Below are positions 1-62,147 of a stretch of 62,147 bases of DNA, piece after piece (the stretch's first letter is position 1; each line of letters opens with the position of its first letter). This DNA is from a virus (taxonomy: Duplodnaviria > Caudoviricetes). Below the pieces are notes generated by a model, which was not told the origin of the DNA, did no database searches, and worked only from the letters and a program-made list of their open reading frames with translations. The translations under genes and the position numbers were made by a program. The stretch spans positions 1 through 62,147 of the IMG/VR virus record IMGVR_UViG_3300042868_003080; one strand, given 5' to 3'.

Positions 1-118
1 CATAGATGCCGTTCTGGGTCTCATCGGTCTGCTCATAAACAAGGACGCGGTCAGCGACGCTAACCGTCACGCCGTCGATAACTAGCGCCGCTTGAGTGCC
101 AGCATTAGTCAGGGTAGC
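1..118. repeat. 118-bp direct repeat identical to 62030-62147 (circular assembly overlap)
   Basis: CATAGATGCC...AGGGTAGC occurs at both window ends; an ORF reads in frame across the join; unit genome 62029 bp. Confidence 0.95.
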
Positions 119-706
119 GCCGACCCCGGCGGTGCCGTTGTTGTATGTCGCGTTCAGATTGATGGGGCTTTCGACCCGCACCGGCTGGTGGAAGTGAATA
201 CCGCTTGAGGCTACTGTATCGACGTACTGTTTGTTGGCGATGTCAGTGTTGCTGGCTGGTGCCGTGCTGACCGTGCCCGTGGTCAGCGCAATGGACGTAA
301 TGTCGGTGTTGGCACCTGAAGCCGCTGCGCTGAGGTTAGTCCGTGCCGTAGACGCCACAGTTGCCCCAGTACCACCATTTGCAACAGGTAGTGTTCCGTA
401 ACCCTCAGTTATAGCGCGCTCAGCCGGGTAAGTGACGAATACGTTAGATAGGCCAGTAAGCGAGATTTTAGACCCACCGTCGCTAGATGACAGCACGGTA
501 TCACGGGAGAGCGTAGTCCCCGACGATGTGTAGGTGCCTATCCCGACTTCCCACGCTGTGTCGCTGGTGATTGTGTAGTATGTGGTGTTACCATTGCCGA
601 TAGTCGAAAACGATTGATAGCCAGCAACAGCCCCAGCAAGTGTTACCGTGCCGGTTCCTGTGGTAGTAGTCGTTTCCTGTACGCGATCCGCAAGGGTAAG
701 TGCCAT
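1..706 (-). CDS. 5' part of long tail fibre (751 aa in total, continues at 62029 to 60480)
   Basis: ATG at 706 overlaps the upstream stop (TAATG); manual translation MALTLADRVQETTTTTGTGTVTLAGA...ANKQYVD...VIDGVTVSVADRV joins in frame to ORF 60480..62099; missed by the ORF track. Confidence 0.85.
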   Translation of the reverse strand, partial: MALTLADRVQETTTTTGTGTVTLAGAVAGYQSFSTIGNGNTTYYTITSDTAWEVGIGTYTSSGTTLSRDTVLSSSDGGSKISLTGLSNVFVTYPAERAITEGYGTLPVANGGTGATVASTARTNLSAAASGANTDITSIALTTGTVSTAPASNTDIANKQYVDTVASSGIHFHQPVRVESPINLNATYNNGTAGVGATLTNAGTQAALVIDGVTVSVADRVLVYEQTDETQNGIY

Positions 707-1176
707 TATGCAATCCTGATGATAGCGGTGGTGTTAGTGGCCGTTGGGAAGATGATGGTGAAATCACCGTCCGTTGAAGTCTTATCCGAACCAAAGTCCA
801 ATACAGCAACAGAAGCGTTGGATATCGTAGTGTTCGCGTTCGAGTTAGCTGAAGGCGTTGTGTTATAGATCAAAGCGCCACGAGCCGTAATGGTTGCGTT
901 AGCGAAGGTCAGGTCAGCAAAGTCCGTGAAACCCGTACCTGTGGACGCGTTGTTGGTTGATGTAACAACACCAAGGTTAGTCAACGTACCACCACCAGCG
1001 GTGTAGTTTGTGCCGGTTACTTCGTTAGACGAAGTGTATGTGGCGGTGTTGGCGTCAATCGTAGCCGACGAGGTGTACATCGCCAACTTAAAAGTATCGC
1101 CGCCTACGCGGAAGTCGTGCACAGCCAACATAAGCTCGGCCTTAAACGACGTGGTCATTGCTTGAGTAATTGCCAT
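706..1176 (-). CDS. virion structural protein (Thr-rich, beta-rich)
   Basis: SD AAGGAGG; MAITQAMTTSFKAELM...DFGSDKTSTDGDFTIIFP resembles a common phage tail-cluster protein. Confidence 0.65.
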   Translation of the reverse strand: MAITQAMTTSFKAELMLAVHDFRVGGDTFKLAMYTSSATIDANTATYTSSNEVTGTNYTAGGGTLTNLGVVTSTNNASTGTGFTDFADLTFANATITARGALIYNTTPSANSNANTTISNASVAVLDFGSDKTSTDGDFTIIFPTATNTTAIIRIA

Positions 1177-1188
1177 TTCGTGGCCTCC

Positions 1189-1473
1189 TTATGTATCAAG
1201 TATCGAGGTAAGCTCTGGATACCCCGCCTGTTTAAATTTGTTTACCAGAGTTACGTTATGCGACCGCACAGCTTCGTACATATAATGCACGAGCACTCCA
1301 CGGATACTGTCTTTGAAGGCTTCAGCTTGGTCACGGATAGCAGGATGTGCGTTGCTGCCGACATAGATAATCTTATCCAACGCACGCTCGGCAACTTCTT
1401 CCGGCGTGAAGCCACGTCCTTGGGTCGCCATAACCATGACGTTGCCAATAGTGCCTGAAACGGGGTCAAACAT
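1189..1473 (-). CDS. conserved phage hypothetical protein
   Basis: SD AGGAG; tightly packed in the late operon. Confidence 0.7.
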   Translation of the reverse strand: MFDPVSGTIGNVMVMATQGRGFTPEEVAERALDKIIYVGSNAHPAIRDQAEAFKDSIRGVLVHYMYEAVRSHNVTLVNKFKQAGYPELTSILDT

Positions 1474-1482
1474 CTATATCTC

Positions 1483-2163
1483 CTACGAAACCGGATAACG
1501 CACTTGTGGCGTCCGGTACATATCTTGGCGGTTCTTACCTTCGCCAAGTTGCTTGAGCATCGCCATCGCGTTGTCGTACCGTTTCTGATACTCAGCGTTG
1601 ACGTCCTGCTCGCCCTTCATAAAGACATACGCTTCAATGAGCGAACCATAAAGCAGCGCGCTATCGAAGTTATCACCCAGCCACGACGTCCCAGCAGTTA
1701 CGATGGACTCTGGGTAGTAGAAGTAGTGCAGTTCGACTGCATAGTTCGCGTCTGGCGTTGGCCCCAGAATGTATGAGTTCTCGTCAAAATAGGCGTAGTG
1801 CGTGGGGATACCCGTGCTTGATGGGTTAGGGAACGACTGTCGGATGAAGCTGACGTCCTTATTGAGTAGATACTCATAACGCCCAGTATCGTCGATAACC
1901 GCCATAGAGAAGTTAGCCAGCCAGTCTGAAGGCACTGCGAGGTACTTGTTGCCTGACGTCATGTTACCCGTCACGTTCTTACGTAGGTCAAGCAGCTGCA
2001 CCGTGTTAAAGATGCGCTGCTCAGCCTGTTCGATAAACGTGTTGATCTGTTCGGTAGACGTCAACGTCACCGTGCTGGAGCCGTCAGAGCCGGTCCATGA
2101 GGTGTTGGGGAAGTCGTTTTCGACGTACCCTTTGATTGTCTCGAACAGTTCAGCGTAGTTCAT
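1483..2163 (-). CDS. head-tail adaptor / tail tubular protein A-like
   Basis: INTFIEQAEQRIF, GIPTHYA...LGPTPD..Y.VEL.Y, ALLYGSLIEAY motifs typical of podovirus adaptors; 226 aa. Confidence 0.65.
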   Translation of the reverse strand: MNYAELFETIKGYVENDFPNTSWTGSDGSSTVTLTSTEQINTFIEQAEQRIFNTVQLLDLRKNVTGNMTSGNKYLAVPSDWLANFSMAVIDDTGRYEYLLNKDVSFIRQSFPNPSSTGIPTHYAYFDENSYILGPTPDANYAVELHYFYYPESIVTAGTSWLGDNFDSALLYGSLIEAYVFMKGEQDVNAEYQKRYDNAMAMLKQLGEGKNRQDMYRTPQVRYPVS

Positions 2164-2309
2164 TATGCCAACTTCTTGCTGCTATGCGTGCCCTTAGTTG
2201 CCGCACCCGTACCGCGAGTCTTCACAGTCTGAGTGTTAGCAATGTTGTTAGGGTAACCTGAATTGTTCTTCACAATCGGCACCTGCTTTGGTTGCTTATA
2301 TTCAGCCAT
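2163..2309 (-). CDS. small basic protein (48 aa, RGTGAATKG C-terminal motif)
   Basis: Probable start MAEYKQ at 2309, overlapping the upstream stop. Confidence 0.65.
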   Translation of the reverse strand: MAEYKQPKQVPIVKNNSGYPNNIANTQTVKTRGTGAATKGTHSSKKLA

Positions 2310-2427
2310 TTTTATTGACCTTCCCCATGTCTTTCTTGGGCTTGCTGCCGCTCTTCTGGTTCGCAATCTTCGCCAGATTACGGCCCATTTTTAGCATCTG
2401 CGTATTTGTCTTGCCACCTTTAGCCAT
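2302..2427 (-). CDS. small basic protein MAKGGKTNTQMLKMGRNLAKIANQK (41 aa)
   Basis: Manual translation; GGAG SD upstream; fills the gap between flanking genes; below the ORF-track cutoff. Confidence 0.7.
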   Translation of the reverse strand: MAKGGKTNTQMLKMGRNLAKIANQKSGSKPKKDMGKVNKNG

Positions 2428-2428
2428 T

Positions 2429-2821
2429 TTAATTCTCCGTCTCGATTGTTACGGTCCCTACTTGACCACTACCTAATAGCGTATTTGGGAGACCAAATAA
2501 ACCCAAAGGATTATCTAACCCAACAGGGTTCCACCCCCACTGAATTATGCGACTACCGTCACTTGGGTTGTTGTTCGGGTTGAGACCCGCTTGGTAGTAG
2601 CTGTTGTCTGGGCGTGGATTGCGCAGAGCTTGTGGGTCATCCACAGGATACATACCAAGCTGCAACTGCGGCTGATCAGGTTCCCAACACGTAGGGCACA
2701 CCAGAATGTTGACGTTCTTGGTCTTAATGACGAGCCGCTTGAGTTCCTTCAGCTTATAGCGGAAGTTACAACGGTCGCACTGGGCGATTGCCCACTTACC
2801 AGATGCAAACCGATTAGGCAC
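2429..2821 (-). CDS. zinc-ribbon protein (CDRC...CPTC)
   Basis: Two CxxC pairs; DPQALRNPRPD motif; late cluster. Confidence 0.7.
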   Translation of the reverse strand: MPNRFASGKWAIAQCDRCNFRYKLKELKRLVIKTKNVNILVCPTCWEPDQPQLQLGMYPVDDPQALRNPRPDNSYYQAGLNPNNNPSDGSRIIQWGWNPVGLDNPLGLFGLPNTLLGSGQVGTVTIETEN

Positions 2822-2824
2822 ACG

Positions 2825-3565
2825 TCACCGGAAATACTGACGAGGCGCAAGGCGTAATGGTGCCTTCTCGCGGTCCTCATCAGCAGCCTGCTGCCAGAGT
2901 TCTTCGTACTGCATCTTCAACCCAACAGAACGCTCAAGTGCACCGGGGATTTTCAAGGATAGGTGATACGCGAGACCAGCCACCATACAAGGGATGAACC
3001 TAAACGGTATATCTTGCGTAGTAACACCATCACCAGCATCCTGTAATCGGCGCAAGCGCCAGTAGACAAAGGTATAGAAGTTATCTTGGTCTGGGGCTGG
3101 CCAGACGTTAATCGACGGGTGATCGACACCCGTAGTCGAGTTAGTGCCCGCAGGCCGTCCACCTGCCGGATAGGTCGCACCTGACTGGCGGTTAATCCAT
3201 ACCTGAATAGGACGCCCTTGAGCGTTCTTGTTCGGAATTGTCGAGTACGTATCGACGCTGATACGGTTAATTGTGATGTCGGTCTGCTGCTCCCCAGTCT
3301 GGGTGCGCACGACATGCTCAAGCAAGTCGATGGTATCGACGGGTAAATCGTAAACAATCTGCCCCTGCACCATGGGGATTGACCCCTGCTCGATGGTCCA
3401 CAGGTTAATACCGCGATTGGCCCACTCAATAGTGAGCAGGTTCAAGCTACGGCGCGCAGTACGTAAGTCATAACCCGTGCGGAGTTCTGCACCGCAACGC
3501 TCAAAAGCCTCTTCGACTAAGTCGTTGAGGTTGAGGTTAAATGTGCTGGTGCCCGAGGTAGTCAT
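2825..3565 (-). CDS. head completion / adaptor-like virion protein
   Basis: LVEEAFERCG, ARRSLNLLTIEWANRG, GRP..VW.NR, WPAPD motifs resembling P22 gp4 / tail tubular A-type proteins. Confidence 0.55.
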   Translation of the reverse strand: MTTSGTSTFNLNLNDLVEEAFERCGAELRTGYDLRTARRSLNLLTIEWANRGINLWTIEQGSIPMVQGQIVYDLPVDTIDLLEHVVRTQTGEQQTDITINRISVDTYSTIPNKNAQGRPIQVWINRQSGATYPAGGRPAGTNSTTGVDHPSINVWPAPDQDNFYTFVYWRLRRLQDAGDGVTTQDIPFRFIPCMVAGLAYHLSLKIPGALERSVGLKMQYEELWQQAADEDREKAPLRLAPRQYFR

Positions 3566-3957
3566 CTGTATTTCGCCGCCTTCTTCGCTATGGCCTTCGG
3601 CTGCTTAACAAACTGTTTGCCAGCCTTAATACCTGCGCGTTTCGCCTTACTTGTAGCAGAGTATTCCTGCGAACTCAAAGCCTCACGTGCTTTCTTAGGT
3701 AAGTAGCGCTCACCCGTGGCTTTCGACCCTTGAGTAGACGGCTTGCCCGACTTGGTTCCCCAGTCTTCCTTGGTCCATTTGGACAGAGATTTCTGCGCTT
3801 CTGTCTTTGGGCCACTATAACTGCCGCCAGACTTCTTATACCGCTGGGTCGCAAGCTGGGCTTTTCGGGCGGACCATTGACCTGCGTTTCCACCCTTCGT
3901 GCCAGCCTTTACGCTGGCAACGATGCGCTTCCATTTAGGTTCGTCCGACCGAGCCAT
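3562..3957 (-). CDS. basic conserved protein (DUF5872-like)
   Basis: GQWSARKAQLATQRYKKSGGSY...LSKWTKEDW...ERYLP motif (family recalled, not searched). Confidence 0.6.
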   Translation of the reverse strand: MARSDEPKWKRIVASVKAGTKGGNAGQWSARKAQLATQRYKKSGGSYSGPKTEAQKSLSKWTKEDWGTKSGKPSTQGSKATGERYLPKKAREALSSQEYSATSKAKRAGIKAGKQFVKQPKAIAKKAAKYR

Positions 3958-4241
3958 TACTTCTTCTTAAAGCCCTTCAGCATCTGCGCAAACCGTGCAC
4001 GTTGGCCTAACTTACCTGGAGCCTTAGCGGCCTTAGCAAGTTTACCTGCTGGGATTGGCTTGCCCTTCTTGGCACCAAGAGCCGAGCGCAGTGCACCCGG
4101 CTTCTTGATAGCCTTCGAAATGTCGAGCTTCCCGCCTTTGGCGTACATGGTCACTTCGTCGGGGTTATCCTTCCGACGAATTGTCTTCGCCCCCGGCATT
4201 TTAGAAGGGTTTATAGCCCCCATACCCCGACAAGCGCGCAT
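3957..4241 (-). CDS. small basic protein (YAKGG; AIKKPGALR motif)
   Basis: Lys/Arg-rich; coupled start/stop overlaps. Confidence 0.7.
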   Translation of the reverse strand: MRACRGMGAINPSKMPGAKTIRRKDNPDEVTMYAKGGKLDISKAIKKPGALRSALGAKKGKPIPAGKLAKAAKAPGKLGQRARFAQMLKGFKKK

Positions 4242-4582
4242 CAGACCATTTTACCTTTAGTCTTGCCCTTCTTGGCAATACCGTCAGCAGATTTGTGACC
4301 ACCAACAAGACCGCCTGAAGCGTAGCATTTGCCGCCGCCAGCCTTCTTGACCATTGCACGGCCCTTGGTATCAGCCGACTTCTTCTTCATTGCAGCGCCG
4401 AACTTAGGTGCCATCTTTCCACCTTTCGCCATACCTGGCGTAGCGTTGCGCTTCGCCAATTCCTTAAGGAACTCTTTACGCTCTGGGGTCAACGGCACGG
4501 TGTTTGCACCGCCAGTGATTGGTTCTTTCGGCGTTTTCGGCGTGTTTGTTGGCGTTTTTGGTGTTTTCTTCTTATCCATCAT
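4241..4582 (-). CDS. small basic protein (MAKGG, YASGG; C-terminal ADGIAKKGKTKG)
   Basis: Lys-rich; coupled overlaps. Confidence 0.7.
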   Translation of the reverse strand: MMDKKKTPKTPTNTPKTPKEPITGGANTVPLTPERKEFLKELAKRNATPGMAKGGKMAPKFGAAMKKKSADTKGRAMVKKAGGGKCYASGGLVGGHKSADGIAKKGKTKGKMV

Positions 4583-4827
4583 GACTTTGTCCTTCCTATC
4601 TCTTCAACTTTAGCTTCGAGGCGTTCGAAGGCCCGATCAAACCGGTCACCAAGCCTATCGACCATTACATTAACTTCAGCGCGAGTGACATGTTCACGCG
4701 CCACTTCTTCGCGGGTCTTATTGAGCAGGATGCCGAGACGATCCAACTCGTCGATCTTCCCCCTAAGGAAGAAGCCCATTACCGCCACCACGATGCTAAG
4801 TGCGATGTTCCAGAGCATCATTTCCAT
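4579..4827 (-). CDS. small membrane protein with coiled coil
   Basis: N-terminal hydrophobic helix WNIALSIVVAVMGFFL followed by a heptad region. Confidence 0.65.
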   Translation of the reverse strand: MEMMLWNIALSIVVAVMGFFLRGKIDELDRLGILLNKTREEVAREHVTRAEVNVMVDRLGDRFDRAFERLEAKVEEIGRTKS

Positions 4828-4828
4828 G

Positions 4829-5083
4829 TCAGCACTTCCAAGCCCTGAGGCTTTTGTTGATGCGGCTGTTGGGGTCGTTCGCGGTCTTCTTGCTGGTCAG
4901 CTTCTTCTTCATCCCAGACATCCGAGCACAGAATGACTTCTTACGCGGACCACCTTCAGGCTGCGGAGCCTTAAGCCCCGGCTTACCCGGATTGGCTTTG
5001 TTGTAAGACGCACGACCCTTGGCGTTCAGCCCGCCAGACTTCGCTTTGCCTTCTTTGCGTTGCCATGCGGGCGTCTTAGCCAT
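4829..5083 (-). CDS. basic conserved phage protein
   Basis: GGLNAKGRASYN...RKKSFCARMSG...DPNSRINKSLRAWKC, a motif I recognise from environmental phages. Confidence 0.7.
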   Translation of the reverse strand: MAKTPAWQRKEGKAKSGGLNAKGRASYNKANPGKPGLKAPQPEGGPRKKSFCARMSGMKKKLTSKKTANDPNSRINKSLRAWKC

Positions 5084-5259
5084 TAGACAAACTTACCCTT
5101 GGTTTTGCCCTTGGTCGCGCAGCCGTCGGCACGCTTCGAGGCGGAACCGCCAGCGGCAAGCTTAGTCGGGGTCTTACCCTTGTGCATGTTGCGCTCGTGC
5201 TTATGCACGGCTGAGGCGATCATAGCCTTGTCCTGCTTAAGGTCTGCCTTATCCATCAT
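5083..5259 (-). CDS. small basic protein (LAAGG; C-terminal ADGCATKGKTKG)
   Basis: Probable start MMDKADLKQDK at 5259 (ATGA overlap). Confidence 0.65.
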   Translation of the reverse strand: MMDKADLKQDKAMIASAVHKHERNMHKGKTPTKLAAGGSASKRADGCATKGKTKGKFV

Positions 5260-5993
5260 GCTGCATCCTTCTGTGCGGGGACAACCATCGGGTAGAGAAT
5301 ATCGTCGCCGTAGTTGCCGATATATTCCTGTACGCCCATGTGGCCCAGTGTGATTGTGGGGTCTACCCACACTTCAAAGCCAAGTTCCCGTGCACGGTCG
5401 CAGAAGAGGAAATCTTCTCCGATATAACCTTCGTCGGTAACAAGGAAATCGAACATGGCGTTTAGCATGCGGTCAGACCGCGTGTCGTAGTAGCTCCACT
5501 CTGGGTGGGCTTCCGACATCTGCTCAAACACTTCGCGGCGCACCAGCATAAATGCTGTAGCTACGCGCTTCGCACGAACCAGACCCATCTGGTTCATGGT
5601 GAGTTGGTTGTTCTCGTCGTGGTCGAGAGTAGCGATATAATTTTTGGTTTCGCTGCGCGTACGGGGAACCGCAGCTACAATACCCTTCTTAGGGTCGGTG
5701 CCCCACGCCATAAGGCGGAACACATCTTCCGGCTCGAAGTTAATGTCCGAGTCGATGAACATTAGGTAGTCGCACTTTGACTCTAGCAGGTCTTGCGCCA
5801 GCAGGTTGCGTGCACGAGAAACAACCGAACACCCGCATATGCTGCCGATGTGAAGTTCAATTCCGTGTGCCGCAGCCTGCTGAGCAAAACGAGCAAGAGA
5901 AACAGCTAGCTTCAAGGATACCTTGAAGTCGTACGCTGGAAGAGCGATGAAGACGCTCTTACCAGCTAAGTCGTAGCTTTGTTCCTGTTGCAT
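5256..5993 (-). CDS. GT-A fold (GT2-like) glycosyltransferase
   Basis: IALPAY...SRARN...YLMFIDSD (DxD)...AFMLVRREVF...GEDFLFC...LGH. Confidence 0.75.
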   Translation of the reverse strand: MQQEQSYDLAGKSVFIALPAYDFKVSLKLAVSLARFAQQAAAHGIELHIGSICGCSVVSRARNLLAQDLLESKCDYLMFIDSDINFEPEDVFRLMAWGTDPKKGIVAAVPRTRSETKNYIATLDHDENNQLTMNQMGLVRAKRVATAFMLVRREVFEQMSEAHPEWSYYDTRSDRMLNAMFDFLVTDEGYIGEDFLFCDRARELGFEVWVDPTITLGHMGVQEYIGNYGDDILYPMVVPAQKDAA

Positions 5994-5996
5994 ATA

Positions 5997-6470
5997 TCAC
6001 CCGTAGAAGATGGTGGCATGGACGTTAGCATCAGTAAATGCCCGAATACCGGTTTCTGCCAATATACCTTCGCCGGGGATAACAATGCTGTATGCCGTAG
6101 CGTTCTGTGAGTCCGCTTGAAGCAATACCCGAGGCCACACAACAACAGCACCGCTAGCGCCACCGGTATTAGGTACAGCCACAGTGAAGGTGTCTGTACC
6201 TGTTACAGTGACTAGGTATGGGTCATCCCCTAAATCCCAATCAAGATACGCCCACTGCCCAGTCGAGAGACCGTGATTAACCGCAGTTATCGTAGCCGTA
6301 GTGGTGGACCGAGCATATGTGCCGGTTACCGATACGTCATCGGCAAACACTGTGTACCGTGTAGCGGTAACGAGGGGGGAGATAACCGCCCCCTTGAGAC
6401 GTGTGCGATACCCTACCGCCAACCCACTGGTGGCAATGTGGATAGATTTGACATCATATTGCATACCCAT
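5997..6470 (-). CDS. virion structural / decoration protein
   Basis: SD AAGGAG; beta-rich; IPGEGIL...TIFYG C-terminus; downstream of the capsid gene. Confidence 0.55.
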   Translation of the reverse strand: MGMQYDVKSIHIATSGLAVGYRTRLKGAVISPLVTATRYTVFADDVSVTGTYARSTTTATITAVNHGLSTGQWAYLDWDLGDDPYLVTVTGTDTFTVAVPNTGGASGAVVVWPRVLLQADSQNATAYSIVIPGEGILAETGIRAFTDANVHATIFYG

Positions 6471-6501
6471 CAGTATTCTCCTTCTTAGAGGTTGTTACCG
6501 A

Positions 6502-6870
6502 TTAAGCAGCGGTTGTGAGCGCAGTCCAAGTGGTCGAGCCGTTCGTATTGATGTACGCACGGTCACCAGTACCCGAACCATCGCTACGCAGGTAGAGCGA
6601 ACCCTTAGCTGCAGCAATCGTCGGAGCGCCTGAACCCATGTATACGCCCATGCCAGCAGCAGTATTGGTGCCGATGAAAGCAGCAGCGCCGCCAGCCGTG
6701 AGGGCTGAACCGCTAAGAGTAGTAACAGTGCCTGTAGCGGCCAAAGAAGTTACCGAAGTAGCTGCGCCAAATGTACCAGTTACGGTTACAGCGCCGGTCG
6801 TGGCGTTGATTGAAATTGTCTGGAAGCCGTTCTCAGAACGAACTGGACCGTTAAATGTGGTATTAGCCAT
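6502..6870 (-). CDS. virion decoration / fibre-like protein
   Basis: MANTTFNGPVRSENGF N-terminus; GSGAP..AAKGSLYLR..G motif. Confidence 0.55.
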   Translation of the reverse strand: MANTTFNGPVRSENGFQTISINATTGAVTVTGTFGAATSVTSLAATGTVTTLSGSALTAGGAAAFIGTNTAAGMGVYMGSGAPTIAAAKGSLYLRSDGSGTGDRAYINTNGSTTWTALTTAA

Positions 6871-6973
6871 GATTTATCTCCTGTGTAGTAGCACTCGTAC
6901 GTACCGTCTCTACTAAGTCCGCTGGGCCGGTCGGTACGAATAATATCCCTAGTGCCGTAGATATAGCACAAAC

Positions 6974-7007
6974 AAAAAAGAAGGGAAGAGATTTCTCTCC
7001 TCCCTTC
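6974..7007 (-). terminator. rho-independent terminator after the major capsid gene
   Basis: Minus strand GAAGGGAGGAGA-GAAA-TCTCTTCCCTTC-TTTTTT: 12-bp stem, GNRA loop, U tract. Confidence 0.85.
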
Positions 7008-7043
7008 CCCCCGTTCCCTTGAGCTACGCTCTCGGGGAAACTA

Positions 7044-7955
7044 TTAGGCTGCGCCTTCGCTGCCGTACATACCCAGAGGGTCTGACCAGCCGAACGAATA
7101 ACGCTCACGAGCCTTGTAACGTACGTTACCAGTATCGAAGTCACCGTCCATGCCCGTCGCCATTGGCGTACGAACAAAGTGCTTCAGACCGTTTGGCACG
7201 TCGGTGGTCAAGAACCACGCGTCAGTGTCGGTCAAGAAGTGGTTTACGGCGTAACCTTCTGGGATCGAGCCGTTCGACTTCAGTGCGTTGATGTCGTTGT
7301 CTGCAGTCGAAACGCGAAGTTCGGTTTCGAGCAAGCGAGTAGCAACAAACATCAGGCTTGGCGGTACGACAAGCTTACGCGGTTTAGCCGCGATGAGCAG
7401 GCCACGTTCATCCGTCCACGCTGCGATCTGAATTACAGCCGCTTCAAGCGACGTTTCGTTCAAATCAGCAGGAGTGCTTGGGATGTTCGAGTTCGTGCCA
7501 CCAGAAACCAATGGGTGCGAAGCCGAGAACAATGGTTGACCGTCACCGCCAGTGTAGTCGGTGTCGAAGCCGTTGTTCAAGACTGCAGCAGCCTTAGTTT
7601 GCTTGGTGTAGGCCATGGCGCGAGCCAGTGCCTTCGTGTAACGCGACGACAAGGAGTCGTACAAGTTATCTTCAATCGCTTCTTCCGTGAGCGAGAACCC
7701 GAGGGCAATCGTTTCATGGTTGTAGCGAGCAGTGAAGACTTCCTGTGCGTTGTCGTACGCGATGGCCGAACCTTCGTTCTTGACTGGAGCAGCCGAGAAA
7801 CCAGAAAGCTTTGTTTCTTCTTCGAACGAACGCTCGGAAGTTTCAGTTTCGTAGATTTCTTTGTGCTCTTCGCCGTAACGTGCATACTCGAGGCCGAACA
7901 AAGCGTTCAGTCCGGGCAACAGTTCTTTAAGAAGTTGTGCGCGTGAAATTGCCAT
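7044..7955 (-). CDS. major capsid protein
   Basis: MAISRAQLLKELLPGLNALFGLEY...GDFDTGNVRYKARERYSFGWSD; 303 aa; strong SD; followed by a terminator; downstream of the scaffold. Confidence 0.85.
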   Translation of the reverse strand: MAISRAQLLKELLPGLNALFGLEYARYGEEHKEIYETETSERSFEEETKLSGFSAAPVKNEGSAIAYDNAQEVFTARYNHETIALGFSLTEEAIEDNLYDSLSSRYTKALARAMAYTKQTKAAAVLNNGFDTDYTGGDGQPLFSASHPLVSGGTNSNIPSTPADLNETSLEAAVIQIAAWTDERGLLIAAKPRKLVVPPSLMFVATRLLETELRVSTADNDINALKSNGSIPEGYAVNHFLTDTDAWFLTTDVPNGLKHFVRTPMATGMDGDFDTGNVRYKARERYSFGWSDPLGMYGSEGAA

Positions 7956-7967
7956 TGTTCAGTCTCC

Positions 7968-8585
7968 TTATGCCAGACCGGTTGGGTTGAGGTAGCTGTG
8001 GGTGCCTTGGTTCCACTTGACGATAACTTCGGTGTAAGAACCGGGGTTACCTGCAATAGCGGTCTCAGGAACAACGTCCACAACGCGGATTGGCCACGTC
8101 GAAGTAGTACCTTCGGTCGAGTCTACACCGACCTTAGAGTTACCGTTCGAAGTTGAACCTACGTTGTTCGCACCGTTAGCGAGCTTGAGGTTCGAACCAA
8201 CAGCAGCCTGTGTTACATAGCTGACAGTGTTCGAGTTGGTACCAGCGCATACAGCGACCTTGAACAACGCATCAGGGTCTTCCTGAATGTACGCTGTGAC
8301 GTCACTGATGTTCGTGGTGCCGGGGTAGTACTGACGGAATGTCAGACCAAAGGTTGGGTCCGTATAGGTACAACCGAGGAAAACACCGACTGGGGTTGCA
8401 GCGTCTGTACCAGTGTCCTTGCCAACAGTACCGCCTGCGAGCAACTTAACGACGTCACCATAGAAAATGGCAGTCGAAGAGTTGGTTGCGATTGGAAGTT
8501 GACGAGTAGCACCAGCAAAAACCTGTCCGCCAATCAAGTTGATTGGGATTAGCCCGTAAGGGCTGGTAACAGAAGGGTATGCCAT
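7968..8585 (-). CDS. head decoration / minor capsid protein
   Basis: PYGLIP...AIFYGDVV...GVFLGCTY..DP motifs; immediately upstream of the capsid gene. Confidence 0.6.
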   Translation of the reverse strand: MAYPSVTSPYGLIPINLIGGQVFAGATRQLPIATNSSTAIFYGDVVKLLAGGTVGKDTGTDAATPVGVFLGCTYTDPTFGLTFRQYYPGTTNISDVTAYIQEDPDALFKVAVCAGTNSNTVSYVTQAAVGSNLKLANGANNVGSTSNGNSKVGVDSTEGTTSTWPIRVVDVVPETAIAGNPGSYTEVIVKWNQGTHSYLNPTGLA

Positions 8586-8601
8586 TTTATAGCTCCTTTA
8601 G

Positions 8602-9069
8602 CTATTTGCCTTTGCCAAATGACGTCGTAGACCGTTTTTCCCTAAAGAGTGGCATACGAGCGTCGTTCTCACGCATGAAGTTATTGTCCACGGAGTCCAT
8701 CTGAGACTGGTTTTTGCTAGCGAAGTATTCCTTACGCTGGCGCATCAGTTCTTCTGGTGCCTTGCACAACAACAGTCCTGCGACTTCGATGTTGTCTTTG
8801 AAACGGCTGTCAGGGTCTACCAACATCTGGAACTGAGGTTGTTCCTTGATGCTAACCGGCTCCCAACCTTCTCGTAGTTTGGACGAGATATTGCGAGGGT
8901 CATTCTGGCCCATTGATGCTACACGTATCCAACGATACGCATAACCTGCTTCTTTGTCCGGTTCTGGCAGGGTCGATGCCGGTTGCCATACTTTTGGACG
9001 TTCAGCGTCTGCACGAGTTTCGCGAGGGGCGCGTTCTGCGGTTGCCCTGTTGTCAGCTACATTAGTCAT
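8602..9069 (-). CDS. conserved head-cluster protein
   Basis: GYAYRWIR...N.SSKLREGWEPV...GLLLCK motif. Confidence 0.65.
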   Translation of the reverse strand: MTNVADNRATAERAPRETRADAERPKVWQPASTLPEPDKEAGYAYRWIRVASMGQNDPRNISSKLREGWEPVSIKEQPQFQMLVDPDSRFKDNIEVAGLLLCKAPEELMRQRKEYFASKNQSQMDSVDNNFMRENDARMPLFREKRSTTSFGKGK

Positions 9070-9070
9070 C

Positions 9071-10024
9071 TTATTTCTCCATCTTCATTAGTTCACGGGC
9101 ATACTGTTCAGGCGTTAAACCTAGACGTTTTGCGATTGCCAATTGGGACTGCTTCAACACAATCTTTTTGGGGGACCGTGTTCGTGAGGCTGGAGCGACG
9201 ACCGATGACGCTTTTTGTTCGCGTGCAGCGGGTCTGGTATCACCATTATCCATTTCATCTCCGAAGTACTCGGAGAAGCGACGACGCATAGTTTTGTCTA
9301 TGACGCCCCAATATTCGTCGGTGCCTGCAAATTGCGGGCCACGTTCATTTATGAGCCTCTGGTGAAGCCCAAGAGCAGATGCAGTCATTTCCGGGTCTGT
9401 GCCCCACCACGTATTGCGCTCTTGCCACGCCATAGTTTTAGGGTCAGGCGTCGGAATTTGCACCTGCTGTTGAGGTATTTCTACCTCGTTATATTCCTCC
9501 TGTAAAGTAGGGACATAATTTTCAAGTTGTTGTATCTTATACGACGCTTTGTTTAGCTTTTCTTGAGCTTCAATAACGCGGTCAGTATCACCAGCTTCAT
9601 AAGCATCACGGTATTCCCGACGCGCTTCACTTAGCTCAAACTCCGCAGTTTGCTTATAGCTACCCATCAAGGACTGTTCGCCCTGTGCAAGCGTGCTCTT
9701 CAACCTACGGTTCTCTTCGAGAACGCGTTGTGCAACAGAAAGAGCTTCTGCCTTTTCGCGCATCTCGCGTTCTTTTTCACGGCGTTCGTCGTGCCAGACT
9801 TTCTTCATCTGTTTCAGACGGGTCTTTACCTTGTCAGAATAGTCTTCAAGCTCGTCGGCTTCTAACTCTTCAACAAGTTCCTTCGGCATTGGCTCACGGC
9901 CACGATCTGCTTCAGGGGTATCATCTTCAATTTCAATTTCCGGCTTATCAGCCTCAGAAACGGGGGTTTCGTCTTCGACTTCGTAGGAAAAATCCTCGAA
10001 GTCGTCATCATTCTGCATACTCAT
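9071..10024 (-). CDS. capsid scaffolding protein
   Basis: Acidic N-terminus, long coiled coil, C-terminal IAKRLGLTPEQYA; lies between portal and capsid genes. Confidence 0.7.
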   Translation of the reverse strand: MSMQNDDDFEDFSYEVEDETPVSEADKPEIEIEDDTPEADRGREPMPKELVEELEADELEDYSDKVKTRLKQMKKVWHDERREKEREMREKAEALSVAQRVLEENRRLKSTLAQGEQSLMGSYKQTAEFELSEARREYRDAYEAGDTDRVIEAQEKLNKASYKIQQLENYVPTLQEEYNEVEIPQQQVQIPTPDPKTMAWQERNTWWGTDPEMTASALGLHQRLINERGPQFAGTDEYWGVIDKTMRRRFSEYFGDEMDNGDTRPAAREQKASSVVAPASRTRSPKKIVLKQSQLAIAKRLGLTPEQYARELMKMEK

Positions 10025-10054
10025 TTTACTTCTCCTTTGTACGGGTTACGTCCG

Positions 10055-10489
10055 TTAAGCGCGGGAAATGCCCCGAGGGTCTTCAACAACACCTTCTACG
10101 CTGTCGTCGTTGATTAGGCGGAACTCACGACCGTGAATTTTCACACGGCTACCTGCCATTGGGCGGGTAAGGATGAAGTCACCTTCTTGGCACCATGGGC
10201 CAGACGGGAAGCGTTTCTCGTCCTTGTAGCAATCTGGACCCATCTTCAGCACCATAAGCACTGGGGTGGTGAGTTCTTCATACTGCTTGGTCGAGTCGGC
10301 CTTGAAGATACCGCCAGCGGTCTTCTCTTCGACTTCAGGGAGAGCGCACAGAATGCGATAGCCTGATGGGTCGGGAAGCTGCTTTGCACGGTCTTCTACC
10401 GGAACTTCGGGTTCTTTGTCTGCTGCCACAATGGGTTTGCCGTTAAGGCCCACTAACGAGGGGGTGGTGACCCCAACAATATCAGTCAT
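10055..10489 (-). CDS. groES: GroES-like co-chaperonin
   Basis: PSGYRIL...EEKTAGGI...VLKMGPDCY...GDFIL...FRLINDDSVEGVV; start probably MTDIV at 10489. Confidence 0.8.
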   Translation of the reverse strand: MTDIVGVTTPSLVGLNGKPIVAADKEPEVPVEDRAKQLPDPSGYRILCALPEVEEKTAGGIFKADSTKQYEELTTPVLMVLKMGPDCYKDEKRFPSGPWCQEGDFILTRPMAGSRVKIHGREFRLINDDSVEGVVEDPRGISRA

Positions 10490-10676
10490 CGTCTTGTTCC
10501 ATTCTTTGTGCGGCTTCAGCAATGAAACCGTTTGTAATCATAAGCCCGCGAATAATTCCGCAGGCATATTTGTATTCCCCATGGTCCTTTGCGGTACCAC
10601 GGGCGAGATCGACGCTAAGTAAGTCGATCTCCTCCTGCACCTTTTTTGACAGGTGCATCAGTAACTCATGTGTCAT
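10482..10676 (-). CDS. conserved small protein
   Basis: YKYACGIIRGL motif; between portal and GroES. Confidence 0.65.
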   Translation of the reverse strand: MTHELLMHLSKKVQEEIDLLSVDLARGTAKDHGEYKYACGIIRGLMITNGFIAEAAQRMEQDDD

Positions 10677-13174
10677 TCATTCTCCTTAGGCATTGCTTGG
10701 TTGGGAACGGGTTGTTCACTTTGCATGGCTTCGCGGGCAACTTCGATACCCATACGAAGACCTTCTGCTTCCTGCTTAGCTTCCAATTGACCCTTGGAAG
10801 TGGCAAGTTTTGCGCCGACGTTTAGGCCAGCTATCTCTTCTTGTGACTGGATGCGCATTTGCTCAAGTTCGAGGCGGTCACTCTTATCAGCCGCATCAAC
10901 CTGTAGCCTTTGCTTCTTGAGTTCGAGTTCGCCCTGCTTGATCTGAAGCTCACCCTGTTTGATCTGAAGTTCCTGTTGCTGCATCTGGACGATTGGGTCC
11001 TGCTGCATCTGTTGGTTCTTCTGTTGTTGGGCTTCCACTTGGTTCTTCTGTAGCAGTTGTTGTGCTGCTTGTGCCGCCAGACGGGAAACTGCCAACTCAG
11101 TATCTTCATCCATCTCAGCGTTTGGCGGAGGCAGTGGTACACCGGCCTGTTCTTCGACCTGCTTGCGGTACTCGAACGCAAGGTGTTCAGCGATGTGGGA
11201 CTGCATAGATGCCATCATTGCCTGCGCGTTCGGGTTCTGACCCATAAGCTCCATAATCTTGGGGTCTTGCATAGCAGCCGTGTGGACTGCGATGTGGGCC
11301 TGATGATCTTGGTAGAGGAACGCCTTGACCGGCTTACCGTTCAGGACATCCATATTCTCAGACACAGGGTCACGCGGCTTCATGTCGTCACCGTCTTTGA
11401 GCGGTACGAGTTTGTTAGCGTTCTTGATACCTAGCACCTCAAGCATCTGGCGGTGTAGATAGGGCAAGTCGTAGATTTGCGGCGCGCCTTGAGCCAACTG
11501 AATAACTGCCTGATACTGCACAATTTTCTGCGCCATTGTCGCAGCGTTGGGATCAGATACTGGGATAACATCGACATTGTCATAGTCAGACTTCTTAGCC
11601 CGACGACTGCCTTCTTCTGGCTCAAAGCTATACGTTTCTGGCGTATAATCGCGGATGATACCCTTAAGAAGCTGGAACTCGCGCTTCATCGCGTAGTGGA
11701 CGCGTGCCTGCACGGCACTCATCATCTTCAACGTACGCTCAAGAATAGCCAGCGTGGTACCCACAGGAGCCTGTGCAGACATGTCAGACACCTTCATGTC
11801 CGCCATACCCGCGAAGCGACGACCTTCGTCTACGATGGTCCCAAGGAGGCTGTAGAGCACTTGGCTTGGCTCTTTATACGGCAGCGGCATGATATTGTCG
11901 CGCATCGTACCCGACGCTACGTCCACATCGCGCCATTCCGCAGGGCTTATCGGGGTGTCGTCACCCTTGACGCGCAAGCCCTTAGTTTTGAATCCACCCG
12001 GTAGATTAGATAGAGTACCAGCATCGACAAGCTGACGAATAAGGCTGGTACCAGACTTAGCAAAAGCACCAATAAGGTGAATAAGGCCAAAAGCGTAGAA
12101 GCCAAAGCCCGGAACGTACGAATAATGTACGAAGTGGTTGCGCTTAAGCTTTTTCTTGTCATCGGGGTTCCAGTTACGACGGATGGATAGGACCGTTTCG
12201 GTCTCTTTATCTATGGTAATGACGTACGGAAGCGCGATTTCGAGGTCATTCTCGTCCTCGGAGCGGTATTCATCGTCTTCAATGACCAAATCCACGTGCA
12301 TTTCCAGTAGTTTATACCGGTCATCGGTCTCTGCACGGAAGCCAAGTTGCTCCGAAATCTTCTGCTCGACCTCATCCATCGAATTGACGGGGTCTGGTAG
12401 GTCTACATCACGGTAAAAACCCGAAGCTTGGAGCTTTTTAAGCTCGTTCGGGGTCTTCCGCATCACATGGGTGACGCGTTCAGCGACTTCCAAGCTGGAC
12501 GCGCCATAAGGTACGACTACATCTTCTGCAGCAACGTACATGGAGACTTGACGACCGAGTGACGGGTCGAAATACACCTTCTTGAATGCGTTACCTGCAA
12601 GGCCCAACCCCCACAACATGCGCTCATGCTCAGGGCGATATTCGACCATCACATCGGTCAACTGATAATTCATGTCTTCTTGGACGCGTGCAGCGGCGTC
12701 CTTCTTCTCGTTAGTCTCTTTACCGATAATCTGCGTACGCACCGGCCCTTGGGCTGGGAATGTCTCGCTCATAGTCTCGGCTTGGAACTTGACGACAGCC
12801 TCGGACAGCAGTGGGTGATGCACACCACAGGCTCCGGGCCAAGGTTCTGTGCGGTCTTCGACCTTCATACCGAGCAGTTCGAGGCCGTCTACATAAGTCT
12901 GTATCCAGTCCTTGCGGCTGCTAATATCTTCATTAAACTCGCCGATCAGGTCGCCAGCAAGCTCTGCGAGCACGCCTTCATCCATATCTTCGGCTAGGTT
13001 ATCGTTAAAGTCGCCCTCATCCTCGCTCGGATCGATCTCGATCTCAAACCCATCCATGCCAATACGGACACTCTCAGGGTCTTCGATCTCGATCTCGATG
13101 TCAGGACCCTCGTCCATCTCCATCATCGGAGACATCCCCAGCGGGGCTTGGTTGAGCGACTTATCGATGTCCAT
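10673..13174 (-). CDS. portal protein (P22-like, Gln-rich C-terminal barrel)
   Basis: 833 aa after TerL; HPLLSEAVVKFQA, GNAFKKVYFD, GFYAFGL, LVDAGTLSN motifs; Q-rich coiled-coil tail. Confidence 0.85.
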   Translation of the reverse strand: MDIDKSLNQAPLGMSPMMEMDEGPDIEIEIEDPESVRIGMDGFEIEIDPSEDEGDFNDNLAEDMDEGVLAELAGDLIGEFNEDISSRKDWIQTYVDGLELLGMKVEDRTEPWPGACGVHHPLLSEAVVKFQAETMSETFPAQGPVRTQIIGKETNEKKDAAARVQEDMNYQLTDVMVEYRPEHERMLWGLGLAGNAFKKVYFDPSLGRQVSMYVAAEDVVVPYGASSLEVAERVTHVMRKTPNELKKLQASGFYRDVDLPDPVNSMDEVEQKISEQLGFRAETDDRYKLLEMHVDLVIEDDEYRSEDENDLEIALPYVITIDKETETVLSIRRNWNPDDKKKLKRNHFVHYSYVPGFGFYAFGLIHLIGAFAKSGTSLIRQLVDAGTLSNLPGGFKTKGLRVKGDDTPISPAEWRDVDVASGTMRDNIMPLPYKEPSQVLYSLLGTIVDEGRRFAGMADMKVSDMSAQAPVGTTLAILERTLKMMSAVQARVHYAMKREFQLLKGIIRDYTPETYSFEPEEGSRRAKKSDYDNVDVIPVSDPNAATMAQKIVQYQAVIQLAQGAPQIYDLPYLHRQMLEVLGIKNANKLVPLKDGDDMKPRDPVSENMDVLNGKPVKAFLYQDHQAHIAVHTAAMQDPKIMELMGQNPNAQAMMASMQSHIAEHLAFEYRKQVEEQAGVPLPPPNAEMDEDTELAVSRLAAQAAQQLLQKNQVEAQQQKNQQMQQDPIVQMQQQELQIKQGELQIKQGELELKKQRLQVDAADKSDRLELEQMRIQSQEEIAGLNVGAKLATSKGQLEAKQEAEGLRMGIEVAREAMQSEQPVPNQAMPKENE

Positions 13175-13441
13175 TTACTTAACTTTCTTAGCTAAGGTTT
13201 TAGCCACTGTGAGTGCTGGAGAAACAGATGCCGCCACTTCGCCTACGCGAACTGCGGTTTCCGCTACGTCTCCGATGAGGTCGAACACGTTCTTTTTCTT
13301 TTTAGTCTGCGTCTGGTTCGCGCCTGCTACAGCATCGGCGTATTCTATGCCCTCTGCGCGTGCTTCGTTGAAGGCCGTACGCTGGTCATCCGACCATTTC
13401 GACCATTGTGTCTTACCGATAGGAAATAAAGCCTTGACCAT
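13175..13441 (-). CDS. hypothetical protein
   Basis: Fills the TerL-portal gap with coupled overlaps. Confidence 0.6.
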   Translation of the reverse strand: MVKALFPIGKTQWSKWSDDQRTAFNEARAEGIEYADAVAGANQTQTKKKKNVFDLIGDVAETAVRVGEVAASVSPALTVAKTLAKKVK

Positions 13442-14973
13442 TAGTAATACCCCTGATTGCGATTTGACCTAAAGTACACGATATCTTCCGGCTCGTCTAG
13501 GTTCGTAGTCACATAACCACCACGCCTGAACCTATGCAGGGCCATAGACACCGTATCGACATAGTCATCGTTAGCTCCGGCAGGAAATTCAGCCACTTCG
13601 TCGATCACTTCTTCCGCCCAGCGCGTTGCTGGTGCCCATACCCGCCCAGAGGCAAATATGTCTGCGACGCCGTTCAACCGGCTAATCTTGTCATTACCCC
13701 GCGTGGGGGTAAATTCTTGCACCGGTATGCCCATGGCCCGCATCTCGTAGATGAGCGGCGCACCTGATGCCTTCTTTTCAATGATGACGCCGTCTGGTTG
13801 CCACTCTTTATATTCTTCGACAGCCACACGCTTAAGCTCTGGGAACTCCATGCGGTCTCGGAAGGCATTCAGGAGGATGATATTAGCCTGTGTGATGCCA
13901 TTGTCGTCTGGGTGGTAGAACACACCCCATGTAGTGCATGCACTGTAGTCGGCTCGGCTGGTCTTCTCGAACGCCGTATCCCATACCTGCAGGATAAAGT
14001 CGCAAGCAGGCGGGTTGTCACTCTCCCATTCCATCCACCACTCGCGCTTGACGATGGCTGCGCTTTCCGAGATGGGGTTCTGCTGATACTGCGCCATCCA
14101 CTTACTGTTCGGGACGTCGCGCTTAACTTTCTCAAGTTCTTCGATCTGCCAGAACTCAGGCCACAGCGGAGCGCCTGAAGGTAAAATCGCTGGAAATTCA
14201 ATGACTTCCCACTCATCGAGGCTGTCATTAGCAGCCGCATCCTTGAGTATCTGCCCTGTCAGGTCACGCTTCGACCACCGCGTCATCACGATGATGATGG
14301 CACCGCCTGGCTGGAGACGCTGACGTGGCCCTGAGGTATACCACTCGTAGGTCTTGTCGTAGATGTCGGGGTTAGTTTCTGCGATAGCAGCTTCTTGTTC
14401 CGAGTGCGGGTCATCGATGATGAGCACGTCAGCACCCTTACCGGTCACCGCACCGCCCACACCGATAGCGAAGTAATCACCCCCTTTCGACGTATTCCAC
14501 CGACCAGCCGCCTTACTGTCCGCAGCCAGCACGAGATCGGGGAATGTCTCGTGGTACACCTCTGTATCCACCAAGTTACGCACTTTACGACCGAAGCCTA
14601 CAGCTAGTTCACCTGTGTGCGACGCCTGAATGACCTTTTTATGGGGATTGAGTCCGAGGAACCATGCAGGGAGCAGGTAAGAGGCGAACTCCGACTTAGT
14701 GTGTCGCGGTGGCATGTTAATAATGAGCCGTTTAAGCTCACCACGAGCAACGCGCTCGAAGGCATCTGCCATTTTTGCATGGTGCCGTCCCCCTATGAAT
14801 GTCGGCCAGACCTGCTCTACGAACTTCAGGAACCGCCTGCGCGCCAAGTCTTGTGTCTTAAGCTTCTCTAACTTCTCTAGCTCGGCCAACAACTGCTCTT
14901 GCTCTGCCAAGGACAAGGCAGGCAGTATCGTCGGGATGTCGTTCAGGGAGATGTTTTCGAAGGGAGAGGCCAT
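13441..14973 (-). CDS. terL: terminase large subunit
   Basis: Walker A MPPRHTKS, Walker B LIIDDP, MTRW, nuclease WDTA...DYSA...DDYVD. Confidence 0.95.
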   Translation of the reverse strand: MASPFENISLNDIPTILPALSLAEQEQLLAELEKLEKLKTQDLARRRFLKFVEQVWPTFIGGRHHAKMADAFERVARGELKRLIINMPPRHTKSEFASYLLPAWFLGLNPHKKVIQASHTGELAVGFGRKVRNLVDTEVYHETFPDLVLAADSKAAGRWNTSKGGDYFAIGVGGAVTGKGADVLIIDDPHSEQEAAIAETNPDIYDKTYEWYTSGPRQRLQPGGAIIIVMTRWSKRDLTGQILKDAAANDSLDEWEVIEFPAILPSGAPLWPEFWQIEELEKVKRDVPNSKWMAQYQQNPISESAAIVKREWWMEWESDNPPACDFILQVWDTAFEKTSRADYSACTTWGVFYHPDDNGITQANIILLNAFRDRMEFPELKRVAVEEYKEWQPDGVIIEKKASGAPLIYEMRAMGIPVQEFTPTRGNDKISRLNGVADIFASGRVWAPATRWAEEVIDEVAEFPAGANDDYVDTVSMALHRFRRGGYVTTNLDEPEDIVYFRSNRNQGYY

Positions 14974-15272
14974 TAATCTTCGCGCTTCCAGTCTTCGTAC
15001 TTCTTACCCCAATGATTGTTGTAGTGGTTCGACTCGTACAACTTCTTAAGCTCCTCGGTGTATCCGGGGATGTACACCGCTGACTCCTCGGGGGGCTTGG
15101 CGTAAGTACGCAGCCACCATCCGATGCGCAGCTTCTTAGTGCGCCTACTCCAGCGAACCTCGATGCGCAGACGACCAAACATCATCTGGCAACCGACCGA
15201 ACCTCCGTCATTGCGGGGGTAGAAGTTAAACCCTTGGCGGATTTCCTCTGTCTCGTAGCGCCAGTAAATCAT
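14973..15272 (-). CDS. hypothetical protein
   Basis: Coupled overlaps on both sides. Confidence 0.55.
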   Translation of the reverse strand: MIYWRYETEEIRQGFNFYPRNDGGSVGCQMMFGRLRIEVRWSRRTKKLRIGWWLRTYAKPPEESAVYIPGYTEELKKLYESNHYNNHWGKKYEDWKRED

Positions 15273-15490
15273 TCGCCCACCTCTTCGATGGCGTCCTTAG
15301 CTGTCTTGAGCGCCCACACAGCATTTAACAGCGGGTAATGGCAATCCCCGCATACGTCATTCCATTGCGTCACGCCCGCAGGGCCGCGCCCGATATTATA
15401 CATCTGGGTTCCGGGATAAACAATTTGCGTGTCGTTTGTTATCACGACGCCGCAAATGTCGCAGGTGAGGGTCTGTTCAATTTTCAACAT
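15269..15490 (-). CDS. small zinc-finger protein
   Basis: TCDICG...VCGDC. Confidence 0.6.
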   Translation of the reverse strand: MLKIEQTLTCDICGVVITNDTQIVYPGTQMYNIGRGPAGVTQWNDVCGDCHYPLLNAVWALKTAKDAIEEVGE

Positions 15491-16164
15491 TATTCTTCGT
15501 CACCTATATCCGCCAGTTGAGCTTCTTCCATCTCATCTAGCTCGCCATACTCATCGCCCCCTGCGCCACCGGGTGGCACGTACACGCCTAGCTCCTCGTC
15601 GAGGTCCATACCCACAGGCGTTACGTCGATGACATCGGCATTTAGCAGGCGTTTGATCCGCTCCTTGATTGCATTCTCAAGGCTTTCTGGCGTGGTATAA
15701 TTTATAGTTATCTCGCTGCGCTCAGTGAACAGCCCGATATCGCTGTGTTTTCCTAGCAATTCCAATGCTTTAAGCTCATACTTAATGTCGCCGCAGTCGG
15801 CGATCTCCATCAGCTTATGGGTAATTGCAGCACGCGCTTGGGCCGCATCAAATGCAAGCATCTGTCCATAGTTACGCAGGAATGACGCAGTGGCATATGC
15901 CGTATTTGTTTTTGTCAGGGCTGGGTTGAGGTTGTTTCTGCCTACCGCGTTGCGCTTGGCATCCTTGATGAGGTTCGCAAGTTTCTCTTGATCTGCGGTA
16001 CTAGGCAGTTCCAGCGGCGCACCCATCTCCACCTGAAGCTCGGCAGTGCTGCCAGCGACTTCTATCTCTTCGATGAGTGTCTTAGGTTTCTCATCATCTA
16101 GGCTGTACGGGACTTTGTGATCCCTAGTGGGTTCGACTTTTATAACGGGCATGTGGTGCAGCAT
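15490..16164 (-). CDS. putative terminase small subunit
   Basis: First late gene, upstream of TerL; LKALELLGKHSDIGLFTER.EI motif typical of TerS. Confidence 0.7.
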   Translation of the reverse strand: MLHHMPVIKVEPTRDHKVPYSLDDEKPKTLIEEIEVAGSTAELQVEMGAPLELPSTADQEKLANLIKDAKRNAVGRNNLNPALTKTNTAYATASFLRNYGQMLAFDAAQARAAITHKLMEIADCGDIKYELKALELLGKHSDIGLFTERSEITINYTTPESLENAIKERIKRLLNADVIDVTPVGMDLDEELGVYVPPGGAGGDEYGELDEMEEAQLADIGDEE

Positions 16165-16192
16165 CCGGTTTGAGGGAAGCAGTGAAGGCGTG

Positions 16193-16222
16193 CGTGTAAC
16201 AGCGTGGAGCTTTGGATGTCAA
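16193..16222 (-). promoter_or_regulatory. candidate late-operon promoter
   Basis: Minus-strand TTGACA (16222-16217) with a weak -10 17-18 bp downstream, just upstream of terS. Confidence 0.45.
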
Positions 16223-16246
16223 GTGACAGGATTTTTTAAAAAATAG

Positions 16247-16348
16247 GGGGTGGGGGGTCTTGGATTTGGGACGATGACAGGGGGTGTTTCTGAGTGCGCG
16301 CTAAGCGGATGGTGATTGGCAGAAAAATATATGGGGTGGGGGGTCTTG
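16247..16348 (+). repeat. 16-bp direct repeat GGGGTGGGGGGTCTTG (16247-16262, 16333-16348)
   Basis: Exact duplicate, each copy preceded by an A tract, in the noncoding divergent region. Confidence 0.85.
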
Positions 16349-16744
16349 ATTTGACATTGTATAGGGGGGTGATCCTGAGGGTGAGTGGTATAATGAGCAG
16401 ATTACTATGTATATGGAAGCTGCGGAGTCCCAACGTCACACAGGGGGGTCGCGGGTAGGTGGGTGCGCGCCTGGGCGCGCCTGGAGATGACCCCCGCCCG
16501 CGTTATACGCCCCCGCGTGATTTTATATCCCCGCTCGGCTGCGCGATGCGTGTGTCGCGTGTTGCGCGTATCGCGCCTGTATGCGTGCGATGCGCGTGTC
16601 GTGCCCGTGATGCGCGACGCGAGCGCGTGCGCGTCATCCGCTTTGGGTTGGCTAGGCTTTCCACAGAAACAAAATAAAAAACTAATAAAAACAATAACTT
16701 ACCCGTCATTTACCAATTATTTTGGGCTAATGTAAAAAAACTAT

Positions 16745-16772
16745 TTGACTGTGACACGGAAAAGCCTATTCT
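16745..16772 (+). promoter_or_regulatory. early promoter P1
   Basis: TTGACT-16-TATTCT; upstream A tract; GTGACAC box in the spacer. Confidence 0.65.
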
Positions 16773-16877
16773 TAAAAACATCGAAACGACAAACACTGTT
16801 TCACAATCGCTACGGCAACCGTGAACGACCAGCGTCTCTCGATACGATACGATACGAAAGCTTAAGGATTTAATACC

Positions 16878-17057
16878 ATGCAAAAGTTACTAGAAGCTGC
16901 TTGTGCAGAAGTGTTGGAATATCGGGACACTAACAATCCCATGAAAGCATTAGACCGCTTGGCAAAGTACGACCGCAAGCATCCGTTCGCTCGCATCCTG
17001 CTAAGCCCTAGTGACCAACGCATGGTCCAAATGTTAATCGGGGATAATCAATCATGA
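16878..17057 (+). CDS. early hypothetical protein (59 aa)
   Basis: Manual translation MQKLLEAACAEVLEY...; AAGGA SD; ATGA overlap with the next ORF. Confidence 0.65.
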   Translation: MQKLLEAACAEVLEYRDTNNPMKALDRLAKYDRKHPFARILLSPSDQRMVQMLIGDNQS

Positions 17058-17251
17058 AACCATTAGCTAAATCATTGCACACTGTGACCGTATTGGTTCG
17101 GGTAGCGTTGGAAATCCGCAAGCGTCAATTCCCGCCATTGCCAGCCGATGCGGCTATGGAACGAGCGTTGGACATATTGGGCCTGACAGGCCAGCCAGAT
17201 AGCTACGGCCTAGCCGCGCAAGCAATCAAGCAATTAAACAAGTTTTCATAA
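17054..17251 (+). CDS. early hypothetical protein
   Basis: Coupled to the upstream ORF. Confidence 0.6.
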   Translation: MKPLAKSLHTVTVLVRVALEIRKRQFPPLPADAAMERALDILGLTGQPDSYGLAAQAIKQLNKFS

Positions 17252-17262
17252 GGCGATTTACC

Positions 17263-17991
17263 ATGTCAAAGACACCTAACGGCTATATCCTTTATCAAGG
17301 GCCAAGCGCGATTGACGGCAAGCCAATTGTCGTGATTGCCACAGGCTTTGCGAGTAAGAGCAATAACGGCAAGACAGGCGACATGATACAAACGTGGATT
17401 ATCCGGCAGGATATCGCGCCACACTTAGCGGTAAAATCGGGTGATGATGAATCGATATGCGGGCAATGCATCCACAGGCCAGCCCTTAGGGCGCAAGTGG
17501 AAGCGACGGGCGACAAGTTTGTTCCTTGCTACGTCAAGACGTTTCAAGCGCCGTTGTCTGTCTATAACGGATTCCATCGCGGGATATATCCAGTCGCTAG
17601 CCATGATGAAGTGGCGGCCCTATGCGACGGCCTAATGGTTCGGTTCGGTTCCTATGGTGACCCTTATGCAGCACCGATTGCACTATGGCGGGCAATGGCA
17701 AGCAAAGCGCTTGGCTGGACGGGATACACGCATCAATGGCGCAAGGCTGGAACCGATTGGGCTAAGCTTGTTATGGCAAGTGCCGATTCGCTGGCCGATA
17801 TGTTAGAGGCCCATGCAAAAGGTTACCGAACGTTTCGGGTGACAGCCAAACCATTTGAGAACGTCAAGGGCGTTGAAGCAATCTGTCCTGCATCAAAAGA
17901 AAAGGGCGCTCGAACCGATTGCGCGACATGCCGCGCTTGCATGGGGACAAGCGGCAAAGCGAAAGCGTCAATCCAGATTGCACGACACTAA
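17263..17991 (+). CDS. Cys-rich conserved phage protein (GP88-like, possibly Fe-S)
   Basis: N.KTG, CGQC...CY, RFGSYGDP, GYTHQW, CPAS...CATCRAC motifs. Confidence 0.6.
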   Translation: MSKTPNGYILYQGPSAIDGKPIVVIATGFASKSNNGKTGDMIQTWIIRQDIAPHLAVKSGDDESICGQCIHRPALRAQVEATGDKFVPCYVKTFQAPLSVYNGFHRGIYPVASHDEVAALCDGLMVRFGSYGDPYAAPIALWRAMASKALGWTGYTHQWRKAGTDWAKLVMASADSLADMLEAHAKGYRTFRVTAKPFENVKGVEAICPASKEKGARTDCATCRACMGTSGKAKASIQIARH

Positions 17992-17999
17992 GGGGAAGC

Positions 18000-18176
18000 A
18001 TGATGACACAAGCAAAAACCTATCGCGCTTTCGTCCGATACGGAAACGACAAGCCGACCGAGCAATGGGCAGGACTAACGAAAGGCCAAGCGCAATGGCG
18101 TTACCATTGGATTAAACGCAATTGGTGGAATCTGTTTCGAGACTTTCGGGAGTATGGTTGGGAGCGCGAGGAATAA
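18000..18176 (+). CDS. early hypothetical protein
   Basis: AAGGGG SD, ATG at 18000. Confidence 0.6.
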   Translation: MMTQAKTYRAFVRYGNDKPTEQWAGLTKGQAQWRYHWIKRNWWNLFRDFREYGWEREE

Positions 18177-18217
18177 ATCCAGGGACTTCCGGGAACTGTC
18201 ATCTCTTGTGCCGTTCA

Positions 18218-18240
18218 ATATTTGCAGACTCTGCAAATAT
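18218..18240. repeat. perfect 23-bp palindrome
   Basis: ATATTTGCAGA-C-TCTGCAAATAT. Confidence 0.9.
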
Positions 18241-18272
18241 CACGAATATGTTTTCGCGTCAATCGCCGCGAT

Positions 18273-18624
18273 GCAATGTAAACAAAAAAGGCTAATGTAA
18301 TAAAAAAAGGGCTAATGTAAAAACCAATGTAAATTTTTTCGGTTTAATTTATCGTTGTTTTTCAATAGTTTACGAGCAATGTAAACAAAAACGGCTATTG
18401 TAAACAGTTTTTTAAAATGCATGGGGAAAATGAAATCTTTTGGGCAGGCTCGCAGGCTCTCCCCTGAGAGCGTATAAAATTTGCCTGCTCCATTTAATTT
18501 ATTTTTACAATATTACATTAATACAATACAACAAAAACAGCCAAAAAACCTAGGCGCAATGCCGATTCCTTTTGTAAAATTCCCAAATCCAGTTTTTTTA
18601 CATAGCACCCGTTTTTATTACAAT
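18273..18624. other. AT-rich noncoding iteron-like array, candidate replication origin
   Basis: AWTGTAA at 18275, 18294, 18314, 18326, 18378, 18397; inverted or near-inverted copies at 18505, 18513, 18598, 18618 around a GC-rich hairpin core. Confidence 0.55.
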
Positions 18625-18629
18625 ACCGC

Positions 18630-18657
18630 TTGACACTGTGACACGCTAAGGTAAACT
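18630..18657 (+). promoter_or_regulatory. early promoter P2
   Basis: TTGACA-16-TAAACT; two ACTGTGACAC boxes. Confidence 0.65.
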
Positions 18658-18690
18658 GTGACACACAAACAGAGAAGGGAAACTAAAATT

Positions 18691-18930
18691 ATGACACGTT
18701 CACTCAACACTATTCACCGCGATATCACCAACGATTGGGCCAAGCCATATTTCGGTGCTGTGCCATATCTGGATGCGATGCGCCATTTGGATACCATGCG
18801 GGACAAATACTACTATGACGATGCAGAATCCGTTGTCCGTTATTTCCTGTCCAACGCGACATCGTGGAAGGGTGAGACAGCGCGAGCAATCAAGGCCGAA
18901 CTAAAGGCCATGCTGAAGGGGAGCAATTGA
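18691..18930 (+). CDS. conserved phage protein
   Basis: YFGAVPYLDAM...YFLSNATSWKGETARAIKAELK, a motif I recall from diverse phages; start at 18691. Confidence 0.7.
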   Translation: MTRSLNTIHRDITNDWAKPYFGAVPYLDAMRHLDTMRDKYYYDDAESVVRYFLSNATSWKGETARAIKAELKAMLKGSN

Positions 18931-18931
18931 G

Positions 18932-19183
18932 ATGTGGAAGGGACAAGCCATAGACCTAAACCGGACAGGGCAGAACTGGTTTGAGACATTGAACGATGCG
19001 TTGGACAGCGAAGGGCTGCTGGAAATGTGGCCACTAGGTTTAAACATCAATTACGACGAAACCCGTTCACTAGCAGCTGGCGGCAGATATATTTCCATCA
19101 CACGGGACAGCACAGGGCGCTATGAGCGACCGATTCACTATGTAACACAAATGGCAGATACATATCCAAGGGAAGGGAACTGA
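18932..19183 (+). CDS. early hypothetical protein
   Basis: SD GGAG; operon packing. Confidence 0.65.
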   Translation: MWKGQAIDLNRTGQNWFETLNDALDSEGLLEMWPLGLNINYDETRSLAAGGRYISITRDSTGRYERPIHYVTQMADTYPREGN

Positions 19184-19184
19184 G

Positions 19185-19382
19185 ATGCATAAGGTAGAGC
19201 TAACAGCAATGCAGATGCACACCATCATTGCGGCGTTGGATGATGCGAGAGGGGACTATTTCGAAAAGGCATACCATGCCGACCGCAAGGGGCATGAGAG
19301 CCGAGCAACAGACTATTACGACATATCGCAAGAGTACGAAACAATAATCTTGGCGCTGCAAGCGCAAATGAAGGGAAACTAA
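19185..19382 (+). CDS. early hypothetical protein
   Basis: SD AAGGG; operon packing. Confidence 0.65.
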   Translation: MHKVELTAMQMHTIIAALDDARGDYFEKAYHADRKGHESRATDYYDISQEYETIILALQAQMKGN

Positions 19383-19383
19383 A

Positions 19384-19638
19384 ATGCGTAAATATCCAAA
19401 CTACATCACGTTCGCATGGCAGCGTTGCGGGGACGATTGCGACTATGAGGTTGTCGGGACACTGAACGGGGAGACCATCGATGAAGATGCCGTATGGAAT
19501 TACCTAGTCGAGCAGACACTAGCGGCGTTGCGGCTATCAGAAAATGATGTGCAAGCATACAACCGCGAGGACGTTTATTCAGTGCTTGAACACGACGGCA
19601 CGGACTGGGAACCAATCAAAGTAGGGGCGACAGCATGA
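19384..19638 (+). CDS. acidic early hypothetical protein
   Basis: SD AAGGG; D/E-rich. Confidence 0.65.
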   Translation: MRKYPNYITFAWQRCGDDCDYEVVGTLNGETIDEDAVWNYLVEQTLAALRLSENDVQAYNREDVYSVLEHDGTDWEPIKVGATA

Positions 19639-19874
19639 CGTTCTTTGAGACAATCACGGCAGCCCTAGGCGAAACCGATTTAAACGACGCAATCACGATG
19701 ATTCAAAAAGCTTGTGGCATAACAGACGGGGGCTTTGCGTCTCACTGGTTCGATTGCATCGCCGATGCACAATGGGACAACAACCTATCAGGTGCGAGGC
19801 TTGGGCTGCTTATGGACTACATCGCCCATGAATATACGTTTACTTTTGCCCATCTGGAAGGGGACATGGCATGA
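19635..19874 (+). CDS. acidic early hypothetical protein
   Basis: ATGA overlaps. Confidence 0.65.
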   Translation: MTFFETITAALGETDLNDAITMIQKACGITDGGFASHWFDCIADAQWDNNLSGARLGLLMDYIAHEYTFTFAHLEGDMA

Positions 19875-20026
19875 TTGATAGGAGCGAAGCAAGCCGAGCG
19901 ATGGCCAAGGCCATTGCATACAAGCAATGCGGTAAGGACACCGACGCAGCGCAATGGGCACGGGAACTAGTACGCATCCTGCAATGTGCAGATATACTGA
20001 AGGAAGGCCAGGGAATTCCCGGTTAA
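19871..20026 (+). CDS. early hypothetical protein (51 aa)
   Basis: Manual translation MIDRSEASRAMAKAIAYKQCGKD...; ATGA overlap. Confidence 0.6.
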   Translation: MIDRSEASRAMAKAIAYKQCGKDTDAAQWARELVRILQCADILKEGQGIPG

Positions 20027-20051
20027 AAAACCACCTATTGTAAAAAATTTA

Positions 20052-20079
20052 TTGACAAGCGTGTCACGCTAGCTATGCT
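20052..20079 (+). promoter_or_regulatory. early promoter P3
   Basis: TTGACA-16-TATGCT; spacer holds the palindrome AGCGTG-T-CACGCT; upstream ATTGTAAAAAA. Confidence 0.7.
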
Positions 20080-20115
20080 GGGGACACCAGAGCAAGGGGC
20101 AAAGGAGCAAACGAC

Positions 20116-20328
20116 ATGATGTACCAGTTAATCACATATCCAACGATGTTGCGCCGCGAGGTGGTGGATACCTACCCATCGTACAAGGCCGCGACCGATG
20201 CAGCGCATAGCCGCTATCAGATTTACTATTTCGAACAGGACACCGACGTAGACTACACGGCAGCCGATTTCATCACTGAACAGGGCGCTATCTACTCAAT
20301 CGAGCCAATGAAGGGAGCAGAGGCATGA
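20116..20328 (+). CDS. early hypothetical protein
   Basis: AAGGAGCAAAC RBS. Confidence 0.7.
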   Translation: MMYQLITYPTMLRREVVDTYPSYKAATDAAHSRYQIYYFEQDTDVDYTAADFITEQGAIYSIEPMKGAEA

Positions 20329-20558
20329 CCGATGTAATAACATTCATCAAACCAGAGGCCGGACTAGATGTGCACCTAGAGGTGCGGGACGTAGAAACCC
20401 ATCGCTGGCGACTAGCCGCCAAGTTTGAATATAGCATCCATGCAATGGAAGCAGCGCGAGCATTGAGCGAGGCCGACACACGGGAATGGCGCGTAGTGGA
20501 CACCCGTTGGAAAGAAGGCCCGATGATAATCACATATACCAAGGGGACAGCAGCATGA
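20325..20558 (+). CDS. early hypothetical protein
   Basis: GGAG SD; ATGA overlap. Confidence 0.65.
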   Translation: MTDVITFIKPEAGLDVHLEVRDVETHRWRLAAKFEYSIHAMEAARALSEADTREWRVVDTRWKEGPMIITYTKGTAA

Positions 20559-20791
20559 TGGTGAAGGTAACACTGGAAGCGACACTAACATTCCCTGAGG
20601 GGACAAAGTGGCCGTCATTCGGAGAGATTGGGAGCAGGGCGTTCACCCTGCCCAACGGGGACACAATCAAGCCTTGGGTGGCGCTGGAACTGAACGACCT
20701 GCACGACCTGACGTACACACAGGTAGAGGAACTGGGCATCGAACTGATTGAAGGCGGATGCACCATCGAAGCAGCGGGGTGGGCATCATGA
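20555..20791 (+). CDS. early hypothetical protein
   Basis: Probable start MMVKV at 20555 (ATGA overlap). Confidence 0.6.
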   Translation: MMVKVTLEATLTFPEGTKWPSFGEIGSRAFTLPNGDTIKPWVALELNDLHDLTYTQVEELGIELIEGGCTIEAAGWAS

Positions 20792-20886
20792 TGGGAACTG
20801 TCATTCACGCATTAGCAGAGATATTTTTTGTCAGCGCGGGAATCTTCGCCATCTGGGCGATACACGCAACATTGAAGGGAAGGTAA
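20788..20886 (+). CDS. small membrane peptide (32 aa)
   Basis: Manual translation MMGTVIHALAEIFFVSAGIFAIWAIHATLKGR. Confidence 0.5.
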   Translation: MMGTVIHALAEIFFVSAGIFAIWAIHATLKGR

Positions 20887-20889
20887 GCC

Positions 20890-21129
20890 ATGACCGAAGA
20901 TATCATTGAAGCAAAGACCACAGACGAACTGAGCGACCTGCTCTGTGCATACTGCAAGGCAAACGACCTAGCGTATGAATCTTGCGATGATGTACTGTTG
21001 GATGTGTTGGCGCAGATAGAGAAACGGAAGGCTAACGCAGTGTGGCTAGATGCATTCATCACACGATGGGATGTCGTACAGGCAGACGAGGATTTTGAGT
21101 ACGCAGTAGCGATGCGGGGAGAGAAATGA
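20890..21129 (+). CDS. acidic early hypothetical protein
   Basis: SD AAGG; operon packing. Confidence 0.6.
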   Translation: MTEDIIEAKTTDELSDLLCAYCKANDLAYESCDDVLLDVLAQIEKRKANAVWLDAFITRWDVVQADEDFEYAVAMRGEK

Positions 21130-21323
21130 TGTTAGATTGGGCAGAGAGCGAGAAACAGATGCTGGCCGAAGAAGCCAAGCACCTAGAGAGCATCCAGGAA
21201 ATACCGGGCTTGAACCCTGATGTGGTGGCAGCGATGGTGAGCCTGTACCGCACAGGATGGCGCGACTGCTGGATAGTAGAGATGAGGAGCCAACGGAATA
21301 AGGACACAAGCAATGTTCACTAA
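21126..21323 (+). CDS. early hypothetical protein
   Basis: GGAG SD; overlap. Confidence 0.55.
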   Translation: MMLDWAESEKQMLAEEAKHLESIQEIPGLNPDVVAAMVSLYRTGWRDCWIVEMRSQRNKDTSNVH

Positions 21324-21513
21324 GACAATGATACTGACAAGGGCCGACAAGGCATCGTGGTTGGAGACGATATGGGATGCGCTGCATGGGTACAGAGAGA
21401 TGTGCCTACCTGAGAGCGAAGAGTACGACCACATCTGGGATGACATCTGCACAGCGATGGCATGGATTGAAGAAGAAATGCTCGAAGCGGAAAAAACTTC
21501 GTTGACAACATAA
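21313..21513 (+). CDS. acidic early hypothetical protein
   Basis: AAGGA SD; WDDICTAMAWI motif. Confidence 0.6.
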   Translation: MFTKTMILTRADKASWLETIWDALHGYREMCLPESEEYDHIWDDICTAMAWIEEEMLEAEKTSLTT

Positions 21514-21540
21514 ACAAACCCGTGTCACACATCGTGTCAC
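21502..21540 (+). promoter_or_regulatory. promoter/operator P4
   Basis: A tract, TTGACA at 21502, then two GTGTCAC boxes (21522, 21534); -10 unclear. Confidence 0.5.
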
Positions 21541-21554
21541 AAGGAGCAAACGAC

Positions 21555-21716
21555 ATGACAAAGGCAACATATTATTTCGAGGAAGACAACAAGTCGGGGA
21601 GCGGCGTGACCGCATGGGACGAATGCTATGTGGACGCAACATCAGAGACTGACGCATTGGCGCAACTTGAAAATCGCGGGGTTAACGTAACACACATCGA
21701 ACAAGTGCAAAACTAA
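21555..21716 (+). CDS. early hypothetical protein
   Basis: AAGGAGCAAAC RBS places the start at 21555. Confidence 0.65.
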   Translation: MTKATYYFEEDNKSGSGVTAWDECYVDATSETDALAQLENRGVNVTHIEQVQN

Positions 21717-21728
21717 GGGGCAAACGAC

Positions 21729-22229
21729 ATGACCACAACACTAACTAAGAAACCAGTAATCGAACTGAAGAACATCAAGCACACGGCATGGGCATCACAA
21801 GAGACCCACTGCTACCAAGCAACCCTGTACGTCGATGGCGTCAAGTGGGGGACTGTGTCCAACCAAGGACATGGGGGTGGTGATGACTTCCACAGCGAAA
21901 ACAAAAGCGATGAGGACATCAAGTGGTTGAATAACCAAATCAAGGAAACATACGACCCATACGAGTACGAGGGTTACACCCTTAAGAAAAACCTAGAGAT
22001 GGTGTGCGGTGACCTAGTCAACCAATGGCTGCGCGATAAGGACTTCAACCGCGCAATGAAGGCCAAGGTGCTGTTTACCAAGCCCGACACGCAAGGCATC
22101 TGGCAACTAGCTGTAAAGAAACCGCTGACGTTCGAGGTGATGTTAGCAAAGGCCAAGGCGCAGCACCCACACTACACATACCTTGCCGACCTGCCAGTCG
22201 ATGAGGCCAAAGCAATCTACTTCGCATAA
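21729..22229 (+). CDS. conserved phage hypothetical protein
   Basis: SQETHCYQATLYVDG...NQGHGG motif; AAGGGGCAAAC RBS. Confidence 0.7.
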   Translation: MTTTLTKKPVIELKNIKHTAWASQETHCYQATLYVDGVKWGTVSNQGHGGGDDFHSENKSDEDIKWLNNQIKETYDPYEYEGYTLKKNLEMVCGDLVNQWLRDKDFNRAMKAKVLFTKPDTQGIWQLAVKKPLTFEVMLAKAKAQHPHYTYLADLPVDEAKAIYFA

Positions 22230-22239
22230 GGAGCAAACC

Positions 22240-22509
22240 ATGCGGTACAACAGACGGCATACATTCTATTTCGACTACCTGCTTGCGCGGGAGACCGAAG
22301 ACCTAGAGGTAGAGGTGGCATACATCATCGATGACGATGAGGTGATGCTACAGTCGGTGCGGCACAATGGGGCTGAACTGGAAACCACAGAGGCAGAGGA
22401 TCGCGAACTGTATGATGAGGCGCTTGACCGAGCCTCAGACGATATGATTGCAGCAGACGCCGACTATGGCGACTACCTACGCGACTCAGCCCGTGACTAT
22501 GAAGGATGA
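22240..22509 (+). CDS. highly acidic hypothetical protein
   Basis: AAGGAGCAAAC RBS places the start at 22240; D/E-rich. Confidence 0.65.
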   Translation: MRYNRRHTFYFDYLLARETEDLEVEVAYIIDDDEVMLQSVRHNGAELETTEAEDRELYDEALDRASDDMIAADADYGDYLRDSARDYEG

Positions 22510-22512
22510 ACG

Positions 22513-22719
22513 ATGGCACAAGAGAAATATAAACGCTGGGACATAAGCCATGACCCGTCACCAACACCCATCCGTGCGTTCGACTGGATAGCTATCCATC
22601 CCGACTATGAAGCATGGACAGAGGATGGACAGTGGCAGAGCAATGGCCTGTGCGTACACGCACCCAACCGCAAAGAACTATTAGAGGCCGTCGATGAATG
22701 GGAACTAGAGAATGCCTGA
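22513..22719 (+). CDS. hypothetical protein
   Basis: AAGGA SD; operon packing. Confidence 0.6.
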   Translation: MAQEKYKRWDISHDPSPTPIRAFDWIAIHPDYEAWTEDGQWQSNGLCVHAPNRKELLEAVDEWELENA

Positions 22720-22876
22720 CGAAGAAGAGACCATCGAGAGCCTGACCGAAGCAATGCGGGGCATCATCGACTCACTAACAACACAAGCATGGTTCATATC
22801 AAACATCGTGCATAGCCTAGAAGATGCAGGGATTGAGGTGCGGGGCGTGATGAACGACCGACCACCAGTAAATTAA
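22712..22876 (+). CDS. hypothetical protein (54 aa)
   Basis: Manual translation MPDEEETIESLTEAMRG... Confidence 0.5.
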   Translation: MPDEEETIESLTEAMRGIIDSLTTQAWFISNIVHSLEDAGIEVRGVMNDRPPVN

Positions 22877-22886
22877 GGAAGAGATA

Positions 22887-23066
22887 ATGGTAACCAAACG
22901 GGAAGTAGCAGCACAGCTGCGGAAGTATGACAAGATGAGACAGGAACTACGGACACTTGAGCATGAACTAGCCAAGGCCTGTGCCGACTATGGCAGGACG
23001 CAAGGTCTATGGGGGTTCAACAAAGATCACCTACGGATGCAATTAGAAAGGGAGAAAGCAGCATGA
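22887..23066 (+). CDS. hypothetical coiled-coil protein (59 aa)
   Basis: Manual translation MVTKREVAAQLRKYD...; AAGGA SD. Confidence 0.55.
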   Translation: MVTKREVAAQLRKYDKMRQELRTLEHELAKACADYGRTQGLWGFNKDHLRMQLEREKAA

Positions 23067-23215
23067 TTATCGGAGGCAAAGACCGCACATACTACCGCTT
23101 GGCGAGTGATGAGGAACTGATCGAGGAAGCCACATACAACCCCAACACAGAGTTATGCATCGCGCTGGGCGAACGCCTAGTAGATATCACCACCAAGGAA
23201 GAAGAACCTAAATGA
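23063..23215 (+). CDS. hypothetical protein (50 aa)
   Basis: GGAG SD; ATGA overlap. Confidence 0.55.
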   Translation: MIIGGKDRTYYRLASDEELIEEATYNPNTELCIALGERLVDITTKEEEPK

Positions 23216-23379
23216 TCGAGACCACCAAGACCAGCAACGCTATGGCCCACATCACTATGCGTATCCCAGTAGAAACCCTGGAGTATTTCCAGCACTTCGA
23301 GAACCCGCGCACCGCCATGCGAGAGGTATTGGATGAATATGTAGCAGCACGGAATAAAAAAGAGGTTGACACTGTCTAA
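23212..23379 (+). CDS. ribbon-helix-helix DNA-binding protein (BrnA/CopG-like, 55 aa)
   Basis: Manual translation ...AHITMRIPVETLEYFQHFENPRTAMREVLDEYV...; missed by the ORF track. Confidence 0.55.
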   Translation: MIETTKTSNAMAHITMRIPVETLEYFQHFENPRTAMREVLDEYVAARNKKEVDTV

Positions 23380-23396
23380 GGACAGAGGGATAAGCA
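23366..23396 (+). promoter_or_regulatory. promoter/operator P5
   Basis: A tract, TTGACA, then palindrome CTGTC-TAAG-GACAG in the spacer. Confidence 0.5.
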
Positions 23397-23422
23397 CTCA
23401 CCGATAACAAGGAGCAAACAAC

Positions 23423-23623
23423 ATGAATAATACAAGAGAACTTCGCGCATTCCTCGTCGAACAGATGCAGGGTGTAGCTTCAGGTAAGGTCAACAGCGAG
23501 AAGGCTAAGTCCATCTCCAACCTGTCACAGCAAATCTATAACACCATCAACATCGAAGTGAAGATGGCGTTGTCGAAGGCAAAGCTGAACGGGCAGAGCC
23601 TAGATGCTGTCGAGTTTAACTGA
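23423..23623 (+). CDS. conserved small phage protein
   Basis: AAGGAGCAAAC RBS; ELRAFL...KAKSISNLSQQI motif. Confidence 0.65.
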   Translation: MNNTRELRAFLVEQMQGVASGKVNSEKAKSISNLSQQIYNTINIEVKMALSKAKLNGQSLDAVEFN

Positions 23624-24296
23624 TCTATCAGCACTTCCTGATGACCTCGTTCGTCAACTGCAAGGCACCATCGCGGACTATGAATACAGGAAAAACAAAC
23701 TGCATTCATGGCGTGAGGTGCTTGACCACGGGACGGACGAGGAAATCTTGGAGAAAGCGCAGAGAGAGTGCGGCGAGATAGCGCCCATCACCTTTGCACG
23801 GAACTACCCCAAGGATGGCTGTCGTACGATGGCAGACCTGACCCGTGAGATTGTCCCCCACGATATGCGAGAGCATCCACGCAGACCCGTCATCATGAAA
23901 GGCGCACTGTACCAGCGATATAGGAAATATTCGCTATCAGAAGGGCGCAGCGCACCGAACGGCTGGTTAATCCGTGTGCATAAACGGGCGGTGCGTATGA
24001 GCAAGAAGACGCTCACCGAGTGGGATGAGATAATAGACTTTTCCAGTAAGGTGGCGGTTAGACTTGCCGAACGACATTACGGGGTAACCTCCCCCTATTG
24101 GAGATATACTAGCCCCCCGTTGTACGAAGCTGGCCGAGGCAAAGAGTTAGTTTTGATGCGCGGACGTTGGGTTGGCCTACCCTATGAGCAATATAGAAAC
24201 GTGCAGATGTTCCAGAAGGTAATCCGCAAGACAGAGAAGCTGGAAGATCGACTGGAACTACTACGCGCAGCAAGGAAAGAACGAGCCGATGGCTAA
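23604..24296 (+). CDS. hypothetical protein (basic)
   Basis: 230-aa ORF overlapping both neighbours. Confidence 0.6.
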   Translation: MLSSLTDLSALPDDLVRQLQGTIADYEYRKNKLHSWREVLDHGTDEEILEKAQRECGEIAPITFARNYPKDGCRTMADLTREIVPHDMREHPRRPVIMKGALYQRYRKYSLSEGRSAPNGWLIRVHKRAVRMSKKTLTEWDEIIDFSSKVAVRLAERHYGVTSPYWRYTSPPLYEAGRGKELVLMRGRWVGLPYEQYRNVQMFQKVIRKTEKLEDRLELLRAARKERADG

Positions 24297-24606
24297 AACC
24301 CCAGAGAAAATCGTTAAGGACAAGGTTGTATCGATCCTGAAGGCTGAAGGGGTGTATTACTTCTTCCCCGCTACGCATGGCTTTGGCCGCAGCGGTGTGC
24401 CTGACATCGTGTGCTGTGTATCCGGGTATTTCCTGGCTATCGAGTGCAAGGCGGGCAAGAACAAGCTGACTGCCCTGCAAGCCAACGAGATCGAAGCGAT
24501 ACGCCGCGCTAATGGTGTGGCTGTCGTGGCTAACGAAGAGAACTGGGACATGGTGCGTCCACTGGTTCAGGAACTGTCATCAAGAGCCGCAAGGGAGGGG
24601 GCGTAA
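24289..24606 (+). CDS. VRR-NUC domain nuclease / resolvase
   Basis: PEK...GVPDI...AIECK...LTALQ PD-(D/E)xK pattern. Confidence 0.85.
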   Translation: MAKTPEKIVKDKVVSILKAEGVYYFFPATHGFGRSGVPDIVCCVSGYFLAIECKAGKNKLTALQANEIEAIRRANGVAVVANEENWDMVRPLVQELSSRAAREGA

Positions 24607-24995
24607 TGGACTCATGGATTTTAAAGAAGCTAGGTGGGCGCGATGTAAGCCTCCTGCTTGTCGAGGAGTTGGAACTGCCTATCCGCGTGTCGCATTTACT
24701 AAAACACATGAACATCCGCACTGTGGGTCAGCTTGCAGCGCTGAGTGAGGTGGAACTACTACGCAATCCAAACTTTGGGCATAAATCACTGAAGCGACTA
24801 AAAGAAGTATTGGATGAACTCGGCGTAGAACTGCGAACCACACATATACTCACTATCGAGCAACAAATGGAGCGGGCAATGGCCCGTGCCCGTGCCGCTA
24901 AGGTAGCGTATGCAGAAGCAGCCTTAGAGGTTCAACGCATCGCTAAGCGGCTGGCAGACACCGATTTAGAGGAAATAATCCCATGCGAGTCCTAG
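24606..24995 (+). CDS. stand-alone RNA polymerase alpha-CTD homologue with C-terminal helix
   Basis: VEELELPIRVSHLLK..NI.TVGQL...SEVELLRNPNFGHKSL..LKEVL aligns without gaps to the RpoA CTD. Confidence 0.85.
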   Translation: MDSWILKKLGGRDVSLLLVEELELPIRVSHLLKHMNIRTVGQLAALSEVELLRNPNFGHKSLKRLKEVLDELGVELRTTHILTIEQQMERAMARARAAKVAYAEAALEVQRIAKRLADTDLEEIIPCES

Positions 24996-25591
24996 TAGCC
25001 TGTGAATATAGCGCCACTGTGCGCGATGCGTTCCGTGCCAAGGGGCATGATGCATGGTCTTGCGATCTGTTACCGACCGATGGTGACCCGCAATGGCATC
25101 ATGAAGGTGACATCACCGACATCCTCTACGGCGACTGGGATATGTTAATCGCGCACCCGCCCTGCACATACATGACGAACAGCGGTGTAACGTGGCTGCA
25201 TCGCGACCCTAGTCGCTGGGCCAAGCTGGATGACGCTGCACACTTCTTCAAGGAACTGTGGGACGCACCGATAAAGCGCATCGCGATAGAGAACCCCATC
25301 ATGCATAAATATGCAAAGGAACGGATCGGGGGCATCCAGCAGACGCAGACTATCCAACCCTGGATGTTTGGTCACACGGAGCAGAAGGCAACGTGCCTGT
25401 GGCTGAAGAACCTGCCACCGCTAGTACCAACGAACAACGTCAAGGAAGAGATGCTGGCACTGCCAGCCAACCAGCGCCAACGGCTACACTATCTACCGCC
25501 CAGTGCGGACAGGTGGAAGCTACGCAGCACAACATACAAAGGTATTGCCGAAGCAATGGCCGATCAGTGGGGCAGCAATGACAAGATATAA
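24983..25591 (+). CDS. C5 DNA cytosine methyltransferase-like protein
   Basis: RVLVACEYS...SCDL, IAHPPC (catalytic PC), IENP, K.TCLWL motifs. Confidence 0.7.
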   Translation: MRVLVACEYSATVRDAFRAKGHDAWSCDLLPTDGDPQWHHEGDITDILYGDWDMLIAHPPCTYMTNSGVTWLHRDPSRWAKLDDAAHFFKELWDAPIKRIAIENPIMHKYAKERIGGIQQTQTIQPWMFGHTEQKATCLWLKNLPPLVPTNNVKEEMLALPANQRQRLHYLPPSADRWKLRSTTYKGIAEAMADQWGSNDKI

Positions 25592-25889
25592 AGGCATAAC
25601 CCAAGGCGACCAAGATATCATCAAGACAATCGGGTACATAACGGACGATAAATACATCGCGTCTTATCATGGTGTGGATGTGCGGCGCGTCACCGCCCTA
25701 CGCAAGCAGGTTGACGAACACAAAGCCAAGGAAACAAAAGCAACATACGCCAGCAACAAGAACGCACCCGCTGCGATAAACAGTGACTCCGAGCGCAAGT
25801 GGAATGCTGATGCCAAGGCAGGCTCCGCCCAGCTGCGTGATGCACTGTTTGCGTTCTTCGAGAAGCGCCAACGGGGAGAGAGCAAATGA
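25578..25889 (+). CDS. hypothetical protein (possible HTH)
   Basis: Start MTRYKG at 25578; DKYIASYHGVDVRRV. Confidence 0.55.
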   Translation: MTRYKGITQGDQDIIKTIGYITDDKYIASYHGVDVRRVTALRKQVDEHKAKETKATYASNKNAPAAINSDSERKWNADAKAGSAQLRDALFAFFEKRQRGESK

Positions 25890-25963
25890 CCCTGCGCCAA
25901 TTCCTACACGATAATTTCGGCTGGGATATATACGACTGGGCCGATGATGAGATTAGGTTTTAA
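25886..25963 (+). CDS. small peptide (25 aa)
   Basis: MTLRQFLHDNFGWDIYDWADDEIRF; ATGA overlap; GGAG SD. Confidence 0.45.
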   Translation: MTLRQFLHDNFGWDIYDWADDEIRF

Positions 25964-25973
25964 GGAGCAACAG

Positions 25974-26243
25974 ATGACAGACAAATACGGCAAGGTTCAC
26001 ACAGACGGGAGCCGCTCCGGTGGCCAACCATTGGACAACACAAAACCACGCTGGACGGTAACACTGACCTATTACCATGGGGATGGGCCGCGCAGCAGCA
26101 CGATTAACATCCATGAGCTTTACGAACTTCAAGACATCGTGGAGCGCGGACCTAACTTCTACGCCATTGAGAGTATCGTGATAGGGATTAACACCGACGC
26201 AGACCACCCCAAGCTAACTGTCGAAGAGGCAGCGAAGCTGTGA
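25974..26243 (+). CDS. hypothetical protein
   Basis: AAGGAGCAA RBS places the start at 25974. Confidence 0.65.
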   Translation: MTDKYGKVHTDGSRSGGQPLDNTKPRWTVTLTYYHGDGPRSSTINIHELYELQDIVERGPNFYAIESIVIGINTDADHPKLTVEEAAKL

Positions 26244-26368
26244 CCGCAGACAACTGGCTTTTCATAACAGTCATGGGGGTAATAATCCTCGCCGCATATC
26301 TGAGCGCCACTAAGCCGAAGATAACCGAGCAAGAGCGCGAAGAGATGGAAGAGGAGTGGTGGGGATGA
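26240..26368 (+). CDS. small membrane protein (42 aa)
   Basis: GTG start; WLFITVMGVIILAAYL helix. Confidence 0.5.
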   Translation: MTADNWLFITVMGVIILAAYLSATKPKITEQEREEMEEEWWG

Positions 26369-26565
26369 CATTTGGTAAGGACATAAGGAAGTCTAAGTAC
26401 GGCATTAACGCGATGGAACTAAACGAGGTTCGCATATTCGATACGCCAACGGAACGAGACAAAGACCTGGTACGCCGCGCTGCACATAACCAAAACGAGC
26501 GGTCAGACCGCTATTACATGACCCGCGCCATTGGCGACACCGTACATGTAACAAGGATACGTTGA
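26365..26565 (+). CDS. small basic protein
   Basis: KSKYGINAME...VHVTRI; ATGA overlap. Confidence 0.55.
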   Translation: MTFGKDIRKSKYGINAMELNEVRIFDTPTERDKDLVRRAAHNQNERSDRYYMTRAIGDTVHVTRIR

Positions 26566-26789
26566 TGCCGATTCGTAAGTTTGACCGTATCTTTGGGGGC
26601 GATGGTCTCTACACTGGCAAGCACGAAACCGTTGTCGAATGCGACGAGTGCGGCAAGCACATATGTTTTGAAACCGAGCACAGTTTTGGCGGCACCTACC
26701 AACCACCTGAGGTCGAGCAAAATGGCTTCACTAAAATCTTAAAGCCGGATGGGTATGATTTCATCTGTAAGGACCATGTAAAGAAATGA
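26562..26789 (+). CDS. zinc-finger protein
   Basis: CDECG...ICKDH. Confidence 0.55.
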   Translation: MMPIRKFDRIFGGDGLYTGKHETVVECDECGKHICFETEHSFGGTYQPPEVEQNGFTKILKPDGYDFICKDHVKK

Positions 26790-28603
26790 ACATCATCACA
26801 ATCGACTTCGAGACCTACTACAGCCAGCAATTCAGTCTGTCGAAGATCACCACCGAAGAGTATGTCCGTCACGATCTGTTCGAGACCATCGGCGTTGCCG
26901 TGAAGGTGGACGATGGTGAGACCCAGTGGTTCTCAGGCCCGAAGGCCGCGACTAAGAAGTTCCTGGATCAGTTCCCTTGGGATGATGCTGTGGCTGTCGC
27001 GCACAATGCTGTCTTCGACATGGCAATCCTGAACTGGCAGTTCGACATCCGACCCAAGCGCATAGTGGATACGCTATCTATAGCACGGGCCAAGCATGGC
27101 ACAGATGGTATCAGCCTTAGCCTCAAGTCGCTGGCCGAGCACTTCGGCTTAGGTGCCAAGGGTACAGAGGTTATCAATGCGCTGGGCAAGAACCGGCTGG
27201 ACTTCACAGCGGAAGAACTGGCGCGCTACGGCGACTACTGCATCAATGACGTCGAACTTACCTACGAACTATTCAAGATACTGGCTGATGGCTTCCCTAC
27301 GACAGAGTTACGGTTAATCGACCTGACACTGCGGATGTTCACGGAACCAAAGCTGACGTTGGATAAGACGGCTCTGACCGACCACTTGGCTGACGTTCAA
27401 GCTAAGAAGGAAGCCCTGATGTCGAAGCTGAACTACGACAAGGCCGATCTGATGTCGAACCCGAAGCTGGCCGATCTCCTGGAGTTTCATGGTGTCGTGG
27501 TGCCGATGAAGGTTAGCCCTGCCAATGGTAAGCAGACCTACGCTTTCGCTAAGTCGGACGAGGCGTTCAAGGAACTGCTCGAGCATGAGAACATACAGGT
27601 ACAAGCCATCGTCGCTGCGCGGCTGGGCGTGAAGTCCACATTGGAAGAGACACGCACCGAACGGTTCATCAACATCGCAGACCGAGGCACACTACCTATC
27701 CCACTGCGCTACTACGCTGCCCACACTGGACGCTGGGGCGGTGATGACAAGGTGAACATGCAGAACCTACCGCGCAAGTCACCGCTGAAGAAGGCGATAC
27801 GCGCACCAGACGGGTACTTGCTGGTCGATTGCGATTCATCACAGATTGAAGCGCGAACCTTGGCGTGGCTGGCTGGACAGGATGACTTGGTCGAAGCCTT
27901 CGACAAGGGCGAGGACGTGTACAAGATCATGGCGTCCGCCATCTACAACAAACCAATCGAGGATATCACGGACCCCGAACGCTTCGTAGGCAAGACCACC
28001 ATCCTTGGTGCAGGCTATGGCATGGGCGCTGCCAAGTTCAAGGCCCAGCTGAAGACCTTCAATGTCGATATGGAACTGGGCGAGTGCGAGTACATCATTA
28101 GGGTATACCGTGAGACCTACCCGATGATCCCGCGCCTGTGGAAGCAAGCCGGACGTGCGCTTGATGCGTTGATAGCTGGGCAGACTGCACCCTTCGGGCG
28201 TGATGGTGCGCTGGTGGTGGACGCAGACGGCATCAAGTTACCCAACGGCTTGTACATCAAGTACCCACGGCTAAGGACACAGACACAGGGCGATAGGCAG
28301 GAGATGGTCTATGATACCAAGAAGGGCCGAGCCACTATCCCTACCCGCATCTATGGCGGGAAGGCTGTCGAGAATGTGTGTCAGGCGCTGGCTCGCATCG
28401 TGATCGGTGAACAGATGCTGATGGTCGCACGGAAGCTACCTGTCGTGATGACCGTGCATGACGCTGTCGGTGCGCTGGTTAAGATCGATGAAGCTGATGA
28501 AGGCCGGACCTTCGTCGAGCAATGCATGCGGATCAGGCCCAAGTGGGCACAAGGGTTACCGTTGAACTGTGAGAGCAAGATAGGAGCAAGCTACGGTGGA
28601 TGA
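26786..28603 (+). CDS. polA: DNA polymerase family A with 3'-5' exonuclease
   Basis: Exo DFET, HNAVFD, YCINDV; TGRW...NMQN; motif A DSSQIEAR; motif B RFVGKTTILGAGYG; motif C VHD. Confidence 0.92.
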   Translation: MNIITIDFETYYSQQFSLSKITTEEYVRHDLFETIGVAVKVDDGETQWFSGPKAATKKFLDQFPWDDAVAVAHNAVFDMAILNWQFDIRPKRIVDTLSIARAKHGTDGISLSLKSLAEHFGLGAKGTEVINALGKNRLDFTAEELARYGDYCINDVELTYELFKILADGFPTTELRLIDLTLRMFTEPKLTLDKTALTDHLADVQAKKEALMSKLNYDKADLMSNPKLADLLEFHGVVVPMKVSPANGKQTYAFAKSDEAFKELLEHENIQVQAIVAARLGVKSTLEETRTERFINIADRGTLPIPLRYYAAHTGRWGGDDKVNMQNLPRKSPLKKAIRAPDGYLLVDCDSSQIEARTLAWLAGQDDLVEAFDKGEDVYKIMASAIYNKPIEDITDPERFVGKTTILGAGYGMGAAKFKAQLKTFNVDMELGECEYIIRVYRETYPMIPRLWKQAGRALDALIAGQTAPFGRDGALVVDADGIKLPNGLYIKYPRLRTQTQGDRQEMVYDTKKGRATIPTRIYGGKAVENVCQALARIVIGEQMLMVARKLPVVMTVHDAVGALVKIDEADEGRTFVEQCMRIRPKWAQGLPLNCESKIGASYGG

Positions 28604-29189
28604 TGAAGAATATGAATGTCCGCTTTGGTGGCAGACCCAGGTTTCCCAAAAAGAACTGGATGCGCGCATGGCGGCAGCGACAGAGCGAGCGGAAAAAGAG
28701 ACCCAAGCACAGCGCGAGCGTAGAGAGATCAACCAGCGGCGGTGGGAGGAGTTTAAGGATGTACCCAACGGTCGCAACTGGGCGATATGGAAGCGGTACA
28801 AAGCTGGGGGTGTGAGCCAGAAAAAAGTTGCGGAAGAGTTTGGTGTAACCCCTGAACGCATAAGACAAGCAGTAGCTAAGATCGACCGAGGGATACGCAC
28901 GGTTCTTAATCGGGGTATGGCCACAATGTGGGACACCGTGCCTGACGAATACCGCGAAGGTACGTTGGGGATTGAGTTTGTGTTTACTAACGACCTTGTT
29001 GTTAACGACCGAGAGGGTTGGAAGGGATGGGATAAAGTAGACCGCTTCGGGCGTGGGCATACGTATTTCCCGCCAACCCCCGAGTGGCGCTCACGTGACG
29101 GACTGAACGACACGCGCCCAGCTATACCTCCCCCTGTTCACACCTACTACAAAACTATTATTGAAAAGGAGCAAACAGATGAAAATTAA
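28596..29189 (+). CDS. protein with sigma70 region-4-like HTH
   Basis: SQKKVAEEFGVTPERIRQAVAK versus RpoD TLEEVGKQFDVTRERIRQIEAK. Confidence 0.65.
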   Translation: MDDEEYECPLWWQTQVSQKELDARMAAATERAEKETQAQRERREINQRRWEEFKDVPNGRNWAIWKRYKAGGVSQKKVAEEFGVTPERIRQAVAKIDRGIRTVLNRGMATMWDTVPDEYREGTLGIEFVFTNDLVVNDREGWKGWDKVDRFGRGHTYFPPTPEWRSRDGLNDTRPAIPPPVHTYYKTIIEKEQTDEN

Positions 29190-29493
29190 TGACTTTGGAA
29201 TGCCAGGTTTCGCTGAGTATCAGATCGATGAAAGCTGCCACCTATATAAGGTCGAGGTCTTCGACCGTGTGGAGGACGCTGAGAAGGGAACCCATACTAC
29301 GGTCGAAGGGGCACTTGTTACCCAAGACAGGGACTTGAGCCGCAACCCATCCGGTCGGCGCACTGGTGTGGTGCTACACTTCTGGAGCGAGGTGAACGCA
29401 GCGCCCGAAGATAAGTTCGTCATGTGCATATTCCAGCACAAGGGCGGCGAGTACATCGAGTTTAAAACCCTAACGGAGTATGAAGGAGAATAG
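29179..29493 (+). CDS. hypothetical protein
   Basis: AAGGAGCAAAC RBS places the start at 29179. Confidence 0.65.
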   Translation: MKINDFGMPGFAEYQIDESCHLYKVEVFDRVEDAEKGTHTTVEGALVTQDRDLSRNPSGRRTGVVLHFWSEVNAAPEDKFVMCIFQHKGGEYIEFKTLTEYEGE

Positions 29494-29495
29494 AT

Positions 29496-29678
29496 ATGGA
29501 AATTATATCAGTAGTAATAAGCGCGGCTACGCTGGCCTTCTTTAGTTACCAGCTTGGTAAGGGTAGTGCGGACGGGAAGGTCCTTACACTCAAGCGCGAG
29601 AACGAGCGGCTCAATGCCGAACTGCACAAGCTGACGGACCGCGACGAGCGTGGCCGATTCAAAGGGGGTAAGAAATGA
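29496..29678 (+). CDS. small membrane protein
   Basis: N-terminal TM helix, coiled coil, RDERGRF motif. Confidence 0.6.
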   Translation: MEIISVVISAATLAFFSYQLGKGSADGKVLTLKRENERLNAELHKLTDRDERGRFKGGKK

Positions 29679-30433
29679 CTGAAGAAAAACGTCCAAGCAT
29701 TATGATTGCCACCCCCATGTACGGGGGCATGTGCACGGGACACTATGTGCAAGGCTTGTTGATGACCATGGCTAAGATGCGTGACTTAGGCGTCAACGTG
29801 GCATGGTGTCAGATTATGAACGAGAGCCTTATCACCCGTGCACGTAACGACTTAGCACGAGTGTTCCTTGAGAGCGACCATGACTACCTCATGTTCATCG
29901 ACGCTGACATCGGCTTTGACGCAGAAGCTATCGCGCACCTGCTTCTGGCCGACAAGGACATCGCATGCGGTATCTACCCCAAGAAGGAAGTAAACTGGGA
30001 TAGCGTCAACCGTGCTGCCGTTGCAGGTAAGACGGACCTTGCGGACCATGCCGGAGCCTTTGTGTTCAACATGGTAGGTGGTAGCGATGTGCACACAGAC
30101 GAGACAGGCTGCATCGAAGTCCGCCACGGCGGCACAGGCTTCATGCTCATCAAGCGTAGTGTTTTTGAGCAGCTGATACCGCACGTGCCGACCTACCGCA
30201 CGTCGTCGTTCAAAGACCCAGTGACAGGCGAATATGCCAAGCCTTTGACCCACGAGTTTTTCGCCACCAGCATCGACGATACCGGTGCATTGTTGAGCGA
30301 AGATTACCATTTTTGTGAACTGTGGCGCAACCACGGCGGCAAAATACACGCCCATCCGTTCATCAAGTTGTATCATGTAGGCACGTATGTGTTTGGTGGT
30401 GACATCCTAAAGAGCGGCGGCAATCTTAAATAA
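29675..30433 (+). CDS. GT-A fold (GT2-like) glycosyltransferase
   Basis: IATPMY...ESLITRARN...YLMFIDAD...GTGFMLIKR...SEDYHFC...L.HVG. Confidence 0.75.
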   Translation: MTEEKRPSIMIATPMYGGMCTGHYVQGLLMTMAKMRDLGVNVAWCQIMNESLITRARNDLARVFLESDHDYLMFIDADIGFDAEAIAHLLLADKDIACGIYPKKEVNWDSVNRAAVAGKTDLADHAGAFVFNMVGGSDVHTDETGCIEVRHGGTGFMLIKRSVFEQLIPHVPTYRTSSFKDPVTGEYAKPLTHEFFATSIDDTGALLSEDYHFCELWRNHGGKIHAHPFIKLYHVGTYVFGGDILKSGGNLK

Positions 30434-30445
30434 GGAGCAAATGAA

Positions 30446-30937
30446 ATGAGAAAGAAAGAAAAAGCAGCAGCAATCATCAAACTGTTAAAGAAGGGTATGA
30501 CCCCCAAGGAAGTCAGGGACCGCATTGGGGTAAGCTACAACTACGCGTGGAAACTGAAGAAGGATTTGGAGAAAGCGGTGGATGAAGTGCTGAAACCCAA
30601 ACCCGAACCCGAAGTCACGGCCAAAGCCGGTGAGTATATCGTAGTCGAGGGCGCTAAGGACGCACAAGAGGTAGACGCAATCCTTGGTAAACGGGGCGAA
30701 CAGTATGGCTCGTTCATGCAGTCTTCGGACACGGTTATCCGGATCAAGGGCATCATGCACAATGCAGTGGCCCGGAACGAAGTGCACCTGTACCCCGACC
30801 AACTACAGGCGTTGGATATGATTGCTACTAAGATAAGTCGGATTGTACACGGCAACCCCAACCACACTGATAGCTGGATTGATATAGCTGGCTATGCTAC
30901 GTTAGTGGCTGACCGTCTCCAAGGGAAAATCAGATAA
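30446..30937 (+). CDS. N-terminal HTH + DUF6378-like domain
   Basis: GMTPKEVRDRIGVS; RGEQYG...KISRI...HTDSWIDIAGYA. Confidence 0.7.
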   Translation: MRKKEKAAAIIKLLKKGMTPKEVRDRIGVSYNYAWKLKKDLEKAVDEVLKPKPEPEVTAKAGEYIVVEGAKDAQEVDAILGKRGEQYGSFMQSSDTVIRIKGIMHNAVARNEVHLYPDQLQALDMIATKISRIVHGNPNHTDSWIDIAGYATLVADRLQGKIR

Positions 30938-30938
30938 C

Positions 30939-31607
30939 ATGACAGCGTGGTCCTACAGCAGCATCAAGACTTTCGATCAATGCCCAAAGAAGTATTATCA
31001 TCTGAAGGTAGCGAAAGACGTCAAGGATACTGCGGGGCCAGAGGCTGACTATGGCACTCAAGCGCACGAAGCAGCCGAACACTACATCAAACACGGGACG
31101 CCAATTCCTGGCAAGTTCAAGATCATGCGTCCCGTGGTTGAAACGCTGGCACAGTTTCCAGGAGAGAAGCACACCGAGTTGAAGCTAGGTGTCAAGAAGA
31201 CGGATACTGGCTACGAACCCTGTGGCTTCTTCGATAAGGACGTATGGTGGCGGGGCATCGTCGATCTGTTGATTACGAACGGCAAGACTGCCCACATGGT
31301 GGATTACAAGACAGGCAAGAACGCTAAGTATGCGGACATGAAGCAGCTGGACCTGATGGCTGGCGCAGTGTTCGTGCACTACCCAGAGATAACTAAGGTT
31401 AAATCGGGGCTGGCGTTTGTGGTGTCGAACGAGTTTCCGAAGAAGACGCACACCCGTGAGCATCTGGATACGTACCTGTCCGTGTTTGATAATCAACTAG
31501 GACAGTTGGAAGATGCGATGGATAGTGGTATGTGGAATGCCAAGACCAGCCCACTATGTGGGTGGTGTCCAGTTACGGGTTGTGAACATTACCGCCCTAG
31601 GAGATAG
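30939..31607 (+). CDS. PD-(D/E)xK exonuclease, Cas4/AddB-like with Fe-S cysteines
   Basis: WSYS...CP...G.VD...VDYKTGK...QL...CGWCP...C. Confidence 0.85.
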   Translation: MTAWSYSSIKTFDQCPKKYYHLKVAKDVKDTAGPEADYGTQAHEAAEHYIKHGTPIPGKFKIMRPVVETLAQFPGEKHTELKLGVKKTDTGYEPCGFFDKDVWWRGIVDLLITNGKTAHMVDYKTGKNAKYADMKQLDLMAGAVFVHYPEITKVKSGLAFVVSNEFPKKTHTREHLDTYLSVFDNQLGQLEDAMDSGMWNAKTSPLCGWCPVTGCEHYRPRR

Positions 31608-31609
31608 CC

Positions 31610-31906
31610 GTGCCGTACAAGAATAAAGCTGACCGCAAGTATACAAACGCCGCCAAATACGAAGCGCAACCCGAGCAAGTGAAGAACCGAGTTGCTCGCA
31701 ACGCTGCACGGCGCAAGCTTATGAAAGCGGGTAAGGTCAGTAAGGGAGACGGCAAGGATGTCGCTCACGTGAAAGCCTTCGACAAAGGCGGAGCGAACAA
31801 GAACGGTGTACGCGTAGAGAGTGCGTCTAAGAACCGCTCCTTCAAGCGGGACAGCAAGCGCAACCTAGTGTCGGAAACCAGTACGCGGGAACGCAAAAAG
31901 AAATAA
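31610..31906 (+). CDS. small HNH-like protein
   Basis: GDGKDVAH....KGG.N...V.S...NR pattern. Confidence 0.55.
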   Translation: MPYKNKADRKYTNAAKYEAQPEQVKNRVARNAARRKLMKAGKVSKGDGKDVAHVKAFDKGGANKNGVRVESASKNRSFKRDSKRNLVSETSTRERKKK

Positions 31907-31926
31907 CCCGCGCAAGGAGCAAACTA

Positions 31927-33486
31927 ATGCGGATCGTTGAAGACAAAGTCCTCCTCGTGGAGACACGGGACCCTGATGCTATTATATCGACAGTAAAGAA
32001 AAGCGCCTTGATGGAGACCCATCGCGGATCGTCCAAGGTTGCTGTGCATTGGGGACTGAAGGAAGCCCAGGCTTTAGCTGCCCTTGGACATGATGCGCCT
32101 TCACCGTTGCTGCGTGACTACCAGTGGACGGGTAAGTTCGCTCCGTTCGAACACCAGAAAACCACAGCGTCGTTCCTCTCACTCCGCAAGCGAGCATTCT
32201 GTTTCAGCGAGGCGGGCACAGGCAAGACAGCCAGCGTGATCTGGTCGGTAGACTACCTCATGCGGTTGGGTAAGGTTAAGCGCGTCCTTGTGCTCTGCCC
32301 ACTATCGATCATGAAGGCTGCATGGCAGCAGGACCTGTTTAAGTTCGCGATGCACCGCTCGTGCAGTGTAGCTCACGGTAGCGCCGAACAACGCAGGAAG
32401 ATTATCGCCGCTGGCTCCGAGTTCGTCGTCATCAACTTTGATGGGCTGGCTGTGGTCAAGGACGAAATCATCGCAGGCGGCTTCGATATGATCGTGGTGG
32501 ACGAGGCGACAGCCTACAAGAACCCGCAGACAACGCGGTGGAAGATACTCAAGGACATCGTCAAAGAGATAGACCCTTGGCTATGGATGCTTACTGGTAC
32601 GCCAGCCGCGCAGTCGCCCGTCGATGCTTATGGGTTGGCTAAGCTGGTGAACCCAGAGGGTTGCCCCAAGTTCTTCGGTGCGTTCCGCGACTCGGTGATG
32701 TACAAGGTGACGCAGTTTAAGTGGGCCGTGAAGCCGCAAGCCCAGTCCATCGTGCATCGCATCTTGCAGCCAGCGATCCGGTTCGAGAAGAGCCAGTGTC
32801 TCGACTTGCCGAAGGTTACCCATGTGGACCGTGACGCGCCCCTGACGCCACAGCAGAACAAGTATTACAAGATGCTCAAGAACCAGATGTGCATGGAAGC
32901 TGACGGCGAGCAGGTAAGCGCGGTCAATGCGGCGACTAACTTGAACAAGCTGCTACAGATCAGTGGAGGTGCGGTCTATTCGGATACTGGCGAGGTCGTA
33001 CAGTTCGACGTTAGCAACCGCATCAACGCCGTGTTGGAAGTGATTCGCGAAACCAACCGCAAGGTGCTGGTCTTCGTACCGTTCACGCACACCATCGAGC
33101 TATTGCGCGAAGTGCTGGAGAAAGAGAAGATCAGTTGCGAGGTCATCAACGGCAAGGTCAACCTCAACAAGCGCAGCCAGATCGTCGCTGACTTTCAGTC
33201 GCTGCCTGACCCCCGTGTGCTCATCATCCAACCACAAGCAGCAAGCCACGGCCTGACCCTGACAGAGGCAGACACAATCATCTGGTACGCACCTGTGACC
33301 AGTGTGGAGACCTACCTACAGGCAAACGCCCGTATCGATAGGCCAGGTCAGAAGCATCCTATGACCATCGTGCACATCTCCGGCAGCGAGGTAGAACATA
33401 AGCTTTACAAGATGTTACGGGGCAACATCGAGAACCACCAAAAAATAATCGATCTCTATCGTCAAGAAATTTTACAAACCGCTTGA
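31927..33486 (+). CDS. SNF2-family (SF2) helicase
   Basis: Walker A GTGKT, Walker B VVDEA, LTGTP, HGLTL, QANARIDRPGQ. Confidence 0.9.
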   Translation: MRIVEDKVLLVETRDPDAIISTVKKSALMETHRGSSKVAVHWGLKEAQALAALGHDAPSPLLRDYQWTGKFAPFEHQKTTASFLSLRKRAFCFSEAGTGKTASVIWSVDYLMRLGKVKRVLVLCPLSIMKAAWQQDLFKFAMHRSCSVAHGSAEQRRKIIAAGSEFVVINFDGLAVVKDEIIAGGFDMIVVDEATAYKNPQTTRWKILKDIVKEIDPWLWMLTGTPAAQSPVDAYGLAKLVNPEGCPKFFGAFRDSVMYKVTQFKWAVKPQAQSIVHRILQPAIRFEKSQCLDLPKVTHVDRDAPLTPQQNKYYKMLKNQMCMEADGEQVSAVNAATNLNKLLQISGGAVYSDTGEVVQFDVSNRINAVLEVIRETNRKVLVFVPFTHTIELLREVLEKEKISCEVINGKVNLNKRSQIVADFQSLPDPRVLIIQPQAASHGLTLTEADTIIWYAPVTSVETYLQANARIDRPGQKHPMTIVHISGSEVEHKLYKMLRGNIENHQKIIDLYRQEILQTA

Positions 33487-33511
33487 CAATGTATAATGTA
33501 AAAAGTATTAC
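33483..33511 (+). promoter_or_regulatory. promoter P6
   Basis: TTGACA-17-TATTAC; spacer contains AATGTAA. Confidence 0.65.
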
Positions 33512-33608
33512 CGCCATAGGTAACGTCCCTTGCGACGGCGCTGATTACAAAAGGCGGACCTGAACAGACAGGTTAAGTGGGGCGTTACCGACCAAGAAGG
33601 AGCTAACT

Positions 33609-34010
33609 ATGACAGACATGAAAGCGGACGAGCTAGTTCTCACATACCGCAAAATACGTGATGCTATCAACGAGAAGGAAGAAGCACACAAGGAAGAGAT
33701 TGCCGATCTCAAGGCACAGCAGGACGTGTTATCTGCTGCACTTCTCGACTTGTGTAACGAGCAGAATCTGGATAGCATCCGAACCCCTGCTGGGACGGTT
33801 ACGCGCACGGTGAACACCCGTTACTGGACGAACGATTGGGAGTCTACGTATGAGTTCATCAAGGAGCATGATGCTTTGCACCTGCTTGAGCAACGTATCC
33901 ATAACGGCAACATGAAACAATTTTTAGCAGAAAATCCGGACGATCTACCAGTCGGCCTTCAAGCCGATACCAAGTATGTCGTGCGCGTACGTAAACCCGT
34001 TTCGAAGTAA
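33609..34010 (+). CDS. conserved replication-cluster protein
   Basis: Coiled coil + SIRTPAGTV...W..Y.FI...LLEQRI motif; AAGGAGCTAAC RBS. Confidence 0.7.
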   Translation: MTDMKADELVLTYRKIRDAINEKEEAHKEEIADLKAQQDVLSAALLDLCNEQNLDSIRTPAGTVTRTVNTRYWTNDWESTYEFIKEHDALHLLEQRIHNGNMKQFLAENPDDLPVGLQADTKYVVRVRKPVSK

Positions 34011-34021
34011 GGAGATACTAA

Positions 34022-34936
34022 ATGAGCAACCTATCAATCTTTAAGCAAGCAGGTGCGGTATCGACCGCAGCTAAACGTGAACTGTCTGACCTTGGCAAAT
34101 CCCTTGCCTCTGTTAGCAACAGCCGCCGCATCCAGACCAACACTAACGGCACCTTCAAGCGTCTTGTGAACGGTGAGCAGATTGGCAAAGCCATCCGTGG
34201 TGAGTTCAACGCTATCATCGTGGACGCACTGCCTAAGGTCAGCCGCACCTTCTACGCTGGCAAGTACGATCCAGATGCCAAGCCTACCCTACCTGACTGC
34301 TGGTCAAACCTAGGCGATAAGCCTGAAGCAGCCGCTGGTAACCCACAGGCTAGCAACTGCGTGTCGTGCCCACAGAACGTCTCGGGTTCGGGCGATAACG
34401 GTAAGGGTCGTGCATGCCGCTTCCAGCGCCGCATCGCTGTTATCCTTGAGGGTGATGATTCGGGTGACGTCTATCAGTTCAACGTCCCAGCTAAGTCGCT
34501 CTTCGGTAAGGGCAACGGCAACGTGCATCCGTTCGAAAGCTACGTAAAGTTCCTGATTGCCAACGGTGAAAGCCCAGACGGCGTTGTGACCAACATCGCA
34601 TATAACCTCGACGCTGAGACAATGCAGATACAGTTCACCCCTGTGCGCGGTGTCAGCGACGAAGAGTATGCACTGGTCAAGGAAGCTCGTAACGATCCGG
34701 CTACCCGCCAGATGATTGTGCTGACGGTTGCACCACAGACGAACGCCACTGCACCGCAGGAAGAAGCTAAGCCACAACCAAAGGTCACCTACTCCGACGA
34801 GCCGGATGAGGATGAAGAAGTTGAAGCACCGAAGAAGCGTGTCTCTAAGGCTGCTGAAGACGTTGTTCCTCCGAAGAAGGACCTCGCTAATGTCCTTGCC
34901 ACTTGGGGCGATGACGATGATGAAGACGAGGACTGA
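34022..34936 (+). CDS. putative ssDNA-binding / annealing protein
   Basis: PDCWS...CVSCPQN..GS...KGRAC Zn motif; strongly acidic C-terminal tail WGDDDDEDED. Confidence 0.6.
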   Translation: MSNLSIFKQAGAVSTAAKRELSDLGKSLASVSNSRRIQTNTNGTFKRLVNGEQIGKAIRGEFNAIIVDALPKVSRTFYAGKYDPDAKPTLPDCWSNLGDKPEAAAGNPQASNCVSCPQNVSGSGDNGKGRACRFQRRIAVILEGDDSGDVYQFNVPAKSLFGKGNGNVHPFESYVKFLIANGESPDGVVTNIAYNLDAETMQIQFTPVRGVSDEEYALVKEARNDPATRQMIVLTVAPQTNATAPQEEAKPQPKVTYSDEPDEDEEVEAPKKRVSKAAEDVVPPKKDLANVLATWGDDDDEDED

Positions 34937-34938
34937 GA

Positions 34939-35169
34939 ATGTCGTACGGCTATAGCCTGAGACTTATCGAACGGAATAACCAAGCGAATGAGAGGAAGCT
35001 GGGTGTGCAACTGGGGCGGGCGTGTATTAAACACAACGTGCCTGTCGCGGTTGTCGCCAGCAGGTTTGGGGTAACCAGACAGACGGTGTATAATTGGTTC
35101 AGCGGGACTAGTAATCCTGCTGAATCCCTTCACGGCCTAGTTACCCACTACATCTCTACGCTTTCATAG
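34939..35169 (+). CDS. Cro/XRE-like HTH protein
   Basis: VASRFGVTRQTVYNWFSG. Confidence 0.75.
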   Translation: MSYGYSLRLIERNNQANERKLGVQLGRACIKHNVPVAVVASRFGVTRQTVYNWFSGTSNPAESLHGLVTHYISTLS

Positions 35170-35198
35170 GGTTCGCCCTATGATGTTTCCTATTTTTT
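35164..35198 (+). terminator. hairpin / possible terminator
   Basis: TCATAGGG-TTCG-CCCTATGA followed by an interrupted T-rich tract. Confidence 0.55.
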
Positions 35199-35231
35199 CC
35201 AGGCGTTTTTGCGTCTGATGGCTGGTGACTG

Positions 35232-38114
35232 TTGTATATGACAAACTTCGATCTTCTCCAAACTGTCCAACCTGATGACGGCTACTTCGCTATTGTCGGG
35301 ATAAAGGAAGGCAGTTGGACTAAGCAGGAACTGGTTGCCACGCGGGAAGAGGTCGATGCCCTTGCCGAGGAGTATGTGGCCGAAGGCCGTAACGTCTTCT
35401 TCGGTGTTGCTAAGTATACTACGGATGAGAATCGCACTAAGGATAACGTAGCGGGACTAAAGTCTTTCTGGCTCGACATCGACTGCGGTGAAGCCAAAGC
35501 AGAGGTGAACCCGAAGACTGGCCGACCTGATGGGTACATAGATCAGGAAGCAGGGATAGAAGCACTTAAAGCTTTCCTTGCTACCACCGGTCTACCTAAG
35601 CCCATCCTCGTCAACTCAGGACGCGGGATACACGCATACTGGGCGCTGACCGAGAGCATCACCCGTGAAGAGTGGGAGCCAGTAGCAGCACGGCTGCGTG
35701 ACCTGTGCAACATCCATAAGTTCTACATCGACCCGCAGGTCTTCGAAGTGGCGCGCATCCTGCGCATACCCGACACTCTCAACTTCAAGGACAATCCTCC
35801 GAAGCCAGTGACCGTGTGGGCTAAGGCTAAGCCGGTAGACTTCGCGCTGTTCTACAAAACGCTAGGGGTGAAAACGCAAGACTTAACCCCCCTAGAAACT
35901 CCGAAGCGGGAACTATCAGACCTCGCTAAGTCCATGCAAGAAAACGTAACGTCACGCTTCAGCAAAATCATGACGCGCAGCGCAAAGGGCACGGGCTGCC
36001 AGCAGCTGCTCGACTGCTTCGAAACTCGCGATAGCCTGTCGGAAGGCCGGTGGTTCAACGCGCTGTCGGTGGCAAAGTTCTGCATCGACCAAGACACTGC
36101 AATCCATACCCTGTCTGAAGGGCATCCTGACTACGAACCAGGGAAGACGCTGCACAAGATCAAGCACATCTTGGGGCCGCACACCTGCGAAGTGTTCGAA
36201 CGTAATAACCCTGGTGGCTGCGAAGGCTGTCCGCATATGGGCAAGATTAAATCACCAATCATGTTGGGTCGCGAGGTTCAGGCAGCGACTGACGCCGACA
36301 ACGTCATCATAGAAGAACCCGAACTCGAAGGCACATTGCCGACAATCCACGTGATACCTGACTACCCCTTTCCGTTTTTCAGGGGGAAGGCCGGTGGTAT
36401 TTACCGCAAGCCGCCACTAGATAAGAACGGTGAGGAGTCGGAAGAGGGCGACATCTGTGTGCTACCTTACGACATGTACGTCCTGAAGCGCATGCGTGAT
36501 CCGGTGCTGAAAGATGTCGCGGTGATTAAAATCCATAAGCCTAAGGACGGTGTAACCGAACTTACGGTGCCCCTCACACAGGCTGTGGAACCCACGGACT
36601 TACGGAAGTTATTGGCAGGGGAGAGTATCCTCTGCGGTAAGAAGCAGTTTGAGTTCATATCGGAATACATGAGAGCATCAGTGTCGATGCTGTCTGATAA
36701 AGCAAAGGCAGAGCAAATGAGACTACAATTTGGATGGGCTGACAACGACAGCAAGTTTATCGTTGGTGATTCGGAAATCACGGTAGAGGGGGCGTATTAC
36801 AGCCCGCCATCGTCAACCACTTCGGAGATTGCACGGCGCATGGGGCCGGTAGGCTCGTTCGAAAAGTGGCAAGAAGTCTTCAACCTATACGGTACCCCTG
36901 GGCTTGAGCCACATGCGTTCGCTGCGCTTACTGGCTTCGGTGCGCCAATCTTTAAGTTCTTGGGCCAGCGCGGCGCAATGCTTAACGTCATTCACCCTAG
37001 TTCCGGTACAGGTAAGACGACGATCCTGCACATGGCTAACAGCATCTGGGGATCACCTGACGGCCTGTGCTGCGTGAAGGAAGACACGCTGAACGCTAAA
37101 ATCCTGCGGCTCGGTATGTACAACAACCTGCCGTACACCGTTGATGAAATGACCAACATGAACGACAAAGAGTTCTCGGCTCTGGTCTACAACATCACGC
37201 AAGGTCGGGGTAAAGACCGCGTCAAGGCATCGTCGAACGAACTGCGCCACAACGCAACGTCATGGCAAACAATGGCCCTATGCTCATCAAACGCATCCTT
37301 CTACGAGAAGATGGGTGTAGCTAAGAGCAGCCCAGACGGTGAGTTGATGCGCTTGGTCGAGTACAAGATTGACTACACAGATGTGCTCGACCCGTTCGTT
37401 GCCAAGGATATGTTCGACCACCAACTGATGGACAACCACGGCCATGCCGGTCGCATCTACGCAACGTGGCTCGTCAAGAACTACGAAGAAGCCAAGCGTA
37501 TCGCGCTTAACACCCAAGCTAAGCTGGATCGGGAACTGCAACTGCTGCCACGCGAGCGCTTCTGGTCAGCGGTATTGGCTGCTAACTTGGCAGGCGGCAT
37601 CATCGCCAAAGACATTGGGCTAATTAACTGGGACATGGCGCGCATCTACGACTGGGCTTGCGGCATGCTGCTTGGCCTTCGTGAAGATGTAGAACCGCCA
37701 CGCAACAACGCTATCGAGATAGTCGGTGACTTTATCCGTCGCAACACGCAGAACATCTTGGTGGTTAACGACGGGGCAGACTTGCGCTCCAACATGCATG
37801 CCGCCCCGCTACTGGAGCCTCGCGGCGAACTGATGATTCGGTGGGAGCCTGACACTAAGAAGATGTTCATTGCCGTAGCTTCGTTCAAAAAGGACTGCGC
37901 AGAAATCCAGGTCAACTATAAGGAGACCCTGCGGCAGCTTAAGGAACAGGGCGTGATGAAGGAAAAAGGCAAAGTGCTCAAGCGGATTAACAAGGGCATG
38001 AAGCTGGAAGGCCCGCCAATCTACTGCCTTGAGTTCGATACCTCGATACAGGAGTTCTTCAACGTCAGCAGCACCTTGGGTCTTGAGGTCGAAGATGAAG
38101 ATCGAGGGGGTTAG
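35232..38114 (+). CDS. primase (AEP/RepB'-like)-DUF927 helicase fusion
   Basis: WLDID, NSGRGIHAYW, RILRIP.T.N; Cys cluster C...GGCEGCPH; P-loop SGTGKTT and VDE; start may be 35238. Confidence 0.82.
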   Translation: MYMTNFDLLQTVQPDDGYFAIVGIKEGSWTKQELVATREEVDALAEEYVAEGRNVFFGVAKYTTDENRTKDNVAGLKSFWLDIDCGEAKAEVNPKTGRPDGYIDQEAGIEALKAFLATTGLPKPILVNSGRGIHAYWALTESITREEWEPVAARLRDLCNIHKFYIDPQVFEVARILRIPDTLNFKDNPPKPVTVWAKAKPVDFALFYKTLGVKTQDLTPLETPKRELSDLAKSMQENVTSRFSKIMTRSAKGTGCQQLLDCFETRDSLSEGRWFNALSVAKFCIDQDTAIHTLSEGHPDYEPGKTLHKIKHILGPHTCEVFERNNPGGCEGCPHMGKIKSPIMLGREVQAATDADNVIIEEPELEGTLPTIHVIPDYPFPFFRGKAGGIYRKPPLDKNGEESEEGDICVLPYDMYVLKRMRDPVLKDVAVIKIHKPKDGVTELTVPLTQAVEPTDLRKLLAGESILCGKKQFEFISEYMRASVSMLSDKAKAEQMRLQFGWADNDSKFIVGDSEITVEGAYYSPPSSTTSEIARRMGPVGSFEKWQEVFNLYGTPGLEPHAFAALTGFGAPIFKFLGQRGAMLNVIHPSSGTGKTTILHMANSIWGSPDGLCCVKEDTLNAKILRLGMYNNLPYTVDEMTNMNDKEFSALVYNITQGRGKDRVKASSNELRHNATSWQTMALCSSNASFYEKMGVAKSSPDGELMRLVEYKIDYTDVLDPFVAKDMFDHQLMDNHGHAGRIYATWLVKNYEEAKRIALNTQAKLDRELQLLPRERFWSAVLAANLAGGIIAKDIGLINWDMARIYDWACGMLLGLREDVEPPRNNAIEIVGDFIRRNTQNILVVNDGADLRSNMHAAPLLEPRGELMIRWEPDTKKMFIAVASFKKDCAEIQVNYKETLRQLKEQGVMKEKGKVLKRINKGMKLEGPPIYCLEFDTSIQEFFNVSSTLGLEVEDEDRGG

Positions 38115-38289
38115 TTACGACATTAACTGGAAGGCATTCAGGCGAGGCACGTCGATATTTATCCCGTGCCTCGACCCCCCACGTGCCAAAGAAGAAGTCC
38201 GAGCCATACTGCGCAGGATGCGCATCAAGGTGGTTATGAAGCTCGTGATCGAAGAAAATATTAGGGGTTTACGTATTTGGCGGATGTGA
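38095..38289 (+). CDS. small basic conserved protein
   Basis: GAGG SD, start MKIEGV at 38095; W..F..G.SIFIPC...GLRIWR. Confidence 0.65.
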   Translation: MKIEGVSYDINWKAFRRGTSIFIPCLDPPRAKEEVRAILRRMRIKVVMKLVIEENIRGLRIWRM

Positions 38290-38302
38290 TTAATATGGTC
38301 GC

Positions 38303-38375
38303 CGGAAGTTTGCTCCTTCCTTGATGCTTGCATCATCCCCTAACCCTCGGCTGCCCACTCAGCCGAGGGTTTTTT
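38303..38375 (+). ncRNA. putative anti-RBS small RNA (~72 nt)
   Basis: Promoter-like TTTACG-17-TAATAT (38268-38296); hairpins GGAAG-TTTGCTC-CTTCC and TGATG-CTTG-CATCA plus terminator; 38308-38318 is the reverse complement of AAGGAGCAAAC. Confidence 0.6.
38342..38375 (+). terminator. rho-independent terminator ending the plus-strand arm
   Basis: AACCCTCGGCTG-CCCACT-CAGCCGAGGGTT-TTTT. Confidence 0.9.
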
Positions 38376-41300
38376 ATTTTTCCTTCTTCACTTCGCTGTA
38401 GGTCTGGTTGAACGCTTTGTAGACGTCGTTCAGGGCGTCACGCTTATCTTGGACGCTGGCGTAATTGCCTTCACGGTAGTCCTTGTTGATGGTCTGTATC
38501 TCGGACAAAGCTGTATCAAAGGCATCCATAACACGCGTGTCAGCCTGCACAGGGAATGCAGCTTCGTTCTCAGCCCATGCTTCGGGTTCCTCGTCGGATT
38601 TTTTGTATGTACTATGGATCGACTTAAGACGGTCATAGTCTTGGTAGAACTTGTTCATCGGAACGTACTCGCCACCCTTACCGAAGTACGTGCTGACAAG
38701 CGGGATACGTTCTGCAAGTGTCTTATCCGGCTTAGCCTCTCCGGTCAGCAGGTCTAGGGTATCACGCCCAAAACCATAAGCACCTCCGAAAATCTGCTGG
38801 GCAATATACCGGTACTGTTCGGGTTGAGCGCTTCCGGCGGATTCCACCGTGTCGGTGCCCCCAAAGAGGGAGTTCATACCTCGCGCAATGAATTTCCAAA
38901 CTTTACCGGTCTCTTCACGTCCAAGTTCTGACTTTGGCTCAGTGTTGTACTCGCCTTGGGGTGTGTAGATTTGCGATCCGAAAGCATTCCGGTTAGCCAT
39001 TAAATCACGGAGCGGTTGCAGCCCTATGTCGGGGACGAGTAAGTCAACACCAGCGGATAACCCCTCAGTGCCTTCGGCTTTGATAGGGGACGCCAGACTT
39101 ACGAAACCCGTGACGATGTTGGTGGCTGCCTCCATGGGTTCAATGTCCTGCAAGAACATCGCCATAAGCTGGCCACCTACATAGTTGAAATAACCTATAC
39201 CAAAAGCGGTTGGGACGGATGCATAGTCGTTAATGCCGGGGCCATATCGGGCGATTACCCGCGTCTGGGCAGTTACGTTATTGACCTCAAGGATATTCGG
39301 ACGCCCGTCTTCGTCGTCATCACCTGCACCAGGGCCAAAACGGTTGAACAAGTAGAGCAGCATCCCTGCGCCGACCAATTTGGTGAATAGCTTACGTGCA
39401 ATTGTGCTGTATCGCCCTTGAGAGAGTAGTTTACGCGCACCCCCAACAGTCGGGCTAAAGAAGAAACTCCAGTTATCGAGGAGAGAGGCCATTTCGCCCC
39501 GACGGGTCATGTCCAACGTAGAGTCAAGGGCCAGCGCGGCTGCGTCTTCGCGGCTGATATTCACTTCGAGCGCCGCACGATAGGTGGCGAAACGCGCATG
39601 GAGATCGAAAAGCTGAGATGCATGGTCCAACGCACCCGCTACTGCATCCTTAGCTAAGAGTGCGGCAGCAATAGGGTCGGCGCGTTTGGCAGCGGCGTAA
39701 CGCTTGATGGTCTTGGCTGTGTCCTGCGCGTAGCGCTCCGCGTCCATAATCTGCGCATGGCCGACTGCGCCCCCGTCTTCGAGGAACTGGTCGAAGAGCA
39801 GTGCCATTAGCTCGCCTTCGGCTGTGGTCGGGTCCTTACCTTTAAGGTAATTCGAGATGGTGCCCATCCCGCTCCGCACGGCGGCGATATTTCGGAGGGT
39901 CCGCTTAAAGAGTTTGGTACCTTCTGCTGGACCACCCTTAATGCCTTGCGCAGCACGAGCCGTCGCAAGAGCTTCCGAAAAGTCGCGCAACCACGATACC
40001 CCAAAAGTGAAAACGGGGCTGTAGCGGGTCTTCATCGACTTAAGAAAACTCCCGACCTCCGCGATACTGGGAATACGCATATCCATATTACCTGCACGGA
40101 AAGAATACCCTGCATGCATAATCTGATCGAGAAGGCGCGGCGTCATATTACCAAACAGACGGTATAGCGCATTACCCGCTGGGGTTTCGGCGAACTCGAT
40201 GTAATAGGGTTCGCCGTCCTTCTTGACGATCATAAGGCTGGAGTCTTTTTGCGCCGCAATCTGGTTCATATCGACTGGACCAGCGGGGCCGATCTTTGGC
40301 ATTGTCACATGTCCGCCTGGATACGTCTTTTTCTTAGGCGTGTAGACCGTGACAAGGTCCTCGTGACTTTTAGGGTCGCTGAGTATGTTGTTGAGGAAAG
40401 TTTGTTTAACCTTGTTCTGCTCGATACGAGCAATAGCAGACTGCGCATCAGTCATGAGGTTGAAGAGCGGGTTGAACGGTATCGATTTACGGCCCCGAGT
40501 CGTCATCGCTTCGCGAACACGAGTACCATTCTTTTTGGCAATACCGCGTTCTTCGTCGCTATGCGGATTAGGCTCACCATCAACCTGCATATCACCGTCT
40601 AGTGCATAACCCTTAAGCGGTGTGTAGAACGGCTGCGCCTTACGCATGGCCTCCCAAACTTTCTTAGGTAGAAGCCCAGCTTTCACCCGCTGATTACCCA
40701 TATAATCCACAAGTGCATCGTGCAGCTTAGCAACCTCACGTAGTTTGGGGCCAAGCCCTTCAAGTTCAAGTTCGTCTAGCTTTGCCTGAGCCTGAGCATC
40801 CGACATCCCCGAGCCGTTTTCCTCACCGTTGCGTTCGCGGACCAGTGCGTTACGGGCAGGAGCGCTGCGCGCCCAGAGATACATAGCTATATCCGCCGGA
40901 TCGAGACCTAGTTCTACTACCTTGTCTTCAATAGGCTGGAGGTACCAGCGGTTAAGTCGCATCTGACCACCGATTTTACGGGTCTCCAGTAGCTCAAACT
41001 TGCGCGCTACGTCGAGATCGGCAGGTAGTTTGGTAACCCCATAAGCAGCCGATAGTGCACGGGAGTAATCATATGCGGTCTTATATTTGCCTTCGAGCCT
41101 ACGCCGACTCCTGCTCCACATGCTTTTGACACGACGTTCTAGATCGGCAGCGAAGCCGATAGCTTCCGCACGAGGACGGTTAAGCGCCGCAGGGAAGGCA
41201 CCCTCGATAGTGGTAGGATCAGCCTCTAACTGCTCTTCGATTGGGCTGATATCCTCTTCAGGATTATTGATCGTCTGCTTGGTAGCAGTAGGTGCGGGCT

Positions 41301-44300
41301 GTTCGGTTACTGGCGCAGCCGCTTTAGGTGTAGGGGAAGCTACTTTTACGGCATCCGCTTTAGCCATAAACTGCAAGGCGTCATCGGCAAATTTGTTTAG
41401 CGGGCCGTCGGATTTTTTGTTATTGTTAACGTCGGCTACCCACCGAGCCAAGGTTTCAGCAGTTTCTATAGCAGCACTGGGGTCAACGAACTGCGCGCCG
41501 CGCAGCCATATAGTAGCAGCGGCGGTGTTACCACGGTCACCATAAACTTTATCAGTGGTAGGAACCAACACCGATACCTGCGTACCTACAGTGCCGTCTT
41601 TGGCGATAAATTGCTCAACTCGTACATCAGACTGACTACCAGTGGGTCTAGGGCGTCCAGGTATATCGTACTGAATTACATCGTTCGGCACCCATGCAGG
41701 CTTCTCGGCACCCGCAACAGTGGCCTGCGACCCACCATCGTACCAGAAAGCTGACACAGCCATATTTTCATACGGTACCAGTTCAACAGGCGTACCAGCA
41801 GGTGCTTCTTCCGCTACAGGCGCTTCCTGCATTACCGGCGCTTCTTCGACCACTGGCGCTTCTTCGACCACTGGCGCAGCCTCTGCTGTCGGCGCTTCTT
41901 CGATTGCTGGCGCTTCTTCCTGTACAGTTTCCTGTACAACTTCATCGGCTACCGGCACTTCTTCCTGTACAACTTCTTCGATTACCGCTTCAGGCGCAGT
42001 ACCTCGTTCAATGATTTCCGCAGGAAGCCCACCAGGCTCAACAGGAAGCTGGGCAGTAGTTATGGGTTCAGCACTCTCCGCAATCTGTGCCTCAAGTGGT
42101 GCTGCATCTCCCCGCAGCATGCGGGTTTCTTCCACAGTCGGGTCGCCAAGCGCTGGGTTCTCGTCGAGCAACTCAGTAAACCCACGGTATTTATCCGTGA
42201 TGGTCGGATCAGCAAGCACTTGGCCCAGTAATTCCTGACGCCGCTGGGTGTACTCACCTTCAGGACCGAACACCGCATTCGCTGCTTCGAAGCCACCGAT
42301 ACGCTCAATCTCGTGCCGATAAAGCGGTTTATACCCTTTTTTGCGGAGCTTGGCATCGATACTCTCAGCTTTACCGACTACGGCGCGTCTGGCTTCAAGG
42401 GCTTCAATATTTTTGATTGCCCTACGTGCTGCGGGTATATTCTTATTTGGTTGAGCGTCTAACTTAGCCCGTTCGGCTGCAATCTGCGCATCGATAGCTT
42501 CTTGGGCAGCGAGTATCTCTTCCTCTCTCCCAGTAGGTATGCGGTCATCGTACAGCACACTCTCGATAATATTCACGCGGTCAACAAGCTGCTGCCGTTC
42601 AGACGTGTCCTTCTCTTGTCCTGCAGCCGTCTCGGCATCCGATTCCGCCCGCATAGCGTCATACAGTGATGCGACTTCAACGGGTGTAGGAGCGTCAAAA
42701 CCGTTCTGAACCATGAGGGCTTCGAAGGTTTCAACTTTATCGACGGAGTTAGGGTCATTCGCGATGGCGTTAAGAGTCGCCGCACGCTGCTCACGCATTG
42801 CACGCATCGTGTCAATCTGACTTTGGATTGCTTCGTCAGAGAGTGGCGCGGAGGTTTCAGTGCTTGTCGGTTGGTCTACATCAGGAGCAGTGCCCTCCAG
42901 AGCAGCCCCTTCAGGAGGTGCGGTGACGAGACCCACATACTCGTTGTTGAGCTTCACTGCCTCGTCGAGCACAAGCATGCGGGCAATTTTAGCATCTTCT
43001 GAAAGACGCGCCCTGCGTAGACCGTTTTGCTGCTTCTGGAGGTAGGTTTCCGTCTTCTCGGGGGTACCCAACGCCATGTTGTTATTGAGCGTCGTGGTTA
43101 CACTATTGATGTAGGACTGCATATCGCTGTCAGGTTCAGCGTTCCCAAGGGCACCAACAAGCCGCTGCGTAAGTGCGGGGGCAGAAAGAGTATCAGGGAT
43201 AGGTACAGCACGAATGCCCTCGGTCGGGGCACGCATGCGATATAGTTCTTTGAGTGATGTCTGATAGACGGTGCCGTCAGCGCGACGGGCGAGCACATCA
43301 CCATTTTCATCAGGCTCGGATATCCGCTGCACCTTCTGCCGCGTGAGTTGCGACGGGTCTTCATAGCTTCCGACGTTGACGTCAAACTCTTCAATGGGTA
43401 CGTTTGCCGCCGCTGTCTGTTCGAAAGCTTTTTTACGGTTATCCGCAGCGCGTTTACCAAGAACATTCGTAAGCTCGACACCACCGCGCAGACCACCACC
43501 GACGATTGCGCCGTACATTGCTTCTTCACCGACCCCTTCGGTTACATCTTTTTCGGGGTTGTACGTCGTCTGCTCGACAACATTTTGCGCCAGTTTTGCG
43601 CCGCCTTCCTGCGCACCTTCTTCAAAGGCGGCGACACCCACACGGCCCCGCGCAGTTTTCTGGATGTCGGCTACGAGCGCACGTGCTTCCGCTGCCGCAG
43701 CTTTTGGGGACATACCACCCACCTGCACGCGCTCCGCGAGGTTTGCGATTTTCGCTGTCATAGACCCACGCAAAGAAGACGGAACACGGGCCATCATAGT
43801 GTCTAGGGTGAGAACTTCTGTAGCACCGATAGCAGCGCCGAGAGACTGTGCGAATGCGCGCACAACAGGATTAACGGTCTTCCCTGTTTCAGCTTCGTAT
43901 TGTTCAACCGCCTGACGCTGTTGTTGCGCACCAGACCCTGCGCCTAATGCAAGTTGTGTCGCTTGTTCTGCCCGTGCGATTGTAGGGACAGCACGTGTAC
44001 CAGCGACAGCCATACCCGCACGAGAAGCACCACGGAGAGCAAACGCAGGTGCGACACTACCCGCTGCTTCAGAGAGCTTACGAAGTTGCCTAGCACCTGC
44101 ACCGAACTTAGCCGCGTCGCTCTCGTCAGGTGCAAGGTAGTTTTGGATTATCTGCTCACCGAATGCTTCAGATGCTTTACCTGGGGATTCAATACCCACC
44201 CCACCCAACAGACTAGGAAGACCTGTGACATACCGGACCGCACCAGCACCAAGCCCTTTGAGTTGATCCATAGCAGCTTGGCCGAAAGACCGTTCAGGCA

Positions 44301-44661
44301 CGAGGGTACCTGTGCGCTTTATATAGTCTAGTTCGGCTTGGCTGTCTTTGACAACCCCACGATACACATCTGTATACCGGTTAAGGTTCTCACGCATACT
44401 CTTGGTTGCGCCAGGTATTTTAGCCATCCCTTCATTGGTAGCAATACTTTTCTGGTTTCTAGCAATGTCGGCGTTAAGGGATTTAATCCGCTTAGCGATT
44501 TCAGCCGACGTCTCTGGGCTAGCTTGCCTGTTGGAGACGGGAGCATTGCCCCGCGAAGAGCCTTGGACAATCCTCTGAAGGTCAGATGCCGTAGACCCTT
44601 TCGGGGCGTCTATTTCGTAGCGCCTGCCGTTATAATCATATGTGTACCGATAGTTTGCCAT
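38374..44661 (-). CDS. giant internal virion / ejection protein (2095 aa; C-terminus possibly LPD38-like)
   Basis: AGGAG SD; last late gene; Gly/Ala membrane-like N-terminal region, acidic EEAP repeat linker, helical C-terminal half. Confidence 0.65.
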   Translation of the reverse strand: MANYRYTYDYNGRRYEIDAPKGSTASDLQRIVQGSSRGNAPVSNRQASPETSAEIAKRIKSLNADIARNQKSIATNEGMAKIPGATKSMRENLNRYTDVYRGVVKDSQAELDYIKRTGTLVPERSFGQAAMDQLKGLGAGAVRYVTGLPSLLGGVGIESPGKASEAFGEQIIQNYLAPDESDAAKFGAGARQLRKLSEAAGSVAPAFALRGASRAGMAVAGTRAVPTIARAEQATQLALGAGSGAQQQRQAVEQYEAETGKTVNPVVRAFAQSLGAAIGATEVLTLDTMMARVPSSLRGSMTAKIANLAERVQVGGMSPKAAAAEARALVADIQKTARGRVGVAAFEEGAQEGGAKLAQNVVEQTTYNPEKDVTEGVGEEAMYGAIVGGGLRGGVELTNVLGKRAADNRKKAFEQTAAANVPIEEFDVNVGSYEDPSQLTRQKVQRISEPDENGDVLARRADGTVYQTSLKELYRMRAPTEGIRAVPIPDTLSAPALTQRLVGALGNAEPDSDMQSYINSVTTTLNNNMALGTPEKTETYLQKQQNGLRRARLSEDAKIARMLVLDEAVKLNNEYVGLVTAPPEGAALEGTAPDVDQPTSTETSAPLSDEAIQSQIDTMRAMREQRAATLNAIANDPNSVDKVETFEALMVQNGFDAPTPVEVASLYDAMRAESDAETAAGQEKDTSERQQLVDRVNIIESVLYDDRIPTGREEEILAAQEAIDAQIAAERAKLDAQPNKNIPAARRAIKNIEALEARRAVVGKAESIDAKLRKKGYKPLYRHEIERIGGFEAANAVFGPEGEYTQRRQELLGQVLADPTITDKYRGFTELLDENPALGDPTVEETRMLRGDAAPLEAQIAESAEPITTAQLPVEPGGLPAEIIERGTAPEAVIEEVVQEEVPVADEVVQETVQEEAPAIEEAPTAEAAPVVEEAPVVEEAPVMQEAPVAEEAPAGTPVELVPYENMAVSAFWYDGGSQATVAGAEKPAWVPNDVIQYDIPGRPRPTGSQSDVRVEQFIAKDGTVGTQVSVLVPTTDKVYGDRGNTAAATIWLRGAQFVDPSAAIETAETLARWVADVNNNKKSDGPLNKFADDALQFMAKADAVKVASPTPKAAAPVTEQPAPTATKQTINNPEEDISPIEEQLEADPTTIEGAFPAALNRPRAEAIGFAADLERRVKSMWSRSRRRLEGKYKTAYDYSRALSAAYGVTKLPADLDVARKFELLETRKIGGQMRLNRWYLQPIEDKVVELGLDPADIAMYLWARSAPARNALVRERNGEENGSGMSDAQAQAKLDELELEGLGPKLREVAKLHDALVDYMGNQRVKAGLLPKKVWEAMRKAQPFYTPLKGYALDGDMQVDGEPNPHSDEERGIAKKNGTRVREAMTTRGRKSIPFNPLFNLMTDAQSAIARIEQNKVKQTFLNNILSDPKSHEDLVTVYTPKKKTYPGGHVTMPKIGPAGPVDMNQIAAQKDSSLMIVKKDGEPYYIEFAETPAGNALYRLFGNMTPRLLDQIMHAGYSFRAGNMDMRIPSIAEVGSFLKSMKTRYSPVFTFGVSWLRDFSEALATARAAQGIKGGPAEGTKLFKRTLRNIAAVRSGMGTISNYLKGKDPTTAEGELMALLFDQFLEDGGAVGHAQIMDAERYAQDTAKTIKRYAAAKRADPIAAALLAKDAVAGALDHASQLFDLHARFATYRAALEVNISREDAAALALDSTLDMTRRGEMASLLDNWSFFFSPTVGGARKLLSQGRYSTIARKLFTKLVGAGMLLYLFNRFGPGAGDDDEDGRPNILEVNNVTAQTRVIARYGPGINDYASVPTAFGIGYFNYVGGQLMAMFLQDIEPMEAATNIVTGFVSLASPIKAEGTEGLSAGVDLLVPDIGLQPLRDLMANRNAFGSQIYTPQGEYNTEPKSELGREETGKVWKFIARGMNSLFGGTDTVESAGSAQPEQYRYIAQQIFGGAYGFGRDTLDLLTGEAKPDKTLAERIPLVSTYFGKGGEYVPMNKFYQDYDRLKSIHSTYKKSDEEPEAWAENEAAFPVQADTRVMDAFDTALSEIQTINKDYREGNYASVQDKRDALNDVYKAFNQTYSEVKKEK
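41801..41997 (-). repeat. degenerate 18-bp coding repeats (V/A-x-EEAP)
   Basis: PVVEEAPVVEEAPVMQEAPVAEEAP in the giant protein. Confidence 0.8.
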
Positions 44662-44676
44662 GCGGCACTCCTATCA

Positions 44677-46077
44677 TCAATTAAGTGGTCGGGAAGAAAC
44701 AATCGTACCAGAGCCACCGCTGCCAGTGCCTCTCTTAGCCTTTTGCTCCTTAAGGTACTTGTTGAATTTCGGCAAATTAGTTGGGAACTTTGTTGTAGTG
44801 ATGGGAGCACGCCCAGCGAGGAGAGCGGCATTGTTAAATGCGGTACGCGCATTTGCATACTGTGTCAGCAAATCGTACGTAAGCACGTGAGTACCAGCTT
44901 TCTCAGATGCCGTAATACTTTTTGCTATAGCATCTAAGTCTTCTTTTGCCCCTTTAGCGCGTTCGGTAGCTTGTGCATAAGACAAAGGTTTTTCGCCGCT
45001 GCCGCCACTACCGCCGCTACCGCCGCTACCACGGAGGCTGGCCTCATACCTACGGAGTTGGCGATCAAGCTCATTTTCACCCTTAGTGAACGCACGGCCA
45101 GCTTCTGCTTCGCCACGCTGGAACTCACGGCCAATCTGACCTTCGCGACCTTGGATACCAGTCCGCTGCATTTCAAGTAGCTGCATAGCCTTCTGAGCGG
45201 CAACAGTGTTGCGGCCCTGTTCGAGATCGATGAGACCCTTCTGGATTTCACGCTCTTCTGCGCGACGTTCTTTTTCTGCAGCCTTAAAGCCAGGTAGTGC
45301 CGCACCGATACCTCGGGCAGCAGACTGAAGCAGAGAACCAGGCGTGTTTGCCATGGCAATCCCCGCCTCAATTAGTGCCATGTTAATATCTTTTTTACGG
45401 CCCGCTTTCAGCGCTTCAGGAGTACGTCGCTTAAGCAAGTCGGCTTCATACTCACTCGAGTATTTGGTCTCTGGCACGCCAAATAGTTTGTCCCGCATAG
45501 CAGCATTTGCCGACGGGTCTTTGTAGTTATAACCGAAGTACGTATCAGGATTGCCATCCCCGTCTTCGTCAACCTCGTCACCGGCAGCAAATGCAACCAA
45601 TCCGCCACCTGCATAGCCGTCACCGAAACCACCATTGCTAGGCTCGTCGAACATACCGTCAGGCAGAGGCATATCGGAGAGACCGCCGCCAGAAGCGTAA
45701 GGAGGTACCATACCACCCATAGCCATCATCGGCATTTCACCCTGCGGAGCAGGCATTTCTTGCGGCGGAACCACACCCATAGGTGGCGTAGCATCCATAG
45801 GCGGCATAGCCGCTGCTTCCGGTGTAGCGCCTAACCCAGCAGGTGCCGCCATCGGGGGAGGAGCCGGAGGAGCGAACACCTGCTGAGCTACAGTTTGCTG
45901 TGGCGCAGCTTCCATCTGGGCAGCAGAGCGCATACGGTCAATAAACATACCCGCCATCGTGCCCGCTGTGGGGTCAATGATCCCCATCTGCATGGCTTCA
46001 GCAATCTTCTGCTTGTTGCCGCCGTAGTCCTTGGCGATTTGTTCTGGGGACTGTAGGTCGTACGGTTTCGTTTCCAT
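44677..46077 (-). CDS. internal virion / ejection protein
   Basis: Pro/Met-rich N-terminus with repeated xAxGG motifs; coiled coil; ejection-cluster position. Confidence 0.55.
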   Translation of the reverse strand: METKPYDLQSPEQIAKDYGGNKQKIAEAMQMGIIDPTAGTMAGMFIDRMRSAAQMEAAPQQTVAQQVFAPPAPPPMAAPAGLGATPEAAAMPPMDATPPMGVVPPQEMPAPQGEMPMMAMGGMVPPYASGGGLSDMPLPDGMFDEPSNGGFGDGYAGGGLVAFAAGDEVDEDGDGNPDTYFGYNYKDPSANAAMRDKLFGVPETKYSSEYEADLLKRRTPEALKAGRKKDINMALIEAGIAMANTPGSLLQSAARGIGAALPGFKAAEKERRAEEREIQKGLIDLEQGRNTVAAQKAMQLLEMQRTGIQGREGQIGREFQRGEAEAGRAFTKGENELDRQLRRYEASLRGSGGSGGSGGSGEKPLSYAQATERAKGAKEDLDAIAKSITASEKAGTHVLTYDLLTQYANARTAFNNAALLAGRAPITTTKFPTNLPKFNKYLKEQKAKRGTGSGGSGTIVSSRPLN

Positions 46078-46079
46078 GA

Positions 46080-47408
46080 TTATCCTCCCCGGAACGTATT
46101 ATATATGCCAGCCGCAGCAAGTCCGCCGCCCAGAAGCTGTGAACCTACCGAAGCACTGGGAGCGTACGTCGTGGTTGCCGATTGGGGGGTTACTGGTACG
46201 CCGCGCAGTAAGCTGCTGTACTGCTGAAGCTGTTCCATCGGATAGTCACGCTGACGTAGGAAGTCCTGATACTGTTGATCAAGGCGTTGTTGATTAAGCG
46301 CTTGCTGCTGTGCAGCTGTACTTGTCTGCAACCCGAAGCGGGCTTGGTCGGCTTGCGATTGCGCCGAACCGATATTAGCAAGTGTCTGACCCATCTGACC
46401 AGCCTGTGCCAACCCTGCGAGACCCTGCGACGAGCCAAACTGACGAGACTGCTCTGCCATACGCTGCCTATCAAGGTCAGCCTGTTGGTTAGCTTGTAAT
46501 GCTGCAAGGCCAGTTTGCTGGTTAGCCAGTGCAGCGCGCAGTGCGTTCTCCGCGTTCATACCCTGTGCTTGGAACTGCTGTGCTTGGTTGTTGACCCGTG
46601 CCTGCTGTTCATTTGACAGGTTAGCCAGTGCGACCTGCAGCCCAGTCTGGGTGCCTAACTGTTGTGTTTGTAGTGCGGCAGCTTGGTTCTGCTGCGCCGT
46701 GGTCATACCCGCTGCGCGGTCACGCTCGAACTGCTGCTGCGCACTCTCATACGCTGACTGCAAACCACGCGACTGGATATCACCAAGCTGTTGGCCTAAG
46801 TTACGCTCACGCTCCATAGAAGCGAGGAGCTGTCGGCTACCACCATATGTGCCTTGACGGGAAGAGCCGAGGTCCTGTGCAACCTGCCCGCGCCGAGCAC
46901 TTGTAATAGCTTCGCGCATCTGAGGTTCCAGCGCCTGCTGGATAAACGGAGACATATACTGCGCAGCCTGCTGACCACCAAAACGCTCAGGTCCCTGCAT
47001 CTGGAAGTAATTAAGGTTCGGGTTGTAACCCGATTGCGCAGCTTGCATGTTCTGCGCGGCGACTTGTTGGGCCTGCACATTGCCCAACCCACTAATCTGC
47101 TGCGAACTAAACTGGCTAGGGTTATACTGCCCCGCTGCGATTGAGCGGTTCGCAACATCAGAAGCAAGGCCGGTAGCAGTACCAAACTGACCTGGTGTTT
47201 GCTGGTTTAGGATGTTACTTTGGACATCCCGCTGTTGCTGCGTAAAATCGGCAAGACGCTCTTGGCCATAAGTCTGATACGGCGTCGTTAGGTTTGCCTC
47301 TGCACGCTGCATCAACCCTTCGTAATAAGGACGTGCGTATTCGGGGAGGGATGACTGAACAACCTCCGACCGCTGTACCTGATTACTGCTACCGCCACCA
47401 CCGCCCAT
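46080..47408 (-). CDS. Gln-rich internal virion / DNA transfer protein
   Basis: MGGGGG start; LPEYARPY, YMSPF, GTYGGSRQ; C-terminal hydrophobic GGGLAAAG. Confidence 0.6.
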   Translation of the reverse strand: MGGGGGSSNQVQRSEVVQSSLPEYARPYYEGLMQRAEANLTTPYQTYGQERLADFTQQQRDVQSNILNQQTPGQFGTATGLASDVANRSIAAGQYNPSQFSSQQISGLGNVQAQQVAAQNMQAAQSGYNPNLNYFQMQGPERFGGQQAAQYMSPFIQQALEPQMREAITSARRGQVAQDLGSSRQGTYGGSRQLLASMERERNLGQQLGDIQSRGLQSAYESAQQQFERDRAAGMTTAQQNQAAALQTQQLGTQTGLQVALANLSNEQQARVNNQAQQFQAQGMNAENALRAALANQQTGLAALQANQQADLDRQRMAEQSRQFGSSQGLAGLAQAGQMGQTLANIGSAQSQADQARFGLQTSTAAQQQALNQQRLDQQYQDFLRQRDYPMEQLQQYSSLLRGVPVTPQSATTTYAPSASVGSQLLGGGLAAAGIYNTFRGG

Positions 47409-47409
47409 A

Positions 47410-47841
47410 TTACGCTCCTAGTCCTGCATCTGCGACTGGCAATTCATATACCTGCCAAAGTGCTTTATATCCATCGTTTTTAAAAATCTTTGACCAGCCG
47501 ACCCTACCAGAAGATTCGATCCGATCACAGTCATTATCGTACGCCCAGTGCTGCAACATTTTAAGCATGGGTGCTTTCCATTCCATACCCTCGTCACCTG
47601 CGCAAAAAACCATATCAAGGCATAGCATACGTGGGTACTGTTTAAAGCAGGTTACTGTAATGCCTTTGATCTCTTCGTCTACAAATGCAACCCAAAGATG
47701 GTGGTCATACTGCGTAATCGAGTCGAGGATATCTTCAGGTTCATACCGACCAAACGTGTACTCCGCAGCTTTACTCAGGTACGGGAAGATGCGAGGCCAT
47801 AACCCACTCACATGATCGGTAGGGATAAGCGAAACTTGCAT
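47410..47841 (-). CDS. GNAT-like virion assembly protein (T7 gp13/P22 gp14 position)
   Basis: 143 aa; CAG.....W...L..WA..N.C..IES.GR.GW motif. Confidence 0.55.
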   Translation of the reverse strand: MQVSLIPTDHVSGLWPRIFPYLSKAAEYTFGRYEPEDILDSITQYDHHLWVAFVDEEIKGITVTCFKQYPRMLCLDMVFCAGDEGMEWKAPMLKMLQHWAYDNDCDRIESSGRVGWSKIFKNDGYKALWQVYELPVADAGLGA

Positions 47842-49313
47842 TATGCAAGCCCGCGACGCACTTTAGTGTCTTGGCCGCGCTTCGCCTTCTTACGGGCTTT
47901 GTGAGCCTTATTCATAAGTGAGTATAGCTTATCGGCCCCCTTCTTTGGGTTGCCTTTGCCAAGGCGGCGCACTGCGTCTGCGGGCATTAGAACCTCGTCA
48001 CGCGCAACACGTGCTGGCTGGTCGCGGCCTATACGGGCAGGGATACTATCACTTACTCCATCACCTGGACCATCAATCGGACGGCCACCAATACGACGAA
48101 GAGCTTCCATGCCTGCGTTGCTGCTGCCGTTACCGATTTCAGATACCGTGCGCGCATCGAGTACAAAGGCTCCATCCGCTAGTTCAACTTCGCCGCCATC
48201 AGCGTAGCCAGTGTCCATCTCATCAAAACCAGTGCCGGTCATATACGGTACGAAACGCTGGCCGTATTTCGGAGAACCCTTAGGTGTCTTCTTATTAACG
48301 GGTAGCAAATAGTTTTGCATAATCGGCGTACCTGGCGCAGTGCTGGAACCCGGACGCACAACTTGCCCCTGCATATTGTAGATTTCAGGCATATCTACGT
48401 CGAAGTAGCGTCGCTCTTTAGACGAACTAAGAAGCTCATCGGTAGACGGAGCAAAAGTAGCTGTGCGTCGCTGCGCAGTATACGGACCAACATAAGAGTT
48501 ATCGACCGTGCCATCCGAACCCATGGTGCCCATTGAGGGGGTCATTGCGCCGCTAACACCCTGTAGGGCACCGGAAACAGCCAGCGGAACCGCCGCCTTA
48601 CCAAGAAGTCCCGTCATGTTGCCTTTAGCGGTGTTAGCAAAGCCCTGTCCAAACCTACCTAAGAGGCCGGGGGCGGCGGACTGACCGGCAGTAGCACCAG
48701 CTATATTTCCGGTTACGTTAACAGCGCCCTCTACAGCAGGTAGTCCTAATGGGTTAGCCATATTACCTATTGCGTTTTGAGCAACATTACCTGCAGTGGC
48801 ACCCGCTGTATTAGTTGCTGCTGTTTTAGCAAGTGCACCCTGAACACCACCAGCAAGCGAAGCGCCACCAAAAGCACCAAGACCTGCTGAAAGACCCTTA
48901 GACAAACTGCCGGTCAGAGCTGTTGCACCGAGACCTGTCATAAGGCCAGCTTGCGCCGCAGTGCTAAGACCCTTGATTGCCAGCCCCGAACCCGGAAGTA
49001 TAAAGTTCATACCGATACCCAGCAGTGTGGGTAGTAGTTTCTTGAGGATGCCCGCTTCAGGCAGACCTGTTTGCGGGTTAATGGTAAGTGAGCCGCCTGA
49101 TGCCAAAGCTAGACCTTGGAGGCTGTTAACCTCTTCGGGTGTCATGTGGACGAGCATCGAGTCTTCACCGCGACCTTGCGACTGAAGTTGCTGCGCCATT
49201 GGGTTCTGAGCTACATTAAGGCCGCCCTGCATAGGAAGACCACCCGTAGTGCCGGGTATAGGAGTACCTAGCTGTGGAACATTACCCATAGGTGAAGCTG
49301 CGTTGTAGTCCAT
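47841..49313 (-). CDS. internal virion protein with GPGDGVSDSIPA domain
   Basis: GRGEDSMLVHM...TINPQTGLPEA; YADGG; GPGDGVSDSIPARI. Confidence 0.6.
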   Translation of the reverse strand: MDYNAASPMGNVPQLGTPIPGTTGGLPMQGGLNVAQNPMAQQLQSQGRGEDSMLVHMTPEEVNSLQGLALASGGSLTINPQTGLPEAGILKKLLPTLLGIGMNFILPGSGLAIKGLSTAAQAGLMTGLGATALTGSLSKGLSAGLGAFGGASLAGGVQGALAKTAATNTAGATAGNVAQNAIGNMANPLGLPAVEGAVNVTGNIAGATAGQSAAPGLLGRFGQGFANTAKGNMTGLLGKAAVPLAVSGALQGVSGAMTPSMGTMGSDGTVDNSYVGPYTAQRRTATFAPSTDELLSSSKERRYFDVDMPEIYNMQGQVVRPGSSTAPGTPIMQNYLLPVNKKTPKGSPKYGQRFVPYMTGTGFDEMDTGYADGGEVELADGAFVLDARTVSEIGNGSSNAGMEALRRIGGRPIDGPGDGVSDSIPARIGRDQPARVARDEVLMPADAVRRLGKGNPKKGADKLYSLMNKAHKARKKAKRGQDTKVRRGLA

Positions 49314-49380
49314 TATCTCGTATCCTACCTTGTACCTACGCTTATAGCGGCAATCTGATAAAAACTAAAGCCCTTACACA

Positions 49381-50052
49381 TCATGCAATCTCCGACATAA
49401 ATTCAACCTGCACGATTGCAGACGGAGTAGCTGGAATGGCGGGTGTCACCCCTGCCGAATATGTAACCGCCGGGAAATGTTCTAGAGACACGCCTGTATT
49501 TGTAACATGCCACATAACTTGAATGTAGTCATTTGCAGCTAACTCAACCATGATGGGCGTCGTGACAATTAAGTGCGATGGGTTACCAGTACTTTTACGT
49601 GCCGCAATAGAAAACCGGCTATTAGTGTCGGGGATATCGGTTCCATTTTTGCGCAGCCAGATATCAATGTCTTGCACGTCATTGGTCGTATTCTTGAATT
49701 GAAGGCTGTAGTTAACGGTATACACACCCGCGTCTGGTACTGTGAGGCGAGAACCACTGCTGAGCGTAACCCCATCTAGGAAGTCTGACGCATCATAAGT
49801 AACAGCGTAAGCAGTGTCGATTGCAGCGGCAGTCTGGTCGGTCTGGCTTTGGAACTGCCCATAAGGAAGTGTTATATGGATACCACTCCCATAAAAATAG
49901 TCAGCGGTGTACGTCTCAGCGTTATTGCCTGTACGCGAGTCCAACTGCGAGAAGTAGTTTTCTATAACGCGGATAACCTGCCGCATATACTGCGGGTCAT
50001 ACTGTGACGGCGCGTTAGGCAGAGGAGCAGCGCGGAACTTATCAAGTGCCAT
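49381..50052 (-). CDS. tail-associated protein (C1q/BclA-like C-terminal domain)
   Basis: PLPNAP..YD; TVP.AGVY.VNYSLQ...IWLRKNG...L.ANDYIQV. Confidence 0.5.
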   Translation of the reverse strand: MALDKFRAAPLPNAPSQYDPQYMRQVIRVIENYFSQLDSRTGNNAETYTADYFYGSGIHITLPYGQFQSQTDQTAAAIDTAYAVTYDASDFLDGVTLSSGSRLTVPDAGVYTVNYSLQFKNTTNDVQDIDIWLRKNGTDIPDTNSRFSIAARKSTGNPSHLIVTTPIMVELAANDYIQVMWHVTNTGVSLEHFPAVTYSAGVTPAIPATPSAIVQVEFMSEIA

Positions 50053-51983
50053 TAGCGTTTACCATCTGGGCGAGCGTCCAAGCGCGGTGCGCCAAGCTGC
50101 CAGTTAACACCGAGAGTATCCGACTGGATTTTAAGCGCCATCTGACGTGCACGGGCACGGACAAATATCTGGTCTGTGTACTGGTTTACCGACGTTTCTA
50201 TAACGCGTTGTGTGTCGGCAGCGTCACCAGAGAAGCTAGACCCCGGAAAGTTCCGTGGGCGGATTTGCAGTGTGACTTCTGGGTTATCAGCTACCGAACC
50301 ATTAAAGTTAATATCGGGCAGTATACGCCGAGTTAGCATGAACTGGTCGCCGTCCTCGAGATCGAAGTCCGACGATTGGATATAGCTCTCCATAGGCAGT
50401 GCGTCGTCGTTAACGCCAAACTCATGGATGTATAGGGCACCTGCGTTTGTGCCGCCCGGAGTGTTAGTAGCTTGCGGGTAGTTCCGCAGCGCGGTGTCGA
50501 GCCATGCAGTTCGGTCTATAGTGCCGTAATACCAAATGCGCTCAAGATGGTTATAGACAACATAGGCGTCGTTATAGTCGCTCTGCGCGGATGGGTAGAA
50601 CCACCATATCTCGTTCCAACGCTCGTTAGTACCGCACACCACTTGGTCTGCTTGGTTGATGTTGAAGTTGCTGAACACGTGGTTACGCAAGGAGCATGGC
50701 AGTGTCTCGACGCGGCCTGTGTAGGCATAGAACTTGTCTTGCCCCATCCAGTACGTAATGTTGGCAGCGGATGCCATGGCGCGAGGCGACATAACTGATA
50801 TGTTATCCGCATACTCCTGAAGCCCGAACACATCTGTGGTGCCGAGAAACTGCAGGGTGAAAAGGTGCGTGTCAGTCCAGACCAAGATTTCCTGACGAGT
50901 AGGCAGTGCCCGTACGATACGCGAACCACGAGAAATGCGTAGGTCGCCAGCGGTGTTGGTCTGTGTAGGTGTCCAATCGCCCGGAGTATCTTGGTCGGCC
51001 CAGCGGATAAGCAGCGGATCAAAATCGGCAATATCTGTAGACCCAAATGGCACTGCGCCAAAGGCAATTAAGTGGCGGTCTTGCTGCGATACCAGCAACT
51101 GCATAATCTGTGCTGGAACAGCGTCAGGGTCAAACCCTTCACCATCGGCGTAATCCGCAAGGCGTATAGCTGGTGTAGACAAAGCGGGGCCGGGGTCTTC
51201 CAGCGTGCCGCGCACCCACCAGTAGCCTTCACCGTTACGGATATTCATCACAAGGTCGTTGTCGAAGTTATCAAACCACCAGTCGCGCTGAGGCAAGAAC
51301 ACAGGAGTAATGGTCCCTGTACCCCAATCACCGCGACCCCATGTACCGACATTCCACCCGTAGCCGCCAACTGTTATAGGGTTTCCGGGGCTAATCTGGA
51401 AAGATAGGTCTATGGCAGTGCCACCTGCGGCAGAAACAGTTGATGTAGCAGCCGTGCTAACTGTGTAGGTAAAGATAAAGTTGTCTACACGGGTTACCTC
51501 ATAGGTGCCGTTAATCTCCGTAATGGGGATACCACCAATGGCGGATGGACTGCCTGAACCGGTAACGCCTGCAATAACTACATAGTCGCCAGTCTGCGCA
51601 CCATGCGCAGTGGCTCCAAGGTCTACAGTAATCGTAGTTGAAGTATCAGTCGTGTTTATGCAGTTATCAGTATCGGGGGTAGAAAGCACTGGGTCAGTAT
51701 CACGTAGCGGTGTGATGTCGTAGAAGTTACCAGCAATTTCGATGTAGACTTTGACGTTGGTGCCCATAGCGAGCATGTCGTCGGAGTAAGTCGTGATCCA
51801 GTTCAACATCTGACGGCAGTAGCCGACGAAGTCACTAGGCGCAGAACGCTGCCAGCCACCAAGCTTCTCAGGATAGCCAGAGCGGAACCTGATTTTGTCG
51901 CACTCAAACCAGCCACCCTCGTTCGAGTAGTTGGTCTGGTCGCGGTTCACACCGGGCTTAAACTGGAGCTTGATGAATGGCAT
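50052..51983 (-). CDS. tail tubular protein B / DNA-stabilisation (nozzle) protein
   Basis: Start MPFIKLQFKPG at 51983; RFRSGYPEKLGGW, IRWADQ, EIWWFYP; ends RLDARPDGKR. Confidence 0.75.
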   Translation of the reverse strand: MPFIKLQFKPGVNRDQTNYSNEGGWFECDKIRFRSGYPEKLGGWQRSAPSDFVGYCRQMLNWITTYSDDMLAMGTNVKVYIEIAGNFYDITPLRDTDPVLSTPDTDNCINTTDTSTTITVDLGATAHGAQTGDYVVIAGVTGSGSPSAIGGIPITEINGTYEVTRVDNFIFTYTVSTAATSTVSAAGGTAIDLSFQISPGNPITVGGYGWNVGTWGRGDWGTGTITPVFLPQRDWWFDNFDNDLVMNIRNGEGYWWVRGTLEDPGPALSTPAIRLADYADGEGFDPDAVPAQIMQLLVSQQDRHLIAFGAVPFGSTDIADFDPLLIRWADQDTPGDWTPTQTNTAGDLRISRGSRIVRALPTRQEILVWTDTHLFTLQFLGTTDVFGLQEYADNISVMSPRAMASAANITYWMGQDKFYAYTGRVETLPCSLRNHVFSNFNINQADQVVCGTNERWNEIWWFYPSAQSDYNDAYVVYNHLERIWYYGTIDRTAWLDTALRNYPQATNTPGGTNAGALYIHEFGVNDDALPMESYIQSSDFDLEDGDQFMLTRRILPDINFNGSVADNPEVTLQIRPRNFPGSSFSGDAADTQRVIETSVNQYTDQIFVRARARQMALKIQSDTLGVNWQLGAPRLDARPDGKR

Positions 51984-52159
51984 TAGCTTTTCATACTCAG
52001 TACAATAGCAAACTGCTGCACCACGGCATCTGTAGCCGCAGTATCGCAAGTGCCATCAGGGTTAAACACAGCAGGTACCTCAAAATAGACGCCACCTTCA
52101 AACGTGCCCTTGGCGTACCATTCAGTTTCGTTTGCTGGGTAGAAGATTGTTAAGACCAT
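51983..52159 (-). CDS. small hypothetical protein (58 aa)
   Basis: Manual translation MVLTIFYPANETEWYAKG...; TAATG overlap. Confidence 0.55.
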   Translation of the reverse strand: MVLTIFYPANETEWYAKGTFEGGVYFEVPAVFNPDGTCDTAATDAVVQQFAIVLSMKS

Positions 52160-52163
52160 ATGC

Positions 52164-52595
52164 CTAACCCCACGTTATCGGAACGGTGCCGCTTGTGCCT
52201 AGCGGGTTGGTAAGGACGTTAACCCAAGTCCAATCACCAACGCTGTAACTGGCGCTAGCGCGTGTGAATGTTGTCCCATTTGCTACCAAGCTAGTCCAAC
52301 CTTCGTTGGGTATATTCTCGTCTGTATTTAGTAGGAGTGCCCTTACGGTCTGCGAATAAACACCGCTGTAGTAGACATCAAAATTAGTGTAATACAGGTC
52401 AGTTATATCAACCGTACCACCAAAAACGGTGTTGGACATAGCACCCATACCCGTTAGGGGGTAATACCCCGCACGGTAACCAACATACCTTGTTCCATCC
52501 GATGTAAAATCAAACGTCTGATACCCAACGGTCATTGTCGCGGAACCCGCGTATACTACACCCCCGCCAGTTAGTGAGCACATAATCCCAGTCAT
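52164..52595 (-). CDS. putative fibre-tip / receptor-binding protein 1
   Basis: Start MTGIMCSLTGGG at 52595, coupled to the fibre stop; aromatic/Thr-rich. Confidence 0.55.
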   Translation of the reverse strand: MTGIMCSLTGGGVVYAGSATMTVGYQTFDFTSDGTRYVGYRAGYYPLTGMGAMSNTVFGGTVDITDLYYTNFDVYYSGVYSQTVRALLLNTDENIPNEGWTSLVANGTTFTRASASYSVGDWTWVNVLTNPLGTSGTVPITWG

Positions 52596-53506
52596 TAGCT
52601 GACACCTGTGCCGCTGATTACCCATGCAGTAGAAGCAACTTTAACGCATGTCGCTAGGCCACGTTGTGCCAGTGTACGGGTGCCTGTGTTCGCAGTACCC
52701 GCAAAATACATAGTGTCCGTCGTGATGGATATGGTTTGGCTGCTGCTGCTATTGTTGAATATGACGACCGCTGTACCCACAGGAAACGCAACCGAACCGT
52801 TAGCTGGAATAACAACACCGCCAGTTGTGATTGAGATGTGCTTGCCTGCATCGGTTAGCGCCAGCGTGTAGGTAGCTGTTTGGCTGTTCTGCGGCAGACC
52901 ACGGAAGCCGGGAGCCGCTGCACCTATGGTACCTGCGTCTAGCACTGTCGTAGCAGTTAAGTTTGTGGTTGTGGCGTTCGTAGACGTCAGGTTTGTAAGT
53001 ACCGCAGTTGTAGCGTTGAGGTTTGTAGACGTAAGGTTTACTGTAGTAAGCTCGCCAATTACGCCATTAACCGCAGCAACGTTTACAGCGGTTAGGAGCG
53101 GCGTGTATGAGAGAGCACTAACGACATTAACACCATCGCTGTATACCCAAGCTGTAGAACCTGCAGGTACGGTGATACCGGTACCAGCCGCAGTCTTAAC
53201 TACAATAGCATCTGCACAATCATTCTGGACGATGTACGGCTTTTCAATCGAAGGGACTACGAGATTGCGAGTTGAACCTCCAGTAGTGCCTGTGCAGCGT
53301 AACCGTAAGTTACGTGCCGTCTGGGATGCGTTGGTATTGCTAAGCGTCAGCGTGACGTTGGCACTGGAGAAGGTGACATCAGCAGAACCGACAATGGCTT
53401 CTTCTAGTGCAGTACCCAGGTTAGTGTTGGTGACGTCACCCCATGAGGTGTTGTTTTCACCCGTTGCCATGAGTTGGATTTTAAGGGGGCTGTAGGTACT
53501 TGGCAT
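52595..53506 (-). CDS. tail fibre
   Basis: MPSTYS...GENNTSWG..TN.N anchor; xNLTx repeats; C-terminal PQNSQT...AFP.GT domain. Confidence 0.7.
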   Translation of the reverse strand: MPSTYSPLKIQLMATGENNTSWGDVTNTNLGTALEEAIVGSADVTFSSANVTLTLSNTNASQTARNLRLRCTGTTGGSTRNLVVPSIEKPYIVQNDCADAIVVKTAAGTGITVPAGSTAWVYSDGVNVVSALSYTPLLTAVNVAAVNGVIGELTTVNLTSTNLNATTAVLTNLTSTNATTTNLTATTVLDAGTIGAAAPGFRGLPQNSQTATYTLALTDAGKHISITTGGVVIPANGSVAFPVGTAVVIFNNSSSSQTISITTDTMYFAGTANTGTRTLAQRGLATCVKVASTAWVISGTGVS

Positions 53507-53515
53507 CTTCGTTCC

Positions 53516-54082
53516 TTACGTCGGTATCTGAGTCCAGATTACTGTGTTTCCGTCATTGACTTGCACCCATGCTCCCGTCTGGCTATCATCAACAGGTACC
53601 CAATTAGGTGTTTGGTTATCATTAATCTGACCCCAGACAAGTGCGCTAGTTATAATCCCAGCAGCCGAAACTCCTGTTGGATATACCGTAACTCCAAGCT
53701 TTAAACTAGTAGTGCCAATAAATCCAGTGGCGAATACACCTGTGGGTGTTGCGTTCTGGTTGATCTTAACGGTGGTAGTGCCGATAGAGCCAGTGGCCGA
53801 AACACTCGTGAGCGTTGTGAAGGCTTCACCCGCTACTGTAGCCACATCTACGAAACCGGTGGCCAAAACGCCTGTGGGGGTGGTGCTAGCTGTACCAGTT
53901 ACGGCAACTGTATCTACGGAGCCGGTGGCCGAAACGCCTGTAAGGGTAACCCCTATACCAAGGGAGAATGTAACAGTACCGACAGACCCAGTAGCTGAGA
54001 CGCCAGCTACGTTAACATTGTTGTTAAGTGCACCCCCGATATCAGCAAAGGGAGCGCCTGCGAAGGAGGTAAAACCAAACAT
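53516..54082 (-). CDS. virion protein with ~21-aa GVSATGSV repeats
   Basis: MFGFTSFAGAPFA N-terminus; about 6 repeats; Trp-containing C-terminal repeats. Confidence 0.65.
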   Translation of the reverse strand: MFGFTSFAGAPFADIGGALNNNVNVAGVSATGSVGTVTFSLGIGVTLTGVSATGSVDTVAVTGTASTTPTGVLATGFVDVATVAGEAFTTLTSVSATGSIGTTTVKINQNATPTGVFATGFIGTTSLKLGVTVYPTGVSAAGIITSALVWGQINDNQTPNWVPVDDSQTGAWVQVNDGNTVIWTQIPT

Positions 54083-54124
54083 ATGTAAGCCCCCTCCTTC
54101 CGGCTAGGTTAGCGTTATTAGGGT

Positions 54125-54307
54125 TTAGCCCCCGAGATATTGTGAAGCAGCGGCAGCTACAGTAGCGATGGTGGCAAGGATACCAGCCAGCTTAACTTTC
54201 CAGCCAAAGGCAGGTTTCGCTTCGCCGTCCATAGGAAGTATCTTACCTGCGGCTTTCCTTAGAAGCGCCTTTTCAGCTTCCTTCTTCAATGTGCTCTTAA
54301 AGTCCAT
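54125..54307 (-). CDS. small membrane protein (lysis-associated?)
   Basis: AAGGAG SD; basic N-terminus, C-terminal TM helix; directly after the endolysin. Confidence 0.55.
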   Translation of the reverse strand: MDFKSTLKKEAEKALLRKAAGKILPMDGEAKPAFGWKVKLAGILATIATVAAAASQYLGG

Positions 54308-54318
54308 CGTCGTTCTCC

Positions 54319-54933
54319 TTATAACCAAGCAGCATACTTCTTGGTCTTAGCTTTACGGTCTTCGAGGCCGTGTGTACCACCATTAATACGCTTTGTCAGC
54401 GCAAGGATTGCAGCGTCGTTAATACCTTGGTCGCAGATGCTCCACAGCTTGTTTGCATCAAAGAACCACAAGGCGCTTTCAAAGCCCAGTTCGGTAGCCA
54501 CAAGGTCTGGATTGTCCAAAATCTCTTGTTCGCGGCCAATGTACCTACCGAATGCGCGGTAGTTGTTCTTCCCGGTGAGTTGTAAGGGGCCTCGACCCCG
54601 GTACAGCCACCCTTCGCCTGACGCTTCGTCACCATTACCCATGCGGTTTGCATATACGCGGTTGGCGATCTTCTGTGGCTGACGCTCGTAAGCCTTGGCC
54701 AGCGCATCGGTCGGAAAGTACTTCCCAAAGATGCTGCGCAAGCCCTTCGCGCCGTAGTTCAGGTTTTCGCTGAACGCCTTGAAGTTGCCGCTTTCGTGTG
54801 CCGTCTGGGCGAAGAAGTGCGCAGCGCGGTTCTTGTTTAGCTTAAAGTGGTCGCAGGCGGATTTCAATGTTCCCGGCCCGAACGCGCCATCTGGATGGCA
54901 TCCACATTTACTTTGAAGGTTCATTAAGCTCAT
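54319..54933 (-). CDS. glycoside hydrolase family 19 endolysin
   Basis: HFFAQTAHES, ENLNY, YRGRGPLQLTGKNNY, INGG..GL.DR; N-terminal DG.FGPGT peptidoglycan-binding-like motif. Confidence 0.9.
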   Translation of the reverse strand: MSLMNLQSKCGCHPDGAFGPGTLKSACDHFKLNKNRAAHFFAQTAHESGNFKAFSENLNYGAKGLRSIFGKYFPTDALAKAYERQPQKIANRVYANRMGNGDEASGEGWLYRGRGPLQLTGKNNYRAFGRYIGREQEILDNPDLVATELGFESALWFFDANKLWSICDQGINDAAILALTKRINGGTHGLEDRKAKTKKYAAWL

Positions 54934-55433
54934 TTGCCAGCACTCCGCCAATCAGGGAAATCGTTCGCATCGACCACGCCGTCTCCGTTGATGTCATACC
55001 GCAGGTCGCCGCGATACTTCTCCCAAGGCTCCATGTCGTCATCATCGTCATCGTTGACGCTCACTTCTGGCTCAATTTGATCGACAACGGAATTTGATGT
55101 TGCCGGATGAGAGACAACGTCAGTCAGTTCAAGTGGTGATTCGTGCGCTGGTGGTAGCGGCTCAGGCTCAGGGTCGTTGCGGTCCTCTGGTGGTGGTGGA
55201 ACCAACTCGCCCTTCATGCCCATCAGGGTGGCGTAGGAGCCAGCCACAGCGCCGACAACCGAAGTCATGACGTAGCTAAGGAGGCCGAATACGTCCTTGT
55301 TGTCGATGATTTCGTTCGACACGAACAGGCCAGCAATCATAGCGACGGTAATAGCAACGATAACAAACGCCATCGTGCGAGCAGCCATGAGAAGCGCCCT
55401 GATGCGAGCGTCCATTAGTTTATCTTCCATCAT
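54930..55433 (-). CDS. two-TM holin-like protein with dockerin/EF-hand-like tail
   Basis: Two hydrophobic helices; Pro/acidic linker; YDINGDGVVDANDF. Confidence 0.55.
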   Translation of the reverse strand: MMEDKLMDARIRALLMAARTMAFVIVAITVAMIAGLFVSNEIIDNKDVFGLLSYVMTSVVGAVAGSYATLMGMKGELVPPPPEDRNDPEPEPLPPAHESPLELTDVVSHPATSNSVVDQIEPEVSVNDDDDDDMEPWEKYRGDLRYDINGDGVVDANDFPDWRSAGK

Positions 55434-55953
55434 TATTCCTTTCTGCCAGAGGATTTTCTAGCGTCTTTTGGATACGTTCCTTCGTTTCAGCCTCAAGCTG
55501 CTTGATGCGACGCTGCTGCTCTTGGTCTTGCTGACGCAATTGCTCTATAACAGCGCGCTGCATGGCCATGTTCTGCGCGTCGCTGTTCCGGACGCTGCTC
55601 GACACCGCATCGACCGTCTGGCGCGTCCCGCTGACACTGCTGGAAATGCTGCCCGTCATATAATTCAGGGCTTCGCTGTTAATCTTGGTCAGGCGCTCAA
55701 CGCTTGTGACGCGCTCATCCAGAACCGAAATGCGGCCTTCGATACCAGATAGGTCTGGCGGCACATAGGCCGCCGTCACTTCCTTCATGGTCAAGAACTG
55801 CTGGTACACTTGAAAGCCAGCCCACAGGCCGCCGATAACCGTCGAGAACGCGGCGAAAATGATTGCGATCTTGCCGCTGCTTAAACCACCGATGTTGAAG
55901 CTAAAGCCGCTCTCGTCGAAGGCGACCTTGGGTTCTTCATCTGTACTGCTCAT
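55420..55953 (-). CDS. membrane-anchored coiled-coil protein
   Basis: TM helix IAIIFAAFSTVIGGLWAGF followed by a long heptad region. Confidence 0.65.
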   Translation of the reverse strand: MSSTDEEPKVAFDESGFSFNIGGLSSGKIAIIFAAFSTVIGGLWAGFQVYQQFLTMKEVTAAYVPPDLSGIEGRISVLDERVTSVERLTKINSEALNYMTGSISSSVSGTRQTVDAVSSSVRNSDAQNMAMQRAVIEQLRQQDQEQQRRIKQLEAETKERIQKTLENPLAERNNDGR

Positions 55954-57475
55954 CTACCATCTCCTGCCATCGGGCATCGTTTGTCTGCATCAGTCGATAC
56001 AACTCAAAGTTTGCGTCTTGCAGCCTGCGCCTACGGTATATATCACGAATTGCGTAAAAGTCAGCCCTATCTTGCAACGACGCCTGCGTATACGCGGCGA
56101 AGCCCGGAACGGCACCCATCGCCGCGATTGTGTCGCTCTCGCCCTCAGATATTCCGCTGTCGGACTGTGGCTGATTTCCACCAGAGGTTGTGGGTTGAGA
56201 TGAGCCAAGACCCAGAACTTCAGCCGTGTTAGACATAGATAACGGACTACCCGCTGAGATTGCCATGTCCAAGGGTGACGCGCTCTGCGCCACAGACATA
56301 GTAGATACCTGCCCAAGCGCACCGCCGAATGTGGTGTCGAAGCGCACCTGTACTGTGAACGTGCTCGACGCCGATGCATCCTGCGCCTCTTGCATGGTGC
56401 CGGTTTGCTGTTGCGCGCCGCTCTGCGCCTGTTGCGTCTCCTGCATAAAGCTATCTTGCTGCTGCACGTTGTCTTCGAAGTCTACGCCTACTGCGGCCAG
56501 CGCAGCGACTTCATCAGGGTCCAACCGCTCAGCCTCATCGGCCTCAGCCACACTGACCTCTACGGCGTCCTCGACTTCTTCTATAGCAGCTTCAGGCTCT
56601 CCTACGAGTTCTACGACCTCAACGGCCTCCGCGACCTCCTCAGCCCGCTCCAGCGCAATCTCAGCGGCCTCTTGCACCTGCTCCATCACTTCAGGCTCAA
56701 GCTCCGCGCTTTGTTCAACGGCCTCGGCAATGGCAGCAACAGGGTCTGGGATGACATCGACACTGGCCGGTGGGCAGCTTGGGTCCATAGGCGTCACGTT
56801 GCAGTCAACAGTAGTGGCTGGCGCGATCCACGACAGGATGCCGGACTGGTTCTGGAGGAACTGCGCGTTGCGTCCGTAGAAAAGCGAGATGTTATCGTCC
56901 GCAGTTGGGCCAGTAATGCCTGCGGTGAAGGTGTGGCCCCCATTAAAACCCAAATTACCGTAATTGAGTTGTATCTTGCCGTCGGCAAAGAGGCCAATCT
57001 CGAAGGTGCTGCTGTTGTTTGTGCCGTATTCTTGGACGCCGTACCAGCCAAAGAGGATTGAGCCATCGTCGCGGCGATAAAAGGGGTTGCCAGTGAAGCT
57101 GATAAGGTCAGACCAGTAGGCGTAAATCGTGTTGCGCTGCGCCAGTTCGATAGGCTGACCATTGCAGCATAGATGATTGCCGCTCTGGAACGACACAAAG
57201 CCATTGCTCGACACCCAAGCGTCGGTGAATGTCTGGCCCCAATATTCAAACTCAAAACCAAGAGCCACGTTTTGCGTGTTATCGTCACCCAGATTGAGCG
57301 GCGTCATTGTCGTTGGAGCGCCATTGATCTGCGGTGGGATTAAGGCAGGCTCATAGGTCTGCGCGAAAACGGGTGTTGCGCAAGCCAGCAGAATAACCTG
57401 CAAAGCGTATGTCTTATTTCTCAACAGGGCGAAGCTCGACGTTCTCTGTCCACGCGGCGCGGGCTTCCTCACCAA
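55937..57475 (-). CDS. exported protein with NIDO-like domain and acidic stalk
   Basis: Signal-like KTYALQVILLACATPVFAQ (start may be TTG 57424); DD...LGFEFEYWGQ.F...VSSNG.VSF...IYAYWSDL...TFEI.L..DG.I..NY. Confidence 0.6.
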   Translation of the reverse strand: MVRKPAPRGQRTSSFALLRNKTYALQVILLACATPVFAQTYEPALIPPQINGAPTTMTPLNLGDDNTQNVALGFEFEYWGQTFTDAWVSSNGFVSFQSGNHLCCNGQPIELAQRNTIYAYWSDLISFTGNPFYRRDDGSILFGWYGVQEYGTNNSSTFEIGLFADGKIQLNYGNLGFNGGHTFTAGITGPTADDNISLFYGRNAQFLQNQSGILSWIAPATTVDCNVTPMDPSCPPASVDVIPDPVAAIAEAVEQSAELEPEVMEQVQEAAEIALERAEEVAEAVEVVELVGEPEAAIEEVEDAVEVSVAEADEAERLDPDEVAALAAVGVDFEDNVQQQDSFMQETQQAQSGAQQQTGTMQEAQDASASSTFTVQVRFDTTFGGALGQVSTMSVAQSASPLDMAISAGSPLSMSNTAEVLGLGSSQPTTSGGNQPQSDSGISEGESDTIAAMGAVPGFAAYTQASLQDRADFYAIRDIYRRRRLQDANFELYRLMQTNDARWQEMVDEQYR

Positions 57476-58292
57476 TCAATCCCAAGAATGGGCACGGTGT
57501 TCCGGCCATCTCCATTGCCCTAAAGACGCGGAAGTCTTGACATAGGAGGCTGACGGCGGCGACGCGCATGCCCATATCGTATAGGGTCTTGGACAGCTTC
57601 ATGCGTTCACAGTTTTGGTCACGCACAGTGCGCCCTGCTGACAGGCCAATGATTTGGGTCTGCACCGCGCCAGACTGGCCGGTGGTGCAAAGGTCTTGGC
57701 TGTAGGACATCATCGACGGTGCAATGGCACTGGGAGGCGGCGACTTAATGTTCTGGTCAATTACCTGCCGCGATACGTTTTCACTGTAGCTGGTGGACTT
57801 GCTGTCATTCACGTTGACGTTGTTGTTCTGGTTGACGTTGTTGCTCGTCTGACTGATCGTGCTTGTGTCGTTGTTTATATTCCGGTTTGTATTGTCGGAC
57901 GTACTGTTCACGCTCTGGTTGATCGTGCTGTTGCTTGTGTCGGTATTAATGTTCCGATTGGTGTTATCAGAGGTGCTGGCCGACGTGTTCTGATTAATGT
58001 TGGTCATGGTCCCAGAGTTGATATTCTGGTTCACGTTGGTGCTGGAGGTTGTGTTCTGATTGATGTTCGTCATCGTCCCAGAATTGATGTTCTGGTTCAC
58101 GTTCGTGTTGGTGTTCGTGCTAGTGGACGTGTTGTTGTTCGTGTTCGTACTAGTGGACGTATTGGTATTGGTATTGTTCGACGTGCTGTTGGTTGTCGTG
58201 TCGTAGACGTATGATATCGGCGCGCTCTGAGCGAGCACCATAGAAGTGCTGGAAATTACCGCACAAAGGGTAACGAGAGCACGCCGAAACAT
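57414..58292 (-). CDS. exported Asn/Thr-repeat protein with 4-Cys C-terminal domain
   Basis: Start MFRRALV at 58292; signal peptide; NTNTN repeats; PPPSAIAP...C...C...C...CP. Confidence 0.65.
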   Translation of the reverse strand: MFRRALVTLCAVISSTSMVLAQSAPISYVYDTTTNSTSNNTNTNTSTSTNTNNNTSTSTNTNTNVNQNINSGTMTNINQNTTSSTNVNQNINSGTMTNINQNTSASTSDNTNRNINTDTSNSTINQSVNSTSDNTNRNINNDTSTISQTSNNVNQNNNVNVNDSKSTSYSENVSRQVIDQNIKSPPPSAIAPSMMSYSQDLCTTGQSGAVQTQIIGLSAGRTVRDQNCERMKLSKTLYDMGMRVAAVSLLCQDFRVFRAMEMAGTPCPFLGLIGEEARAAWTENVELRPVEK

Positions 58293-58654
58293 TACACTTC
58301 TCCAGTTGGTGGGGTAACCTCTACCCATGCCAGCGTGGCTTCATCCCAGTGATACAGCTTGCCGTCATCCGGTTGTGCTGTTGGTGCGTCCCAGAGGCAG
58401 GTGTTTTCGTTCAGCGTCCATGATGGGAATGGCTGCGGCGGAATAAACGCATCACGGCCCGCGTCGTAGGTATAACCGATGCCAGCGTAGTTTTTACGCA
58501 GCGGACGGCCTTCGGGATGTTGCCCACCGTGCGTGTTGTATGATGTCTGCACCCAAAGCGCAGGGTCTCCAAATAGGCCCGTGTCGATAACGTCCTGCTC
58601 GATGACCAGAACTTCGGTGACAATGCCGTCAATAACTCTTGCAAAATGTGCCAT
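58292..58654 (-). CDS. fibre-associated conserved protein
   Basis: MAHFA...WVQTSYN...RKNYAGIGYTYD...AFIPPQPFPSW motif, following a Gly-rich fibre gene. Confidence 0.7.
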   Translation of the reverse strand: MAHFARVIDGIVTEVLVIEQDVIDTGLFGDPALWVQTSYNTHGGQHPEGRPLRKNYAGIGYTYDAGRDAFIPPQPFPSWTLNENTCLWDAPTAQPDDGKLYHWDEATLAWVEVTPPTGEV

Positions 58655-58663
58655 GTGTTGTCC

Positions 58664-59869
58664 TTAGAATGTAATCGAGCCGGATGAGTTGAAGGTATAG
58701 ACAGTCAAATCCCCTGCTGTTGTAATTACAGGGGAACCTGTGGTTGATGTTGCGGGGATACGGCACGCTAAAACCACCCTGCCAGAACCACCTGCTCCGG
58801 TGCCAGAAACGTAAACACCACCCGCTCCCCCGCCCGTATTCGCAGTTCCTGAACCTGCGGCAATAGAATACGTGCCTCCGGCACCGCCACCGCCAGCGCC
58901 AGCGCCACCTTGGTAGTTATACGAGGCACCGCCGCCACCGCCGCCATATGTTATGGATGTTCCACTTATGGATGTGGCGCGACCCGCTGCGCCACTACCG
59001 GGTATCATCGCGCCAGAGCCACCGCCCCCACCGGTGTCAAAACCATTAGTGCCGTTAGCTGGCAACGCCCCGCCGCCGCCGCCGCCGGTATTGTATGTGT
59101 AATAAATATTGTCAACCCCGCCGTCTCCGCCGATACCTCCTTGTGTGCGGTCTGCGCCACCGGAGTTGCCACCATTAAAGCTGCCAGCAGTCCCCGCCAG
59201 CGCGGTATTTGACCTGAAAACACTGTTGCTCCCAGCAACGCCACTCGCGCCACCGGCTCCTACCGTGACTGTGAATGTCCCGCGTAAGAAATCTATCCCA
59301 CTAAACAACACGCCGCCGCCTCCGCCGCCTCCGCGACTACCTTGCCCACCGCCCCCAGCTACCACAGCGTAGGAGACCGTAACGGCTGGTAGATTTCCAG
59401 CTATAGTGTCCCAATTATCTGTGCCTGTTTTTAGAAGTTGAACGGAGCCACGTTGGGGGATGCTGCTAAACTCAAGGGGGGTAGTATTGCCGTTACGGTA
59501 GAGGTTAATACCCGTATTACCGAGCAAAATGGCGTTAGTTCCAGCGTTTACAACCGTGATCACTGTCCCAATCGGGAACGCAACTGACGCATTGGTCGGG
59601 ATTGTGATGGCCTGCGCGCCGGTATTGGCCGAGTATATTTGCTTGCCAGCATCGCCGAGAACCAACGTGTAGTTGCCACTTTGGACGTTCTGCGGGTACG
59701 CCACTACGCTTGCTGGAAGTGCGCTGGATGCCCACGCCGTGCCGTCGCTGGTCAGGACGTTACCGGCAGTACCGGGTGAAGTTAAGCCTGTACCACCATT
59801 ACCCGCAGGCAGTGTGCCTGACGCCGTGGATACACTTACCGGAGGAAGGATGCTTGAAAGAGTAGCCAT
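58664..59869 (-). CDS. fibre / adhesin with glycine-rich C-terminal domain
   Basis: NGGTG motif; PQN...YTLVL.DAGK...AFPIGT domain; VVAGGGG...GGSG.V...YTF..SG. Confidence 0.7.
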   Translation of the reverse strand: MATLSSILPPVSVSTASGTLPAGNGGTGLTSPGTAGNVLTSDGTAWASSALPASVVAYPQNVQSGNYTLVLGDAGKQIYSANTGAQAITIPTNASVAFPIGTVITVVNAGTNAILLGNTGINLYRNGNTTPLEFSSIPQRGSVQLLKTGTDNWDTIAGNLPAVTVSYAVVAGGGGQGSRGGGGGGGVLFSGIDFLRGTFTVTVGAGGASGVAGSNSVFRSNTALAGTAGSFNGGNSGGADRTQGGIGGDGGVDNIYYTYNTGGGGGGALPANGTNGFDTGGGGGSGAMIPGSGAAGRATSISGTSITYGGGGGGASYNYQGGAGAGGGGAGGTYSIAAGSGTANTGGGAGGVYVSGTGAGGSGRVVLACRIPATSTTGSPVITTAGDLTVYTFNSSGSITF

Positions 59870-59919
59870 GATTATGTGCCTTCGTTAGTAATAGTCATCA
59901 CAAAAGTTCCTCTACAAAC

Positions 59920-60483
59920 CTATACCGTAAGCCACAGGTCGATACCTTGGCTATCAATACCACTACCGGCATAAACACTACTATCTGTAGTTATAGAAGC
60001 AGCAAAACTTGAGTATAAGTTGCTCGTAACATGGCTATATACGCTACCTACAAGAGTGCCATAAAAAGACCCTGATGTATATACTGATGCACCGCTAACA
60101 CACCCGAACTCTAAAGATATGGCATAGTAATCATAATTGGCTTCGCTAGACCCAGATATAGGAGTCGTTGACAACTGACCCCCAATAAACACTTCTGAAA
60201 CAGCCTGTAGATTGCTATAGGTAGTGCCACCTAAAGCCGAATAGGCAACATCCGTTCCGCTATCTCCCGGCCATGACGTGCCGTTTATAAAGGCATTTCC
60301 AAGATATATCCCTTTGCGCCCATTGTACCCATTTGTCACGGTAAATTGAACCGCCGTTGGAGCGTTGGGGCTTTTTAAGAAATACGATTGTCCTACAACT
60401 GTTTCAGCCGAAAACTGGGCAAGAGACGTAATGACAGCCGCTCCGCCTTTACCCCCTGCTAAGGCGCATAATACTCCAGTCAT
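59920..60483 (-). CDS. putative fibre-tip / receptor-binding protein 2
   Basis: MTGVLCALAGG start coupled to the fibre stop (ATGA); lower GC. Confidence 0.55.
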   Translation of the reverse strand: MTGVLCALAGGKGGAAVITSLAQFSAETVVGQSYFLKSPNAPTAVQFTVTNGYNGRKGIYLGNAFINGTSWPGDSGTDVAYSALGGTTYSNLQAVSEVFIGGQLSTTPISGSSEANYDYYAISLEFGCVSGASVYTSGSFYGTLVGSVYSHVTSNLYSSFAASITTDSSVYAGSGIDSQGIDLWLTV

Positions 60484-62147
60484 GTCACGTTACCGGAGGC
60501 CACCCAAGTTGTCGCCGCAACCTTAACACATGTAGCAAGGCCATATTGAGCTAGTGTACGTGAACCTGTACTGGCTGCGCCCGCTAGGCGCAATGTGTCA
60601 GATGTAATCGAGATTGTCTGGTTAGACCCGCTATTGTTGAATATCACAATAGTTGTTCCGATAGGGAACGCAACCGAGCCGTTTGCCGGGATAACCACGC
60701 CGCCTGTCGTGATGCTGATGTGCTTGCCCTGATCGGCCAGTGCCAGTGTGTACGACGCCGTCTGGCTGTTCTGCGGCAGGCCGCGATAACCTATGGTGTT
60801 GGCAGCAATAGTGCCAGTCGCAGTAATTGTTACGTCTTGGTCGAGTGCGGTTATGTCCGTATTTGCACCTGACGCGGCAGCGCCAAGGGCTGTTAAGGCC
60901 GCTCCTGCTGTGGTTGCGCCCGTACCGCCGTTGGCGATAGGTAGTGTATCGGAGACTTCAGATGTAAGGCTAACGGTTCCAGTAGTGAAAGCCGAGGTGC
61001 CATTACCTTTAACAACACCCGTGAGCGTAGTCGCGCCCGTGCCACCACGTGAAACACTTAGTGTGCCACTAGTCTGGCTGTTAATATCTATTACACTCGC
61101 GCCTGCACCACCCGCCTGTGCAAACACGTTCCAAGTCGTACCGCTATAGACAAGCTGGACACTGACGTTAGAGATATTGCAGACAAGGTCTTCAGACAAA
61201 CCTTCAATGGTCGAACCATTGCGGCCAACCGTGAGGTTATTTGTGGCCCATGAACTAGCGGTATCAACAACGATAACCTGATCACCGACAGCTGGGGTAG
61301 CTGGAAGCGTAACCGTGAAGGCTCCGCCGCTGGTATCAGTCTGTACGCCCTCACTGTCAGCGGCGGTATAGTTAGATGTTTTGACCGTAGTGTACGTTAT
61401 GCCACCGGCTGATGGAGGTTGCGATGACCACACCGTGCCATCGCTGGTCAGGACGTTACCCGAAGCGCCGGGTGAAGTTACTCCTGTACCACCATTAGCA
61501 GCGCCAAGTGTACCTGTAATCTGCGAAGAAAGGTCAACATTCGAAAGTGTGCCGCCCAGCGTCAAGTTGCCAGACGAGGTCACGCTACCTGTTAGTGTGA
61601 TACCATTAACCGTGCCAGTGCCGCCAACAGTGGTTACCGTGCCTGCATTAGACGTATAGCCCGAAGGGTTACTCGCAGGGTATGCACCAAGGTTAGACAG
61701 CGCCGTAGCCGCGTCAGTGGCTCCTGTGCCGCCAAGGGCAACAGCTACAGGGGCGGTTAGGCTGAAGACCGTGCCAGTCAGTGTAAGACCGGTGCCCGCC
61801 GAATAAATCTGCGCCGACGATATCTGCGCAAACGTGATGTTTGTCGTGCCAAACGTAATCGTACCCTGCGTATTGCAGGTGTAGGTCTCGCCTGCGCCAG
61901 TCGTGCCCTGCTGAACAAACACGGTCGAACCTTCGCTCAGACCGTCTGGGCTGGCGTTGACAAAAGTGTCCGCGTCACTGGAGCGTGTCAGCACCCAGTT
62001 TGTTGAGCCAGAACCTACGCTTGTTACGACATAGATGCCGTTCTGGGTCTCATCGGTCTGCTCATAAACAAGGACGCGGTCAGCGACGCTAACCGTCACG
62101 CCGTCGATAACTAGCGCCGCTTGAGTGCCAGCATTAGTCAGGGTAGC
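60480..62147 (-). CDS. 3' part of long tail fibre (starts at 706 across the junction)
   Basis: DRVLV..QT..TQNGIY, xGGTG repeats, TLPATP..GD.V domain, C-terminal PQNSQT domain. Confidence 0.85.
   Translation of the reverse strand, partial: ATLTNAGTQAALVIDGVTVSVADRVLVYEQTDETQNGIYVVTSVGSGSTNWVLTRSSDADTFVNASPDGLSEGSTVFVQQGTTGAGETYTCNTQGTITFGTTNITFAQISSAQIYSAGTGLTLTGTVFSLTAPVAVALGGTGATDAATALSNLGAYPASNPSGYTSNAGTVTTVGGTGTVNGITLTGSVTSSGNLTLGGTLSNVDLSSQITGTLGAANGGTGVTSPGASGNVLTSDGTVWSSQPPSAGGITYTTVKTSNYTAADSEGVQTDTSGGAFTVTLPATPAVGDQVIVVDTASSWATNNLTVGRNGSTIEGLSEDLVCNISNVSVQLVYSGTTWNVFAQAGGAGASVIDINSQTSGTLSVSRGGTGATTLTGVVKGNGTSAFTTGTVSLTSEVSDTLPIANGGTGATTAGAALTALGAAASGANTDITALDQDVTITATGTIAANTIGYRGLPQNSQTASYTLALADQGKHISITTGGVVIPANGSVAFPIGTTIVIFNNSGSNQTISITSDTLRLAGAASTGSRTLAQYGLATCVKVAATTWVASGNVT
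62030..62147. repeat. 118-bp direct repeat identical to 1-118
   Basis: Exact match to the window start. Confidence 0.95.

Follow-up and report, generated by a model that had tools for sequence, protein, structure and literature searches.

The window, meaning the whole 62,147-nucleotide stretch analysed here, is the complete genome of a metagenomic phage. The motif AAGGAGCAAAC occurs in six exact copies on its plus strand, each with an ATG 1–3 nt downstream. A seventh exact copy is located on the minus strand at 38308–38318 and is not followed by a start codon. Dinucleotide-preserving shuffles contained a mean of 0.02 exact matches, and none of the 100 shuffles reached seven. With one mismatch allowed, 12 matches were found in the window against a mean expectation of 1.13, including two on the minus strand (17517 and 44741) that lie away from gene starts. 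Altogether, six exact sites and five variants precede gene starts, all on the replication arm, and 10 of these 11 starts are ATG. These positions had been listed in an earlier note on this DNA, and the search confirmed them: the variants at 21715, 30432 and 33597 were recovered at one mismatch, and those at 25962 and 28582 are as described. Three substitutions named there (A>G, C>T and A>G) would retain pairing with the complement via G·U, as checked by hand. A sigma70-like site (20052–20079) is placed just 5′ of the motif copy at 20102. Among relatives, the start site orthologous to 33597, that of the 133-aa gene, carries the motif most consistently.

The minus-strand copy falls in the 3′ UTR that begins at the stop codon of a 64-aa gene. 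The C-terminus of the encoded protein (..RGLRIWR..) is conserved in relatives, and a family search with this protein gave no match. The complement of the motif, G-UUUGCUC-CUU, constitutes the loop and the 3′ stem side of a hairpin, and a strong intrinsic terminator starts 21 nt 3′ of it. On the minus-strand side of the terminator, a T-run is absent. The 3′ UTR folds with z = −4.3, the hairpin loop staying unpaired in the fold. A promoter scan of positions 35000–39500 returned 0 promoter-like sites, i.e., no canonical promoter for a separate transcript, and the [G/T]TATA box conserved downstream of the stop codon is a poor −10 fit (A2 and T6 in 22/114). Traits of the sRNA type are present: an intrinsic terminator at the 3′ end, a structured body and a conserved accessible seed complementary to several ribosome-binding sites. 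The features are collected in Table 1.

Table 1. Motif-bearing start sites and elements of the 3′ UTR in the window.
Feature	Position	Strand	Remarks
Motif site, exact	20102..20112	+	3 nt before ATG 20116, 70-aa ORF
Motif site, exact	21541..21551	+	3 nt before ATG 21555, 53-aa ORF
Motif variant AAGGGGCAAAC	21715..21725	+	A>G, G·U-compatible; 3 nt before ATG 21729, 166 aa
Motif site, exact	22228..22238	+	1 nt before ATG 22240, 89 aa
Motif site, exact	23409..23419	+	3 nt before ATG 23423, 66 aa
Partial motif AAGGAGCAA	25962..25970	+	before ATG 25974, 89 aa
Motif variant AGGAGCAAGCT	28582..28592	+	A>G, G·U-compatible; before GTG 28596, 197 aa, weak HTH
Motif site, exact	29166..29176	+	2 nt before ATG 29179, 104 aa
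Motif variant AAGGAGCAAAT	30432..30442	+	C>T, G·U-compatible; before ATG 30446, 163 aa, HTH_23 + DUF6378
Motif site, exact	31914..31924	+	2 nt before ATG 31927, 519-aa SNF2-type helicase
Motif variant AAGGAGCTAAC	33597..33607	+	one true mismatch; before ATG 33609, 133 aa
Small conserved gene, 64 aa	38095..38289	+	last plus-strand gene; overlaps primase gene end
Hairpin GGAAG-TTTGCTC-CTTCC (RNA GGAAG-UUUGCUC-CUUCC)	38304..38320	+	38308-38318 = exact reverse complement of motif
Second small hairpin GAUGC-UUGC-AUC...	38322..38335	+	varies among relatives
Intrinsic terminator	38342..38382	+	12-bp stem (8 G-C pairs), then TTTTTTATTTTT

The restriction of the motif to the non-structural arm, also claimed earlier, was upheld. 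In the window, a match with at most one mismatch lies within 8 nt of the start in 8 of 46 plus-arm genes and 0 of 54 minus-arm genes, and in six complete genomes the same criterion gave 31/246 versus 1/294, the gene starts being our own crude heuristic calls. The labels “early/middle” and “late” derive from strand and gene content (replication versus virion genes). All motif, hairpin and start-site counts are raw, with the relatedness of the phages left in. In the six related complete genomes, CA comes directly after GGAG at 58 of 104 GGAG-type starts in the replication arm and at 3 of 78 in the structural arms; structural genes have GGAGA or GGAGG at their start sites. The CAAAC part of the motif separates the arms, which agrees with the earlier statement that it exceeds ordinary anti-Shine-Dalgarno pairing. 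Duplexes at −12 kcal/mol or better were predicted for 73 of 246 replication-arm starts versus 6 of 294 structural-arm starts. Cofolding gave ddG values of −12 to −27.5 for four targets, the lowest (−27.5 kcal/mol) for the 20102 site with the 3′ UTR RNA, against −5 to −10.7 for four structural starts.

The hairpin is conserved among relatives. Its exact 17-mer was found in at least 119 viral contigs of IMG/VR, and in 80 fetched loci the layout of small-gene stop, hairpin and terminator was recognised 63 times with a regular expression and twice more by eye, within divergent flanks. The single reverse copy facing many forward copies recurs in all five other complete relatives. A count over 596 Gb of prokaryote genomes gave 48 occurrences of the 17-mer, close to what chance predicts, and a single one of them has the phage layout. 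The 5-bp stem exists in eight distinct versions, each fully paired, with pairs 2, 3 and 4 changed on both sides, in a list selected for full pairing; of 14 poorly paired stem classes, 10 represent apparently unrelated contexts and 4 are hairpins in another register. Two stem versions contain G·U pairs, the equivalents of which on the minus strand are A·C mismatches. Further stems are GTGGGG/CCCCAC, GGAAAG/CTTTCC and GAACAG/CTGTTC, the last with a 13-nt loop holding the entire anti-motif. At this location, other CU-rich loops are seen in related lineages (ACCUCCUC, UCCUCCUC and a single-stranded CUCCUUCUUCUCC). The phage family numbers at least 634 primase relatives in IMG/VR. It is aquatic and uncultured, and relatives were found as contigs in aquatic and wetland RNA libraries, these metatranscriptome contigs carrying neither RNA ends nor strand.

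Hairpin and motif occur together. Of 26 distinct contexts containing a T(n)GCTC hairpin, 23 have GGAGCA at the start of the 133-aa gene. Among 27 contexts lacking such a hairpin, one has it, and this sole context bears a variant TTTGCTCC element. On the primase tree, hairpin presence needs at least five changes (gains or losses) on well-supported branches. In relatives without the hairpin, the motif is absent and the same orthologous genes start with GGAGA or GGAGG. The length of the loop U-run and that of the motif A-run partly co-vary, as judged from these sequences: U2 loops go with CAA[CT] in 11 contexts versus 1 and U3 loops with CAAA[CT] in 39 versus 10 (Fisher p = 8e-6, phylogeny not corrected for). 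Within the GCAAG-stem clade, U3 loops are paired with CAAAC (loci L249, L258 and L259) and CAAAAC or CAAAAT accompanies U4 loops (L243, L244, L246, L251 and L252). A UGGUUGCUC loop co-occurs with GGAGCAACC, and the helicase start carries GAGGAGCAAAC in all cases of type B stems (CTCTC). As exceptions, CAAA-type starts are kept with CUGCUC loops (L312, L315 and L316) or AUGCUC loops (L436 and L437), and in one clade, members with U3 loops still have CAAC or CAAT at the start of the 133-aa gene. A matrix scoring each hairpin against its own and other phages’ starts was not diagonal.

One exact complement in a conserved hairpin loop and many tagged starts suggest a phage-made antisense RNA controlling translation. 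We consider it probable, with moderate confidence, that an antisense RNA embedded in the 3′ UTR pairs with the motif start sites and represses them. The 3′ UTR RNA would act in trans, whether still joined to the operon transcript as its tail or released by cleavage as a fragment. Its hairpin loop would pair with the Shine-Dalgarno (SD) sequence and the next 5 nt at about ten replication-arm starts, occluding the ribosome-binding site, and translation of the targets would fall as the RNA accumulates. A stable RNA species, its pairing in cells and repression as the outcome are what we infer here. The predicted result is the delayed shut-off of a defined regulon, with the SNF2 helicase, several small ORFans and the proteins of 133 and 163 aa among its members. 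Structural-arm genes would escape this control because their GGAG precedes A or G, not CAAAC. The earlier preference for RNA–RNA pairing with 38307–38318 over a protein site gains support, on comparative grounds, from the conserved, covarying plus-strand hairpin close before the terminator, from its joint occurrence with the motif and from the partial covariation of loop and motif lengths.

A protein could nevertheless be the reader of the motif, which would then be an mRNA operator or cleavage site for a phage or host product (a translational repressor resembling RegA, or an endonuclease that resembles RegB and acts at GGAG), with the hairpin unrelated or serving as a regulator or decoy. The fixed position of the motif at starts, on one arm only, would suit such a site, and the motif persists in lineages whose loop stopped matching its 3′ part. 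In the cluster K phage Amgine, 14 copies of the start-associated sequence (SAS) persist and the homologous hairpin loop is not complementary; therefore, a start motif can exist without an antisense partner. Moreover, most replication-arm proteins have no known family and may include an unrecognised RNA-binding protein. However, a single-strand RNA-binding protein would not read a reverse complement, and so the complementary loop, the co-occurrence over at least five changes and the U-run/A-run covariation would be left unexplained. Control of the T4 RegA/RegB type was not supported, since Pfam scans of 47 replication-arm proteins (13 + 34), not extended to searches by accession, revealed neither such domains nor other RNA-binding ones, although unknown folds may escape these scans. 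We regard a protein site as unlikely. About equally unlikely is that the motif represents a strong SD with an A/C-rich spacer, spread by descent or recombination, and the hairpin an anti-SD-like CU-rich structure with another role, e.g., in 3′ end stability. AAGGAG is indeed an ordinary SD, other CU-rich loops occupy the same place in related lineages and the score matrix is not diagonal. Against this, the exact 11-nt complement far exceeds SD/anti-SD likeness, the non-SD part CAAAC both distinguishes the arms and tracks the loop U-run, and orthologous genes of hairpin-less relatives have GGAGA or GGAGG instead.

The strictly single orientation of the forward copies, 1–3 nt from start codons, also speaks against recognition of the motif as double-stranded DNA by a factor for transcription or replication; such a site could be read in either orientation, and the copy at 38308 would simply add to the set. 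A DNA-binding protein would account for the reverse copy without any RNA, the replication arm codes for several small HTH proteins, and for the extended SAS repeats in cluster K it was DNA-binding proteins that Pope et al. preferred (PMC3203893). Yet the reverse copy is surrounded by compensatory stem changes and by G·U pairs found only in the plus strand, which indicate a single strand that folds, and the stem arms are missing from the forward copies, which makes this explanation distinctly improbable. An unusual 3′ end of the 16S rRNA of the host might pair with GCAAAC; the same ribosomes must, however, translate structural genes with GGAGA or GGAGG, and sister phages without the hairpin are also without the motif, so this can be given hardly any weight.

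The antisense RNA reading can be compared with several known systems. RNAIII, sRNAs with RsaE-type C-rich loops, AbcR and CpxQ-type 3′ UTR sRNAs feature C/U-rich anti-SD loops or originate from 3′ UTRs. Such bacterial sRNAs share with the proposed RNA the accessible loop seed, the Rho-independent terminator, the many targets in SD regions and the position at the end of an operon. They differ in having generic SD targets, whereas here an RNA of a lytic-type phage would be aimed at the phage’s own genes through a dedicated 11-nt tag. In phage T4, the translational repressor RegA and the endonuclease RegB, which cuts at GGAG, are proteins that end early expression at the ribosome-binding sites of early genes. 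The model follows this logic, with a phage product at early-gene ribosome-binding sites, but the effector is a protein there and a proposed RNA here. If the model holds, an RNA-based early-to-late translational switch would be added to the protein-based ones of T4, and the RNA would be among the few phage sRNAs directed at the phage’s own genes.

The closest analogues are the c4 RNA of phages P1 and P7 and the SAS of cluster K. Like the candidate RNA, c4 is a phage-encoded structured RNA whose loops pair around the ribosome-binding site of a phage mRNA from the same strand or operon, blocking translation, and its specificity is determined by loop and target sequences that vary together (in part PMC12197685). 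It differs in controlling one operon (icd-ant) through two sites, in immunity, while about ten separate starts share one motif here. A search of the window against Rfam gave nothing at the gathering score; the c4-a1b1 model reached 9.2 bits versus 46.7, and did so on the terminator. With the c4 and a1b1 covariance models unmatched, membership in the c4 clan was rejected.

The SAS has a 13-bp consensus, GGGATAGGAGCCC, with up to two deviations (Pope et al. 2011, PMC3203893). According to the same source, 11–19 copies lie in the non-structural half of the genome in one orientation, a few nt before starts that are mostly ATG; K1 phages have a single reverse copy away from gene starts, and about half of the SAS have upstream 17-bp imperfect inverted repeats (ESAS). 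In the window, no such repeats were seen, and inspection by eye revealed no common sequence in the 25 nt preceding each of the 11 sites. Both SAS and the window motif are asymmetric, contain AGGAG and have post-SD positions unable to pair with 16S rRNA (PMC3203893), and both occur near starts of the non-structural arm in a single orientation, with one reverse copy off gene starts. The analogy drawn in the earlier note is thus apt as a likeness and not as membership, because the sequence differs: AAGGAGCAAAC shares only AGGAG with GGGATAGGAGCCC, and membership was rejected. Hosts and phage type differ as well. In Anaya, of cluster K, the single reverse SAS copy sits in a plus-strand hairpin, within a 10-nt loop closed by a perfect 6-bp stem. 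Start motifs of cluster K that extend beyond the SD have been known since 2011 without a mechanism, and as late as 2025 the function of SAS was described as unverified (PMC12699233); the window offers a concrete and testable candidate, namely one antisense hairpin that the genome carrying the start motif itself encodes. Many forward copies at starts and one reverse copy in a hairpin loop could serve as an annotation signature for such regulons. More tentatively, a private SD extension may tag the replication-arm regulon, with the hairpin RNA as a “private anti-SD” that titrates those starts as a timing switch, and the same logic might possibly explain the K1 SAS as a convergent, recurrent solution in phages. 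If this is true for K1 mycobacteriophages too, it would supply the long-missing explanation of SAS and reveal a recurrent and convergent programming of phage translation.

At 62,147 bp, the window spans a complete virus record, which has direct terminal repeats and a G+C content of 52.8%. Virion genes occupy the − strand at 1–16.4 kb and 38.4–62.1 kb (the structural arms), and replication genes and small ORFs are on the + strand between about 16.5 and 38.3 kb (the replication arm); the labels 'early/middle' and 'late' are presumptive, being assigned from strand and gene content. No tRNA genes were found. The C-terminal 870 residues of the 2095-aa virion-type protein resemble large PHROG families of unknown function, and its stop codon falls within the T-run of the + strand terminator. 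A 129-aa product (24606–24995, +) matches the RNA polymerase alpha subunit C-terminal domain (PF03118, 53 bits, cut-off 23.8); as an alpha-CTD-like protein of phage origin, it may redirect transcription in the host. No close DNA relative of the window was present in the phage collection. The large terminase (TerL) is 51–57% identical to those of Phage DSL-LC04, 023Pt_psg01, pelagiphages HTVC027P and HTVC023P, and Planktothrix phages, which infect varied hosts. Cultured relatives of the primase in the same collection all show at most 28% identity, and no cultured carrier of this primase or of the small gene was found there.

Coordinates of the main genes and RNA elements in the window
Feature	Position	Strand	Remarks
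Major head protein	7044–7955	−	
Portal	10673–13174	−	
Large terminase	13441–14973	−	
Family A DNA polymerase	26786–28603	+	
SNF2-type helicase	31927–33486	+	
PD-(D/E)XK nuclease	replication arm	+	
DUF927 primase-helicase	35232–38114	+	
Small gene, 64 aa	38095–38289	+	overlaps primase gene end; conserved in all relatives
Hairpin GGAAG-UUUGCUC-CUUCC	38304–38320	+	first element of UTR fold
Intrinsic terminator	38342–38382 (stem 38342–38371)	+	12-bp stem, then TTTTTTATTTTT
2095-aa virion-type protein	38374–44661	−	LPD38 domain, residues 1803–1983

The start-site motif AAGGAGCAAAC, an AAGGAG-type Shine–Dalgarno (SD) sequence extended by CAAAC, is real and lies far beyond chance. Exact copies occur at six + strand sites and once on the − strand (38308–38318), with 0.02 copies expected by chance, and every forward copy is spaced 1–3 nt from its start codon. 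All six positions listed in the earlier note were recovered on the + strand, and its one-mismatch and partial variants have the sequences described. The confinement to the replication arm claimed there also holds: when genes were called by a simple heuristic in the window and in five complete relatives, 31 of 246 replication-arm starts had a match (up to one mismatch) no more than 8 nt away, versus 1 of 294 structural-arm starts. At the leftmost small ORFs of the + strand, AAGGAGCAAAC is replaced by another recurring context, GAAGGGAAACTAAA or AAGGGAACTGAG (18670–18690, 19165–19184 and 19365–19383), possibly a second class of start site that serves the earliest genes.

The reverse copy is located in the 3′ UTR that follows the small gene, a stretch of about 90 nt with a strong intrinsic terminator at its end; the − strand has no T-run at this terminator. 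The fold of the UTR (−32.3 kcal/mol, z = −4.3) consists of the hairpin at 38304–38320, another small hairpin and the terminator. The complement of the motif starts at the last stem G, runs through all 7 nt of the loop and ends three bases into the 3′ stem. No Rfam family was matched at gathering score, and weak E-value matches sit on the terminator. Three metatranscriptome runs matched with small shares (0.13, 0.08 and 0.07) and gave contigs 90–99% alike over 36.5–39 kb, hairpin region included; these contigs carry no ends, strand or ranking and are neutral on a discrete RNA. A promoter scan of 35000–39500 gave no promoter-like site. Right after the small-gene stop (38290–38303 in the window), 10–15 nt 5′ of the hairpin, a [G/T]TATA box is conserved across 114 related 3′ UTRs. 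The box is a poor match to a sigma70 −10 element; it may mark a site of processing, or a promoter recognised by a different sigma factor. A promoter of the hairpin's own (TTTACG-N16/17-TAnAAT by eye) was rejected: A2 and T6 at a spacer of 16–18 occurred in just 22 of the 114 UTRs, and T6 was rare.

The 17-mer hairpin is invariant at 92–95% and at 57% primase identity, while its flanks diverge. An exact-match scan of IMG/VR revealed at least 119 loci with the 17-mer. Among 80 fetched loci, 65 (63 by regular expression and 2 by eye) share the phage layout, i.e., the small-gene stop, 15–20 nt, the hairpin, 15–40 variable nt, a G+C-rich hairpin and a T-run; the other 15 present an unrelated coding-like context. 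Prokaryote genomes totalling 596 Gb contained 48 occurrences of the 17-mer, which is about the chance rate, and the single occurrence with the phage layout was on a short contig assigned to a MAG.

Searches leaving the stem unfixed, with pairs counted by script and hairpins picked for full pairing, returned the following fully paired stems at T(n)GCTC loops: GGAAG/CTTCC, GAGAG/CTCTC, GCAAG/CTTGC, GACAG/CTGTC, GGTAG/CTACC, GAGGG/CCCTC, GGGAG/CTCTC and GAGGG/CCCTT. Both-sided changes are found at stem pairs 2, 3 and 4. G·U pairs, which would read A·C on the − strand, occur in the last two stems listed. Automatic placement left fourteen further classes poorly paired. When these were folded, ten were apparently unrelated matches to the search pattern and four turned out to be hairpins in a different register: GAACAG/CTGTTC (the whole anti-motif lying inside its 13-nt loop), GTGGGG/CCCCAC, GGAAAG/CTTTCC and one GAGG-type stem. 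The reverse copy forms a folded single strand, which is most likely + strand RNA.

The hairpin and the motif occur together. In the five complete relatives, one motif copy lies in the sense opposite to the hairpin strand, versus 2–11 copies (at most one mismatch) in the other sense. Relatives without a T(n)GCTC hairpin in the 3′ UTR also lack GGAGCAA at replication-arm starts. Of the distinct start contexts at orthologues of the 133-aa gene (ATG at 33609), 26 come from loci that have the hairpin, and 23 of these read GGAGCA. Among the 27 from hairpin-less loci, one of which ends at a contig edge, GGAGCA was seen once, at locus L169, which has a variant element with TTTGCTCC. On a primase tree of 62 sequences, built by a quick method with midpoint rooting and some long branches, hairpin presence required eight parsimony changes, at least five of them on branches with SH-aLRT of at least 95; hence, the association does not stem from one inherited event. 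In the hairpin-less relatives (loci L184, L185, L186–L197, L016 and L241), other CU-rich, anti-SD-like loops or single strands are often seen at the same place (ACCUCCUC, UCCUCCUC, CUCCUUCUUCUCC, CCCCUCUCCUC and CCUUUCCUCC), and replication-arm starts lean toward GAGGAG or GGAGAA.

The loop and the motif also covary in part. Counted as distinct GGAGC-type start contexts, U2 loops go with CAA[CT] in 11 contexts versus CAAA[CT] in 1, and U3 loops with CAAA[CT] in 39 versus CAA[CT] in 10, a further 11 U3 contexts having CAAG, which is able to pair via G·U (loop U-run against motif A-run, Fisher p = 8e-6, phylogeny ignored). Within the GCAAG-stem clade, the 133-aa gene has CAAAC at the three U3-loop loci and CAAAAC or CAAAAT at the five U4-loop loci. 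The lineage with loop UGGUUGCUC has the start motif GGAGCAACC; the helicase start (ATG 31927) reads GAGGAGCAAAC in all type B phages (3′ stem CUCUC) versus AAGGAGCAAAC in type A (CUUCC); and a GACAG-stem phage has ...CAAACTG twice and CAAGCTG once. There are misfits: the CUGCUC- and AUGCUC-loop lineages still have CAAA-type starts, and several U3 members of one clade have CAAC or CAAT at the 133-aa gene. Overall covariation of stem and target was rejected, as the matrix of own-against-other hairpin complementarity is not diagonal, so that the stems show no target covariation beyond single cases. The constant core of the predicted pairing is AAGGAGCA with UGCUCCUU, and the remainder appears to be tuned in some lineages only.

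Opening the hairpin would cost about 3.7 kcal/mol. Scored against positions −24 to +3 of each start, the 11-nt anti-motif is predicted to form a duplex of −12 kcal/mol or lower at 73 of 246 replication-arm versus 6 of 294 structural-arm starts. Cofolding of the whole UTR gave ddG values of −12.3 to −27.5 kcal/mol for four target leaders versus −5.0 to −10.7 kcal/mol for four structural-arm leaders. In the leader of the first motif-bearing gene (20080–20112, +; ddG −27.5 kcal/mol), complementarity to the UTR extends past the 11-mer and there is a partial tandem copy, AAGGGGCAA AGGAGCAAAC; this may be due to chance.

Several other explanations of the motif were weighed. It could be a plain favoured SD context, in keeping with its AAGGAG-type part; however, among starts with GGAG at the usual distance, CA follows GGAG at 58 of 104 in the replication arm versus 3 of 78 in the structural arms (Fisher p = 5e-15, relatedness ignored), so SD strength alone does not make the difference. 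It could also be a protein operator or cleavage site, a DNA site, or the reflection of an odd host 16S rRNA. All four leave unexplained the combination of a conserved complementary loop, its co-occurrence with the motif and their partial covariation. On these same three grounds, the RNA–RNA pairing with 38307–38318 proposed in the earlier note is the best-supported explanation and, judging from sequence comparison, we consider it rather probable that RNA pairing at start sites accounts for both motif and hairpin.

Under the RNA-pairing explanation, the effector would be a + strand RNA that either forms the 3′ end of the replication-arm transcript or is a piece of that transcript. By pairing with the tagged ribosome-binding sites, its loop would prevent initiation there, leading to delayed repression of the tagged regulon. 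Repression is suggested because the pairing falls on ribosome-binding sites; activation or guidance of cleavage are possible outcomes as well. The proposal is open to direct test.

The literature searched contained no prior description of the hairpin, the motif or the mechanism for the present phage family. The c4 RNA of P1 and P7 (PMC12197685) is the mechanism closest to the proposal. Among known phenomena, the start-associated sequences of cluster K mycobacteriophages come closest; their function was still open in 2025 (PMC12699233). Mycobacterium phage Anaya (JF704106, locus L441) has 16 forward start-associated sites and one reverse site. The latter makes up the 10-nt loop, CCTCCTATCC, of a + strand hairpin with a perfect 6-bp stem (GCGCGG/CCGCGC; 39861–39892 of the locus), in the intergenic gap between gp96 and gp97. 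This hairpin is kept in Niklas and Validus, and in Amelie with one G·U pair; Amgine, Ekdilam and SirPhilip have a different loop, and 14 forward sites persist in Amgine with the complement absent. The parallel of a start motif with a complementary hairpin loop in cluster K is thus suggestive, being only partly borne out and not established. The proposed system would belong to a known kind, antisense RNA acting at ribosome-binding sites, with a multi-gene tagged regulon as its unusual feature, in a large uncultured phage family.

What the first reader, a model, noticed from the sequence alone, without database searches (positions are those of the whole stretch)
38268..38375. Putative phage sRNA antisense to a shared extended RBS of early/middle genes
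Seen: the ~85-bp gap between the convergent arms holds three hairpins: GGAAG[TTTGCTC]CTTCC, TGATG[CTTG]CATCA (a gCUUGc-type tetraloop) and a 12-bp terminator. A promoter-like TTTACG-17-TAATAT lies just upstream, overlapping the end of the last ORF. Bases 38307-38318 (AGTTTGCTCCTT) are the reverse complement of AAGGAGCAAACT, the motif before about 11 plus-strand start codons. The non-SD, discriminating part (UUUGC) sits in the loop, as a seed would. On the minus strand no start codon follows the motif, so it is not itself an RBS. Established: trans-acting sRNAs often block SD sequences through loop seeds, and T4 RegB shuts off early mRNAs at GGAG using a nuclease. Inference: one ~72-nt RNA could shut off a whole class of early/replication genes at the early-to-late switch. 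I do not know of a described equivalent.
Basis: partly seen in the sequence, partly recalled or inferred. Interest (0 to 1): 0.9.

Follow-up and report, generated by a model that had tools for sequence, protein, structure and literature searches.

The report
Phage RNA hairpin mirroring ribosome-binding sites
Behind its replication genes this uncultured lake phage encodes a short RNA hairpin whose exposed bases are the mirror image of the ribosome-binding sites of about nine of its own genes, and related phages have changed hairpin and sites together, so the two very probably pair to control translation, although the RNA itself has not been seen.

Summary
Window 38290-38373 is the gap between convergent arms of a complete 62-kb phage genome. 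It holds hairpin GGAAG[TTTGCTC]CTTCC (38304-38320), a second weak hairpin and a 12-bp terminator. The hairpin is the exact complement of AAGGAGCAAAC, which sits 1-3 nt before nine plus-strand ATGs.

Comparative evidence supports the antisense reading.
- The element lies at the same junction in 56 of 73 distinct related junction sequences.
- Its stem shows compensatory changes.
- In 49 of 56 distinct pairs the junction RNA has at least 8 nt of perfect complement to the RBS of the 133-aa gene ortholog. Sense, reversed and shuffled controls give 0 of 56.
- Four hairpin types each go with their own complementary RBS motif on several genes.

Not shown: a discrete RNA, its start, repression, or timing. 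The hairpin also lies in the 3' end of the arm's mRNAs, so cis pairing as in icaR is equally possible. Independent evolutionary events are few.

No Rfam family matches. I class it as a new variant of a known kind, the RBS-masking antisense RNA. The scan found the same kind of element before on other DNA (e1-6224724, e1-6292114).

The parts
38268..38273 (+). -35-like hexamer TTTACG, inside the last codons (G-L-R) of the small ORF
   Evidence: The best -35-like hexamer is TTTACG in 38 of 56 distinct hairpin-bearing junctions and lies at -22 from the stop end in 36 of 56. Part of this conservation comes from the conserved peptide RGLRIWR.
38291..38296 (+). -10-like hexamer TAATAT, 17 nt after the -35
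   Evidence: Total match is 8 of 12, below the scan's threshold. In relatives the hexamer is TATACT, TATAAT and similar. The promoter score is at least 8 in 42 of 56 junctions and at least 9 in 10 of 56. The distance from the -10 end to GCTCC is 13-17 nt in 49 of 56.
38304..38320 (+). Hairpin 1: 5' arm GGAAG, 7-nt loop UUUGCUC, 3' arm CUUCC. Loop plus 3' arm are the anti-RBS seed (38307-38318 complements AAGGAGCAAACU).
   Evidence: On alignment A2, 99.2% of cells are paired, 3 of 5 pairs show changes on both sides, and 0 of 500 shuffles reach this. RNAalifold predicts the hairpin on its own.
38322..38335 (+). Hairpin 2, UGAUG[CUUG]CAUCA. Weak and specific to this lineage.
   Evidence: Kept only in the closest relatives (L001-L003). 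Other lineages have a different hairpin or a short linker here.
38342..38381 (+). Intrinsic terminator for the plus strand (12-bp stem, U-run). It overlaps the stop codon of the minus-strand 2095-aa gene.
   Evidence: Seven of 9 predicted pairs show compensatory changes in 48 relatives. On the minus strand no T-run follows the stem.
33597..33607 (+). Extended RBS AAGGAGCTAAC of the 133-aa gene (33609-34010), first gene of the operon that ends at the hairpin. This is the target best supported by co-variation.
   Evidence: In the window itself one mismatch (T for A) limits the perfect match to 8 nt.
31914..31924 (+). Extended RBS AAGGAGCAAAC of the SNF2-type helicase gene (31927-33486)
   Evidence: Own versus non-own complement length is 7.56 versus 6.62, with 0 of 2000 permutations as high. 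The L006 group has (T/C)GAGGAGCAAAC together with arm CTCCTC.
30432..30442 (+). RBS AAGGAGCAAAT of the HTH_23/DUF6378 gene (30446-30937)
29166..29176 (+). RBS AAGGAGCAAAC of a 104-aa gene (29179-29493)
23409..23419 (+). RBS AAGGAGCAAAC of a 66-aa gene (23423-23623)
22228..22238 (+). RBS AAGGAGCAAAC of an 89-aa gene (22240-22509)
21715..21725 (+). RBS AAGGGGCAAAC of a 166-aa gene (21729-22229)
21541..21551 (+). RBS AAGGAGCAAAC before the ATG at 21555
20102..20112 (+). RBS AAGGAGCAAAC of a 70-aa gene (20116-20328)
33483..33511 (+). Sigma-70-like promoter (TTGACA, 17 nt, TATTAC) upstream of the 133-aa gene. It would start the mRNA whose 3' end carries the hairpin.
   Evidence: TTGACA plus a TAnnnT hexamer 16-17 nt later is conserved in most relatives. 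The scan tool did not list it in the window because the sixth base of the -10 is C.

Best explanation
The gap holds a conserved RNA element that ends the plus (early/middle, replication) arm.

It is made in one or both of two forms. One is a separate RNA of about 75 nt from its own weak sigma-70-like promoter. The other is the common 3' end of the arm's mRNAs.

The 7-nt loop and 3' arm of its first, weak hairpin (UUUGCUCCUUCC) pair with the extended Shine-Dalgarno region AAGGAGCAAAC of about nine plus-arm genes. The best supported targets are the 133-aa gene that opens the last operon and the SNF2 helicase gene.

Pairing would cover the SD and spacer and so keep ribosomes off, lowering translation.

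Shown: the anatomy, its conservation, stem covariation, and co-variation of hairpin and RBS motifs across lineages. Inferred: that the RNA exists as a discrete species, that pairing represses rather than stabilises or activates, and when it acts.
For: (1) Complementarity. The hairpin is an exact 11-12-nt complement of a motif found 9 times 1-3 nt before plus-strand ATGs. Twelve hits against 1.13 expected.

(2) Same place in relatives. The element follows the small ORF at the same junction in 56 of 73 distinct junction sequences, which come from IMG/VR contigs whose primase is 56-97% identical. A promoter-like pair at fixed distance precedes it and a terminator with 7 of 9 pairs compensatory follows it.

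(3) Stem 1. 99.2% of cells are paired, 3 of 5 pairs change on both sides (G-C/A-U, A-U/G-C/U-A), and 0 of 500 shuffles reach this. Slid controls give 47-79% paired.

(4) Own versus foreign targets, by longest perfect complement to the RBS.
- 133-aa gene: own 8.91 versus non-own 7.52, 0 of 2000 permutations as high.
- Helicase gene: 7.56 versus 6.62, 0 of 2000.
- HTH gene (window 30446): 9.60 versus 9.07, 28 of 2000 (10 pairs only).
- Five control genes show no effect (1999, 1930, 120, 1974 and 555 of 2000).

(5) At least 8 nt of perfect complement to the 133-aa gene's RBS occurs in 49 of 56 distinct pairs. Controls: sense 0 of 56, reversed 0 of 56, shuffled 0 of 56, complement-only 7 of 56.

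(6) Column level. The base after GGAGC pairs in 95% of own pairs versus 80% when shuffled. The third base after it pairs in 80% versus 46%. For flank columns 0 of 300 shuffles are as high.

(7) Regulon level. Four hairpin types each go with their own complementary start-linked motif. Counts are for GGAGCAA / GGAGCGA / AGAGGTAA / (A)GAGAGAGG(A).
- UU(U)GCUCC, 71 loci: 128 / 3 / 1 / 0
- CGCUCC, 11 loci: 8 / 11 / 0 / 0
- GUUACCUCU, 3 loci: 0 / 0 / 5 / 0
- UCCUCUCUC, 2 loci: 0 / 0 / 0 / 4
- No such hairpin, 20 loci: 10 / 2 / 1 / 1

(8) In L059 a second 11-nt complement lies just upstream of the SD of the same target.

(9) Hairpin 1 is weak (-5.1 kcal/mol). Duplexes with the motif genes are -17 to -23.5 kcal/mol. 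With a 23-nt seed, 15 of 44 plus-strand genes and 5 of 51 minus-strand genes reach -15 kcal/mol.

(10) Contigs from three RNA libraries (two studies) carrying 88-99% similar phages cover the plus arm up to the gap and little beyond it. One contig spans 38321 and stops inside the terminator. This is weak evidence: contigs show neither strand nor ends.
Against: - No direct evidence exists for a discrete RNA, its 5' end or its level (one search has contigs only).
- The window's promoter matches 8 of 12 and was not listed by the scan. Only 10 of 56 relatives reach 9 of 12. The -35 lies in a conserved peptide, so its conservation is partly due to coding.
- Independent events are few. The tree gives 3 independent pairs for hairpin presence versus a GGAGC RBS on well-supported branches: about 2 go the same way, 0 the other way, 1 shows no difference, sign test p about 0.5. 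The CGCUCC type is nearly one clade. Shuffle tests ignore relatedness.
- Exceptions: L079 lost the hairpin but keeps GGAGCAACC. L095's changed arm is not matched by its targets. Several UUUG-loop phages (L035, L053, L124, L125, L063, L049) have GGAGCAAC/T at the 133-aa gene. The window's own 133-aa gene has a mismatch.
- A second contact 3' of the hairpin is not general (own 4.89 versus 4.68, 185 of 2000).
- For the helicase and HTH genes the column test was not significant (80 and 101 of 300).
- A strong extended SD could be favoured for translation alone, with the hairpin following it for another reason.
Confidence: 0.7

Rival explanations
1. A cis-only element. The hairpin works as the 3'UTR of the operon mRNA that starts at the promoter before the 133-aa gene. 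It folds back onto that mRNA's own 5' RBS, as in icaR of S. aureus, to limit translation or trigger cleavage. No separate small RNA matters.
For: A conserved TTGACA-16/17-TAnnnT promoter lies 20-100 nt before the 133-aa gene's RBS. No strong plus-strand terminator lies between 16 kb and 38.3 kb; the terminator-like hits there are weak and at chance number. The best co-varying target is the first gene of this operon. icaR sets the precedent (PMC3868564, abstract read).
Against: The promoter-like pair just before the hairpin keeps a fixed distance in 49 of 56 junctions. Motif-bearing genes up to 18 kb upstream co-vary too, which is easier to explain in trans. The two modes do not exclude each other.
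Confidence: 0.15
2. The hairpin is a 3'-end stability, processing or protein-binding structure (for an RNase, a chaperone or a phage protein). Its pyrimidine-rich anti-SD-like sequence complements the RBS motif only as a by-product.
For: The hairpin sits just before a terminator, where protective or processing hairpins are common (established knowledge). The stem is conserved by covariation, which any structured element would show.
Against: This does not explain why loop and arm sequence track the RBS motif through four different types, including a change of the SD core itself from GGAG to GAGG. It also does not explain the own-versus-non-own effect, which is absent for control genes.
Confidence: 0.08
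3. A double-stranded DNA motif read by a DNA-binding protein in either orientation (operator, replication or packaging signal). The RBS copies and the inverted copy would be sites of one protein.
For: A DNA site can work in both orientations, and co-variation with a changing protein specificity is conceivable (inference).
Against: The plus-strand copies sit 1-3 nt before start codons and contain the SD. The inverted copy keeps a stem by compensatory changes, which points to a single-stranded fold. There is only one inverted copy per genome, always between a promoter-like pair and a terminator.
Confidence: 0.04
4. Chance, or the relic RBS of a lost minus-strand gene.
For: An ORF of 73 aa on the minus strand (38115-38336) overlaps the region.
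Against: That ORF starts upstream of the motif, and no start codon follows the motif. An exact 11-mer in an 84-bp gap is expected about 4e-5 times (my arithmetic). The element is conserved with covariation down to 56% primase identity.
Confidence: 0.02

Closest known systems
c4 antisense RNA of phages P1 and P7 (and sar RNA of P22)
   Same: A phage-encoded RNA of about 70-77 nt. Its loop sequences are complementary to the region around a ribosome-binding site of a phage mRNA and block translation. Specificity types differ between related phages (review PMC12197685, passages read).
   Different: No sequence or structure match to any Rfam family, c4 included. c4 and sar control one antirepressor gene in temperate phages. 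Here about nine replication-arm genes share the target motif. No integrase or repressor turned up, but the window was not screened for them. The element lies at the 3' end of the arm, downstream of its targets. That c4 lies upstream of its target is recalled, not read.
icaR mRNA 5'UTR-3'UTR pairing, Staphylococcus aureus
   Same: An anti-SD motif in a 3'UTR pairs with the SD region of the same mRNA, blocks initiation and creates an RNase III substrate (PMC3868564, abstract read). Here the hairpin is the 3' end of the operon whose first gene has the best-matching RBS.
   Different: icaR is a monocistronic bacterial gene. Here the span is about 4.8 kb and polycistronic. Further targets lie up to 18 kb upstream, and a promoter-like pair directly precedes the hairpin.
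3'UTR-derived bacterial sRNAs with their own promoter inside the upstream gene (DapZ, MicL; recalled, not read here)
   Same: The promoter overlaps the end of the upstream coding sequence. The sRNA shares the mRNA's intrinsic terminator, has a seed near its 5' end and a U-tail.
   Different: Those are host sRNAs acting on host mRNAs with Hfq. Here both the RNA and its regulon belong to the phage. The chaperone and the host are unknown.

Membership tests
c4 antisense RNA family of Rfam (P1/P7 c4, P4 CI) | Match to the family's covariance model | tested here: not met
   cmscan of 37500-39200 at E up to 10 lists 7 weak hits, none to a c4-type family; the best is NsiR1 at 22.2 bits against a gathering score of 39. 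The whole window at gathering thresholds gives 0 matches.
c4 antisense RNA family of Rfam (P1/P7 c4, P4 CI) | Loop sequences complementary to the RBS region of a phage mRNA | tested here: met
   Loop plus 3' arm are the exact complement of AAGGAGCAAAC(T). At least 8 nt of complement in 49 of 56 relatives.
c4 antisense RNA family of Rfam (P1/P7 c4, P4 CI) | Encoded upstream of its target in the same operon and processed from that transcript (recalled) | tested here: not met
   Here the element lies downstream of all motif-bearing genes, at the terminator.
3'UTR-derived sRNA with own promoter | Promoter within or at the end of the upstream coding sequence | tested here: inconclusive
   TTTACG-17-TAATAT matches 8 of 12 and was not listed by the scan. 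Score at least 8 in 42 of 56 and at least 9 in 10 of 56 relatives, at fixed distance. No transcription start data.
3'UTR-derived sRNA with own promoter | Shares the intrinsic terminator of the upstream mRNA | tested here: met
   The only strong plus-strand terminator of the arm is at 38342-38371.
3'UTR-derived sRNA with own promoter | Discrete, abundant short transcript | not testable with these tools
   Only contigs of RNA libraries were on hand. They show cover of the spot but no ends, strand or level.
icaR-type 5'UTR-3'UTR pairing | Anti-SD motif in the 3'UTR complementary to the SD region of the first gene of the same mRNA | tested here: met
   Sequence level only: hairpin against the RBS of the 133-aa gene, own exceeding non-own.
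icaR-type 5'UTR-3'UTR pairing | Both ends lie on one transcript | tested here: inconclusive
   A promoter-like site at 33483-33511 and no strong terminator before 38342. No RNA data.
icaR-type 5'UTR-3'UTR pairing | Block of initiation complex formation and RNase III cleavage of the duplex | not testable with these tools
   Needs toeprinting and cleavage assays.
Intrinsic (Rho-independent) terminator | G+C-rich stem-loop followed by a U-run | tested here: met
   Twelve pairs, 8 G-C, tail TTTTATTTTT. -22.6 kcal/mol, z = -7.78. Covariation in 7 of 9 pairs.

The most novel reading that the evidence does not exclude
The hairpin and the shared extended RBS form a co-evolving specificity system. Related lake phages fall into at least four matched hairpin/RBS types (UUUGCUCC with GGAGCAAA, CGCUCC with GGAGCGA, GUUACCUCU with AGAGGUAA, UCCUCUCUC with GAGAGAGGA). 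These types could act like the heteroimmunity groups of P1/P7 c4. A resident or faster phage's RNA would silence the replication genes of a co-infecting phage of the same type but not of another type. Competition between phages would then drive diversification of a translational 'address code'.
Probability: 0.12. Interest if true: 0.85.

Novelty: new variant of a known kind. Interest (0 to 1): 0.68.

Why it matters
Few phage-encoded regulatory RNAs are known, and most come from temperate model phages where they control one gene. Here a single short RNA element appears tied to a whole set of replication-arm genes through a shared, extended ribosome-binding site.

The family of uncultured freshwater phages that carries it has hundreds of members in public data. 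It offers natural compensatory 'mutants' of both partners.

If confirmed, three things would follow.
- RNA-based control of translation would be shown to be a conserved layer of the lytic programme in environmental phages.
- A purely computational signature (an inverted RBS motif at an operon end) would be available for finding such regulators.
- Orthogonal sRNA/RBS pairs would be available for engineering.

It can be tested in E. coli reporters without growing the unknown host.

Tried and rejected
- Nucleotide search of 37800-38900 against 50,697 phage records: no match.
- Protein search with the primase: the best cultured relative is Pseudomonas phage Rollin at 28.5% identity. Its convergent junction has no gap and no such element. 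No cultured model is at hand.
- Rfam: nothing. tRNA scan of the window: none.
- Duplex energies of a 45-nt RNA against 41-nt targets showed own below non-own for three genes: the 133-aa gene (-26.4 versus -23.9), the helicase gene (-21.7 versus -19.9) and the HTH gene (-29.8 versus -27.9). Controls showed no such effect (-17.4/-17.6, -15.9/-16.3, -21.4/-20.5). The absolute values are inflated by long bulged duplexes.
- The same approach on all 2155 candidate starts of the window did not put the motif genes on top. I replaced it with a 23-nt seed on 95 called genes. Neither computation models accessibility.
- A second contact between the segment 3' of hairpin 1 and the sequence upstream of the SD is not significant overall (185 of 2000). 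L059 (11 nt) and L087 (8 nt) are striking single cases.
- RNAalifold on the mixed alignment A1 missed hairpin 1, because loops of different length shifted the 5' arm. It found the hairpin on A2, which holds loops of one length.
- My first hairpin finder had a bug and returned nothing. It was fixed.
- My GCTCC-based classing called L094/L101/L103 and L038/L041 'no hairpin'. One search showed that they carry other anti-RBS sequences. The 'none' rows therefore overstate losses.
- The exact 17-mer in GTDB genomes: 48 hits against about 69 expected by chance (my arithmetic). Only 1 of 44 with flanks (L300, an 8-kb MAG contig) has the junction architecture. No host clue came of it.
Of the 110 with flanks, 70 passed my crude terminator-plus-peptide filter. 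The other 40 collapse to 18 distinct contexts: 6 are the same junction, 10 are one conserved coding stretch of an unrelated gene, and 2 are other.
- ESM Atlas look-up of the 64-aa protein: only unnamed viral clusters.
- RNA-library contigs cover little of the late arm. Absence of cover proves nothing.
- I built no covariance model. I judged the regular-expression and alignment counts sufficient.
- Supplementary files of papers were not consulted.
Full report
WHAT IS THERE

The window is a complete virus record of 62,147 bp with direct terminal repeats. It is held by many lake-water metagenomes.

Plus-strand genes run from about 16.7 kb to 38.3 kb. The last ones are:
- an SNF2-type helicase (31927-33486);
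- a 133-aa protein (33609-34010; phrog_13900, with weak DUF7307 and Mu-Gam hits below Pfam's cut-offs);
- a 304-aa protein;
- a 960-aa primase/helicase (35232-38114; phrog_25314 and phrog_8841);
- a 64-aa ORF (38095-38289).

A 2095-aa virion-type gene converges from the minus strand and ends at 38374.

- Hairpin 1 (38304-38320) folds at -5.1 kcal/mol.
- Hairpin 2 (38322-38335) folds at -3.5 kcal/mol.
- The 12-bp terminator (38342-38371 plus U-run) folds at -22.6 kcal/mol.

On the minus strand no T-run follows the stem, so the terminator serves the plus strand.

TTTACG-17-TAATAT lies at 38268-38296. It matches the sigma-70 consensus at 8 of 12 positions and fell below the scan's threshold of 9.

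THE MOTIF

AAGGAGCAAAC with up to one mismatch occurs 12 times against 1.13 expected; 0 of 100 shuffles reach 12.
- Nine copies (six exact) lie on the plus strand, 1-3 nt before an ATG, between 20.1 and 33.6 kb.
- The only exact minus-strand copy is hairpin 1, and no start codon follows it.

The complement covers the loop (UUUGCUC) and the 3' arm.

RELATIVES

The primase and the helicase each fetched 80 IMG/VR loci, 156 in all. More than 593 stretches match the primase, and primase identity runs from 97% down to 56%. No cultured phage is close: the best is Pseudomonas phage Rollin at 28.5%, and it has no gap at its junction.

I anchored on the small ORF (111 of 157 sequences). This gave 73 distinct junction sequences, of which 56 carry a GCTCC hairpin at the same place. 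There is one such hairpin per locus.

Before the hairpin lies a promoter-like pair:
- score at least 8 of 12 in 42 of 56 junctions, at least 9 in 10 of 56;
- -35 at a fixed place in 36 of 56;
- -10 end 13-17 nt before GCTCC in 49 of 56.

Behind it lies a terminator in which 7 of 9 predicted pairs show compensatory changes. The middle segment varies and holds a different hairpin or none.

HAIRPIN 1 IS A CONSERVED FOLD

Alignment A2 holds 24 sequences with loops of one length. On it 99.2% of cells pair and 3 of 5 pairs change on both sides (GGAAG/CUUCC, GAGAG/CUCUC, GGUAG/CUACC, GAGG/CCUC). None of 500 shuffles reaches this, and slid controls pair at 47-79%. RNAalifold predicts the hairpin unaided. 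GCUCC is invariant in 48 sequences.

HAIRPIN AND RBS CHANGE TOGETHER

The RBS of the 133-aa gene ortholog tracks the loop:
- UUUGCUCC goes with GGAGCAAAC;
- UUGCUCC goes with GGAGCAAC/U;
- AAUCGCUCC goes with GGAGCGAUU.

The arm CUCCUC of the L006 and L120 groups goes with GAGGAGCAAAC before the helicase gene.

The longest perfect complement is greater for a phage's own pair than for foreign pairs:
- 133-aa gene: 8.91 versus 7.52, 0 of 2000 permutations as high;
- helicase gene: 7.56 versus 6.62, 0 of 2000;
- HTH gene at 30446: 9.60 versus 9.07, 28 of 2000 (10 pairs only);
- five control genes: 1999, 1930, 120, 1974 and 555 of 2000.

At least 8 nt of perfect complement to the 133-aa gene's RBS is present in 49 of 56 distinct pairs. 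The controls give 0 of 56 for the sense, reversed and shuffled RNA and 7 of 56 for the complement-only control.

Column by column, the first and third bases after GGAGC pair in 95% and 80% of own pairs, against 80% and 46% after shuffling. No shuffle of 300 matches the flank columns. The same test was not significant for the helicase (80 of 300) or the HTH gene (101 of 300).

THE WHOLE SET OF GENES FOLLOWS

After start-linked GGAG:
- phages with a U-GCUCC loop have CA in 141 of 359 distinct sites and CG in 18;
- phages with a C-GCUCC loop have CG in 12 of 47 and CA in 11;
- junctions without a GCTCC hairpin have CA in 12 of 80 and CG in 1.

I had first classed two lineages as 'no hairpin'. They carry other anti-RBS sequences at the same junction.
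- L094/L101/L103 have single-stranded GGUUACCUCUAA. AGAGGTAA lies before at least four genes, the 133-aa ortholog among them.
- L038/L041 have a loop UCACUCCUCUCUCG. CGAGAGAGGA, GAGAGAGG and AGAGAGGA lie before the helicase, the 133-aa and the 304-aa orthologs.

The cross-table of four hairpin types against four start-linked motifs is close to diagonal: 128/3/1/0, 8/11/0/0, 0/0/5/0 and 0/0/0/4. The remaining 20 loci give 10/2/1/1.

In L059 a second 11-nt complement lies 2 nt upstream of the SD of the same target.

WHAT WEAKENS THE CASE

The number of independent events is small.
- On a primase tree of 71 rows the hairpin is widespread, with scattered losses.
- The conservative count gives only 3 independent pairs on supported branches. 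About 2 go the same way, none go the opposite way, and the sign test gives p about 0.5.
- The C-GCUCC type is close to one clade.
- Shuffle tests ignore relatedness.

There are exceptions.
- L079 lost the hairpin but keeps GGAGCAACC.
- L095's arm change is unmatched.
- Several UUUG-loop phages have GGAGCAAC/U at the 133-aa gene.
- The window's own 133-aa gene has one mismatch, so its perfect match is 8 nt.

The further contact 3' of the hairpin is not general (185 of 2000). The promoter is weak by consensus, and its -35 lies in a conserved peptide.

RNA EVIDENCE

Only contigs of three RNA libraries (two studies) were available. They carry relatives 88-99% alike. They cover the plus arm up to the bin 38078-38611 and little of the late arm. 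One contig (depth 26.5 against about 12-15 nearby) spans 38321 and ends within the terminator. This fits transcription up to the terminator, but it shows neither strand, ends nor a separate small RNA.

CIS OR TRANS

A conserved TTGACA-16/17-TAnnnT promoter sits just before the 133-aa gene. No strong plus-strand terminator occurs between 16 and 38.3 kb. The hairpin is therefore also the 3' end of the operon whose first RBS it matches best, and perhaps of all plus-arm mRNAs.

Fold-back pairing as in icaR (PMC3868564, abstract read) is therefore possible, alongside or instead of a separate RNA. The fixed promoter-like pair and the co-variation of genes far upstream favour a trans-acting RNA. The data do not decide.

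MECHANISM, AS FAR AS SUPPORTED

Hairpin 1 is weak (-5.1 kcal/mol). Duplexes with the motif genes are -17 to -23.5 kcal/mol with a 23-nt seed. With that seed, 8 of the 9 motif sites and the related site at 28596 are among the 13 best of 95 called genes. The threshold of -15 kcal/mol is reached by 15 of 44 plus-strand genes and 5 of 51 minus-strand genes.

Pairing would start at the loop, which faces GAGCAAA, and spread into the 3' arm. It would cover the SD and spacer, so occlusion of the ribosome is the natural outcome. Repression, its timing and any helper protein are inferences.

COMPARISON

No Rfam family matches. The element works like c4 of P1/P7 and sar of P22 (review PMC12197685, passages read). 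It also works like the icaR 3'UTR and the 3'UTR-derived sRNAs with their own promoter (the latter recalled). It is a member of none by sequence.

It differs in three ways: a many-gene phage regulon defined by a shared extended RBS, its position at the 3' end of the replication arm, and matched specificity types across a large family of uncultured lake phages.

Three literature searches listed no description of such an element. That is no proof that none exists.

The scan noted the same kind of element before in two other genomes (e1-6224724, with a follow-up that reached a similar reading, and e1-6292114). Those are not independent evidence. My counts are from my own calls.

VERDICT

The antisense-to-RBS reading is well supported by comparison. 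The discrete-sRNA and shut-off-switch parts remain open. I class it as a new variant of a known kind, with interest 0.68.

Noticed in passing
window 33512-33590: Between the promoter and the RBS of the 133-aa gene the window carries an insert of about 75-90 nt that most relatives lack (L002, L003, L004 and L006 have a leader of about 20 nt). L001, L081 and L084 share it. It folds into a long-range stem (GGUAACGUCCC with GGGGCGUUACC), but z is only -1.64. In L092 and L134 a tRNA-like sequence (GGTTCGA T-arm, ending in CCA) sits at the same place.
   Followed up: partly
window 33483-33511 and orthologous sites in the loci: The promoter before the 133-aa gene has a perfect TTGACA. Its spacer holds a conserved TGTAWAATGT-like word, which may be an operator.
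   Followed up: no
window 38095-38289: A 64-aa ORF overlaps the primase end by 20 nt and has a conserved C-terminus (I/V)RGLR(I/V)WR. It has no Pfam or PHROG family, and the Atlas returns only unnamed viral clusters. It is kept even in relatives without the hairpin. Its last codons hold the -35-like hexamer.
   Followed up: partly
L079 (junction near 4821) compared with L073: L079 has hairpin 1 deleted but keeps the following UGGUUGGUGUUGG segment, the terminator and the GGAGCAACC RBS. This looks like a recent loss.
   Followed up: partly
L021, L022, L024, L030, L031, L033 (junctions): This clade keeps a TATACT -10 and a terminator but has only about 25 nt between them (ACAAAUCUUGGUAGUGCCC), with no anti-SD. 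Its 133-aa gene uses GGAGAUUAAA. It may be a shortened RNA of unknown role.
   Followed up: partly
L159, L174, L178, L217, L220, L226, L231, L233, L263, L274: The exact 17-mer of hairpin 1 also occurs inside a conserved coding stretch of an unrelated phage gene. Bare pattern counts therefore overstate the family.
   Followed up: partly
window 29000-45000: In two of three RNA libraries, contigs of related phages cover the replication arm and almost none of the adjacent late arm.
   Followed up: no
window 28582-28598: The 197-aa gene starting with GTG at 28596 has AGGAGCAAGC before it. It gave the best seed duplex (-24.6 kcal/mol), because further bases pair.
   Followed up: no
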